64,000 bases of DNA from Tubulanus polymorphus (taxonomy: Eukaryota; Animalia; Nemertea). The notes beneath the pieces are model-generated. The model saw only the letters and a list, made by a program, of their open reading frames with translations, had not been told where the DNA came from and searched no databases. Positions 1-64,000 of the stretch are shown piece after piece. The DNA lies in NCBI RefSeq assembly GCF_964204645.1, contig NC_134033.1, forward strand, positions 3,058,131-3,122,130. Direction: 5' to 3'. How positions within the stretch are numbered: position 1 is the stretch's first letter; every line of letters starts with the position of its first letter. The position numbers and the translations under genes were made by a program.

Positions 1-1919
1 GGATGCCGATTGGTTTCCCGGTATGTAGAAATCTTGAACATATACTCGCGTGTAATGACTTCGAATGCGCGGCTGGTACTGTAAAATGTCCGGCATCTTA
101 CTGTATACCGATCAGACACGTTTGTGACGGTCGATCCGATTGTCCTAATTCAGAAGATGAACGAAACTGCGAGACTTGGTCGTGTCCGGGAATGTTTAAA
201 TGTGGCAGGGAGAATCGATGTATTCCGCAATCTGAAGTTTGCGACGGTGTCGTTAATTGTAAACATAACTCAGATGACGAGTCATACTGTAAGGTCACGT
301 GTCCTGAACGTTGTAATTGCCGGGGTCATTTCATCGATTGTGAAAATGCTCTTTTATCAGATATTACTGGTCGTTTTATACAATCAACTCGGGTTTTGAT
401 TTTGTCGAATAACCGAGTCGTATTTAACGTGTCGACGTTCAACTCTTTCATTTATCTTCGTTTTCTCGATATTTCGGACAATAATTTGTCTTACATCGTT
501 CCAAACGCGTTTTCTAGTCTAAACAATCTATACACATTAGACCTAACTCACAACCGATTAACATCATTATCTGCTAATACATTCGCAGGTTTGATCGGTT
601 TAAAACAACTATTTCTTATCGGAAATCCGCTGCAACATTTAGAAGACGGTAGTTTTCGAGGTCTGACGTCACTAACTAATCTTGATCTTCACGGACTTTC
701 TATATCGGTTCTCGGTGAAAATGTATTTAAAGGTTTATCCGCATTACAGTCGTTAAATATCAGCAGTAACAAAATACATTATATTTCTAGCTATGCTTTT
801 TCGGGATTGGTTCGACTTGAAATTTTAGACCTCGTCAACAATTTTGAAGTAATATCCGTACAAAGAAACGTTCTTGGCGATCTTACATCATTGAAATACC
901 TCGCTTCGGATGCTTACAAATTTTGCTGCATGGCATCGAATGTTGATCGATGTCTTCCCGAAGCTGATCAATTTTCGACCTGCTCTGACCTGATGGGTAA
1001 CGCTGTACTGAGAGCCATCATCTGGATGATCGCAACTTTCAGTTTTCTCGCTAACAGTATCGTTATTGCATTTCGAGTTCAAGCTTTGCGGATGGAATCC
1101 ACCGGAACACGTAACACATCTTCAGATATCTTCATCATAAATATTGCCGGTTGTGATTTTCTGATGTCGGTCTATTTGTTTTTGATCGCAGGAGCTGACC
1201 ACGTGTTCAAAGGCGTTTATTATCTGAATTCTGAAACCTGGACGGATAGCTCATTATGTCGTCTCGCCGGGGTTATTGTCGCCGTTTCCTGCGAAGGTTC
1301 CTTGACTTTTCTCTTAATTCTAACGCGTCAGAGATATTCAAATATCGTCAACCCGTTTTCCAGAAGTCCGATTATAACTCCGAAATACGTTATCGGTATT
1401 TGCAGCATTTGTTGGCTCGTTATAAGCACAGTTTCTATTCTACCGCTGTCATCGTCGTCTTACTTCGGAGACAATTTTTACGGTACAACCGGAGTTTGTT
1501 TGCCTATGAATTTACTGACGATCGACGTCAATGGCTGGCACTATTCATTCGCTATTTTTGCCTTGTTTAATGCGGCCGTATTGGCTACGATAATGACGAC
1601 GTACGCTCAGATGTATAGACTCGTATCTGGGAGTAGGTCGGGTTCGGGAAGAGCTGATCCTACCGAACTTGTTTTGGCTCGAAGGAGTTTAGTAATCAAT
1701 CTTTGTAATTTATTTTGCTGGCTACCGATAATAATCGTTCAGTTTTGCGCCGTATTTTCGGTCGAGATACCGAACCAGGTGGCCGCTTGGCTGGCCGTTC
1801 TATTTTTACCGATCAACTCGTCTCTGAATCCGCTTCTTTATACAATTCTAACTATCGATATGAAATCTATTCGCGAACGCAATAAACGACGACTAGGATT
1901 GACGACATCCAGTAAATAA
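1..1919 (+). CDS. GRL101-like LDLa-LRR GPCR, copy A: 3' part of terminal exon, 5' end outside the window (last LDLa repeats, LRRNT, LRRs, hinge, 7TM)
   Basis: Open frame 3..1919 with LDLa motifs (CPASYCIPIRHVCDGRSDCPNSEDERNC), LRRNT CPERCNC, LxxLxLxxN repeats, hinge YKFCC...CLPEADQFSTCSDLM and 7TM motifs CDFLM, CWLP, NSSLNPLLY. The listed Met is internal, by comparison with copies B, C and E. Confidence 0.93.
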   Translation, partial: MPIGFPVCRNLEHILACNDFECAAGTVKCPASYCIPIRHVCDGRSDCPNSEDERNCETWSCPGMFKCGRENRCIPQSEVCDGVVNCKHNSDDESYCKVTCPERCNCRGHFIDCENALLSDITGRFIQSTRVLILSNNRVVFNVSTFNSFIYLRFLDISDNNLSYIVPNAFSSLNNLYTLDLTHNRLTSLSANTFAGLIGLKQLFLIGNPLQHLEDGSFRGLTSLTNLDLHGLSISVLGENVFKGLSALQSLNISSNKIHYISSYAFSGLVRLEILDLVNNFEVISVQRNVLGDLTSLKYLASDAYKFCCMASNVDRCLPEADQFSTCSDLMGNAVLRAIIWMIATFSFLANSIVIAFRVQALRMESTGTRNTSSDIFIINIAGCDFLMSVYLFLIAGADHVFKGVYYLNSETWTDSSLCRLAGVIVAVSCEGSLTFLLILTRQRYSNIVNPFSRSPIITPKYVIGICSICWLVISTVSILPLSSSSYFGDNFYGTTGVCLPMNLLTIDVNGWHYSFAIFALFNAAVLATIMTTYAQMYRLVSGSRSGSGRADPTELVLARRSLVINLCNLFCWLPIIIVQFCAVFSVEIPNQVAAWLAVLFLPINSSLNPLLYTILTIDMKSIRERNKRRLGLTTSSK

Positions 1920-3227
1920 ACCACAGTTTGACACGAGTCCCCGTATAATGTTTGCCTATCTATAAATCGGGTTTGAACTTTGAAATCCTAAAACTCGGTT
2001 TGAGTTCGTTTGGAGTCACGTGACCGCATTAGGTGAACGAATACAATGATTCACAATAAATAAGTTTCCAGCTTCTAGGCGCCATCTTGTGGCGGTCCCT
2101 CGAGATCCCCATTGTTGCGATAATTTGCGCTCATTTTTGAAACATAAGTTTGGATTGACTATCCTACAGCTCTGCAGTTTACTGAAATTAAATCATGGTG
2201 ATTAGACATTTTGACTCCACAAAATGTCTTCTCGCCATGATTCATGTGACGTGTGGAGCTCCTTAGTTTATTCCGGAAGAGTTTGAGTCTTCCGGTCGAT
2301 TTGGGTTGGTTTAATCGGCACGGTAGCAATCAGAGCAATTGCGAAAGGGCGACATAAAAAAAAATACAAATACTTAAAATTCTACCGGACGATTCAAAGC
2401 GTGTTAGACCAGGGAGTGATCTCAAGGACGTTCAATTTCATGTAGAAATGCTGAATACGTCAGTATCCGCTAAGCTTTAGATTGTGGTCAAAGTGCTCAA
2501 CTTGGGCTACACATAACTATTTGTAAGCTGGATTTGACCAATGTTAAGTAGGATTGATCCTCGAACTGATTCACTTCGAATCGAACGTTTTACAATTCAA
2601 TTTAATTTCGTGATTTCAAAGGCCGAGGACAATAATAACAGGACACGATATAAACAGATTACGTCATGGTTCAATGGACACGACGACCACCACTGGCTAG
2701 ATATAATACCAGGCTGACCCTGTACATCTTAACTTCAATATCTTAGCGAATATATTTCACTGTATGAAGTAGATCGCGTTGAAATGATATGTTTATGCAA
2801 CGCCTCAAATCCTTTTGAAAATAACATGAATTAGATGAAACACTAGTTTGCAATACTTTCATTAAATCGAATTTTCATTGTCTATAACCCGAATTATCAT
2901 CCATGTTAATTCGAAGAAAAATTTTTAAGAGCGTTTTCAGTTGATTCTATGAAGTTTATGTAAATTAGGAACTTCGATGTTTAATAACAACTAGAGAAAT
3001 TTATTACAATTTTTATTGTAATGAATGAATATCTAAATCACTTACCAGCTCAAAAACTCGGAAAATCTCCCATTACGAACCCGCTTGCTTCTATTCGTCT
3101 TTATCAATATAGTACATTTGCATTGAATTAGACCGTACGGTGCTGCCACCGAGGTATAGTGTCGTTTCTGTGAACCAAATGGCAGCTTTTTCAATCGAGA
3201 GGTTTACAGTTATGGGTCTAGAGGGAC
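1920..3227 (+). repeat. 3' flank of copy A, duplicated as 3' flank of copy E (57428-58754); AATAAA at 2055-2060
   Basis: Near-identical sequence after the stops of A and E until the LTR-like insertion at 58755; a more diverged version follows copy C (30056-~30530). Confidence 0.85.
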
Positions 3228-5169
3228 CAAAGGTGTTAGGGTCCAGTGCTTGCATGCTCGAATCCTAATATTTGCAATCGTGTCGGATTTTTCCAAGTCC
3301 AGCGGATTGGCGCGTGTAAATTCATAAACCGTCCAAACTGACCGATTCAAACGTCTCGAATATGAGAAAGAGTCACCACAAGTGATAAAAGTCGATATTA
3401 CTCATTCGAAGAAAACTCATTGTAGAAACAACGATGAAATAAACAAAGCAGGGCCAAGCCCAATGGGCTTCATTTGAATCAACTTTTGATTGTTGCTAAA
3501 AATTTCATGAAACGATCGAAAGGTTTTAACGTCAATCATATTTATTTTCATACAACAATTATAGAAAATGCCAGATAACGTGCTGGAGGAATCATAATGT
3601 AAGTTTCTCTGTAAGAAACTCTACTCTATTTTACGATAGGACCTTAATTAAATCGCTATCACATGAAGCACTGAATAATATACAACGGTGAAAAGGTTGC
3701 TATTAACTAAACTTATTAACAATTGTAGAGTAATAACATGATGATGAACATGTAATGTCGTTTTATTCTTATGACAACTATTATACGTTGCTAAATGACA
3801 GGTATTATACTGAAAGAATTTATCATATATCGAAGTTCATCATGATCAAACACATCCATCTTTAATTTCTTTAATAACATTATTTCTATTAGAAAAATAT
3901 TATTTTGCAATCTTTACCGCGTCTTAACAAAGATTTTCAAACATAATAGATTCGCGTGAAATAAATATTCTGACGTTTTTTCTTCCAGCTTTGAAAAACA
4001 TAAAAAAATAATTATACTATCAATGAAAAATAAACAATGATATCGATGATTTTAAGTTTATAACTGTTTTACATTCGTATAAATAGTATCAACCCGATTT
4101 TATTCTCCAGAGCACCCCTAAAACAATTAATACAAAATGCCAGGTGAGTGCTCAATGAATTATAAGTTCTTCTAACATTTGGGTTCTATTTAAAAAACAG
4201 CCCAACCATGGGACGTATACTATAGGACAATTTACTAATTAACACTGTTCATATATTCCTCATTTATCAAGGAACAGTTCATCTATATTAGACAGGACCT
4301 TAATCAGATCGGTATTTTATGAACCACTGAAAACCACAACATTGAAAACCAGAGAAATGGTAAAATGCGAAAATAGTTTGTCGTATGAATTGAATCGTCG
4401 AAACTTAATTCAATCGTGGACGTATGAACTAGTTTATGAGTCTATTGATAGATAAATACCACAACCGGTGACAATTCTATGGATAATCAGCCCCGGTTTG
4501 AACCTCGAAATCCTAAAACTTGGTTGAGTTCGTTTGGAGTCACGTGACCGCATAAGATGAACGAATACTATGAGATAAGTTTACGGCAGGGCAAAATTAC
4601 TCCGATTATCATAAGTACCGTACATTTTGGTTTTTTGTTATATCTAATTCACAACTTGCTTGAATTGGTAGTAATTTTACCGGAGTCGTGTTTTCCAAAT
4701 TACTAACTCGTAAAAACCTTTAAAATTATTTCTAACTGAGAAGGATTAATCTTACACTTAATATCTAATACTTTAACATCTATATCCCCAAGATTCTTGC
4801 GTAAATATAAGCAGGTCTGATTGGAGCGAGAGGGAATCATCCGTTTGAAACTAGGATTTAGGGTTTCATGGATACAAAATTCCCCTAATTCGAAGGCGTT
4901 ATATTTCTAAATAGTAATCTACGATTCAACCTTCAAACATTTGAAAAATCGTCAATTAGTCAATTAGTTCCGAAAGAAGAATTGAGTTTAACAATGATTT
5001 AAGTCACTCGATGAAAATGATACGGATTAAGAATTCATGTCTCTCGCGAGGACGCTGTTAGTTAGATTTATCAATATTAACTGTTTCTACCACGAGAGAC
5101 GAAGCACCTCCCACCAGAAATATAACATCGTAATGCATAAACACAGTTGATTGGGGAATATTGCGATAG

Positions 5170-5610
5170 AACACGTTCCCAAATGTTTTGATACTTTCTC
5201 AGTTTGTATCAAAAATATTGCCAATTTCTGGTCCTTGAGTCCTGAAAAATGATAAATTTACAGCGCAAAATCGTACAAACGTGTCAATTATACTTCTAAA
5301 CACTTTATTTGCGGACCAGTTTATGAATTGAGCGTGGGCCATAGAGCGCTATATCCGCCTGTGATCTCGACTTTCAATTTATTACGTAAGCTATTCGTGA
5401 ACAAAATGCGGCCGGCGCACAATAGAAACTTCGCTCTATGTATTCTTTCATTACCACCGACAAAGAGGACCGATATTTCGCAAATTGGATTCGGGAGGTT
5501 TAAACCTCCCAAGGTCAAATGACTAAAATTGTGACCTTCGTGGAGATTATCTAAAAAGCCGATGGTAATCAAATTTAGCAGAACTTTTTACCCAAACGTT
5601 CAATGGTTTG
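5170..5610. repeat. Left arm of ~430-bp inverted repeat pair (partner ~11195-11640)
   Basis: The reverse complement matches 11195-11640 throughout; contains the perfect palindrome GGGAGGTTTAAACCTCCC (5493-5510). Confidence 0.8.
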
Positions 5611-5675
5611 AAAATCTTTCAATGGCATTCCTAAGTATTTGATGAAAGTTGAGAAATCATAAGATATTCATATAA

Positions 5676-5714
5676 CCATGGACTCTAAAACCTAAATCGT
5701 TTAAGAGTCCCTGA
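5676..5714. mobile_element. Tiny palindromic MITE-like element (CCATGGACTCTAAAAC...GAGTCCCTGA) with 5-bp TSD TATAA
   Basis: Terminal inverted repeats, TATAA on both sides, relatives at 6091, 7513 and 10920. Confidence 0.6.
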
Positions 5715-7512
5715 TATAAAAAAAAACTTCGCATAACGAAGAAGCAAAAATTCGAATCTGATTCATCTGTTTGGAATTGATTCTTATGAAATGGAAACAA
5801 ATGTGTGAGCACTACTCATTGATTCGTTCATTATTGTACAATATGTTTTATTTGTTGACCGTAAGACGTTGACATTATGTCAATTTCATTCAATTTACTT
5901 TGCGGCTTTACAACGGCTATTTCACTGGTTCTGCGTGATGAGATAATTCTGATTAAAGTTATTGTATTAATTTCTACATGTATATACGTAATGATACTCT
6001 TTCTGAATAAAAGATGCACGTTATTCGAATCCCCACCATTGTTCTCTACAATGTACGTTAATCAAACTCACGATAAAACCAGAGCCAAAACCATGGACTC
6101 AAAAACGAAGAATCCGTGGTCAAACATACAATTCTAATTTCCCCGTTAGTTCACTGATGCCGTCAGTTTCTATCGAATGCAAGGATTCTAGCCAGCAGAG
6201 AGGCGCATGTACACATCCATTGGCATACTTAGTTATAGTACAACATAAACAATAATCAAGGTTCGAGCCAATGTCAGAAACTAGAATATGTTCTTTCATC
6301 AAATACAAATAACTCAGCAGTAGTCAGTTAGTTGAATTTGTTTGACTTGTTTTATATTTCATCAATCAATCTATTTCATTTTATCATAAAGTACAAACTA
6401 AACGCTTGAATAGCTTATAACACGACCAGGTATGAATTAGAATAGATTGGCTTAATATTTCGAATGCAAATTTGGCGATTAAGCAATCGGAAATTCGAAG
6501 TGCTTGAGAAATTTTTCAATACGCCCATTACTTCGAATAGCGATAAGTTCATTGACACATGTGACAATTGTTTTGTTACTTTCGATAGCGATTCGAATAA
6601 GCTATGCGACAGCTAACGACAGCACAATCGCAATATCAACAGAAGTTAATTTTATCCTACATGATGAGGCTAAATTCAGTGAAAACGATCGTGTTCTGAA
6701 ATATATATTTTCCTGGATACATTTTGTTTATTGTAGCTATTCTATGCGGTTTTATACATTAAGCTGCTATAACATATTGACCGTTTTCAAGAACCCAAAA
6801 ATTACAATTTTCTGGAAATCTGTTTTTTTTCAAAAACAACCCAAACCCGAAATTGTGTACAGTTAGTACGCAGCGTATATACTGTCGGATAAGAGAATAT
6901 TGAAAAAACATAGAAAAAGTTCAGTGAAAGAAAATAAGCTCGGCAGTGACAAATTGTCATTTCATCCCCTTCACGTGATTAATTGATGCCCAAATATGTT
7001 CTACCGTGAAAACTCTGCATTTAGCATCAAACGAATTTTTGTATACGTATCTCAGGATGCATGCTCTTCAAAAAGGTAGCCTATTAGGAAAAAACTTACC
7101 CGGTAAAATCCTAATTTGTCCTAAACGATATTCCAACTATTATTTTGTTAATTATTCAACTATCATCACTAACTGGGTAAGTTAGTTGAACTTGCATAAA
7201 GATATATAATTAGGGACACATCAATTTCACACCATTCAATATCATAAGGGAACAAAATTCTTAGAAACTTGGTTAATGGTAGTTCTTAAGACTAGGTTTT
7301 GTTTCCGGAATTTACTAAATGTACCAATTCTAATAATTCACTCATTGAAGCTTCTATACATTAGAAGCGAAAGCTCGTGCGTCGAAATAAATAGTTAACC
7401 TTTAAAGTACTACTCGTCTCTTCATTTAAATTCAAATAATATAAGTCTTTATTGATTCTTTTTTGATGGAATATGCATAACTTTTCTGGGCAAATTTCTA
7501 TATTCTGTCAAG

Positions 7513-7561
7513 TCATGGACTCTAAAACGATTTAGACATTAAAACGTTTTAGAGTCCATGG
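7513..7561. mobile_element. Tiny palindromic MITE-like element with TSD TCAAG
   Basis: CATGGACTCTAAAACG...CGTTTTAGAGTCCATG is a perfect 16-bp inverted repeat; TCAAG at 7508-7512 and 7562-7566. Confidence 0.7.
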
Positions 7562-8589
7562 TCAAGGTATTTTGGCTATAACGAATATAACTAACTCCCT
7601 GGGGCAACGATGTGGCTGATGAAATGATCTCTCCCATTGTAATCCCACCATTTAATTACTCATTGTATAACAATTCTCACAATTAAGCCTCGGACTCTTA
7701 AACGAATTATGAGTGCATGCTCATTTGTTTAGTATAGTGCATGCTTTAGCTCTGATCAGGGAAGTGTGCTTCCCTGCTCTGATATAGAGCATATTGTCTT
7801 GATTTAGAACATGTATGCATAAACTCTAGGCTGCAAAGAAATACGTTTTCGGCGGCTCTAATCGAGTTAAATCTTTCGTGATAGATTAACACAGAGAGGC
7901 GGCACCCAATCGCTGCTTATTGACATTAGGCACAAGTCACTGTTATGTTCATTAGTAAAACTAATATAGAATGAATAAGTGAGGAGGGAAAATGTATAAA
8001 TTAAATTTATAAATGAATTTATAAGAATTTAGCATGCATCGGAGTGCACTCAAATTGGATTATTACAAAATAACTCACTTCAAAATTTATGATATTGTTT
8101 CATTGATATTTATTACTTTAAAGCAATTCACTTTAAGAACTTTGGTCAACAATAAGTCTGTCCTGCAAATCAAATCATCGGGAGACAAAATACTGTTTCA
8201 AAAAATTATATTGCTAATACATTCCTAATCTTAACCTCTCGCCATAAACCTACTGGATTTAGGGCCTGGGGCATTTTAGATGGTTGTAGGTAAAAATCCC
8301 CTAGGTGAAATCCTCACTTGGCGATTTTTCAAGAACATTTGAAAGCACGATATTTATTCAAACATATTCATCCACAATACAACTGCAATATATATTTAGC
8401 TGTGCATTGATCTCTTTTGTTGAAATAAATCTTTGAATAAATTCATAGAATAAATGAAATTAATGAACTTTTTATTCATACTATCTTTTCATATTTTATT
8501 CATACTATCTTTTAATTCGAACTAAATAACTCTTGTTGTATAGTATGCTTATGATATGGTTCGATTTACGTATCAATATTTTCATGTTG

Positions 8590-8717
8590 ACGGGGGCCTG
8601 ATGATGGCTAATAGCATTAGCCGAAACATTGCTCGTAGAACATTTGATTTTTAGCTGAATTCATTGTGGGATTTGTCTCGTTATTCACCATACACGGTTA
8701 TTGTGTATTTTCTTCTC
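8590..8717 (+). mobile_element. Short insertion carrying a hammerhead-ribozyme-like core (Penelope/retrozyme-type fragment), 12-bp TSD
   Basis: CTGATGA-T-GGCTAAT(AGC)ATTAGCC-GAAAC at 8598-8627; direct repeat ATTTTCATGTTG at 8578-8589 and 8718-8729. Confidence 0.55.
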
Positions 8718-11194
8718 ATTTTCATGTTGGTTTTGAACAACTTAAATTTTGCGATTCTAATCCCTTATTAACTTTAGATGACAGTAATACCTTCAATTTA
8801 CATGTAAAATATGATCACTGCTGAAAGTGTAATAAGGAATATATATTTACTCCAGTGACAATATTTTGATTCAAAGATTTAATTCAATCATCTAGTCCGA
8901 GTCTGTATGGTAAAACTTCTGGCTAACCAAGAGCTAACCGAATACCGACAATAGAAGGTGGTCGCTTAAAAATTAGTTAATTTATGCAACAGGAATCTAT
9001 CTTGATTTCAAGGGCACTTCAATTAATCGTTTCAATAGTGACCACTGTAAATTAGCCAGTAGTTTAAATGACCGAATTCAATCAACCGATTCGTATCCTA
9101 AGAATGAGAATTGTATCTAACCACAGTAGTTAATCTTCATCAAACGTTCGGTCATCATATTATACATCTATACATCATTACTATCATCTTCAGTTAATAG
9201 AAGTGCAATAAAATCTAGAATCTATGAGTTGAGTTTTTTTTGAACATAATAAATTGTGTTGATTTTATGTTAGTTAAATCAAATATTGGGAATATTTTAC
9301 CGGGGGATTTTTACTTTGGGGATAATAAGCTAAATTATTTTATATCATCGGTTTTCATTAAGAAAAAAAAAACAACTATTAATCTTAACTACACTTATAT
9401 TCCTTTTGGAGCATTGAGATTCTTTCATTGAATTTAATATGTTATTTCGTACAATAGTTCATCACAGTGCGTCATTCACGCTTAAATGTACAAAACTTCT
9501 TTACAGAGTTCAAAATATAAACCAACAATCTCATCTCAAGCATGTACTAGCGCTGACGTTATGGGATAAAACCAAGTCTCGATTCTTGCCTAAAATGTGG
9601 GTACATTCATTCATATCAGGACTAAAATACGCTTATATGAATATCTTGCATGATATCATTTTACATTACGGGTGTCTCATAGGCCTGGTTTTACTTGTAC
9701 ATTGTCATCAATTGATTAAACATCCCAAGTAACTTCTTTATTTACTTATGGCTTAATCACTGGTATTCAATAGCTAGTCGGCTATAGAAAGACTAACCCG
9801 ATAAAATTCCATTAACCGTTCGTCCAGAGTCGAACACTCGCGCGTTAATTCGCAACGATTTTAAAGAAAGAAAATGATTGCATGAAATCTACTTTTCGTA
9901 TCAATCGGCGTCCAATCTGTTAAACCATCCTAAACACAGTAGTGTAGTAGTTTGTGTCTATTTGCTTTTGCTGATGTCATTTAACATAACAATGGAAATG
10001 TATTCGTTTATTTGGAAATTATATGAAGATATGGAGTAATCATGTGACAAATCAAATTATTACTGCAAGGCAAAACATAGCGCACTTCAGATATATGATA
10101 TGGCCTTAAAGACTTTTCATATAATAACAGTCCAGTTTAACGTCTATTGATATGAATAGTCCAGTTTTGATATGACTGTCGCAACAGTTGGAATAAAACC
10201 TATGAAATATAGGGGCATTTATCTCATGAAATTTAGATTTGAGATAATTGTATTGTATTGTATGAGGATTAAACACTTGAATGGCTGGTGATTATTTGTG
10301 ATGAAGTTATCAGTGAGATGGACTGTTGATGTAGCCTTGATTGAGGCACTCGGGTCAGATAATATTTTTAGATAAAACAGTGCATTTGTTAAAGCAGAAC
10401 ACATGATTTTAAACTAAATATAAGTAGCTAAACCGTTAATTTTCATTCCTAACTTTTCATCACTCCCGATTATCAAATATATTTCAACAGTTTGATTAAC
10501 GGATAGTTGCAGTTAACAACATTTCCATCTGATAGAGAAGGTATACAGGTATACAGAGGAACAAGAAAAGAACATCCAACTAGACACTGAAAAATCTTTA
10601 TTCGGGTTTTTTACCAGGGGCCTTTACCTTGGGGTATATTTAACTAGGGGATTTTTTAATGAAAGGGACCTTTACGGGGCGAGTTTTTACCCGATCACAT
10701 CGATTATTGAATGACATGTTCGATAAATCATGACAAAAACTGGTATCACTGGTACAATTTGCTAATTTTCGCTGTTCGGGTGGTTCTGTAGACTATTGGC
10801 TATACCGTTGGTAACTGACTAGCTATTTGTATCACTGATCGGACTGTGAAAATATAGCTTTGACAAAACCACAACGAGAAATGAAGCAAATGCAATATTT
10901 TACTCGAAAACGAGCTTAACCATGGAATCAGTAACGTTTTTTTACATTCCATGGCTGAAATGACGCTATTGAAAAAATCAATGAGAAATACTGCCTCCGA
11001 TTTTTATGACGAAAATATTGGAATGAATTCCGAACAGAATCCAATCAGGTTGTTCTTATTGGTATTGTGTATACATTTCATTTATTAGATATTTCAAGTA
11101 ATTCGTGTAATTAGGAAAGACTCGATCCAATAATGGGTTTTTCTTTCGGTTTTACGTAATTTACAACTTACCAAATATGGACTACATGGTTTGA

Positions 11195-11640
11195 CATTAA
11201 AACCAGTGAGCATTATGGTATCAAGTTCAACAAAAATTGATAACGATCGGCCTTTCGTAGAATCTCCCTGAAGGTCACAATTTTAGTAAATTGACCTTGG
11301 GAGGTTTAAACCTCCCGAATCCAATTAGCAAAATATTGGTCCTCTATGTCGGCGACAATAAAACTACCCTGCGCGTAACTTTCTATTGTGCGCCTGCCGC
11401 GTTTTGGGCACGAGTAGCTTACGTAATCTTAATTGAAAGTTGAGATCACAGGCAGATATTGAGGTCTATGGCCCACACATAACATCATAAATTGGTCAGG
11501 AAATAAAGTGTTTTGTGGTATAGATGACACGTTTGTACGATTTTACACTGTAAATTTATCATTTTTCAGGACTTAAGGACCAAAAATCGGCAATATTTTT
11601 GATACAAACTGAGAAAGTATCAAAACATTTGAGAACGCGT
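11195..11640. repeat. Right arm of ~430-bp inverted repeat pair (partner ~5170-5610)
   Basis: e.g. TTTTGATACAAACTGAGAAAGTATCAAAACATTTG is the reverse complement of the sequence at ~5181-5215. Confidence 0.8.
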
Positions 11641-12458
11641 TATATATGTTCTTTTTCACGGACCGATTATAAACCAGTGTTGAAATAATACAATATCAAA
11701 AAGTTCTTTAATATATCTGAGTTAAACCTATTATCAAAAGACGATAATTTCGTACCAGAGGAACAAATTATATCGGATACTTAAAAGTTGAATCTACCGC
11801 TGGCGCCAACTTATTCTCAATAATCATTATTAAGACACACAAACATTTCCCCAACTATCGGTGACCGAACATATAAGATCATCATTTTTTGCCATCATAC
11901 GTGTAGGCGTTCCAAAACAGAGGGACACAAATGGGAAAAAAATTAATTTTTTTTATTATTAGAGTATTCAACACAAAAAACATCAAAGGACCGCAAAAAA
12001 ACAAAAATTATTGGAAATTGTGATTAAGTTGATTCAAATAATGGAAAAAATGAAAAAGAACTAGTTTTCGCAAATCATGAGATTGAAAATTAAGATGAAC
12101 ATAACTTTTATAAGTTACTGGATTGAAACCAGGACGGGAATAACAGAATTTTCTTTTGTCGAAAAATTGTGCCGAAAAGAGGAGTGAGGAATGAAAACAA
12201 TTCAGTACGATGAATTTTGCTGATCCGTGTCCCAAGTAAAAATGCTGAACGGACTATAATGCGGATGTACATAGATTGAGTCAAATCAAACGTTTTTAAA
12301 TGATGATCATAAGTTTCTGAATTATCAATTCACCTCATTTATTATTGGTTGGACTTTCGTCGCGTTCACACTACGAACCAGTTAGACCGTTCTAAACGGG
12401 TCCGTGTCCGGAACAGGACAAATTTAGAACGGACCGAATCATAGTGCGCGAGTCAGAT

Positions 12459-12547
12459 TCTCGCCGGGGTTATTGTAACCGTTTCCTAACTAAAGATTCC
12501 GAACATTTCTCTGTTTCGATTCTACCGCTGTCATCGTCGTCTTACTT
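12459..12547 (+). pseudogene. Internally deleted fragment of the receptor's own TM3/TM4 coding sequence upstream of copy B
   Basis: TCTCGCCGGGGTTATTGT... and ...TTCTACCGCTGTCATCGTCGTCTTACTT match 7TM coding sequence (cf. 1262-1290, 1431-1465). Confidence 0.8.
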
Positions 12548-13075
12548 GGTTAGTGTTGGTTTTCCGAGTGAGCACCGAACAAGTCCTTACCCGCCACAAT
12601 CAGATATCCACGCGCTTCACTTAGCTTCAACTCAGTTATTATATTGACTGTAGAGTGTGAATCGTAAAAACATGTTGACGAAATAGTTTACAGAGACGCA
12701 GAATATTTTGAGGTAAAGATAGAAAATGTTATCGAATATTATCACAAACTGAACGCAGTTCGGGAGCGACAGTAAATATTTTTAGAGAAATAATTGCACA
12801 TGATTATAGACACGATATATTAAAACACGTCTAAATTTAGAAACCGCGGTAATTATTGCGAAACCGAGCGCAGGTGAAAGTAACAGAAATACGAGACTGG
12901 CGCCAGTTTGATGGGAGATCTTTTTACAAAATAATTGGACTCGGTCATTTCGTCAACATCAATTCTGACATTCTGACAACTCGTCATTACTTTGCAGCGA
13001 CTCTTATGAGAAATATCGCGCAAACTTGGAAATAGTTAGAAATGTGTTTGTTTTGAAGCGTGAATTGTGTTCAAT

Positions 13076-16000
13076 ATGCAGCGAATGAAAGCGTTGTTCG
13101 TAGTTTTACTGATCGCTTGCGGAGACTGTATATTTACGCGGGCTGATCGCGCAAACTCTGTCGAGGAAGCCGCGTCTGTTACAGTCAGTTCATCTTGTAA
13201 CAACACTCAATACTCCGTCGATTCTACGTCTGGTTACATCGTTTCACCGAACTATCCGTCGTTAGTGCGCGGTGTTGAATGTCGTTGGTTCGTCAACAGC
13301 TCTTTACCGGGAAGTTTTCTCGTTCAAGTTTACTACGACATCGAGCCGTCGATATTCTGTAACGAAAACTACCTTCTCATCGGTGAGTCCGAAAACAAAC
13401 TCTGCGCTACCGGAAGAAAACAACTAGATATCTGCAGTAACGATTTGATTTCGTTGTTGTTTAGGAGTAACGTCGATGGAGCACGAGGTAGTCGGGTTTA
13501 TATCATATATCGTTTTGAAGAACAGAGTCGCTTGAAAATCGTACATAAATGCTCAAAGCGTGCGGTTAAAGAATTACCAACTCAAACAGGTTATGAATTC
13601 ATGATTTCTACCCGGCGATGTAAATTGTTGTTAGAATGGATCGGGATGCCAGACGGGTTTGCAATGAATTTAACGTTTATAGAGATAGATTTCAGATTAT
13701 ATCCCGGTGAGGATCCGATGAAAACTCGTCCTCAAATTTACGACGGATGGAACAGCACCAGTGAACCTATAGCTCTTATACGAGAACAAACCGGACATCC
13801 GCCTTCATCGTTTTATACTAAAACTAATAAAGCACGTATTGATTTTTTGTCAAGTAGAGTTAAGTCGCAGTTACTCGTGCAAGTTTACAAAATATCAGAT
13901 TGGAAAATCTCTAACCCGTTAATTCAAGTCTATGATAAATCAGGACTGCTCACTACAATTGATGGAATACCACATATAGTAACTCAGTCTAAACACTTAT
14001 ACTGCTGGTCTATCACAGTCGATGTTCTGCAGTACGTCGTCTTCAACTGGACACGTGATCTCGTCTCGTCACCAGGTGTCGTTGGTGTATATAAACAGGA
14101 AGGGTTACGTATTGTGAGAACTGATATTGTACTCAGTTTTAACCATCTTAAATCTCTGAGTGTAAAATCAGACGGATCTCTCGTGATTCTGTGCGTTTTT
14201 ACGACATCGGATTTTGTAAGATCGAATTTGAAAATAGAATTTGAGGTGAAATCAATGACAATATCAGACGTCTACGTCAACAAGCCATGGATACGGGTAA
14301 GTTTGTTATAATGATTTGTAAATTGGGTTCGTGTAATAGAATCATTGTAAATTGTTGTATTGTTCAACGTGATAAAACTACGCAATAAATCGCGAGAGAC
14401 GAATGAAATATAAGTCCCACAATCACAGCATCAAAACAGATTTTAAAACTACTAAAATTTATTCAAAACCTCAAATTTTCGGTTTTATGCTAAAAACTAT
14501 TTTCAAGAATGCACATAAAAACTAGGTGATATTGACCAGAGAGGAAACAGGGACAAACATTTTATTATGGGGGGGGGGATTGTAAACGTAAAAATTGATA
14601 GTAAACGTTCAATGCTGTTATCAATTCTCTTATATTTCAGAATGATGCAGGCGTGACATCAATATCGGCTGTTCACTTGTTCCCGAAATCAAAGAATACA
14701 TTGTATCGTGTAACTACATTACAACTAAACTGGAAAGTGAACATCTATGAAGAACAGTTGAAACTATCAGTGCTATCAGAAAAATGTGATCGAGCTGGTT
14801 TTTATATGTTTGATGGTAGTAATTTCACAGCTAGACGCTATGGTCCGTATTGTCCTGGTTCATACTACGGTCGATCTGTCGTCAGCCTGATTACATCAGG
14901 TGGACCGGTTACTGTAGTAGCATACGCTTAATACAATGACAATCAGTTAACAGTCGGTGATCCTGTCTGGTCATCTCTACAATTTGCTCCTACTGATTGT
15001 GACGGTTATGGTCTACAGGAAGAAGAACGTCAGATCAATATGACGTCACACTGTCTCGTGATTACACCTGAAAATCGACGCCTTCGATTGAAAAATATTC
15101 ACATATTATCAGAACACGAATATCAAATTGACCGATGTTTTCTCAAGATGTTCTTGCGATGTGATCAGTTTCTGAGTTTGAGTAATCAGTTTCTTAATAA
15201 CAGTCTCGTATTAAACACTGTAGATTTCACAGGTAATGAGTTTGGATTCTGGCAATATCCACTAATAGTTGAACTACGTCGTAAATGTCTAGGAGTGAAA
15301 AAATCGGATAGTTTTGGATTTGCCGGTTCCCGTCTCCCAGTTACTACTAAAGATAAATGTGGACTCGTGCAGTCACCGAACTACCCGGGTTTGGCAAACC
15401 CTACATCAAAATCTATTTCCTATAAATTTGAAAACCCGATACAACAAAAAATATTTCAATATTACAGATTTATCGTCAAATTCATTGGACCCGTATCATG
15501 TGAAACAGACAGATTCGGTCGAAATGATCCGATCATTTTGATACAATCAATAAATTACGAACCATTTCTTAATGGGAAATATTTCAAAACCATAGAAACT
15601 CAACGTGAAACGAAAACATGTGAAAATAACGCGGTTCGTGGAATTATATTTTATAGTTTAACAGATAATACTTTGCGTTTTGAAGTAAACAATTTCATTC
15701 CGACATTTCAAATACAATACACTTTACACGAGTCGTTACCGATTAAACATTTCGATGATTTCTACTGTAAAGAAGGATTTCTGGATTCCGGAATTTCCTG
15801 CATCAAATTCATCAGAGATGAACGTCTGAATTGGGAGAACGCTGAAATATACTGTAGACAGAAGTACGCGGGACATCTACTCAGTATCAACTCAGAACAG
15901 GAAATGATTTCCATCAAAAGATTATTCGCTACAGAACTTCTCCGAATGGCGTACACATTAAAAGCGCTCATAATAATGGTTGGATTAAAATGGAAGGTAA

Positions 16001-19000
16001 GACTAATGTATTCAAATATGAATTAGAATAGGATGATTTTTAAAGATTATGATATGTTTCATTTTGTTCACGAAACAGAATGATGGTTATTACACGTGGA
16101 CTGACGGTAAACCATTGAGCTACACAGAGTGGTATAAACCTGTTATTAATGAAACGATACCAGAAGTTATTCGAGGATTGATACCTCCGCTAAGAAAACA
16201 GCCGATAAATGACGTCAATATGCCGTGTTCGGCGATGATACTGAATAATCCACGAGGATCAGCGAACTGGGTTCGATTCCCGTGTCAAATCGAGGAGACG
16301 CATACGACATTCATTTGTGAATCTGAGAGAATCGACTTCAAAAACAAACACAATTCAACGATAAACGATGCGAACAATTCAACAAATACAGACTTAAATA
16401 AAACCATAGATCAAATGATTCCCGATAATACTCTGATTAATTCAACCTGTCCAAGAGATTGGGTAACTATTTCCGGACAATGTTATCAAATACTAACCGA
16501 CTGGAAAAACAATCGTGGTTTGAATATTCGGAGTGCTAGAGAAATGTGTCACAGCATCCGCGCCGAAATAGTAAGAAACAACTTAAATATAGAAAGTGAT
16601 ATGAACAATTTGATCAACAAATTTCAATATCGCCATCAATATGGCGCTATACTGACAATGGACCGCGACGCATTTAAAGTTATCAAACCACTGGTGACCA
16701 GAAATGAAATTACTTATATTCAATCGGTTAAATGGTTATTGAAACCTTTCGATACAAAAGATAAAGTGCATTCCGTGTTGTGTAACTATAATGTAACTGG
16801 TGAAGAGTTAGCTTCTATAAGCGGTTGTAAATCGTGGCAGTTTGAATGTAACGATCAAAGATGTATCAGCGACCATCGCGTATGTGATACCAGACACGAC
16901 TGTCAACACGGTGAAGATGAACTCGATTGTACGGATATCAATTTACACAGTAAGTTCCGCTGTAACGATGGACAGGTTATATCGATTAGCGGTTTCTGTG
17001 ACTTTATTAGAGATTGCGTCGATGGCTCGGATGAGAACTCGTGCTATCATCCACCGTGTTTATCTACGCAATATCGCTGTTCCAATCACCAATGCATCGA
17101 TAGTTATAAACGATGTGACGGACTAGCCAACTGTGAAGACGGTTCCGATGAGATCGGATGCACTGCCGAAATTTGTCAGGGGTTCTCGTGCGCGGACGGT
17201 AAATGTATTAGTTCTCAGTTGTACCGGGATGGTGTCGTGGATTGTAGCGGAAGTCTCGAAGAAGACGAATTAGTCACTAATATTACAGTGAATCCCGAGG
17301 TTTACTGTAATAATGACAATCACTGTACGACTCGTTTCACAGATCTGTGCAAGGAATCGGATGAACAAAGATGTTCGTTCTATTCTCCTCGCTGTTATTC
17401 CCGATACGAAAGGTGTATTTTAGAAAGGATGCCGATTGGTTTTCCGGTATGTAGAAATCTTGAACATATACTCGCGTGTAATGACTTCGAATGCGCGGCT
17501 GGTACTGTAAAATGTCCGGCATCTTACTGTATACCGATCAGACACGTTTGTGACGGTCGATCCGATTGTCCTAATTCTGAAGATGAACGAAACTGCGAGA
17601 CTTGGTCGTGTCCGGGAATGTTTAAATGTGGCCAGGAAAACCGATGTATTCCGCAATCTGAAGTTTGCGACGGAGTCGTAAATTGTAAACATAACTCGGA
17701 TGACGAGTCATTCTGTAAGGTCACGTGTCCTGAGCGTTGTAATTGCCGGGGTCATTTCATCGATTGTGAAAATGCTCTATTATCAGATATTACTGGTCGG
17801 TTTATAGAATCAACTCGGGTTTTGATTTTGTCGAATAACCGAGTCGTATTTAACGAGTCGACGTTCAACTCTTTCATTTATCTTCGTTTTCTCGATATTT
17901 CGGACAATAATTTGTCTTACATCGTTCCAAACGCGTTTTCTAATCTAAATAATCTATACGCATTAGACCTTACACACAACCGCTTAACATCATTATCTGC
18001 TAATACATTCGCAGGTTTGATCGGTTTAAAACAACTATTTCTTATCGGAAATCCGCTGCAACATTTAGAAGACGGTAGTTTCCGAGGTCTGGCGTCACTG
18101 ATTGTTTTCGATCTTCACCGACTTTCTATATCGGTTCTCGGTGAAAATGTATTTAAAGGTTTATCCGCAATACAGTCGTTAAATATCAGCAGTAACAGAA
18201 TTCGTTATATTTCTAGCTATGCTTTTTCTGGACTGACTAAACTAGAAATTCTAGACCTCGTCAACAATTCCGAAGTAATATTTGTAAAAAGAAACGTTCT
18301 TGGCGATCTTACATCATTGAAATACCTCGCTTCGGATGCTTACAAATTTTGCTGCATGGCACCGAATGTTGACCGATGTCTTCCCGAAGCTGATCAATTT
18401 TCGACCTGCTCTGACCTGATGGGTAACGCTGTACTGAGGGCCATCATCTGGATGATCGCATCTTTCAGTTTTCTCGCTAACAGTATCGTTATTTTATTTC
18501 GCGTTCAAGCTTTGCGGATGGAATCCTCCGGAACACGTAACACATCTTCAGATGTCCTCATCATAAATATTGCCGGTTGTGATTTTCTGATGTCGGTCTA
18601 TTTGTTTTTGATCGCAGGAGCTGACCACGCGTTCAAAGGCGTTTATTATCTGAATTCTGAAACCTGGACGGATAGCTCATTATGTCGTCTCGCCGGGGTT
18701 ATTGTCACCGTTTCGTGCGAAGGTTCCTTAACTTTTCTCTTAATTCTAACGCGTCAGAGATATTCAAATATCGTCAACCCATTTTCTAGAAGTCCGATTA
18801 TAACTCCGAAATACGTTATCGGTATTTGCTGCATTTGTTGGCTCGTTATAAGCACGGTTTCTATTCTACCGCTGTCATCGTCGTCTTACTTCGGAGACAA
18901 TTTTTACGGTACAACTGGAGTTTGTTTGCCTATGAATTTACTGACGATCGACGTCAATGGCTGGCACTATTCATTCGCTATTTTTGCCTTGTTCAATGTG

Positions 19001-19330
19001 GCCATATTGGCTACGATAATGACGACGTACGCTCAGATGTATAGACTCGTATCTGGGAGTAGGTCGGGTTCGGGTAGAGCCGATCCTACCGAACTGGTTT
19101 TAGCTCGAAGGAGTTTAGTAATCAATCTGTGTAATCTATTTTGCTGGCTACCGATAATAATCGTTCAGTTTTGCGCCGTATTTTCGGTCGAGATACCGAA
19201 CCAGGTGGCCGCTTGGCTGGCCGTTCTATTTTTACCGATCAACTCGTCTCTGAATCCGCTTCTTTATACAATACTGACGATCGACATGAAATCAATTAGA
19301 ACGAGATATAAACGTCAACAAAAGAAGTAG
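13076..19330 (+). pseudogene. GRL101-like CUB/CTLD/LDLa/LRR GPCR, copy B: exons 13076-14296, 14641-15996, 16079-19330; one in-frame TAA at 14929-14931
   Basis: GT..AG phase-0 introns (GTAAGT 14297, TTTCAG 14640; GTAAGA 15997, AAACAG 16078) join the listed ORFs in frame to 1942 codons. The TAA stands where C and E have TAT (Tyr). It may be a null allele or a base error. Confidence 0.82.
16079..19330 (+). CDS. Copy B exon 3, uninterrupted: CTLD end, second CTLD-like domain, ~7 LDLa, LRRs, 7TM with distinct C-tail RTRYKRQQKK
   Basis: 1083 open codons colinear with exon 3 of copy E. Confidence 0.8.
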   Translation, partial: NDGYYTWTDGKPLSYTEWYKPVINETIPEVIRGLIPPLRKQPINDVNMPCSAMILNNPRGSANWVRFPCQIEETHTTFICESERIDFKNKHNSTINDANNSTNTDLNKTIDQMIPDNTLINSTCPRDWVTISGQCYQILTDWKNNRGLNIRSAREMCHSIRAEIVRNNLNIESDMNNLINKFQYRHQYGAILTMDRDAFKVIKPLVTRNEITYIQSVKWLLKPFDTKDKVHSVLCNYNVTGEELASISGCKSWQFECNDQRCISDHRVCDTRHDCQHGEDELDCTDINLHSKFRCNDGQVISISGFCDFIRDCVDGSDENSCYHPPCLSTQYRCSNHQCIDSYKRCDGLANCEDGSDEIGCTAEICQGFSCADGKCISSQLYRDGVVDCSGSLEEDELVTNITVNPEVYCNNDNHCTTRFTDLCKESDEQRCSFYSPRCYSRYERCILERMPIGFPVCRNLEHILACNDFECAAGTVKCPASYCIPIRHVCDGRSDCPNSEDERNCETWSCPGMFKCGQENRCIPQSEVCDGVVNCKHNSDDESFCKVTCPERCNCRGHFIDCENALLSDITGRFIESTRVLILSNNRVVFNESTFNSFIYLRFLDISDNNLSYIVPNAFSNLNNLYALDLTHNRLTSLSANTFAGLIGLKQLFLIGNPLQHLEDGSFRGLASLIVFDLHRLSISVLGENVFKGLSAIQSLNISSNRIRYISSYAFSGLTKLEILDLVNNSEVIFVKRNVLGDLTSLKYLASDAYKFCCMAPNVDRCLPEADQFSTCSDLMGNAVLRAIIWMIASFSFLANSIVILFRVQALRMESSGTRNTSSDVLIINIAGCDFLMSVYLFLIAGADHAFKGVYYLNSETWTDSSLCRLAGVIVTVSCEGSLTFLLILTRQRYSNIVNPFSRSPIITPKYVIGICCICWLVISTVSILPLSSSSYFGDNFYGTTGVCLPMNLLTIDVNGWHYSFAIFALFNVAILATIMTTYAQMYRLVSGSRSGSGRADPTELVLARRSLVINLCNLFCWLPIIIVQFCAVFSVEIPNQVAAWLAVLFLPINSSLNPLLYTILTIDMKSIRTRYKRQQKK

Positions 19331-19696
19331 ATTAAGAACACTTCAATAGCAATAAAGGAGCTTTTAAACGAATCGTTTTAGTGTTCATGGTCGCGCACCA
19401 AACTCTAGTAATGAATCTAAAGAACAAAGGACAGATATTAACGACGACCTTTGGGCCCATGGTCCATTCAGTTTTTATATCACTACTTTATCTACACAAT
19501 TCATATAAATTAGTGTTTTTTCGTAGCTATTAGATTCATTGTAGATTGTTTGTTGAATGCAATAGTATTTACTTCAGGTGTGGATTTAAGGGTGAGATCT
19601 CGGTGAGCCCTTTACTGGCCAGTGTAATTTAAATAGACGATTACATAGATGACGACTTATTTATCTATGAATGTATTCACCGATGTAGTGCGTGTT

Positions 19697-19722
19697 GCGT
19701 GCGTGCGTGCGTGCGTGCGTGC
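19697..19722. repeat. (GCGT)n microsatellite
   Basis: About 6 perfect units. Confidence 0.9.
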
Positions 19723-21109
19723 ATGCCCACATTTTCTTGTTACATTTTTGTCACTGTATATCATGCGATATCAATAATGTAATAATGTAACGACCTTATG
19801 AAAAATAAATACTATACTACTTTACTAAATATGCCACCAAATGAAAGTATTTTCAGCCACCACCGAACCGTATGGTGACCGATTCGGGATAACGAAATAG
19901 CCAAGTAAAATAAAGTGCAATATACCTCATGCAAAATATCATAAGCATTGAATATCATGACTGAAATATGCAATCAATTTTCAATAGAATACGAAGTCAA
20001 GTTTAATGCTTAAAAGACTATATATATTCACTATTCTATCTACTTGCTCTTTCCTGGCATGATTAAATCCTTGAAAATCAAATGCTTTATTTCAAGTTCA
20101 TATTATCAAAGTATCAAAAACTGGTATGCACTTGGGTTATATGATCGCTACCGATGAGACAGACTCTCAACGGATATACCACGCGATATGTGATTTAAAC
20201 AGAATAGCAGATTTATTTCTCTCACAATTTAGTCATGTTAACCCCTTTATCAGATTTAATTTCGAAAGATGACTATATTCGAGTATATTGGGGCGTTGCT
20301 CGCCACAGTTACATTTTCGGTAATCGGGTGATGATTCGAAGCGTTCGGGTTCAACAGGTTTAAAGTTTATGATTATTTTTCCTAGTTTAATTTCGGTCAC
20401 GATACAGTTGGATTGACAGGTACTTTCGTTGTTGATCACGCGTAATCAGTTATCATACTAGAACACTAATTCTCCATCTATCCGCTAATTCTGGACGATG
20501 AACAAATTGAAATTTGTTTTTAATGGCTCACAGAATTGAGTCAAAACGTCTCTTAGTTTTTCTTCTAACTGTGGGCTTATCAAAGAACAGTTTGCAGAGT
20601 TAGGCTATAGATAATGCTTTGGTACGATCCTCAGGAAATGACGGAAATAGTTTTTCCATATCAACCACTTTTGCGGGTAGAAGCCGAATGGATGCTCCAT
20701 CTTTTAGTTTTTTGTAGAGTTCCAATTCCTAGAGACCCAGTTTCATTAACTGAATATTTTGGTTTAATCGCTTTCAATGCGGAAAAAAAATTCAAACTCA
20801 ACCGCGATTTAAAGTTAGAACTTTTTCATAAATATTTTGCCGTTTTCGTATAAGCAAGTAAATTCCTTTAGGTAAGCGATGTTGTTATTCAGCCATATGA
20901 ACTGTTCAAACCCGTCTGTTTTACGGTACCGAGTATCCATTGTATTACGTACGTTTAATGCGGGTATCAGTTTGTATCCATGGAACCACATCGCTTCAAG
21001 CGATCACTACTGAAAGGCTGCTGATTGAATGTATCTAACGTCGGGTGCAGTTCATTTTTTACGGGGTGATAAATATTACAAGAATTTTCGTCTCGCATCC
21101 AAATATGTG

Positions 21110-22830
21110 TAAAATCTAATGGTTTTAGTCTCAGACAATAGAGCGGGTTAAAACAAATACATGTAGTTTGTAAGATCTAATATGCAAAGTCAAGTTGTTT
21201 ATATACCGATAAAACGTAAGACTCTTCGTAACTCTTGGAAATAAACACTTCGAACACAATAATTAGAATCATTACATCCAATGATGCCAGTCAAATTTCT
21301 ATGGTTTAGCTTAAATTCAAACGCAAATCGCTGGTCACATTTCATCCGAGTTCAGATTGAGTCTACTGTATTTTAGTTTGCTATAACGAGGGTCCAACTA
21401 AGATTAAATCTAACCTAACGTCAGTGTCCTAAAGAGAAACAATTTAAAATCTCTCCTCACCGGTTTATGTGAGCAGTTTTTCGATTATCTTTTCCTTGAA
21501 GAGATTTCAGCTCACATATGAGTCCTCTATCAGACCAGGTTGTTTTAGTAAGTACACACTTGATGCAATCAGGTCCTGATGAAGTGAGGAAGTTCTGGAA
21601 TCTGGAAAGTGTATTAATTTGACGGTTTAGTCAACGCGCATTGGCGGCAATCAGATTCTACACAGGAAGATCGTCTCTGAAAAAGCAACCTAGCGTTTAA
21701 TTAGACTTGAATCAGCTTGAATCCGACCTATGTTAAGTTTTACATTTAGATTTGAAGTTAAATTGTCCGCTCACCAATTCATGAGTGGAACTTCATGGAT
21801 TATTTCGATCAGTTGTCGTTTCATTGGGAGATGTGACACCCAAGCTACAGCACTAATATCTGTCCGGCCTTGTTGGTTCAGTCAGCAAACATTGACAGCA
21901 ATCAGATCATGAGAGAAGTAGAGCTTATCTGAAAAACAGTACCAGTATAAATCTCAATGATAATATTTAATTTGCCTCGATACATGCACATTGTAATCTG
22001 TTATAGCCAGTATTAAAAACCTACAAATCTACTCACCAACAATTTATGTGTGAAGCATCATTAATTATCTCAAAAATGTTTGGAGATCACAGCGTCGGTT
22101 TACTCAGCTTCGGGGTATTGACAGCAATCAGGTCCTCAGTGAGCAATGGCTGATCTGAAAAACAACAATTTCATATTTCAGTTCTGACTGGTAGAATCAA
22201 TGTTTAAGTTTAGGTTGGATGCCCGAGTGAGAACCCAGAGACAGAGAGTCAACTAGAATAATTTATCCATGAGATGAAAACTGTCGAAAGCATCCCTCGG
22301 CAACTTCGCAAAATTAGTATTTAGATTACTGGACCTAATAATTGACAAAAAGCTTATAGATCTCCCTTTTTACTAACCTAACCTCACGTATAAGGACTGG
22401 ACATATATGCGCGTGTATAGTGAATTCAACGTATGTTACGAATAAGTATTCAATTATTTCAAAAACCGAGGACAATAACAGGACACAATATAAACTAAGT
22501 TTGACATAATATGCGGATCAATGGACACGAGAACCACTGGCTAAATAATACCGGACTGACCCTGTTAATAAATTCAACTTCAATTCCCTAACTGATATAT
22601 GAAGTAGATATAATATCAGATATTCTCTAACAGTCCTCGTTAAAATGATAGTTCTATGCAGTAAATTAAATCCTTTCAAAATTGAATTGAAAGAAAAATC
22701 AGTTTGCAACACAATTTATCAATCACATTTCCATTATCTATGACTCGAATTTTCACAGGAATCAAACACGAATCTTAGAACTATTTGCAATTGATTATTA
22801 CATAAGATAAATTAAGATGATATCATCATA
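21110..22830 (-). repeat. Repeated multi-exon-like non-coding unit, copy 1 (head-to-head with receptor C)
   Basis: Homologous to 30575-32000 (same strand) and to 38060-39230 and 62200-63420 (opposite strand); keeps GTGAG donors and TTTTTCAG acceptors on the minus strand; internal GACCTGATTGC repeats. Confidence 0.7.
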
Positions 22831-23057
22831 GGAAATATGCAATAAATTCAATTAATCAAATCTTCATTGTCTGTAATATAAATAACATTTTCAATTTTCA
22901 ACTCGAATTGTCACTGAAATTAAACACGAATCTTATCATAAAAAATAAGATTAACATTATATAATCATAGTAAATATGCAATAAATTCAATTAATCGAAT
23001 GTCCATTGTCTGTAACTTGAATTATCACTGAATTCGAAGAAATGTCTTAGAACTATC

Positions 23058-23218
23058 TAACTTTCTCTTAATTCTGAATATCGCATATATCTAAATATCG
23101 TCAACCCGTTTTTTAGAAGTCCGATTATAACTCCGAAATACGTTATCGGTATTTGTTGCATTTGTTGGGTCGTTATAAGCACGGTTTCTATTCTACCGCT
23201 GTCATCCGAGTCTTACTT
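23058..23218 (+). pseudogene. Fragment of receptor TM3-ICL2-TM4 coding sequence upstream of copy C
   Basis: Matches 7TM coding sequence AATATCGTCAACCCGTTTT...TCTTACTT. Confidence 0.88.
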
Positions 23219-23734
23219 GGTTGATGTTGGTTCTCCGATTAAGTCCTCACCCGCCAGAATCAGATTTCAATGCGCTTCACTTAGCTTCAACTCAGTTATT
23301 ATATTGACTGTAGAGTGTGAATTGTCAAAACAGATGTTGACGAAATGTTTTACAGAGACGCAGAATATATTGAGGTATAGATAGAAAATGTCATAGAATA
23401 TTATCACAAACTGAACGCAGTTCGGGAGCGACTGTAAAATTTTATAGAGAAATAATTGCACACGATTATAAAAACGATATATTAAAACACGTCTAAATTT
23501 AGAAACCGCGGTAATTACAGCGAAACCGAGAACAGATGAAAGTTTTACAAATACGAGACTGGCGCCAGTTTGATGGGCGGATTTTTTTACAAAATAATTG
23601 GACTCTGGATCAATTCGTCAACTTCTGCCATTTGCGAATTCGTCATTACTTTGCAGCTACTCTTATGAGAAATGTCGCGCAAACTTAGAAATAGTTAGAA
23701 ATGTGTTTGTTTTGAAGCGTGAATTGCGTTCAAT

Positions 23735-26700
23735 ATGCCGCGAATGAAAGCGTTGTTCGTAGTTTTACTGATCGCTTGCGGAGACTGTATATTTACGCGG
23801 GCTGATCGCGCAAACTCTGTCCAGGAATCCGCGTCTGTTACAGTCAGTTCATCTTGTAACAACACTCAATACTCCGTCGATTCTACGTCTGGTTACATCG
23901 TTTCACCGAACTATCCGTCGTTAGTGCGCGGTGTCGATTGTCGTTGGTTCGTCAACAGCTCTTTACCGGGAAGTTTTCTCGTTCAAGTTTACTACGACAT
24001 CGAGCCGTCGATATTCTGTAACGAAAACTATCTTGTCGTCGGTGAGTCCGACAACAAACTCTGCGCTACCGGAAGAAAACAACTAGATATCCGCAGTAAC
24101 GATTTGATTTCGTTGTTGTTTAGGAGTAACGTCGATGGAGCGCGAGGTAGTCGGGTTTATATCATATATCGTTTTGAAGAACAGAGTCGCTTGAAGATCT
24201 TACATACATGTTCAAAACATGCAGTTAACAAAATACCAACTGAAACAGGTTATGAATTTATGATTTCTGTCTGGCGATGTAAATTGTTGTTAGAATGGAT
24301 CGGGATGCCAGACGGGTTTGCAATGAATTTAACGTTTATACAGATAGATTTCAGATTATATCCAGGTGAGGATCCGATGAAAACTCGTCCTCAAATTTAC
24401 GACGGATGGAACAGCACCAATGAACCTATAGCTCTTATACGAGAACAAACCGGACATCCACCTTCATCGTTTTATACTAAAACTAATAAAGCACGTATTG
24501 AATTCATTTCAACTAGATCTTGGTTTAAGTCGCAGTTACTCGTGCAAGTTTACAAAATATCAGATTGGAACATCTATAACCCGTTAATTCAAGTCTATGG
24601 TAAATCAGGACTGCTCACTACAATTGATGGAATACCACATATAGTAACTCAGTCTAAACACTTATACTGCTGGTCTATCACAGTCGATGTTCTGCAGTAC
24701 GTCGTCTTCAACTGGACACGTGATCTCGTCTCGTCACCAGGTGTCGTTGGTGTATATAAACAGGAAGGGTTACGTATTGTGAGAACTGATATTTTACTCA
24801 GTTTTAACCATCTTAAATCTCTGAGTGTAAAATCAGACGGATTTCTCGTGATTCTGTGCGTTTTAACGACATCGGATTATTCGAGATCGAATTTGAAAAT
24901 AGAATTTGAAGTGAAATCAATCACAATATCAGACATCTACGTCAACAAACCATGGATAGAGGTAAGACTGTTAAAGTGATTAATGTGATTTAGTTTTTTT
25001 TATAATAGATTGTTTGTAATGATCATTGATTTTTATGAAAATTTTGGCAATTTCGACCAATCAACAATACAGGGAAACTTTGAATGATCATGTTATTTGC
25101 TACATTAATTGTCGATATATTCGAACACACATGTAAATCAGTTTGTATGATAAGGAAAATCTATGATTTCAATTAATAACATTTCATCAAAGACACGATG
25201 TAGTGAAATTCGATCAAGTCATTCATTGAATTTCTTAAAGCATAATTTGTTTAAAAAATCAAATTTCGAATAACATCGATTTCTATAAATTCAAAAGGAG
25301 AATTATATATGGGCGAATTTGAGTTTAACTGCATCACTTAATAATCAGAATAATCAATATGTTATGTATTTCAGGTTAATAAGTCTAACTCATTGCACCA
25401 TTACAACATGTTCCCGAATTCAAAGAATACATTGTATCGTGTGAATACATTACAACTAAACTGGAAAGTGAACATCTATGAAAAACGGTTGAAACTAACA
25501 GTGCTATCAGAAAACTGTGATCGAGCTGGTTTTTATATATTTGATGGTAGTAATTTCACAGCTAGACGCTATGGTCCGTATTGTCCGGGTTCATACTCCG
25601 GTCGATCTGTCGTCAGCCTGATTACATCAGGTGGACCGGTTACTGTAGTAGCATACGCTTATTACTATAACAATCAGTTAACAGTTGGTAGCTCATATTT
25701 TAAATTTGCTCCTACTGATTGTGATGGTTATGTTCTACAGGAAGAAGAACGTCAGATCAATATGACGTCACACTGTCTCGTGATTACACCTGAAAATCGA
25801 CGCCTTCGCTTGAAAAATATTCACATATTATCAGAACACGAATATCAAATTGACCGATGTCAGATCACGTTGCCGCCACTAGAGTGTAATCGTTATCTGA
25901 GTTTGAGTAATCGGTTTCTTAATAATAGTCTCACCTTAAACACTGTTAAGTTCATAGAAAATGAGTTTGGATTTTGGGGGTATCGGCTAATAGTTAAACT
26001 ACGTCGTTAATGTTTAGGAGTGAAGGAAGTTGACGTATTCGATATACTTAACCTTGAGGAAACTAATGATGAATGTGGACTCGTGCAGTCACCGAACTAC
26101 CCGAGTTGGGCAGGACGTACATCAGAATCTAAATATTATACATTTGAAAACCCGATACAACAGAATATATTTCAATATTACAGATTTATTGTCAAATTTA
26201 TTGGATCGGTTTCATGTAAAGCAAACAATCAAAAAGCAAATGATCCAATAATATTGAACCAGTTTATTCATTACAAGTCATTCCTACATGGAAAAACTAT
26301 TAGAACCCAACATGATACTAAGATATGTGAAAATAACGCGGTTCGTGGACTTATATTTTATAGTTTAACAGATAATACTCTGCGTTTTGAAGTAAAGAAT
26401 AATATCCCCACCTTTCAAATACAATACACTTTACACGAGTCGTTACCGATTAAACATTTCGATGATTTCTACTGTAAACAAGGATTTCTGGATTCCGGAA
26501 TTTCCTGCATCAAATTCACCAGAGATGAACGTCTGAATTGGGAGAACGCTGAAATATACTGTAGACAGAAGTACGTGGGACATCTACTCAGTATCAACTC
26601 AGAACAGGAAATGATTTCCATCAAAAGATTATTCGCTACACGACTTCTCCGAATAGCGTACACATTAAAAGCGCTCATAATAATGATTGGATTGAAATGG

Positions 26701-29700
26701 AAGGTAAGACTAATGTATACAAAAATGAATTAGAATAGGATGATTTTTAAAGAAATGATATATTTCATTTTCTTCACGAAACAGAATGATGGTTATTACA
26801 CGTGGACTGACGGTAAAAAATTGAGCTACACAGAGTGGTATAAACCGGTTATTAATGAAACGATACCAGAAGTTATTCGAGGATTGATATCTCCGCTAAG
26901 AAAACAACCGATAAATGACGTCAATATGCCGTGTGCGGCGATGATACTAAATAATCCACGAGGATCAGCGAACTGGGTTCGATTCCCGTGTCAAATCGAG
27001 GAGACGCACACGACATTCATTTGTGAATCTGAGAGAATCGACATCAAAAACAAACACAATTCAACGATAAACGACGCGAACGATTCAACAAATACAGACT
27101 TAAATAAAACCTTAGATCAAATGATTCCCGATGTTACTTTAATAAATTCAACCTGTCCAAGAGGTTGGGTAACTAATTCTGGACAATGTTATCAAATACT
27201 AACCGACTGGAAAAACAATCGAGGTTTGAATATTCGGAGTGCCAGAGAAATGTGTCACAGCATCAGCGCCGAAATAGTAAGAATCAACTTAAATATAGAA
27301 AGTGATATGAAAAATTTGATCAACAAATTTCAATATCGACATCAATATGGCGCTATACTGACAATGGACCGCGACGCATTTAAAGTTATCAAACCACTGG
27401 TGACCAGAAATGAAATTACTTATATTCAATCGCTTAAATGGTTATTGAAACCTTTCGATGATACAAAAGATAAAGTGCATTCCGTGTTATGCACCTATAA
27501 TGTAACTGGTGAAGAGTCAGCTTCTGTAAGCGGTTGTAAATCGTGGCAGTTTGAATGTAACGATCAAAGATGTATCAGCGACCATCGCGTATGTGATACC
27601 AGACACGACTGTCAACACGGTGAAGATGAACTCGATTGTACGGATATCAATTTACACAGTCAGTTCCGCTGTAACGATGGACAGGTTATATCGATTAGCG
27701 GTTTCTGTGATTTTATGAGAGATTGCGTCGATGGCTCGGATGAGAACTCGTGCTATCATCCACCGTGTTTATCTACGCAATATCGCTGTTCCAATCAGCA
27801 ATGCATCGATATAGTCATAAGCGATGTGACGGACTAGCCAACTGTAAAGACGGTTCCGATGAGATCGGATGCACTGCCGAAAATTGCCAGGGGTTCTCGT
27901 GCGCGGACGGTGAATGTATTAGTTTTCAGTTGTATCGGGATGGTGTCGTGGATTGTAGCGGAAGTCTCGAAGAAGACGAATTGGTCACTTATATGACGGT
28001 GAATCCCGAGGTTTACTGTAATGATGACAATCAATGTTCGACTCGTTTCACAGATCTGTGTAAGGAATCGGATGAACAAAGATGTTCGTTCAATTCTCCT
28101 CGCTGTTATTCCCGACACGAAAGGTGTATTTTAGAAAGGATGCCGATTGGTTTCCCGGTATGTAGAAATCTTGAACATATACTCGCGTGTAATGACTTCG
28201 AATGCGCGTCTGGTACTGTAAAATGTCCGGCATCTTACTGTATACCGATCAGACACGTTTGTGACGGTCGATCCGATTGTCCTAATTCAGAAGATGAACG
28301 AAACTGTGAGACTTGGTCGTGTCCGGGAATGTTTAAATGTGGCCAGGAAAACCGATGTATTCCGCAATCTGAAGTTTGCGACGGAGTCGTAAATTGTAAA
28401 CATAACTCGGATGACGAGTCATTCTGTCAGGTCACGTGTCCTGAACGTTGTAATTGCCGGGGTCATTTCATCGATTGTGAAAATGCTCTTTTATCAGATA
28501 TTACCGGTCGTTTTATAGAATCAACTCGGGTTTTAATTTTGTCGAATAACCGAGTCGTATTTTACGAGTCGACATTCAACTCTTTCATTTATCTTCGTTT
28601 TCTCGATATTTCGGGCAATAATTTGTCTTACATCGTTCCTAACGCGTTTTCTAATCTAAACAATCTATACACATTAGACCTTACTCACAACCGCATTACA
28701 TCATTATCTGCTAATACATTCGCAGGTTTGATCGGTTTAAAAGAACTATTTCTTATCGGAAATCCGCTGCAACATTTAGAAGACGGTAGTTTCCGAGGTC
28801 TGACGTCACTTACTGTTCTCGATCTCCACGGACTTTCTATATCGGTTCTCGGTGAAAATGTATTTAAAGGTTTATCCGCAATACAGTCGTTAAATATCAG
28901 CAGTAACAGAATACATTACATTTCGAGATTTGCTTTTTCTGGATTGGTTGGACTTGAAATTCTAGATCTCGTCAAAAATGCCGAAGTGATATTTGTAAAA
29001 AGAACGTTCTTGGCGATCTTACATCATTGAAATACCTCGCTTCGGATGCTTACAAATTTTGCTGCATGGCACCGAATGTTGACCGATGTCTTCCCGAAGC
29101 TGATCAATTTTCCACCTGTTCTGACCTGATGGGTAACGCTGTACTGACAGCCATCATCTGGATGATCGCATCTTTCAGTTTTCTCGCAAACAGTTTCGTT
29201 ATTTTATTTCGCGTTCAAGCTTTGCGGATGGAATCCTCCGGAACACGTAACACATCTTCAGATATCCTCATCATAAATATTGCCGGTTGTGATTTTCTGA
29301 TGTCGGTCTATTTGTTTTTGATCGCGGGAGCTGACTACGTGTTCAAAGGCGTTTATTATCTGAGTTCTGAAACCTGGACGGATAGCTCATTTTGTCGTCT
29401 GGCCGGGGTTATTGTCACCGTTTCGTGCGAAGGTTCCTTAACTTTTCTCTTAATTCTAACGCGTCAGAGATATTCAAATATCGTCAACCCATTTTCTAGA
29501 AGTCCGATTATAACTCCGAAATACGTTATCGGTATTTGCTGCATTTGTTGGCTCGTTATAAGCACAGTTTCTATTCTACCGCTGTCATCGTCGTCTTACT
29601 TTGGAGACAATTTTTACGGTACAACCGGAGTTTGTTTGCCTATGAATTTACTGACGATCGACGTCAATGGCTGGCACTATTCATTCGCTATTTTCGCCTT

Positions 29701-30055
29701 GTTTAATGCGGCCATATTGGCTACGATAATGACGACGTACGCTCAGATGTATGGACTCGTATCTGGGAGTAGGTCGGGTTCGGGAAGGGCTGATCCTACC
29801 GAACTGGTTTTAGCTCGAAGGAGTTTAGTAATCAATCTTTGTAATCTATTTTGTTGGCTACCGATAATAATCGTTCAGATTTGCGCCGTATTTTCGGTCG
29901 AGATACCGAACCAGGTGGCCGCTTGGCTGGCCGTTCTATTTTTACCGATCAACTCGTCTCTGAATCCGCTTCTTTATACAATACTAACAATCGATATGAA
30001 ATCTATTCGTGAACGCAATAAACGACGACTAGGGTTGACGACATCCAGTAAATAA
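23735..30055 (+). pseudogene. GRL101-like GPCR, copy C: exons 23735-24961, 25375-26703, 26785-30055; TAA at 26008-26010, +2 frameshift ~27810, -1 frameshift ~29003
   Basis: Same splice sites and phases as B and E. Lesions are seen by direct comparison: CGT CGT TAA vs AAA/GAA; ATCGATATAGT vs ATCGATAGT; AAAAGAACG vs AAAAGAAACG. Confidence 0.88.
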
Positions 30056-30574
30056 ACGATAGTTTGACACGAGTCCCCGAATAATGTTTGCATATCCATA
30101 AATCGCGGTTGAAACTTGAAATCCTGAAACTTAGTATAGTTCGTTTGAAATCGCATGACCGAATTAGTTTAATTTTTTCATTCTTTCATTTACAATTAAA
30201 GAGGTTTCCAGTTTCTAGACGCCATTTTGTGGCGGTGCGAAAAATTTGCGCTCATTGCGAAACATAAGTTTTTATACAATATCATACAGCTCTGCAGTGT
30301 ATTGAAATGAAATCATGGTGATTAGATATTTCGACTCCACAAAATGTCTACTCGCCATAAATCATGTGACGTGTGGAGCTCCTTAGTTTATTCCGCAAGA
30401 GTTTGAGTCTTCCGGTCGCGATTTGGGTTGGTTTAATCGAAACGGTAGCAAACATGTCCCGAGAAAATGGCGAAAGGGCATCATTTAAAAAAAACCAATA
30501 TTTGAAGTTCTCTTGGATGATTCAATTAGTGACGATGGTAGTTTGTATATCAACCCTCGCCACGCGTGAGTGAA

Positions 30575-32000
30575 CACGAAATACCCTAAGATTAAACCTA
30601 ACCTCAGTTTCCTAGAGAGAAATAATTTATTATTTCTACTCACCGATTTATGTGAGCAGTTTTCGAATATCTTTTCCTCGAAGAGATTTATCATTCAGCT
30701 CACATGAGTCCTCTATCAGATCAGGTTGTTTTTGTCGGCACACACTTGGTGCAATCAGGTCCTGATGAAGTGAGGAAGTTCTGGAATCTGGAAAGTGTAT
30801 TTGTCGGTTTAGTCAACAATCAGATCCTGCTCAGGAAGATCTTCTCTGAAAAAGCAACTAAGGTGTTTAATTTGACTTGAATCAGCTTGAATCCGACCTA
30901 ACTTAAGTTTGACATTTAGAATTGGAATTAAAATGTCTTCTCACCAATTCATGAGTGGAACTTCATGGATTATAACGATCAGTTATCGTTTCATTGGGAG
31001 ATTTGACACCCAAGTTACAGCACTAAAATATGTCCCGTCTTGTTGGTTAAGTCCAGCACGTTTGACAGCAATCAGGTCCCGAGGAAGTAGAGCATATCTG
31101 AAAAAAGTATTGATCTCAATAATAACCTTTAATTTGACTCGATACATGCGCATTGTAATCTGTTATATCCATTATCAAAAACCCACAAATCTACTCACCA
31201 CCAATTTATGTGTGAAGCATCATGGATTTTTTAGAAAAGCCTGGAGTCTGGTATTGGCAGCAATCAGGTCCTGAGTGAGGAATGGCTAATCTGAAAAACA
31301 ACAATTTCATATTTCAGTTCCGACTGGAAGAATCAATGTTTAAGTTTAGGTTGGATGCCCGAGTGAGATCCCAGAGATAGGGAGTCAAGTAGACTAATTT
31401 TACACGAGATGTGAATTGTCGAAAGCATCCCTCGGCAACTTCGCAAATTAGTCTCTAAATTAGTGGAAAAAAACTTATAGATCTCCCTTTTCACTTACGT
31501 AACCTCACATAAGGACTGGACATATATGCGCGTGTATAGTGAATTCAACGTATGTTACGAATGAATCATCAGAATTGGTTCATTTCAAATCGAACACGTA
31601 TTACATGATTTCAAAGATCGAGGACAAGAACAGGCCACAATATGAACGGAGTTTGTCATAATGCGGTTCAATGGACACGAGCACCACTGGCTAGATAATA
31701 CCAGACTGGCCCTGTTAGTATCTTAACTTCAGAAACCTAACTAATATATGAAGTAGATTTAATATCAGATATTCTCTAACAGTCCTCGTTAAAATGATAT
31801 TTCTATACAGTAAATTAAATCCTTTCAAAATTGAATTAGCAGAAAAATCACTTTGCAATACAATCTGTTAATTACATTTCCATTGTCTATAACTCGAATT
31901 GTCACTGGAATCAAGCACGAATCTTAGAACTATTTGCAATTGATTTCATCAAATAAAATGAATTAAGATGATATCATCATAGGAAATATGCAATCCATTC
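30575..32000 (-). repeat. Repeated multi-exon-like non-coding unit, copy 2 (head-to-head with receptor D)
   Basis: Colinear with 21400-22830. Confidence 0.7.
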
Positions 32001-32138
32001 AATAAATCAAATACCCATTGTATGTAACTTGCTAGAACTGTCTTAGCACCAGCAACAGCAGCAACAGCAGCAGCCAAGCAGGAAATACTGTTATTTGTAT
32101 TTATGAATTCAAGTCAAGATGAATAAATATAGGCTACT

Positions 32139-32449
32139 TTAACTTTTCTCTTAATTCTAACGCGTTAGAGATATTCAAATATCGTCAACCCGTTTTCTAC
32201 AAGTCCAATTATAACTCCGAAATACGTTATCGGTATTTGCTGTATTTGTTGGTTCGTTATAAGCACAGTTTCTATTCTACCACTGTTAACTTTTCTCTTA
32301 ATTCTAACGCGTCAGAGATATTCAAATATCGTCAACCCGTTTTCTAGAAGTCCGATTATAACGCCGAAATACGTTATCGGTATTTGCTGTATTTGTTGGT
32401 TCGTTATAAGCACGGTTTCTATTCTACCGCTGTCATCGTCGTCTTACTT
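32139..32449 (+). pseudogene. Two tandem copies of receptor TM3-ICL2-TM4 coding fragment upstream of copy D
   Basis: Units ~32139-32285 and 32286-32449; the second differs from 18728-18891 at about 4 positions. Confidence 0.9.
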
Positions 32450-32986
32450 GGATTGAGTTGTTTCCTCTGCACAGAACAAGACCTTACCGCCACAATCAGA
32501 TATCCATACGATGCGCTTCATCTAGCTTCAACTCAGTTATTATATTGACTGTAGAGTGTGAATTGTCAAAACAGATATTGACGAAGTCTTTTACAGAGAC
32601 GCAGAATATTCTGAAGTAAATATAGAAAATATCATCGAACATTATCAAAAACTGGTTCGGTTATCAAAACGCAGTTCGGGAGCGACAGTAAATATTTTTA
32701 GCGAAATAATCGCACACGATTATAGACACGATATATTGAAGCACGTCTAAATTTAGAAACCGCGGTAATTACAGCGAAACCGAGAACAGATGAAAGTTTT
32801 ACAAATACGAGACTGGCGCCAGTTTGATGGGAGAGTTTTTATACAAAATAATTGGACTCAATTAATTCGTCAACTTTAAACATTTGCGAATTCGTCATTA
32901 CTTTGCAGCCACTCTTATGAGAAATGTCGCGCAAACTTAGAAATAGTTAGAAATGTGTTTGTTTTGAAGCGTGAATTGTGTTCAAT

Positions 32987-33878
32987 ATGCAGCGAATGAA
33001 AGCGTTGTTCGTAGTTTTACTGATCGCTTGCGGAGACTGTATATTTACGCGGGCTGATCGCGCAAACTCTGTCGAGGAAGCCGCGTCTGTTACAGTCAGT
33101 TCATCTTGTAACAACACTCAATACTCCGTCGATTCTACGTCTGGTTACATCGTTTCACCGAACTATCCGTCGTTAGTGCGCGGTGTTGAATGTCGTTGTT
33201 TCGTCAACAGCTCTTTACCGGGAAGTTTTCTCGTTCAAGTTTACTACGACATCGAGCCGTCGATATTCTGTAACGAAAACTACCTTCTAGTCGGTGAGTC
33301 CGGCAACAAACTCTGCGCTAACGGAAGAAAACAACTTGATATCCGCAGTAACGGTTTGATTTCGTTGTTGTTTAGGAGTAACGTCGATGGAGCGCGAGGT
33401 AGTCGGGTTAACATCATATATCGGTTTGAAGAACAGAGTCGCTTGAAAATTGTATATACATGTCACAAGCATGCAGTAAAAGAATTACCAACTCAAACAG
33501 GTTATGAATTCATGATTTCTACCCTCCGATGTAAATTGTTGTTAGAATGGATCGGGATGCCAGACGGGTTTGCAATGAATTTAACGTTTATACAGATAGA
33601 TTTCAGATTAAGACCAGGTGAGGATCCGATGAAAACTCGTCCTCAAATTTCCGACGGATGGAACAGCACCAGTGAACCTATAGCTCTTATACGAGAACAA
33701 ACCGGACATCCGCCTTCATCGTTTTATACTAAAACTAACAAAGCACGTATTGAAATTGAAAGTAGTTTGAAGTCGAAGCTACTTTGGCAAGTTTACAAAA
33801 TATCAGATTGGAACATCTCTAACCCGTTAATTCAAGTATATAATAAATCAGGACTGCTCACTACAATTGATGGAATAC
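32987..33878 (+). pseudogene. GRL101-like GPCR, copy D: truncated exon 1 (signal peptide and CUB-like domains); remainder of gene absent
   Basis: Colinear with exon 1 of B, C and E up to GATGGAATAC (33878), then LTR-like sequence; no downstream exons found before copy E. Confidence 0.9.
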
Positions 33879-34436
33879 TATTGGGGTGATAAATTAGAAG
33901 TTTGCATAGAGGGAGGGAAGCCAGAGTTCAGAGCAGTGGCTGAAGTTAGTAAACAAACTACGTAGATGCTTACGTCGCACACAAGACACTGAATAGAAGA
34001 TAGGTGAAAGTGACGTGAGTATCTGCGTATGGTTGCTGGTTATAGCGGCAGCCTTGAGCTCTGGTATGGCTAGGAAGTAAACAAGTATAATAAACTCGTG
34101 ACGTATAACATATGTAGAAGTATACGTCACGAGTAACATGAAATAAGATAAAAAGGGAGGGTCAGCACAGTAAGGGGGAGAGAGATGCGAGAGTGGCGGA
34201 GAAGCCTAAAAATACGAGCTGTAGGAAGGAATAAGAATTGTGCGGGAAAATAAAGAAAGAACGTAGACCCACGAGAAGAGTTGTTATTATTCCGGAGTCA
34301 GAGGGATATCACTTATCGGATTAATCGGAACCAACAACGACAACACGAGGGGAGAACGCAACGTGGCCCCCACAACAATTGGTTGAGAAATTCAACCCCG
34401 CAACATTGTTGGAGAACCGAAAGCAACTCCACAACA
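33879..34436 (+). mobile_element. Solo-LTR-like element (TATT...CACAACA) truncating copy D
   Basis: Abrupt homology break; imperfect terminal inverted ends TATTGGGG/CCACAACA; TATA-like ATAAAAAGGG followed by AATAAA; 3' sub-repeats like those in 58755-59564; no TSD. Confidence 0.6.
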
Positions 34437-34498
34437 GTTCCAAGACAAACTTAATTCTATAGCCAATCTAATAATTTAAGACCAGTGTTAAGGTTTAA

Positions 34499-34881
34499 CC
34501 CTTTTCTTTATTGAGGAAATGGCTTGATTTTTGGATATAACTTAGGAAATATACCATTTTGTGTGATTTGTTTCTTTATTTGACATTTAGATATACTTTT
34601 GCCAAAAAAATATTGTATTTTCTTCATGAAGTTTAAAAATTTTTATGAGGTGTGATTTGTCATTATTTTTGGGGTAATCATATATATGGAATATGTTATT
34701 CTGCATTATCTGATAGCTGTGAAAGTTACCTTTCATTTGGTGTAAAGATTATCTGTCTATCTTCATACTTTAAAAAGTTATGATGATTTTAGTAGTATCC
34801 TAGCTCGTTGTTTAATTGCATCGGCCATATACCTTGGGCACAAAAGACCTTTTGAGGGAAAAACGGTTGGGCACCAAAGGG
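34499..34881. mobile_element. Possible piggyBac-type non-autonomous element
   Basis: TTAA-CCCTTT at left and AAAGGG-TTAT at right; only the terminal hexamers match. Confidence 0.3.
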
Positions 34882-35034
34882 TTATGACCACTTTTGGTCT
34901 GAAGTCCTGACTACGGAACCGGTCTCTTGGGCCCATAAAATTAACCAGAAATCCCTCGTTGGTTTTATCAGGGAAGTGTAATGAGACTACCCTGGTTTTA
35001 TAGATCGATGATGTTTATTTCGTTTTTGTTGAAG

Positions 35035-35974
35035 GTGGTTTCGATATCGCGATGCAGCTTCCGTCGGGCTGGATCCCGAATTCATGGAAAATGGTGCCGT
35101 GTCCTGTTCGCGGTAACATACAGTACCGATTCACCGAAAAAAACAAATTCTGGACGCAATTAACATTTCACAATTACAGGTATGGAAATAGTTCTTCCGA
35201 GGGATGCACGTAGAAGCATTTTTGTTTTTAGTTTCTTTGATGATGGAGTTTTAGGAGTAACCCCGAAGCAGTTAGAAAATAGACTTTTCTTCATATAACT
35301 GTGGGTTTTATTTTTTACGTAGAAGCATATTCAAAGAAAGAAGATTTTTACAACAAAAGTTTTGGGGCGTTCCGGGATCAGTTGCGCATCGTACCTTCAG
35401 TACAAGTGTTCCTAAATCTTGAGACTAGCCTTAAGTTATTGCATTGGTTATAGAACTAAGATGAACTTTATGATAGCGAATTTTAATGGTAATCGGGATA
35501 TTGTGGGAGTGGATGTGTGTACTACGTCATTGATATTGGGGCTGGACTGGTTGGCGTTCAATATTGTCGATATATTCAAATTAGAAATAACTTTCTTGAT
35601 CCTTGATAATATATCATTCATAGTATATCATTCGTTGTCGACAATATCGAGCATTATGTGGGTTATTTATCAAGACGTCAATAAACTTTCAAGTCAGTTT
35701 TCTTTTTATCTTTAGAAATGCCATTTACGAAGTGAATTACCGATGGCCGGGAGAAGAGGCGTGGCGAACGACCGAACGCGCCAAATACGGCGCGTTCTTC
35801 ATCATGAAGGACGCACCCGCAGACGGCGTCATCGAGGTCAAGGTCAAGTCCATCTTCAACTACGACGTCGTCGGCCGTACTACCGGCTGGAGTGAGTGTA
35901 GGCGGATCTTACAGGAATCCGTTAGAAATCTACCACCCGATTTAACACAATTTCGATGGAAATACCATTCTTAA
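35035..35974 (+). CDS. Expansin-like (EXLX/YoaJ-type) gene, 3' exons 35035-35179 and 35716-35974: end of DPBB domain plus CBM63-like domain; 5' exons missing (gene fragment)
   Basis: Acceptor TTTTTGTTGAAG; the phase-2 intron GTATGG...CTTTAG joins the exons in frame: GFDIAMQLPSGWIPNSWKMVPCPVRGNIQYRFTEKNKFWTQLTFHNYR|NAIYEVNYRWPGEEAWRTTERAKYGAFFIMKDAPADGVIEVKVKSIFN. This matches the expansin pattern FD(L/I)...G.I...W..V.CP..GN..Y......W......N. Confidence 0.78.
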
Positions 35975-36018
35975 TTACTTCGCCGCCAAATACGACCGAC
36001 CTACGCCCAGCTATCTAA

Positions 36019-36353
36019 AGCCGGGCGTAGGTCGGCCTTGCGACGGCTTGCGACTCACTGCGACGCGACTTACTGCGACCGCCAGCGACGATCGCGTCGC
36101 AACGACCAACCGACCTACGCTACCTTGCGACTGCCAGCGACGGGTTGCGACTGGCAGCAACGCCAGTCGCAATGAGTCGCACATGCTCTACTTTCTGCGA
36201 CGCGACGCGACCATCGCAACCGATCTACGCGCTCTTGCGACTGGAGAGCAACTAGTCGCACACAGTCGCTGACAATCGCGTCGCAACCGACTTGTGCAGC
36301 CACTTGTGACGCAACGCGACGATCTCGTCGCATCGCAAGGTCGACCTACACCC
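36019..36353. mobile_element. GC-rich MITE (Harbinger-like ends) with internal TGCGAC/GTCGCA repeats; second copy 60593-60930
   Basis: TIRs GGGCGTAGGTCGGCCTTGCGA / TCGCAAGGTCGACCTACACCC; an extra TIR copy lies immediately left (35995-36012). Confidence 0.7.
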
Positions 36354-37213
36354 ATCGTTCAAAGATGCGCCTTGCTCTGTTCAGTTCACGTACCGGTATG
36401 TTAATTTTCAATTGATTTTTTTTTGTAGATTTGGATTACCAAGATTTCGGTGTTCAGCAGCCAGCAGTTTGCATTCAAACGACTCCCGATACTGACTGAT
36501 ATCAATAAATACAAATTTACGAAAGACGAGACGTGTATTTCTCATTAGTTCGTCATCGGAGAGGAGAGAGAACATTCCGGGGCCAGTTACTGAGGGGGAT
36601 GTGCACTAAACACCAGACATTGTGCTCGGATGCTGGATTGATGCTAATTCGAACCCCCTATTCGAATTCCTCGGGACGCCTGACTATCCATTGGTTAAAT
36701 GTAATCAACTTTTGAGCAAAAGGCACCCCGGTGTTTTTGGCCTATTAGACCAACCAGAACAGAACGTTCATTGAGAACCGCCGTTGCATGTACCGCCAGG
36801 AACGCGAGCATACTGAGTTCGAACATTGATAATCCATGTATCGAAATACTGATCTTAACTCTGGGAGTCGCACTTAACTAAGAACGTTCGTAAATACTTT
36901 GGTTATCTTTTTTGTTTACGTATATGGCGACTCTCTAGCGCGACATTACGTGCGCAACGCCTCTTTATCCCTAACCTATAGAGCAGAACCAGTGACTCGG
37001 TAGTAGTTGCCAAACAGAGATTCATCGTACACACCCCGTCGAAGATACGTCAATCCCGCTGGCTCGCTATTACTGATGATGGCTGTCAGTAAAAACCGAA
37101 ATGTTGTGGGTTCATTTTCGCGATAGAACGACTTCTTCTCGTTTAACGTGGTCATTTTCGTTTTATCGTGGCAATTTCTCGTTTTAATGTGGTAATTTTG
37201 CACCATTTGTGCT

Positions 37214-37745
37214 AATGAGCTAGGTCTCAGAATGAGCTAGGTCTCAGAATGAGCTAGGTCTGATAATGAGCTAGGTCTGGCGGGAATGAGCTAGGTCTCA
37301 GAATGAGCTAGGTCTGGCGGGAATGAGCTAGGTCTGGGAATGAACTAGGTCTGATAATGAGCTAGGTCTGGCGGGAATGAGCTAGGTCCGATAATGAGCT
37401 AGGTCTGACGGGAATGAGCTAGGTCCGATAATGAGCTTGGTCCGTCGGGAATGAGCTAGGTCTCAGAATGAGCTAGGTCTGAGAATGAACTAGGTCTGAT
37501 AATGAGCTAGGTCTGGCGGGAATGAGCTAGGTCTGGGAATGAGTTAGGTCCGTCGGGAATGAGCTAGGTCTGATAATGAGCTAGGTGTGGTGGGAATGAG
37601 CTAGGTCTGGAATGAGCTAGGTCTGGGAATGAGCTAGGCCTGGGAATGAGCTAGGTCTGGGAATGAGCTAGGTCTGGGAATGATCTAGTTCTGAGAATGA
37701 GCTAGGTCTGATAATGAGCTAGGTCTGGGAATGAGCTAGATCTGG
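37214..37745. repeat. Minisatellite, 18-22-bp unit AATGAGCTAGGTCT(GGG/GAT/GGCGGG)
   Basis: More than 25 tandem units; shorter orthologous array at ~61660-61868. Confidence 0.95.
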
Positions 37746-38059
37746 CATTAGTTAACAGTCTATCGCTAATAGTTCTAAGATTTTTCTTCGAATTCAGCGA
37801 CAATTCATACACAATGGATATTTGATTTTTTGAAATGTAGTGCGAAATGTTCTAAGATATTTCTTGTGCATTCTAATGAAGACTGGTCCACTTCTTATAT
37901 TTGACCGATGTATCCTCCAGCTAATGAATTATTGATACCCACTGGTCAACTTCTTATTCATTGTATTTGAAATGAATATTTTTGAGTTTGTTAGAATAGT
38001 ACAGAGGGTGTGGTACGTATTATCATAGAACCACGCGTTTGTAGTTCAGTGGTATTTTG

Positions 38060-39660
38060 TAGCCAGTGGTTCTCGTGTCCATTGAACCGCATTATGACAA
38101 ACTCAGTTCATATTGTGTCATGTTATTGTCCTCGGTTTTTAAAATCATGTAATACGTGTTCGATTTGAATTGAACCAATTCTGATGATTCATTCGTAACA
38201 TACGTTGAATTCACTATACACGCGCATATATGTCCAGTCCTTACGTGAGGTTAGGTGAGTTGAATCTTAAACGGGATTTTGTAAATCTATAAGCTATAAG
38301 GGCTCGGGCTTCTTTATTTGAATATTGATTCATCAGTCAGAATTGAAACCTGTAAAATATGAAATTGTTTTCTTTTTCAGATCAGCCATTCCTCATTGAG
38401 GACCTCATTGCTTCCAATACCGCGGGGCTGATTAAACCAACGCTGTTTTCAAAATAATCTATGATTCTCCACACAGAATTGAATTGGTGGTGAGTAGATT
38501 TGTAGGTTTTTTAATACTGGATATAACGGATTGTATCGAGTCAAATTAAAAATCATAACGGTGATCATTACGTTTTTTTCAGAGAAGCTCTACTTCCTCT
38601 GATTGCTGTCAATGCGTGCTGGACTTAATCAACAAATACACAGGCCTTCTTCTCTTACTCGGGACCTGTTTGCTGTCAATACCTGCTGCGGACTAAATCA
38701 ACAAATGCATAATTGGAATTCAGACATTCCTCGATTACTCCAGACCCGATCGCTGTCTGCGTGCTGGACTTTACCAACCTGGACCAACTGAGCTCAGTGT
38801 TGTAGCCTGCTTGGATGTCATATCTTCTAAGGAACAAACAGATAACTGATCGATCGAAAGAAATCCATGAATTGGTGAGTAGAATTTCTAACAGTTTGTA
38901 GTATAGGAAACTTAGGTTAGGTCGAGTTTAAGCCTATCTATCAAACGGATTGGCCCTCGTTACAGCAATTTCAGATACATTAGACTCCTCAAATTCCTAT
39001 TGATATTCTTGATATTCTTTTGTTGTTATGGTTCTGAATTATGTGTATTAAAGTTTGAAATGATAATTCCACTTGCCGGTTTTGACAAATTTGAGTTAAG
39101 AGGAGTCCTATGTAAAACAATTTATCAGATAAAGCAATCTTGAAATTTATTCCATAAACTGGATAATGAAATATTACTTGTAAAACCGACTTGTAACCGG
39201 TTCAGTCGTCCGAGACATTTATACAGCACCTGAGAGTAGTCGAGCTATAGGATTCGGAAGGTGGTCGCATTTATCAAACATATATCGCAATTTTGTTCTA
39301 AATCATTGATTCAAATTAGTTTTGATCGTCTGCTTGCCTGGAGTTAAGAATGGAATCTCTGATCAGTCAAGGACGATTAATCCGGTTATAACGAGTAGAT
39401 TTAATAGTCATATGAATTTCGGGTTTGACTATTTCACGGAATGGCTTCGTATTGTAATAATGCGTATAAATATGTAAGTTTCCGGGTCCGGAGATCGCGG
39501 TTACTACGAAGAGTGGTTCTGAAAAATGCAACAGATGTCGCCTTCGGTTAATTTACACTTGTCGTAGAGTTTTCTCAGGAGACCGAGGAGGTTAGCTCGG
39601 TGGGCACAGGACGGCGCTCGGCCCACCGGCCAATTCATGACAGAAATAGACTTTTTTACT
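38060..39660 (+). repeat. Repeated multi-exon-like non-coding unit, copy 3 (putative exons ..38254, 38381-38489, 38583-38874)
   Basis: GTGAGT at 38255, 38490 and 38875; pyrimidine-tract CAG at 38380 and 38582; no sustained ORF. Confidence 0.65.
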
Positions 39661-41569
39661 AAAATGGTTTTTGCAATTTCCGACCAACAGATGATCCCCT
39701 CGTTAACCAGACTGGACACCTTGCCACTACAGTCAACTTCGCTTAAGTCATTATCAGATAAGTCATCACACTACATCAGTATTTGTATTTACAATTCTCT
39801 GGAGTAATTTGTAATACGTTCTTTCGGTAAGTCATCATCTTAACGATTCTCCCAACTAAAGAAGACTTAAGCGATGTTGACTATGCTTTCTCCGAGCCGA
39901 ATGAATGAAGACATAGCTATTTTGTGATGGCCCTTTCTGGTCTCCAGCGACGAATCGGCTTCTACAAGTAAATAAAGCTAGTTAGAGTATTCTTAGAAAA
40001 AATGATGGCAGATTTTGAATAAAATTACCGTGGTAAACCATTATGGAAACCACTTGGCTTGGTCCAAAGTTGTTACAGCCTGTGAGCTCTGTGACTGCAC
40101 CCTCACTTATTGATGTTAACTCGGCATTCTTCATTTCATTGTTATCTTAAAGTGAAAAATAAATCATATCATGTTATTGTGTTCTGTTTTAAGTTCGTAA
40201 TTTTGGTTGAATCTGCGACAAGTGTAAATTACTTATTCTCTTATTGTTCTTGCTCAGTCACACGTATAAAAACAGTAAAATACATTGAAGTGAAGCTGAA
40301 ATTGACCTGATGCAATTGATACGAAGTTTTTTCGAGTTGTTCCTTGAGTGAACACGAAATAGTCGGAGTCTCCCTCCACCGGCGCGAACACGTCTCCCTC
40401 CATCGCCTACCACTATCTAGGCCGTCTCGTGATGCAGTTCCACATATTTGGGGACGGCGTTCTGCTTAGGGTTAGGTTTAGAGATTAAGACACTGTTAAA
40501 ACGAATTTGAGTTAGAAATACACGTTGAAAAGGTATCACTGACGTGTCTAAAGCCTAATTAACCACAACCACCTTTTCATAAATATGCCCTGCATATTTT
40601 TAAAATGTTGATGCTATTTGTTTTGTAGGGTGTCGTAGTATAAGTGAATAACGCTGTGAGGAGGTGGAATACCTGAAGATATGCGAGGTGTAAATACTGA
40701 AATTCATTGCGTGTGTTCAATGAAAATAAAGTGTTTGAAATAAAGAATTCGATTTCTGCAATTTAGGTCGGGTTTAAGAACTTTTCATAGAAATACCGAA
40801 ATAACGGGTTTCGTCAACACACCAAACACTCGAAGTTCAAGAGAATTCGAAATGGTTATAGATAAATGCATTATTTCGAAAGTGTCTTTCTTGGTTTTGA
40901 CTATTTCAAATCGCTAAACACTTCACTTACCTAGAGGAACGCGACATTGTCAAATGTATATCGTTATCGGAACCTTGAACCAGCAGCGGAGAGAAGTCCT
41001 TATACAGCACCAGCGGATGAGCAAAGCGTCGTTACAGCATCCAAACTCTACTGGGTGGTTCAACAGATGTCATTTTTTGGATATATTCATAACCGAAGAT
41101 AATAAACTGATTATAAAACTTTTTATTCAACTAAGCCAGGTATACACTCAAAGATCAGCTTCACTATTTCGATGTATTGTATTTCGTTTATTGGTTTTAT
41201 ACGTTTGACTGAGCAAGAATTATTAAAATAAAGGAGACTCGTAATTTACACTTGTTGCAGATTTAAATAAAATGACCAATTTTAAACCTTGATTCCTACA
41301 TGACTTTTATTCAAAATTGTACAAAGTTTATTCGAATGTAAAAACGGTTTCTGGGACAAAATCATTTCCGATGAGGCTCTGCTCGCTAAAGTTGATGACA
41401 TCTCCATTCATCAGCCAGATACCAGTTATAGGCACATTATTTCAACTTTTAAATCAATCTCTACAGTAATTAATTCAGTTAATAGGGAAATTAGTGGCAC
41501 GAGCTTGAGGATCTGTGAGCGAAGTTGACCGCTGACAGGACGCAAAGCGCAATAACCATCTCAGTGAAA

Positions 41570-42475
41570 GTCAGTTTCTAACCTCCATCAGTCTGTGGGC
41601 CGGAGCGCCGTCCTGTGCCCACCGAGCTAATCTCGTGAGTCTCCTGAGAAAACTCTACGACAAGTGTAAATTAGCGAAGGCGACATCTGTTGCGTTGTTT
41701 AGAACCACAATCTCCGGAACCGGTGACTTACACATTTATAACATTAATACAATAAGAAGCCATTCCGTGAAATAGTCAAACCCACACTTCATTCAAATAT
41801 ATATATATATATTGGCAACCTTTCACAAACCTTTACTCCTCGGTGCCCGTTATAGTCTAGCCAACCTTCCTATACTGCCGAATTGCCCGTATCAACTCTG
41901 GACCAGGTTAAATGTGTTTAGAATTGGTTTTATATTTTGCACTTAAAGCCAATTTAAAAGTTTGAACGGACACTTCAGTTTCAGTAAATCCCTGCAAAAG
42001 TTTTGTGTTATTGAGCGTCAAGTGACAAAGCCACAATTTTAGTTATTTCTCAATAATTTTCATATTTGTCTCGCGTCTAAATACAGAATCTAGAATGGTT
42101 TTAGTCTCAGACGATTAAAGCGGGTTACAACATATACGATGTGGATTATATGACCCAATATGCAATGAAACAAAAATGTTTTCGATTGTTTATATCTGAT
42201 AAATCGTTAGATTACTCGTTACTCGAATCTCTTCAAGTCGAATGAGCATTGAAACTCCGAAAACAAATATTGGAATACTTACATTCGATGCTGGCAATCT
42301 GATTTCCGTTAATTGGAATTCAAACACAGATCACTGAGATCACAATCGATTCGAGTTACGATTGAGTCTACTGTTTTTCAGTTTGCTATAACTAGGGTCC
42401 ATCATCTGTTCGACTAAGCTTAAACCTAACCTAACCTTAATTTCCTAAACAGAAATAATTCAAAATTTCTACTCT
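41570..42475 (-). repeat. Inverted partial copy of the 3' part of the repeated unit (cf. 38880-39650 and 21110-21460)
   Basis: 41595-41790 is the reverse complement of 39415-39628; 42093-42470 matches 21118-21460. Confidence 0.75.
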
Positions 42476-42844
42476 GCCGTTGGGTTCGAATCCCGAAACG
42501 AATGGTTCGCCGCGTTGATACGGGGATAAACATACTGGACCCGGTGGCACAGTTGTGAGTTAAAGCTAAATCCGAGATAAATACAAATTAAACGAATTAA
42601 TGAGTAATTCGGTGGATTTTACCGGATTTGCCAGACGCAATAGAAAAGAAATTCTGCAGTTTGCTGATGTAATTAAGCCACTTTTCGTCAACCAAATGTA
42701 TCTCGACAAAATACAGCATCAGATGACGTATGAAATCAGTTGCATGAATCAAATTTGAAATCGATGGTTACATGTACATGGTATATGTACATGTAACATG
42801 GTTACACGTAGTTACATGTTAGAATGTTTTCCTATCACAATCGG

Positions 42845-43115
42845 GCGGACCGGATGGCTTAGTCGGTCGGCGACTAGCGTGTCACCGCTGTGGCCCGGGT
42901 TCGAGTCTCGGAGGAGGCGGGTCAGGATGTGGCAAATGATCTCCGGTAAGCGGGCGAGTCGAGAGTACTGTCCTCCCTGGAATGAGGTTGCTAATGCGTG
43001 AGTCCTACAAAATAACTGGTGTGGGGTAAATTATGTTTAATTCAGTCGTTTCTGGCTGAATTATTTATTTATCCCACAATACCGGTCCAGGTTGCGGAGT
43101 AATTCCCCCAGGGAC
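42845..43115 (+). mobile_element. tRNA-derived SINE-like element (tRNA-Asp-like head)
   Basis: A box TGGCTTAGTCGG, GTC-centred arm GCGTGTCACCGC and B box GGTTCGAGTC, but no clean acceptor stem; GC-richer body follows. 3' end approximate. Confidence 0.6.
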
Positions 43116-44069
43116 CTTCGACTTTTTTACAATATTAGTTTGTTATTTTAAGTTTAGTGGTGAGGGTTTGGGAAATTTTTTTATATTTATTCAATTCCTC
43201 GAACTGAAGAAATCCAAGCGACTATTCGGTGCAAGCAGCGCGCGGTGATCAATCACAGTTCTTTCTCAACTGATGATAAAACTTTGATAATTTTTTTAAC
43301 TTCACCAGATTTCGGTTAAAGAAGATGTGCACTCGGCGATGTCTGGTGAACTTGTGTATAAATTCGGATTCAAAACGACTCTATCCAATAGAGAATTACT
43401 CACTGGAGACCTGCCATACGCTCTACTACACAATAGTGCCGCGTCACTGCACAAACCCTTAAGCATACTTCGATATCCTAAAGCAAAACTCGAAAATAGT
43501 AAAATTGAGCCGGTATTATAGTTCAAAAGCAGACGTAAATAGAAGGGAAATCTACACTAAAGTTTGTTGGATAGTTTAGATAAAATTTCAGCTTACAATT
43601 TTAGGCAAAAATCGTAGCATTCGATATTTCTATCTTAAACAATATGTGCCTCTATGAATAGTCGAATTAAACTCGATGACCTGTAGGCCCCATTGAAAAT
43701 GTTTGGCACGAATTGAATAGTTCTTTCGGATTAGCGTCACGGACTCGGGTCTGTCACAGGAATGCGCGATCGAGCTTTCTGATTGATCCATTCCGGTCGC
43801 ATCGATGATGCACCGTCGTTGATTGGTTGACGTAGGTATTAGAAGCGCGGTTCGAGCCGCCCGGTGCCAGTCCGAGAACCGATGTCCAGTGATGAAGAGC
43901 TCTGCAACAAGGCGTGAAGAACGTGTGGCTTCAAGCAAACAACCTACTAATAAGCGGCTGATGATGTTAGGAGAGACTGGAACGTGAAGGAATTTGTGAC
44001 GCCTAGCGATTGAGAACGCAAGATGAGACTGGCGGCTGTTGATGCTGATGATTGCGGAGGAGATCCCGA

Positions 44070-44071
<2 letters not shown>

Positions 44072-44104
<33 letters not shown>
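44072..44104. repeat. (CTG)11 trinucleotide repeat
   Basis: Direct reading. Confidence 0.9.
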
Positions 44105-44107
<3 letters not shown>

Positions 44108-44494
44108 ATGTCTGATTTCAAACTACAAACAGATGACGGCTAATTTGCTGATGAAGACGAGTTGCTGTTGTCGCTGATTTCCGATGTTCAATTTCACACA
44201 CATTTATACATTATGAATATTGTGTCTTTTTAGGGTTAAACCGAAACCAGTTCGCTACTACTGACAACTACATGTACACAACTCGTTTGTCGCAACGTCC
44301 TAACTAGTCTGCTGCTGCTGCTGCATTGGGAACCGCATCAATCCACATTTGCTGTTTCGGTATCTTTACATTAAGGTAAGGTAATTATATTAAACTACAC
44401 CCATCCTTACATTTTGCATATTCAATCTTCTTCAATAGCTTGACGATTATCCGATTTGATTTTCAGCCGCCTATATTTGAGTTACAGCAACATC

Positions 44495-44908
44495 TTCAAA
44501 TCTCGATACGCAGACTCAACTCCGACTAAAGCACCATCTCCAAACCTCGAGATGCAGACTCCACTCCATCTCCAAACCTCGAGACGCAGACTCTACTCCG
44601 ACTAAAGCACCATCTCCAAACCTCGAGACGCAGACTCTACTCCGACTAAAGCACCATCTCCAAACCTCGAGACGCAGACTCTACTCCGACTAAAGCACCA
44701 TCTCCAAACCTCGAGACATAGACTCTACTCCGACTAAAGCACCATCTCCAAACCTCGAGACGCAGACTCTACTCCGACTAAAGCACCATCTCCAAACCTC
44801 GAGACGCAGACTCTACTCCGACTAAAGCACCATCTCCAAACCTCGAGACGCAGACTCTACTCCGACTAAAGCACCATCTCCAAACCTCGAGACGCAGACT
44901 CTACTCCG
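44495..44908. repeat. Minisatellite, 44-bp unit CAGACTCTACTCCGACTAAAGCACCATCTCCAAACCTCGAGACG, ~9 copies
   Basis: Period 44 (e.g. 44631 to 44675), nearly perfect copies. Confidence 0.95.
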
Positions 44909-45228
44909 TCATTATTTCGTTTTGCCGCATGTTATAAAGTAACGTAAATAAATAAACGTCCATATACATAAAATGCTCGTGTTACTAAAAATCTCTGTCT
45001 CGGGCTCCGGAAAGGACTCTTCCCCTCACAACTTCATACTCGACACTGCCCCGGAAAGGACTCTTCCGCTTACACAATCAAGGAAAGGACAAAGTCAAAT
45101 AGGAAAGGACAAACGCAAAGTACAAATCAAAGAATTTATTCCAAATTCAAAGTAGGAATTTCTTACAGCTTGTTTGCAAAAGTAAAATTCAAATTTTATT
45201 GAAACATCAATATTTAAATCAACTAAAA

Positions 45229-45290
45229 TGGGATTTGAACCACCAACCATTCGACTAGCAGTCCACACCCTACCCACTACGCTATAGGGA
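45229..45290 (-). pseudogene. tRNA-like/SINE-head remnant
   Basis: Minus strand TAGCGTAGTGG (A box) ... GGTTCAAATCCC (B box); the cloverleaf is incomplete. Confidence 0.45.
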
Positions 45291-45409
45291 CGTACTGGCA
45301 GCACACAGAGGAACTCATATTTATCCATTGCTTAAGCAAATTTTATCAAAAAAATAATGCCATCTACCGGGCGAGACAGGAACTAGTTCCCATTTCAACC
45401 CGGTAGATG

Positions 45410-45580
45410 GTAATAGAGAATGAGACAAGAGTGGGCAGAGACAGAGTAAGAGAGAGGAGGAGAGATGAGAGAGAGTGAGGAGAGATGAGAGTGAAACAGA
45501 ATGAGGAGAGAGTGAGAATGAGACAGAGTGAGGAGAGAGTGAGAATGAGAGAGGATAGAAAGAGATAGAGAGGATAGGAT
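45410..45580. repeat. GA-rich low-complexity repeat
   Basis: Degenerate GAGAGT/GAGAAT/GAGGA run. Confidence 0.85.
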
Positions 45581-45800
45581 TGCATATCACCTGAACTTAT
45601 GTTCCTCTTGTTTTCTATCTAGAATGCCGTTTACAGTTTCTAGTTCAAACAGATATTTATCCCATCAGCAGTAATGTTAGTCCTCGTGGACATAAAGTTC
45701 ACTATAACTGAAGTCAAGTTCTCCCAATATGAGTTCGTTTGTTTGTTTATCCTGTCGCTGAGTTTGAACACTGCCCACACCATCTGATGTAGTCCTGATC

Positions 45801-46336
45801 ATAGTTCCACCATATTGATGACAAACATCCTAAAAATATACATGAAACTTAATAGATTTAAGGCCATCAATCAAACATACAGAGTTAGAGTTAAGTCTAG
45901 TTACCGGTGTATCAGAGAAATGGCAATCTAAGGTACCCCCAAAATGAGGGTCAGGGGTCAAATATTTTTTGTCTCCGATTTCGATGAAATTCAGTATATA
46001 CATGTATTCTGGGGTGCTGATTACAAATCTGAAAGAATTTTTCGGATCCGAGGCCCCAAAAATGAGAAATTCTAATTTTTGGGGGACCCCTAAATTGTCA
46101 AAAGGCCTTGGACCCCAGAATTTTCGAGATATTCAAAATCTGATTGCAGATTTGGAATCAGCGCCCCTGAAAATAATAAGGACTAAAATTTTAAGCAAAT
46201 CGAAGAGATTCGATTTTTTGGCCAAAAACGGCAAAAATCTAAGGTGTCCAGGAGTTTTTTTTCGGCGAAAAATTTTTTTTCTCTGATTCCTTGTAAACTT
46301 GGTAGGAAGATGTATTCTGTGGTGTAGATTCCGGAT
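45801..46336 (+). repeat. ~530-bp direct repeat (partner 50144-50670), part of an interspersed transposon-derived family with GGGGTGCTGAT sub-repeats
   Basis: Colinear match from ATAGTTCCACCATATTG to GTAGATTCCGGAT. Confidence 0.85.
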
Positions 46337-47887
46337 ATGCAATCAGATTTTGAATCGGAATTCATCTTCATTGGCAAATAAGGGTTTTAATGCCCAAAAT
46401 ATGCACCCCAAAAATGGGGTACCAAATCAAAATATTTTTTTGGCCTAATTTTTATAGAATTTGGTACAGAAATGTTTTTTGGGGTGCTGATCACGAATAT
46501 GGAGTTAGTTTTTGGATCTGAGGCCTCTAAAATGAGATATTCAGGATTTTGTATTTTGACCCTTATTTTCGTCACAAATTTTGATGAAATTTGGTCCAAA
46601 AATACAATTTTATCTATTAAGCCAAGTATTCAATTAATTTTTAAGGCAGAAATTGATACTCTCACTAAAACCCTGAATTATAATTCCTGCCACACAATTA
46701 CAGGCTGCTATAAATAACTCCATTGACAATTCTTATGATACTCAGTAAACACTATGTTTACAGATAAACTGCTCTCTTATAATTGTTTTTGAAACATAAA
46801 AGAAATTCTACTCACACAAGTCTCTCCTCCCTTGTCTAGCAGTAATAATAGTCCACTGAGTTCCACAATTCCACATACAGAGTTCCACACCTTCAGGAGT
46901 CAACCACTGATTATTTTTTACGAGTATCAATCCACTTTTAGTCCAGTTAGTCCACATGTAGTTCGGTAAGTTCACATGTAGTCCAGTTAGTTCACTAGTA
47001 GTCCGGTTAGTGCACATGTAGTTCCCATGTAGTCCGGTAAGTTCACATATAGTCCGGTTAGTTCACTAGTAGTCCGGTAAGTTCACTAGTCCGGAAGAAG
47101 TTGACTGAAGAAGTAAAACTGATGAATTTCAGTCGAAGTCCACATCCAGTATTTGTGATGAAGTTTACCAACGATAGTCGAGAGAGGAAAACCTGAAATA
47201 TGAAATTGAAACAGTCTCTAGAGAAACACATTAACAAACTCAAACTCAAACTCTCAGACATACTAGTAAAGGCTTATGCAAAAGTTTTCACAACTTTACT
47301 GGATTAACAGATTGTTTTTACGTAACTGATATACTCGGCCACTGTGGGAGTAAGATGGTGAAACTGGTTGAGTCAGCTGGTGATGGTAACCAGCTGAACA
47401 TGTGGAAAAGAGGAGGAATTAACAGGAATTGTAACAACAGCTCATCAAGATTTGTGAAACTATCACCTGCACCATGTCGCGCATGCGGCGCCGCCTGGCT
47501 AGTGAAAGTGGTTATTGACACTGAGTGCCGAGGTCCCTGTGTCTGTGAGGTCCCCCTGTGTGTCCCTGAGGACATGAAATCTTGTGAATTCTTATTCTTA
47601 CGTATGTCTTACTTTAAACGGCCAAGTGAAAGTGACCACGGCCACAGCAAGGTTACCGTTAAACACTGACTCCAGGTCCCTGTTGTGGTGGACGTGTCTG
47701 TAAAGTCCGTGTGTCTGTGAGGGCACGAAATCTCATGAATTCTTATCTTTTAAACCAATATCAAAGCTCGTACGTTGGGAATCATTGTGGCTTTAAAGTC
47801 TTTATCAATTGAGAGACTTAGTTTCATTGTAAATAAAGAATTAGAGATTGAATTGAGCGTGCTCCACAGTGCGCGATTTCCATGTCG

Positions 47888-48504
47888 ACCGTCTAGTGCT
47901 GCCCCTACATATAACGATAGCGGGGAAAACGTGAACTAACTTAATACTCGCTTGCCAGAGTCTTCGGACGGCCGTAGTGGACGAACTAATTACCGATTTG
48001 CGGGCCGAATTCCGAGGGAATTCTCAAAATCTTTCAACTGCTCTGAAACGTTTGAACCAAACAATTATTCTATAAGAGAATTAACCTTAAAAGAGTAAAT
48101 TTGAATCGGGATATTTTTAGTATCGTCTGGCAGAGAGCGACAGGTGTTTGAATGTTCCCTGATTATTTGCGCGCAATTAAAATATATCGAAGAAAAAATA
48201 TGGAAATTTTGTCAATTCAGATGATAAATTATCATTGAAAAATATAAATGAATAACTTATTCTGAATATAAATACTAATTAATTGATAAGAAAGTGAATT
48301 TTAGCTATCAAAATTGAATATCGTTACCTAAAAAATAAGAAAATTTCATTAAAAAATTAAAGAGTATTCATAGTATCATATTTAATAGAATTAGGTGCCA
48401 CACTGGTCCGTATTGTACGTAATTGGGAAATTCATATTCCGGCGGCGCTATTTTAGTTCACAGAAATTCCGCTGTCGTTATTCATAGGGGCAGCACTGTA
48501 CGGT
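47888..48504. mobile_element. MITE-like element with 20-bp TIRs
   Basis: ACCGTCTAGTGCTGCCCCTA / TAGGGGCAGCACTGTACGGT (18/20 complementary); AT-rich interior. Confidence 0.55.
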
Positions 48505-50143
48505 TGATATCTTACCCAGCCTTGCAATCTTACTGTGGCATGCAAGTAATACAGATATTATTTTAGCCGAATTTCGTTCATTATTCACCACGATTCCGTT
48601 TTCTATGAATAATTCAATTAATTTTTAAGCTTTTGGAAAGGGGATCTTCTTTTTAAAACGATTTTCAAGCCATTTTTGATAGAACTCTTCTGTCAACGGA
48701 ATCTAATTGCATAAAGCGGTAAAGAGGTATACTCACATGCCACAGACAGAATCTAAAGCAAATTAAATTTTATGCTCCAAAAAAGTGCATTCATCCAACG
48801 CTACCATCAAAGTTGCAGCACGTGAACCATTAAACCTCCTATTAAGGTCGACCCTTCTTGGTCAGGGTTAAAATAAAACTCTCCCAACCACAAATTGGCG
48901 CAAACAACTGGAAAAACTTCAGTTGAACATCGTTAATACGACAAATCTGTGTAAAGACGAAACCAGTTTGATTCAACAATTGTATCCCACAAGATTCATA
49001 TCAACGAGATTCCACTAAAACTAGAACAGAAAATCAGTTACAACCACCACAAAATTAGTGAATAACCAATTCATTGTGAAATTTATTTATTTCAGTGAAA
49101 AATGTGCATCAGATTTAAATATCAAATAAAAGTCTTGCATAAAGCGAACATGTGATCAACTCCGCAATGAACTGACTGAACTTACCCAGGAATCGAAACC
49201 TGAAATCATATTTACAATATCAGATATCGGATTTATGATGCATCAGTATCACACATGTTGTTTCTGATGCGCTATGTTATTACAGTACAGTAGAGTCTGT
49301 TCCTAACTTGAATCAATGTGATACCAGAGATATCCCATTGACTGATGATTCAAGTTCTGTGGTCGAGAATTAAAACCTAGCAATCTAACTCGGAAATGTC
49401 TAAAAACTCCTGGACTTTTGTCGAATTCAGACGGAAATGAAATCATTTTCTCACTTTCTAATGGAATTTTCTGATCCTCCACTCAGATTTTTGCTTAGCA
49501 AGTATAAATTTTGCAAGTCTCCGTTTCAGTAAGACAAGGTTTACTGTTTTTGAGTTAAAAGCCGACAACTCTGCACCGTCTAGTAGAAATAAACCAAAAA
49601 TTTTGAGTGAGTGGTGCTTTAGGAGTGTTTTAAATCTTGAGAAATTGAGACTTACCTTAAACGGAAAGAATTGATCGTCCATGTTTCCTACACCTAAGGA
49701 GCCATGTTAATTTCTACCCCACACGTACAGATCATTGTTATCTACAATATAATAACATTGTAAACAATGTAACATCATTCTAGATGCTAGGGTAGGGATT
49801 GATAGAGAGAGGGAGCAGGGCCAGGGAGTTTCACACAGTAACTAGGCTTAAGAATAGAAATCCGATTTTCTTTGTACTAGCATGTCTCCAGCCTCGATTG
49901 CCTACGTACCTATTGATAACTATTAAAATGAGACATCAATTTCTAACATTTCTTCCAAGTCACAACTCTACTTGGTTCATTTTGGTTTATCTGGGTTCGT
50001 CCTGGTTCATCCTGGTTTATTGGGGTTCGTCCTGGTTCATCTTGGTCCATCTGCTCCACTGCATCAATGTCTGTATAATGTTCAAATCAATTCTCTACTG
50101 ATTGTAGGTAAAGGGGGAATCGTCACCACCATAACATCCGTCA

Positions 50144-50670
50144 ATAGTTCCACCATATTGATGACAAACATCCTAAAAATATACATGAAACTTAATAAAT
50201 TTGAGTTATGTTAGAGTTAAGTCTAGTTACTGGTGTATCATAGAAATGGCAATCTAAGGTACCCCCCAAAATGAGGGTTAGGGGTCAAATATTTTTTGTC
50301 TCCAATTTCGGAGAAATTTAGTATAGACATGTATTCTGGGGTGCTGATCACAAATCTGAAAGAATTCTTAGGATCCGAGGCCTCAAAAATGAGAAATTCG
50401 AATTCTTAGGGGTACCCCTTAAATTTAAAAAAGGCCCTGGACCCCAGAGTTTTTGAGATATTTGGAATCTGATTGCAGATTTGGAATCAGCACCCGCGAA
50501 AATATTTAGGACTAAAATTTTAAGCAAATCGAACAGATTCGATTTTTTGGCTAAAAACGGCAAAAATCTAAGGTGTAAGTCCAGGAGTTTTTTTTTCGGC
50601 GAAAAATTTTTTTTCTCTGATTCCTTCTAAACTTGGTAGGAAGATGTATTCCGAGGTGTAGATTCCGGAT
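50144..50670 (+). repeat. Second copy of the ~530-bp repeat, abutting the 7TM remnant upstream of copy E
   Basis: Ends ...TTCCGGAT directly before CTACCGCTGTCATCCCCGTCTTACTT (50671-50696). Confidence 0.85.
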
Positions 50671-51229
50671 CTACCGCTGTCATCCCCGTCTTACTTGGTT
50701 GCTGTTGTTTCTTCAAAACAATCTGTACCAAACAAGACCTTACTCACCACAATCAGATATCCACGCACTTCACTTAGCTTCAACTCAGTTATTATATTGA
50801 CTGTAGAGTGTGAATTACCAAAACAGATATTGACGAAGTGTTTTACAGAGACGCAGAATATTTCGAGGTATAGATAGAAAATGTCATAGAATATTATCAC
50901 AAACTGAACGCAGTTCGGGAGCGACAGTAAATGATTTAAAAGAAATAATTGCACATGATTATAAACACGATATATTGAAGCACGTCTAAATTTAGAAACC
51001 GCGGTAATTACAGCGAAACCGAGAACAGATGAAAGTTTCACAAATACGAGACTGGCGCCAAATACGAGACTGGCGGATTTTTTTACAAAATAATTGGACT
51101 CGATCAATTCGTCAACTTCTGACATTCTGACAACTCGTCATTACTTTGCAGCGACTCTTATGAGAAATGTCGCGCAAACTTGGAAATAGTTAGAAATGTG
51201 TTAGTTTTGAAGCGTGAATTGTGTTCAAT

Positions 51230-52456
51230 ATGCAGCGAATGAAAGCGTTGTTCGTAGTTTTACTGATCGCTTGCGGAGACTGTATATTTACGCGGGCTGA
51301 TCGCGCAAACTCTGTCGAGGAAGCCGCGTCAGTTACAGTCAGTTCATCTTGTAACAACACTCAATACTCCGTCGATTCTACGTCTGGTTACATCGTTTCA
51401 CCGAACTATCCGTCGTTAGTGCGCGGTGTTGAATGTCGTTGGTTCGTCAACAGCTCTTTACCGGGAAGTTTTCTCGTTCAAGTTTACTACGACATCGAGC
51501 CGTCGATATTCTGTAACGAAAACTACCTTCTCGTCGGCGAGTCCGACAACAAACTCTGCGCTACCGGAAGAAAACGACTTGATATCCGCAGTAACGGTTT
51601 GATTTCGTTGTTATTTAGGAGTAACGTCGATGGAGCGCGAGGTAGTCGGGTTTACATCATATATCGTTTTGAAGAACAGAGTCGCTTGAAAAACATACAT
51701 ACATGTCACAAACATACAGTAAAAGAATTACCAACTCAAACAGGTTATAAATTCATGATTTCTACCCGGCGATGTAAATTGTTGTTAGAATGGATCGGGA
51801 TGCCAGACGGGTTTGCAATGAATTTAACGTTTTTACAGATAGATTTCAGATTAAGACCAGGTGAGGATCCGATGAAACCTCGTCCTCAAATTTACGACGG
51901 ATGGAACAGCACCAGTGAACCTATAGCTCTTACACGAGAACAAACCGGACATCCGCCTTCATCGTTTTATACTAAAACTAATAAAGCACGTATTGAATTC
52001 ATTTCAAGTAGACAGTCGTTTAAGTCACAGTTACTCGTGCAAGTTTACAAAATATCAGATTGGAACATCTCTAACCCGTTAATTCAATTCTATAATAAAT
52101 CAGGATTGCTCACTACAATTGATGGAATACCACATATAGTAACTCAGTCTAAACACTTATACTGCTGGTCTATCACAGTCGATGTTCTGCAGTACGTCGT
52201 CTTCAACTGGACACGTGATCTCGTCTCGTCACCAGGTGTCGTTGGTGTATATAAACAGGAAGGGTTACGTATTGTGAGAACTGATATTTTACTCAGTTTT
52301 AACCATCTTGAATCCCTGAGGGTAAAATCAGACGGATTTCTCGTCATTCTGTGCGTTTTAACGACATCGGATTTTTTAAGATCGAATTTGAAAATAGAAT
52401 TTGAAGTGAAATCGATGACAATATCAGACGTCTACGTCAACAAGCCACAGATATCG
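51230..52456 (+). CDS. Copy E exon 1: signal peptide and CUB-like domains
   Basis: MQRMKALFVVLLIACGDC leader; CUB motif; donor GTAAGT. Confidence 0.88.
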
Positions 52457-55400
52457 GTAAGTTTATTACAGTGATTTGTAAATTAGGTTCGTGTAATAGA
52501 ATCATTGTAATAATCTATGATTTTGACCAGCGAAACTTTACCGAGAAAATTGGAATAACAATGTTATGTGTGACCCAAATTACAATATATTCGGACGCAC
52601 TTGTTGTTTACGCAGAGTAATTATGATGATTAGTGGAAGAATTTAGATTTAGTTTGGATTACAAGGAGAACTATTATCGATATTTTCAGGTTGTGATTGG
52701 TTTGAAATTGTCGTATTGTAAACGTTCAATGTTGTAATCAATTCTCTTATATTCCAGCATTCACTCACAAACTCAATATCAGATAATCGATTGTTCCCGA
52801 GAACAAAGAATACATTGTATCGTGTAACGACATTACAACTAAACTGGAAAGTGAACATCTATGAAGAACAGTTGAAACTAACAGTGCTATCAGAAAACTG
52901 TGATCGAGCTGGTTTTTATATATTTGATGGTAGTAATTTCACAGCTAGACGCTATGGTCCGTATTGTCCTGATTCATTCTCCGGTCGATCTGTCGTCAGC
53001 CTGATTACATCAGGTGGACCGGTTACTGTAGTAGCATACGCTTATTACTATAACAATCAGTTAACAGTTGGTAGCTCATCTCTTAAATTTGCTCCTACTG
53101 ATTGTGACGGTTATGTTCTACAGGAAGAAGAACGTCACATCAATATGACGTCACATTGTCTCGTGATTACACCTGAAAATCGACGCCTTCGCTTGAAAAA
53201 TATCCATATATTATCAGAACACGAATATCAAATTGATATATGTTTTCTCAAGATGTCATTATTATGTGAACAGTTTCTGAGTTTAAGTAATCGGTTTCTT
53301 AATAACAGTCTCGTATTAAACACTGTAGATTTCACAGGTAATGAGTTTGTATTCTGGCAAGAACCACTAATAGTTAAACTACGTCGTGAATGTCTAGGAG
53401 TGAAAAAAGCGGTTAGTTTTGGATATCTTGGATCCCGTCTTCCAGTTACTACTAAAGATACATGTGGACTCGTGCAGTCACCGAACTACCCGGGTTTGGC
53501 AGTACGTACATCAGAATCTATTTCATATAAATTTGAAAACCCGATACAACAAAATATATTTCAATATTACAGATTTATTGTCAAATTCATTGGATCAATT
53601 TCATGTGAAACAAACAGCGTAGGTGAGAATGATCCAATCATTTTGAAACAATCAATAATTTACGAACGCTTTCACACTCGACATGAAACTAAAATATGTG
53701 AAAATAATGCGGTTCGTGGACTTATATTTTATAGTTTAATAGATAATACTTTGCGTTTTGAAGTAAACAATTTCATTCCGATATTTCAAATACAATACAC
53801 GTTACACGAGTCGTTACCGATTAAACATTTCGATGATTTCTACTGTAAACAAGGATTTCTGGATTCCGGAATTTCTTGCATCAAATTCATCAGAGATGAA
53901 CGTCTGAATTGGGAGAACGCTGAAATATACTGTAGACAGAAGTACGCGGGACATCTACTCAGTATCAACTCAGAACAGGAAATGATTTCCATCAAAAGAT
54001 TATTCGCTACAGAACTTCTCCGATTGGTGTACACATTAAAAGCGCTCATAATGATGATTGGATTGAAATGGCAGGTAAGACTAATGTATACAATTATGAA
54101 TTAGAATATAAAGGTTTTTTAAAAATTACGATATGTTTAATTTTCTTCACGAAACAGGATGATGGTTATTACACGTGGACTGACGGTAAACCATTGAGCT
54201 ACACAGAGTGGTACAAACCTGTTATTAATGAAACGATACCAGAAGTTATTCGAGGATTGATATCTCCGCTAAGAAAACAACCGATAAATGACGTCAATAT
54301 GCCGTGTACGGCGATGATACTGAATAATCCACGAGGATCGGCGAACTGGGTTCGATTCCCGTGTCAAATCGAGGAGACGCACACGACATTCATTTGTGAA
54401 TCCGAGAGAATCGACACCAAAAATGAACACAATTCAACGATAAACGATGCGAACAATTCAACAAATACAGACTTAAATAAAACCATAGATCAAACGATTC
54501 CCGATATTACTTTAATTAATTCAACCTGTCCAAGAGGTTGGGTAACTAATTCTGGACAATGTTTTCAAATACTAACCGACTGGAAAAACAATCGAGGTTT
54601 GAATATTCGGAGTGCTAGAGAAATGTGTCACAGTTTCCGCGCCGAAATAGTAAAAATCACCTCAAATACAGAAAGTGACGTGAAAAACTTGGTCAGCGAA
54701 TTTCAATATCGACATCAATATGGCGCTATACTGACAATGGACCACGACGGGTTTAAAGTTATCAAACCACTGGTGACCAGAGATGAAATTACTTATATTC
54801 AATCAGTGAAATGGTCAGTGACTGCCTTCAATGATACAAAAGATAAAGTGCATTCCGTGTTGTGTACCTATAATGTAACTGCTGAAGAGTTAGCTTCTAT
54901 AAGCGGTTGTAAATCGTGGCAGTTTGAATGTAACGATCAAAGATGTATCAGCGACCATCGCTTATGTGATACCAGACACGACTGTCAACACGGTGAAGAT
55001 GAAGTCGATTGTAGGGATATCAATTTACACAGTCAGTTCCGCTGTAACGATCGACAGGTTATATCGATTAGCGGTTTCTGTGACTTTATGAGAGATTGCG
55101 TCGATGGCTCGGATGAGAACTCGTGCTATCATCCACCGTGTTTATCTACGCAATATCGCTGTTCCAATCACCAATGTATCGATAGTTATAAACGATGTGA
55201 CGGACTAGCCAACTGTAAAGACGGTTCCGATGAGATCGGATGTACTTCCGAACTTTGTCAGGGGTTCTCGTGCGCGGACGGTGAATGTATTAGTTCTCAG
55301 TTGTATCGGGATGGTGTCGTGGATTGTAGCGGAAGTCTCGAAGAAGACGAATTGGTCACTAATATGACAGTGAATCCCGAGGTTTACTGTAATAATGACA

Positions 55401-57427
55401 CTCACTGTACGACTCGTTTCACAGATCTGTGTAAGGAATCGGATGAACAAAGATGTTCGTTCAATTCTCCTCGCTGTTATTCCCGACACGAAAGGTGTAT
55501 TTTAGAAAGGATGCCGATTGGTTTCCCGGTATGTAGAAATCTTGAACATATAATCGCGTGTAATGACTTCGAATGCGCGGCTGGTACTGTAAAATGTCCG
55601 GCATCTTACTGTATACCGATCAGACACGTTTGTGACGGTCGATCCGATTGTCCTAATTCAGAAGATGAACGAAACTGCGAGACTTGGTCGTGTCCGGGAA
55701 TGTTTAAATGTGGCCAGGAAAACCGATGTATTCCGCAATCTGAAGTTTGCGACGGAGTCGTAAATTGTAAACATAACTCGGATGACGAGTCATTCTGTAA
55801 GGTCACGTGTCCTGAGCGTTGTAATTGCCGGGGCCATTTCATCGATTGTGAAAATGCTCTTTTATCAGATATTACTGGTCGTTTTATAGAATCAACTCGG
55901 GTTTTGATTTTGTCGAATAACCGAGTCGTATTTAACGAGTCGACGTTCAACTCTTTCATTTATCTTCGTTTTCTCGATATTTCGGGCAATAATTTGTCTT
56001 ACATCGTTCCAAACGCGTTTTCTAATCTAAACAATCTATACACATTAGACCTTACACACAACCGCATAACATCATTATCTGCTAATACATTCGCAGGTTT
56101 GATCGGTTTAAAACAACTATTTCTTATCGGAAATCCGCTGCAACATTTAGAAGACGGTAGTTTCCGAGGTCTGACGTCACTTACTGTTCTCGATCTTCAC
56201 GCACTTTCTATATCGGTTCTCGGTGAAAATGTATTTAAAGGTTTATCCGCATTACAGTCGTTAAATATCAGCGGTAACAAAATACATTATATTTCGACAT
56301 TTGCTTTTTCTGGATTGGTTGGACTTGAAATTTTAGACCTTGTCAACAATTTTGAAGTAATATCCGTACAAAGAAACGTCCTTGGCGATCTTACATCATT
56401 GAAATACCTCGCTTCGGATGCTTACAAATTTTGCTGCATGGCACCGAATGTTGACCGATGTCTTCCCGAAGCTGATCAATTTTCCACCTGCTCTGACCTG
56501 ATGGGTAACGCTGTACTGAGGGCCATCATCTGGATGATCGCATCTTTCAGTTTTCTCGCTAACAGTATCGTTATCTTATTTCGCGTTCAAGCTTTACGGA
56601 TGGAATCCTCCGGAACACGTAACACATCTTCAGATATCCTCATCATAAATATTGCCGGTTGTGATTTTCTGATGTCGGTCTATTTGTTTCTGATCGCGGG
56701 AGCTGACCACGTGTTCAAAGGCGTTTATTATCTGAATTCTGAAACCTGGACGGATAGCTCATTATGTCGTCTCGCCGGGATTATTGTCACCGTTTCGTGC
56801 GAAGGTTCCTTGACCTTTCTCTTGATTCTAACGCGTCAGAGATATTCAAATATCGTCAACCCGTTTTCTAGAAGTCCGATTATAACTCCTAAATACGTTA
56901 TCGGGATTTGCTGCATTTGTTGGCTCGTTATGAGCACAGTTTCTATTCTACCGCTGTCATCGTCGTCTTACTTCGGAGACAATTTTTACGGTACAACCGG
57001 AGTCTGTTTGCCTATGAATTTACTGACGATCGACGTCAATGGCTGGCACTATTCATTCGCTATTTTTGCCTTGTTTAATGCGGCCATATTGGCTACGATA
57101 ATGACGACGTACGCTCAGATGTATAGACTCGTATCCGGAAGTAGGTCGGGCTCGGGTAGAGCCGATCCTACCGAACTGGTTTTAGCGCGAAGGAGTTTAG
57201 TAATCAATCTTTGTAATCTATTTTGCTGGCTACCGATAATAATCGTTCAGTTTTGCGCCGTATTTTCGGTCGAGATACCGAACCAGGTGGCCGCTTGGCT
57301 GGCCGTTCTATTTTTACCGATCAACTCGTCTCTGAATCCGCTTCTTTATACAATACTTACAATCGATATGAAATCTATTCATGAACGCAATAAACGACGA
57401 CTAGGATTGACGGCATCCAGTAAATAA
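51230..57427 (+). CDS. Intact GRL101-like GPCR, copy E (1937 aa): signal peptide, multiple CUB-like domains, 2 C-type lectin domains, ~7 LDLa, LRRNT/LRRs, 7TM; exons 51230-52456, 52758-54074, 54158-57427
   Basis: Phase-0 GT-AG introns (GTAAGT 52457/TTCCAG 52757; GTAAGA 54075/AAACAG 54157) give 409+439+1089 codons without stops. Motifs: GYIVSPNYP and GLVQSPNYP (CUB); WENAEIYC...HLLSINS...IGL...YTWTDG (CTLD); CxDGSDE (LDLa). AATAAA at 57564. Confidence 0.93.
52758..54074 (+). CDS. Copy E exon 2: CUB-like domains and first part of the C-type lectin domain
   Basis: Open 439 codons between canonical splice sites. Confidence 0.88.
54158..57427 (+). CDS. Copy E exon 3: CTLD end, CTLD-like, LDLa, LRR, 7TM
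   Basis: Open 1089 codons after the ACGAAACAG acceptor. Confidence 0.92.
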   Translation, partial: DDGYYTWTDGKPLSYTEWYKPVINETIPEVIRGLISPLRKQPINDVNMPCTAMILNNPRGSANWVRFPCQIEETHTTFICESERIDTKNEHNSTINDANNSTNTDLNKTIDQTIPDITLINSTCPRGWVTNSGQCFQILTDWKNNRGLNIRSAREMCHSFRAEIVKITSNTESDVKNLVSEFQYRHQYGAILTMDHDGFKVIKPLVTRDEITYIQSVKWSVTAFNDTKDKVHSVLCTYNVTAEELASISGCKSWQFECNDQRCISDHRLCDTRHDCQHGEDEVDCRDINLHSQFRCNDRQVISISGFCDFMRDCVDGSDENSCYHPPCLSTQYRCSNHQCIDSYKRCDGLANCKDGSDEIGCTSELCQGFSCADGECISSQLYRDGVVDCSGSLEEDELVTNMTVNPEVYCNNDTHCTTRFTDLCKESDEQRCSFNSPRCYSRHERCILERMPIGFPVCRNLEHIIACNDFECAAGTVKCPASYCIPIRHVCDGRSDCPNSEDERNCETWSCPGMFKCGQENRCIPQSEVCDGVVNCKHNSDDESFCKVTCPERCNCRGHFIDCENALLSDITGRFIESTRVLILSNNRVVFNESTFNSFIYLRFLDISGNNLSYIVPNAFSNLNNLYTLDLTHNRITSLSANTFAGLIGLKQLFLIGNPLQHLEDGSFRGLTSLTVLDLHALSISVLGENVFKGLSALQSLNISGNKIHYISTFAFSGLVGLEILDLVNNFEVISVQRNVLGDLTSLKYLASDAYKFCCMAPNVDRCLPEADQFSTCSDLMGNAVLRAIIWMIASFSFLANSIVILFRVQALRMESSGTRNTSSDILIINIAGCDFLMSVYLFLIAGADHVFKGVYYLNSETWTDSSLCRLAGIIVTVSCEGSLTFLLILTRQRYSNIVNPFSRSPIITPKYVIGICCICWLVMSTVSILPLSSSSYFGDNFYGTTGVCLPMNLLTIDVNGWHYSFAIFALFNAAILATIMTTYAQMYRLVSGSRSGSGRADPTELVLARRSLVINLCNLFCWLPIIIVQFCAVFSVEIPNQVAAWLAVLFLPINSSLNPLLYTILTIDMKSIHERNKRRLGLTASSK

Positions 57428-58754
57428 ACTACAGTTTGACATGAGTCCCTTTATAATGTTTGCCTATCTATAAATCGGTTTTGAACTTTGAAATCCTAAA
57501 ACTTGGGTTCGACATCGTTTGGACTCACGTGACCGCATTAGATGAACGAATACAATGATTCACAATAAATAATTTTCCAGTTTCTAGGCGCCATTTTGTG
57601 GCGGTCCCTCGAGATCCCCATTGTTGCGATAATTTGCGCTCATTTTTGAAACATAAATTTTGATTGACTATCCTACAGCTCTGCAGTGTATTGAAATTAA
57701 ATCATGGTGATTAGACATTTTGACTCCACAAAATGTCTACTCGCTATGATTCATGTGACGTGTGGAGCTCCTTAGTTTATTCCGGAAGAGTTTGAATCTT
57801 CCGGTCGATTTGGGTTGGTTTAATCGGCACGGTAGCAATCAGAGCAATTGCGAAAGGGCGACATAAAAAAAATATACAAATACTTAAAATTCTACCGGAC
57901 GATTCAAAGCGTGTTAGACCAGCGAGTGATCTCAAGGACGTTCAATTTCATGTAGAAATGCTGAATACGTCAGTATCCGCTACAGTAACTTTAGATTGTG
58001 GTCAAAGTGCTCAACTTGTGCAACACCTAACTATTTGTAAGCTGGATTTGACCAATGTTTAGTAGGATTGATCCTCGAACTGATTCACTTCGAATCGAAC
58101 GGTTTACAATTCAATTCAATTTCGTGATTTCAAAGACCGAGGACAATAATAACAGGACACGATATAAACAGATTACGTCATGGTTCAATGGACACGACGA
58201 CCACCATTGGCTAGATATAATACCAGGCTGACCCTGTACATCTTAACTTCAATATCTTAGCGAATATATTTCACTAATGTACGAAGTAGATCGCGTTGAA
58301 ATGATATATTTATGCAACGCCTCAAATCCTTTTGAAAATAGCATGAATTAGATGAAACACTAGTTTGCAATACTTTCATTAAATCGAATTTTCATTGTCT
58401 ATAACCCGAATTATCATCCATGTTAATTGGAAGAAAAATCTTTAAGAGCGTTTTCAGTAGATTTTATGAAGTTTATGTAAATTAGGAACTTCGACGTTTA
58501 ATAACATCTAGCGAAATTTATCATAATTTCAATTGTAATGAATGAATATCTAAATCACTTACCAGCTCAAAAACTCGGAAAAGTATCTCCCATTACGAAC
58601 CCGCTTGCTTCCATTCGTCTTTATCAATATAGTACATTTGCATTGATTTAGACCGTACGGTGCTGCCACCGAGGAATAGTGTCGTTTATGTGAACCAAAT
58701 GGCGGCTTTTTTAATCGCAGGGTTTACAGTTAACAGTAATGGGTCTAGAGGGAC

Positions 58755-59564
58755 TATTATGGAGACTTTGATGAAATAATTAATGAAAATATTAGCTTCT
58801 AAGTAGATCTATGAAATTATATCAACAAGCCTTTAGGAAACACATTAGTAGGTTTCAGTTGTCAGCATTTAAACAAAATCAACAAGTAATATACAGAAGC
58901 GGGAGTTCATGGCCAGCAGTGCAGTTACCAGACAACCTGCCTGGATATGTACGTCGTACATAAACATAAATAGAAATTATATAAATAAACAAGTCTGGAA
59001 GTGACGTATGTGTCAACGTAGGAAGAGCTAATATGGTCCGGTTATGCGCTCCGTTGAGTGCGGAAATATATTTATAGAAAATTATGACGTGTGCAGATAC
59101 GTCAGCGCCCATACATGGATGGAAGAAATGTTGTGACGTATAAATACGCCACAAGCAATGAATTCCAAGCCATGTGTGGAAGAGGACCTGCACACGTTAA
59201 AGTTATATAAATAGGGAGGAATGTTGTGACGTATAAATACATCACAAGCAATGAATTCCAAGCCATGTATAGAAGAGCTCCTGCACCGGTTATACAAGAG
59301 AAAGTTAGATAAATAAGGGGGTTTTTAGTAAGCACGGGAGTTGAGCTCCGGGGAAGAATCTGTAAACAACGAGTTAAGAGATAATAAACGAATATATAAT
59401 TTAAGAAGTAGTTAAGTTATATACGGGAGCCAAAGTCAAGAACTGGGAAGAAAGACCTGGCCTAAAGACAGATCCTGCACGACATCGCTGGTAGAGAAAC
59501 GCAACCATAACAGTGGTAGAGATCACAACAGAAGCGGACAACTTCAAAATTCAACACCACAACA
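58755..59564 (+). mobile_element. Solo-LTR-like element (TATT...CACAACA) at the junction between the copy E 3' flank and the segmental duplication
   Basis: Both flanks are defined by homology (left: up to 3227; right: from 34984). Internal ~90-bp duplication, TATAAATA boxes, AATAAA ~59383. Flanks GGAC/AGAC are not identical. Confidence 0.65.
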
Positions 59565-59615
59565 AGACTACCCTGGTTTTATAGATCGATGATGTTTATT
59601 TCGTTTTTGTTGAAG

Positions 59616-60548
59616 GTGGTTTCGATATCGCGATGCAGCTTCCGTCGGGCTGGATCCCGAATTCGTGGAAAATGGTGCCGTGTCCTGTTCGCGGTAACAT
59701 ACAGTACCGATTCACCGAGAAAAACAAATTCTGGACGCAATTAACATTTCACAATTACAGGTATGGAAATAGTTCTTCCGAGGGATGCACGTAGAAGCAT
59801 TTTTGTTTTTAGTTTCTTTGATGATGGAGTTTTAGGAGTAACCCCGAAGCAGTAAGAAAATAGACTTTTCTTCATATAACTGTGCGTTTTATTTTTTACG
59901 TAGAAGCATATTCAAAGAAAGAAGATTTTTACAACAAAAGTTTTGGGGCGTTCCGGGATCAGTTGCGCATCGTACCTTCAGTACAAGTGTTCCTAAATCT
60001 TGAGACTAGCCTTAAGTTATTGTATTGGTTATAGAACTAAGATGACCCTTATGATAGCGAATTTTAATGGTAATCGGGATATTGTGGTAGTGGATGTGTA
60101 AACTACGTCATTGATATTGGGGCTGGACTGGTTGGCGTTCAATATTGTCGAGGATATATTCAAATTAGAACTTTCTTGATCCTTGATATTATATCATTCA
60201 TAGTATATCATTCGTTGTCGAAGATATCGAGCAATATGTGGGTTATTCTTCAAGACGTCAATAAACTTTCATGTCAGTTTTATCTTTAGAAATGCCATTT
60301 ACGAAGTGAATTACCGATGGCCGGGAGAAGAGACGTGGCGAACGACCGAACGCGCTAAATACGGCGCGTTCTTCATCATGAAGGACGTACCCGCAGACGG
60401 CGTCATCGAGGTCAAGGTCAAGTCCATCTTCAACTACGACGTCATCGGCCGTACTACCGGCTGGAGTGAGTGTTGGCGGATCTTACAGGGATCCGTCAGA
60501 AATCTACCGCCCTATTTAACACAATTTCGATGGAAATACCATTCTTAA
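59616..60548 (+). CDS. Expansin-like gene fragment, second copy: exons 59616-59760 and 60290-60548
   Basis: Same splice sites and open frame as 35035-35974. Confidence 0.78.
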
Positions 60549-60592
60549 TTACTACGCTGGCAAATACGACCGACCTACGCCCAGCTATCTAA

Positions 60593-60930
60593 AGCCGGGC
60601 GTAGGTCGGCCTTGCGACGGCTTGCGACTCACTGCGACGACGCGACTTACTGCGACCGCCAGCGACGATCGCGTCGCAACGACCAACCGACCTAAGCTAC
60701 CTTGCGACTGCCAGCGACGGTTTGCGACTGCCATCAACGCCAGTCGCAATGAGTCGCACATGTTCTACTTTCTGCGACGCGACGCGACCATCGCAACCGA
60801 TCAACGTGCTCTTGCGACTGGAGAGCAACTAGTCGCACACAGTCGCTGACAATCGCGTCGCAACCGACTTGTGCAGCCACTTGTGACGCAACGCGACGAT
60901 CTCGTCGCATCGCAAGGTCGACCTACACCC
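60593..60930. mobile_element. GC-rich MITE, second copy
   Basis: Same TIRs as 36019-36353. Confidence 0.7.
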
Positions 60931-61659
60931 ATCGTTCAAAGATGCGCCTTGCTCTGTTCAGTTCACGTACCGGTATGTTAATTTTCAATTGATTTTTTTT
61001 TTGTAGATTTGGATTACCAAGATTTCGGTGTTCAGCAGCCAGCAGTTTGCATTCAAACGACTCCCGATACTGACTGATATCAATAAATACAAATTTACGA
61101 AAGACAAGACGTGTATTTCTCATTAGTTCGTCATCGGAGAGGAGAGAGAACTTTCCGGGGCCAGTTACTGAGGGGGATGTCCACCAAAAACCAGACATTG
61201 TGCTCGGATGCTGGATTGATGCTAATTTGAACCCCTATGAAAATTCCTCGGGACGCCTGACCATCCATTGGTTAACTGTAATCAACTTTTGAGCAAAAGG
61301 CACCCCGGTGTTTTTGGCCTATTACACCAACCAGAACAGAACTTTCATCGAGAACCGCCACAGGGCATGTACCGCTGGGAACGCGAGCATACTGAGTTCG
61401 AACATTGACAATCCATGTATCGAAATACTGATCTTAACTCTGGGAGTTGAACTTAACTAAGAACGTTCGTAAATACTGTGGTTATCTTTTGTTTTTGTTT
61501 ACGTATATGGCGACTCTCTAGCGCGACATTACGTGCGCGACATCTCTTTATTTCTAACAGATTCCTGATGTTGGCTGTCAGTAAAAACCGAAATGTTGTG
61601 GGTTCATTTTCGCGATAATACGGTAGTTTTTCGTTTTATCCCGCGATAACAATTCGTGG

Positions 61660-61868
61660 GCTGGCGGGATGAGCTAGGTCTGAGAATGAGCTAGGTCTGG
61701 GAATGAGCTAGGTCTGGGAATGAGCTAGGCCTGGCGGGAAAGAGCTAGGTCTGGCGGGAATGAGCTAGGTCTGGGAATGAGCTAGGTCTGATAATGAGCT
61801 AGGTGTGGTGGGAATGAGCTAGGTCTAGGAATAAGCTAGGTCTGAGAATGAGCTAGGCCTGGGAATGA
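61660..61868. repeat. AATGAGCTAGGTCT minisatellite, short version
   Basis: About 10 units. Confidence 0.92.
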
Positions 61869-62199
61869 TTTTTGATCGAGGCATTAGTTTACAGTCTATC
61901 GCTAATAGTTCTAAGAATTCTCTTCGAATTCAGCGACAATTCGAGTCATAAACAATGGAAATTGATTATTTGAATGTAGTGCGAACTGTTCTAAGATATT
62001 TCTTGTGCATTCTAATGAGGACTGGTCCACTTCTTATATTTGACCGATGTATCCTCCAGCTAATGAATTATTGATACCCACTGGTCCACTTCTTATTCAT
62101 TGTATTTGAAATGAACATGTTTCAGTTTGTAAGAATAGTACAGAGGTTGTGGTACGTATTATCATAGAACCACGCGTTTGTAGTTCAGTGGTATTTTGT

Positions 62200-63850
62200 A
62201 GTCAGTGGTGCTCGTGTCCCATTATGACAAACTCAGCTCATATTGTGTCATGTTATTGTCCTCGGTCTTTGAAATCATGTAATACGTGTTCGATTTGAAT
62301 TGAACCAGTTTTGAGGATTAATTCTTGACGCACGTTGAATTCACTATACACGCACATATATGTCCAGTCCTTACGTGAGGTTAGGTGAGTTGAATCTTAA
62401 ACGGGATTTTGTAAATCTATAAGCTATAAGGGCTCGGGCTTCTTTACTTGAATATTGATTCATCAGTCAGAATTGAAACTGTAAAATATGAAATTGTTTT
62501 CTTTTTCAGATCAGCCATTCCTCATTGAGGACCTCATTGCTTCCAATACCGCGGGGCTGACTAAAACAACGCTGTTTTCAAAATAATCTATGATTCTCCA
62601 GAATTGAATTGGTGGTGAGTAGATTTGTAGGTTTTTTAATACTGGATATAACGGATTGTATGGAGTCAAATTAAAAAACATAACGGTGATCATTACGTTT
62701 TTTTCAGAGGAGCTCTACTTCCTCTGTCAATGCGTGCTGGACTTAATCAACTAATACACAGTGGACTTCAGGCCTTCCTCGCTTACTCGGGACCTGTTTG
62801 CTGTCAATACCTGCTGCGGACTAAATCAACAAATGCATAATTGGAATTCAGACATTCCTCGATTACTCCAGACCCGATTGCTGTCTGCGTGCTGGACTTT
62901 ACCAACCTGGACCAACAGACCAGTAGAATGTTGTAGCCTGCTTGGATGTCATATCTTCTAAGAAACAAACAGATAACTGATCGAAGTAATCCATGAATTG
63001 GTGAGTAGAATTTCTAATAGTTTTTCGTATAGGAAACTTAGGTTAGGTCGAGTTTAAGCCTATCTATCAAACAGATTGGTCCTCGTTACAGCAATTTCAG
63101 ATACATTAGACTCCTAAAATTCCTCTTAACTCGAATTAATTTCTGACCAGTGATTAATGTTTGAGGTGTTAGAAAAACCTGATTGATATTCTTGATATTC
63201 TTTTGTTGTAATGGTTCTAAATTATGTGTATTAAAGTTTGAAATGATAATTCCACTTGCCGGTTTTGACAAATTTGAGTTAAGAGGAGTCCTATGTGAAA
63301 CAATTTATCAGATAAAGCAATCTTGAAATTTATTCCATAAAACTGGATAATGAAATATTACTTGTAAAACCGACTTGTAACCGGTTCAATCGTCCGAGAC
63401 ATTTATACAGCACCTGAGAGTAGTCGAGCTATAGGCTTGGGAAGGTGGTCGCATTTATCAAACATATATCGCAATTTTGTTCTAAATCATTGATTCAAAT
63501 TAGTTTTGATCGTCTGCTTGCCTGGAGTTAAGAATGGAATCTCTGATCAGTCAAGGACGATTAATCCGGTTATAACGAGTAGATTTAATAGTCATATGAA
63601 TTTCGGGTTTGACTATTTCACGGAATGGCTTCGTATTGTAATAATGCGTATAAATATGTAAGTTTCCGGGTCTGGGGATCGCGGTTACTACGAAGAGTGG
63701 TTCTGAAAAATGCAACAGATGTCGCCTTCGCTTAATTTACACTTGTCGTATAGTTTTCTCAGGAGACCGAGGAGGTTAGCTCGTTGGGCACAGGACGGCG
63801 CTCCGGCCCACCGGCGAATTCATGACAGAAATAGACTTTTTTACTAAAAT
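62200..63850 (+). repeat. Repeated multi-exon-like non-coding unit, copy 4
   Basis: Duplicate of 38060-39660 with GTGAGT donors (62385, 62615, 63001) retained. Confidence 0.65.
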
Positions 63851-64000
63851 GGTTATTTCAATTTCCGACCAACAGATGATCCCCTCGTTTACCATACCTA
63901 ACACCTTGCCACTACACACTCAACCTCGCTTAAGTCATTATCAGATAAGTCATCACACTACATCAGTATTTGTATTTCCAATTCTCTGGAGTAATTTGTA

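Follow-up and report, generated by a model that had tools for sequence, protein, structure and literature searches.

In Bacillus EXLX1, Asp82 is essential to loosening and the D82N exchange inactivates the protein; W125, W126, Y157 and K119 bind cellulose (PMC5072189). Few metazoan expansins (from a tunicate and some bivalves) were recorded in a 2019 survey, in which it was unconfirmed whether they were genes or contamination (bioRxiv 10.1101/637728). Public databases already list expansins with introns for one animal group, the hemichordates, which an earlier note on this DNA had missed. Expansins go unmentioned in the main text of the paper on the hemichordate genomes, and a search of an incomplete literature collection found nothing published on the expansins of nemerteans or lophotrochozoans.

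We analyzed a stretch of 64,000 nucleotides from the nemertean Tubulanus polymorphus (the window). C9 denotes the contig that carries it; positions on C9 bear this prefix, and window coordinates are given separately. The host is predatory (PMC6410017). GRL101-like receptor genes (LDLa-LRR-7TM) form a tandem array in the window. Near-identical (91-96%) genes lie at 1-1919, 13067-19330, 23735-30055 and 51221-57427, with very large exons encoding CUB-like, C-type lectin-like, LDLa, LRR and 7TM parts. The copy at 26740-30055 is broken up into overlapping ORFs, probably through frameshifts.

Expansin exons in the window

Within the array, three exons on the forward strand correspond to exons 8-10 of an intact gene elsewhere on C9, termed the parent below. 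Exon A (35035-35179; parent exon 8) encodes the last DPBB strand with the Asp82 equivalent, the interdomain linker and the start of CBM63. It follows an AG acceptor, is entered in phase 1 and left in phase 2 at a GT donor, and its protein is 100% identical to that of parent exon 8. A phase-2 GT-AG intron of 536 nt (35180-35715, plus strand) separates it from exon B (35716-35891, plus strand; parent exon 9), which encodes the remaining CBM63 β-sandwich, including the Tyr157 equivalent, and whose last base, 35891, is followed by a GTGAGT donor. The next intron (35892-36428, plus strand, phase-1 GT-AG, 537 nt) contains a high-copy repeat. Exon C (36429-36499, plus strand; parent exon 10) is the terminal coding exon and includes the stop codon; an AATAAA lies at 36504-36509, five bases past it. 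A second truncated copy of exons 8-10 occupies 59616-61077 on the same strand (exons 59616-59760, 60290-60465 and 61007-61077).

Two RefSeq models of sister copies, P0001 and P0007, have junctions identical to those of the window copy and an identical protein C-terminus. Model P0011 reads through to the intron stop. The splice sites and the sister models confirmed what the earlier note had read from the letters, namely two exons in a continuous frame across the phase-2 GT-AG intron 35180-35715. Its end at 35974, however, is a read-through stop within the intron 35892-36428, and the third exon and the copy at 59616 had escaped it.

Exon A alone was searched against the PDB. All three matches up to E 10 were expansins, and the best had an E value of 1.1e-3. 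In the protein library search, RefSeq XP_074658214 (Tubulanus polymorphus, 124 aa) was identical to exon A from the protein's own Met. The spliced RefSeq model P0007 matched NCBIfam expansin_EXLX1 (NF041144; E 4.7e-10, 39 bits) and four expansins in the PDB (best E 2.7e-6). The curated cut-off of NF041144 is 100 bits, and the scores of up to 39 bits are those of pieces; the searches covered single exons and RefSeq proteins. Pfam and NCBIfam gave no matches to exon A or exon B singly, nor did the PDB to exon B singly, and Pfam Expansin_C gave none to the window copy or the parent D2. The NF041144 profile found nothing over the whole genome because the exons are short. A word-based homolog search with P0007 returned only Tubulanus polymorphus. 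Since exon A alone matches only expansins in the PDB and P0007 matches expansins in both NCBIfam and the PDB, the window exons are judged, from their sequence, to be real and not a chance match.

The predicted structure of P0007 had a pLDDT of 82. Its top 18 PDB matches in Foldseek were expansins or group-1/2/3 pollen allergens (TM 0.54-0.63). FN3/Ig folds came from rank 19 on, with E values of 0.02 or worse and TM ≤0.40, and an FN3/Ig-like β-sandwich was rejected on this ranking. Because the fold model was built on an expansin alignment, sequence and fold do not count as two independent lines of evidence. NF041144, PDB sequence and Foldseek matches placed a C-terminal CBM63 β-sandwich (D2) in both the window copy and the parent, and exons 8-10 are predicted to fold as a self-contained CBM63 domain. 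By sequence and modeled fold, we assign the window exons to the microbial-type expansin (EXLX) family. The earlier note's family call was thus borne out; the profile and structure checks that it had proposed returned expansins and no better match to FN3 or another β-sandwich.

The intact parent gene and its predicted function

The genome search for a full-length parent with a signal peptide, which had also been proposed, led to C9:2772348-2778033, about 320 kb from the window copy. This gene has ten exons, 622 codons plus a stop (1869 nt), and nine introns, all GT-AG, with consistent exon phases. Exon 1 encodes a hydrophobic leader, by eye a signal peptide. Expansin module 1 (DPBB+CBM63) comes from exons 2-5 and expansin module 2 (DPBB+CBM63) from exons 7-10. 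Between them, exon 6 encodes a linker of 191 aa that is 63% Pro/Thr/Ser and contains 16 TTEP units. The two modules have three intron positions in common and are 27-64% identical exon by exon; the window intron 35180-35715 corresponds in position to the exon 4/exon 5 intron of module 1. The window exons had been read as the 3' part of a two-domain DPBB+CBM63 expansin. Exons 8-10 are indeed an expansin 3' end, but no gene start lies nearby, and the ten-exon structure indicates that their source is a tandem double expansin rather than a single two-domain protein.

The parent adjoins the GRL101-like GPCR array, just upstream of it. Its own upstream neighbors are an apparently intronless mitochondrial elongation factor Ts gene (L021:4498-5499, minus strand), about 2 kb away and divergent, and a rhodopsin-type GPCR gene. 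In the whole genome, exons A and B occur nine times with 95-100% protein identity, and the copy at C9:2776587 is preceded, at a distance of 1.9 kb, by an exon A paralogue (50% identity). Exon 9 of the window copy has Ala at its codons 15 and 33, where the parent has Thr and Val. Parent exons 5 and 7 are single-copy in the genome, which makes the parent the sole full-length expansin detected, with 5' truncation at the eight remaining loci. Protein searches found no full-length database protein for the parent, and the tandem-profile search returned hemichordate and microbial proteins without a full-length nemertean one.

Exon 7 has the conserved Cys/Gly pattern of D1. Its atlas neighbors almost all belong to the DPBB clan, with scores <0.9, and its best fold match is an expansin, a weak one (E 0.49). 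Its best non-self match is the marine protein P0123, with a pairwise E value of 3e-11 and 30% identity. Sequence and fold support, cumulative exon by exon, place a predicted D1 DPBB domain ahead of D2 in the parent.

Functional residues were compared in EXLX1 numbering. In module 2, position 71 (encoded by exon 7, which the parent alone has) and position 82 (exon 8) are both Asp, and the expansin cysteine pattern is retained. Module 1 has Asp71 but Asn at 82 (exon 4), and one sister copy of module 2 (C22) has Asn at the Asp82 position. The FDI motif can slide in automatic alignment; P0123 anchors the register of Asp82 because it has the same CP-x-PG-x-x-D-x context, which supported the previous identification of the D1 Asp in FDI as the Asp82 equivalent. 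At positions 119/125/126/157, module 1 has K, W, W and Y, an intact binding row, and module 2 has T, F, W and Y. The D2 aromatics that had been lined up by eye therefore held for W126 and Y157, yet W125 is changed to Phe and K119 to Thr. Both modules are without about 6-7 residues of the helix after Asp82. The Thr12/Thr14 (T-x-Y) motif of D1 is degenerate in both, and alignments A3 and A4 differ there by a one-residue register.

The parent is predicted to encode a secreted protein that would bind and loosen polysaccharides without lysing them. Module 1, with Asn82 and with K119, W125, W126 and Y157 intact, would mainly bind, and module 2, with Asp82 and Asp71 retained, would be the loosening-competent unit. 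The extended, probably O-glycosylated linker would tether the two modules.

It is also possible, although we would not favor it, that the parent retains the expansin fold without loosening; its role would then be that of a mucus or matrix lectin, or of an antimicrobial binding protein. The nemertean sequence sits on a very long branch in our phylogeny (4.4 changes per column), the full functional residue set is in neither module, the T-x-Y motif is degenerate, the post-Asp82 helix is shortened in both modules, the linker is mucin-like, and the host is a predator in which no cellulose is known. All of this would fit such a loss, but module 2 retains Asp71, Asp82, W126, Y157 and the cysteine pattern. 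This alternative is limited to the parent and does not conflict with reading the window copy as a fragment.

Origin and coding status of the truncated copies

Homology between the window copy and the parent begins inside intron 7. Upstream of exon A, the broken 5' exon of a GRL101-like (LDLa-LRR-7TM) receptor gene (32978-33878, plus strand; ORF of 303 aa versus 414-417 aa when intact) is cut by a solo LTR of 558 bp at the duplication junction (33879-34436, plus strand). The 3' part of parent intron 7 follows (34434-35034, plus strand; homology at 34434-34498 and from 34877). The LTR thus has a GPCR exon on its left flank and expansin intron 7 on its right flank, with no target-site duplication, and the left (GPCR) flank is identical in five copies. 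The window locus is not the end of a gene starting nearby. The intron 7 homology is interrupted at 34497-34880 by an insertion of about 380 bp whose ends are short and inverted (TAACCCTTT). This insertion sits inside a high-copy inverted-repeat element of intron 7 that is older; it is present in the LTR-linked copies and absent from the parent. A CUB-expansin fusion ORF was rejected, as the ORF of the GPCR ends at 33889, within the LTR.

The LTR family has at least 40 LTR matches at ≥97% across the genome, often paired about 3.5 kb apart. Four sister copies hold the full element, consisting of a repeat, about 2.9 kb without long ORFs and a second repeat; a purine tract precedes the 3' repeat. 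The LTR is solo in three copies, among them the window copy. The family is a young, dispersed element, apparently non-coding and non-autonomous. The element measures about 4 kb (full element L027:1440-5492), and its repeats start with TA rather than TG. Downstream of the window copy, about 13 kb matches DNA 3' of the parent. Short-unit satellites at 37210-37750 and 44480-45570 (with a 17-bp unit in the parent's copy) travel with each duplicated unit and vary in length. The window copy at 59616 has a separate, later 5' breakpoint at 59565, behind another repeat with the same final eight bases. The copy at C9:4.069 Mb (L030) has an extra insertion of about 1.36 kb in intron 9.

The GPCR/LTR/intron 7 junction without target-site duplication points to LTR-mediated duplication. 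On the simplest account, one copy of the LTR element would have sat within a GPCR exon and a second within intron 7 of the expansin gene on the partner chromosome, and unequal recombination between them would have produced the GPCR-5'/LTR/expansin-3' junction. The GPCR array would then have multiplied the junction, with the element collapsing to a solo LTR in some copies. Recombination involving the partner chromosome would have left the parent intact and LTR-free, as seen. Because the parent has no LTR in this assembly, we infer the LTR-bearing partner allele.

A complete D1 was not found in the window copy; exon 7 occurs at the parent locus alone. A start codon and signal peptide for this copy were not found either, the upstream sequence being the LTR and the broken GPCR exon, and no matching leader exon lies in the window. 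With no start or leader and almost no D1, the window copy cannot be a canonical expansin; without a start, a signal peptide and the DPBB barrel, it most likely makes no working expansin and is probably a passenger fragment. Overall, we consider it likely that the window holds a recent 5'-truncated duplicate of exons 8-10 that arose by LTR-mediated unequal recombination and probably makes no working expansin.

All nine copies retain open frames, splice sites and AATAAA, and they are young, with intron 8 about 2% apart on average. Among variant alleles, 10 were synonymous on 80 sites and 12 were non-synonymous on 304 sites, giving a pN/pS of about 0.32 (p ~0.009; versus intron 8, p ~0.05; 22 variants, copies not independent). 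Amino-acid changes were fewer than expected of dead copies, and some copies may be expressed. RefSeq calls at least three truncated copies protein-coding. One model, XP_074658306, combines exons 8-10 (best match, the copy at C9:3038093) with two phase-1 exons encoding a signal-like peptide; in the genome, the nearest pair of these leader exons, at C9:2994582 and 2995156, precedes that copy by about 43 kb. It could be a real chimeric transcript or a mis-joined model. The small phase-1 signal-like exon pair recurs at C9:2844176, 2994582, 3152692, 3823000 and 3984052, and it adjoins a tRNA-Glu(TTC) gene. Three sequencing runs holding the gene behave as genomic DNA, as their contigs cross introns and splice joints are absent. 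One presumed RNA run gave no match, which is not proof of silence.

Some truncated copies might be working new genes that use an LTR, GPCR or neighboring promoter and a borrowed signal-peptide exon to make a small secreted CBM63-only protein like Phl p 2/3, but we regard this as unlikely. The pN/pS value, the nine copies without a disabling change, the exon join in XP_074658306 and the self-contained CBM63 fold are consistent with it. However, the variants number only 22 and the copies are not independent, gene conversion or inherited parent alleles could yield an equal deficit, and no signal-like exon lies near the window copy. The join in XP_074658306 would cross about 43 kb of GPCR array; given this span and the occurrence of the small exons at five places, a mis-joined model is plausible. 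The fuller scenario is more doubtful still. In it, LTR-mediated duplication would have given rise to a young family of stand-alone CBM63 genes that are expressed and under selection, one or more of them carrying a borrowed signal-peptide exon. Their source would be a highly diverged tandem expansin whose modules divide binding and loosening between them and which a marine microbial lineage would have supplied independently of the hemichordate expansins.

The exons might also be contamination, or an assembly artefact, derived from a microbe or a food organism. In favor, single exons find their top-scoring outside relatives among microbial, environmental or hemichordate proteins, and metazoan expansins were unconfirmed against contamination in bioRxiv 10.1101/637728. 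This reading was rejected on intron structure and genomic context: the nine spliceosomal introns of the parent, the host repeats within introns, the 16.5 Mb contig with animal neighbor genes (mitochondrial EF-Ts, GPCR) and the presence in runs from two samples make such an origin very unlikely, to a degree that we treat as negligible. Contigs of three runs (two samples) hold the parent-only exon 7 together with the duplicated part; in run X1 the depth was about 15 for exon 7 and 166-182 for the duplicated part, which are rough values and not copy numbers. The earlier argument for a genuine animal gene was supported by these data.

Comparison with known expansins

The ten-exon nemertean expansin with canonical domain order and the intron-containing hemichordate genes settle that metazoan expansins can be real. 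The parent is a new, very divergent animal member of a known family, and it offers a direct test of the role of an expansin in a predatory animal without known cellulose. As for the locus in the window, it is most likely a fragment produced by duplication and draws interest mainly as a clear case of LTR-mediated gene-fragment amplification.

The phylogeny does not resolve the origin of the nemertean gene. Exon 7 is closest to a group of marine environmental expansins (P0123, P0129-P0134), and transfer from a marine microbe would be plausible. These proteins have a long D1 insertion before the (W/F)-x-x-(Y/F)AA strand, as in the nemertean, and have the CP-x-PG-x-x-D context in common with it. 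Unlike the nemertean protein, they have an intact helix after Asp82, their D2 is little similar, and P0123 has a single module. The marine group itself is unannotated, carries a distinctive D1 insertion and is mostly missed by Pfam.

The tandem expansins of hemichordates (Ptychodera XP_070533744; Saccoglossus XP_006812919 / APU50764, 'expansin-yoaJ protein-like') are animal and intron-containing and, like the nemertean parent, have a signal peptide, two expansin modules and a low-complexity spacer. They are much closer to bacterial EXLX than the nemertean protein is (NF041144 >330 bits), and none of the four introns of the Ptychodera gene is at a nemertean intron position. Each nemertean module finds its best or near-best match in the other, so the tandem form probably arose twice, separately in the nemertean and in hemichordates. 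The nematode expansin-like proteins are also animal and contain an expansin D1; their domain order is reversed (bioRxiv 10.1101/637728), unlike the canonical order of the nemertean parent.

A protein of exons 8-10 alone would resemble the grass pollen allergens Phl p 2 and Phl p 3, which are stand-alone expansin D2 proteins (TM by target 0.70-0.75). The identity is 11-14%, and the nemertean product is a putative one.

The bacterial and fungal EXLX proteins (Bacillus EXLX1/YoaJ, 2bh0/3d30; Xanthomonas, 9ms4; Streptomyces, 9ms5; Talaromyces, 7wvr; NF041144) are like the nemertean parent in DPBB + CBM63 order and linker motif. The D2 fold is alike (TM ~0.6), Asp82 and Asp71 are found in nemertean module 2, and the D2 aromatic row is comparable. 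In contrast, nemertean identity to them is only 15-22% in structural alignments, below family cut-offs. The nemertean gene further differs in its spliceosomal introns, short post-Asp82 helix, tandem modules and Pro/Thr linker, and the window copy differs in being without most of D1.
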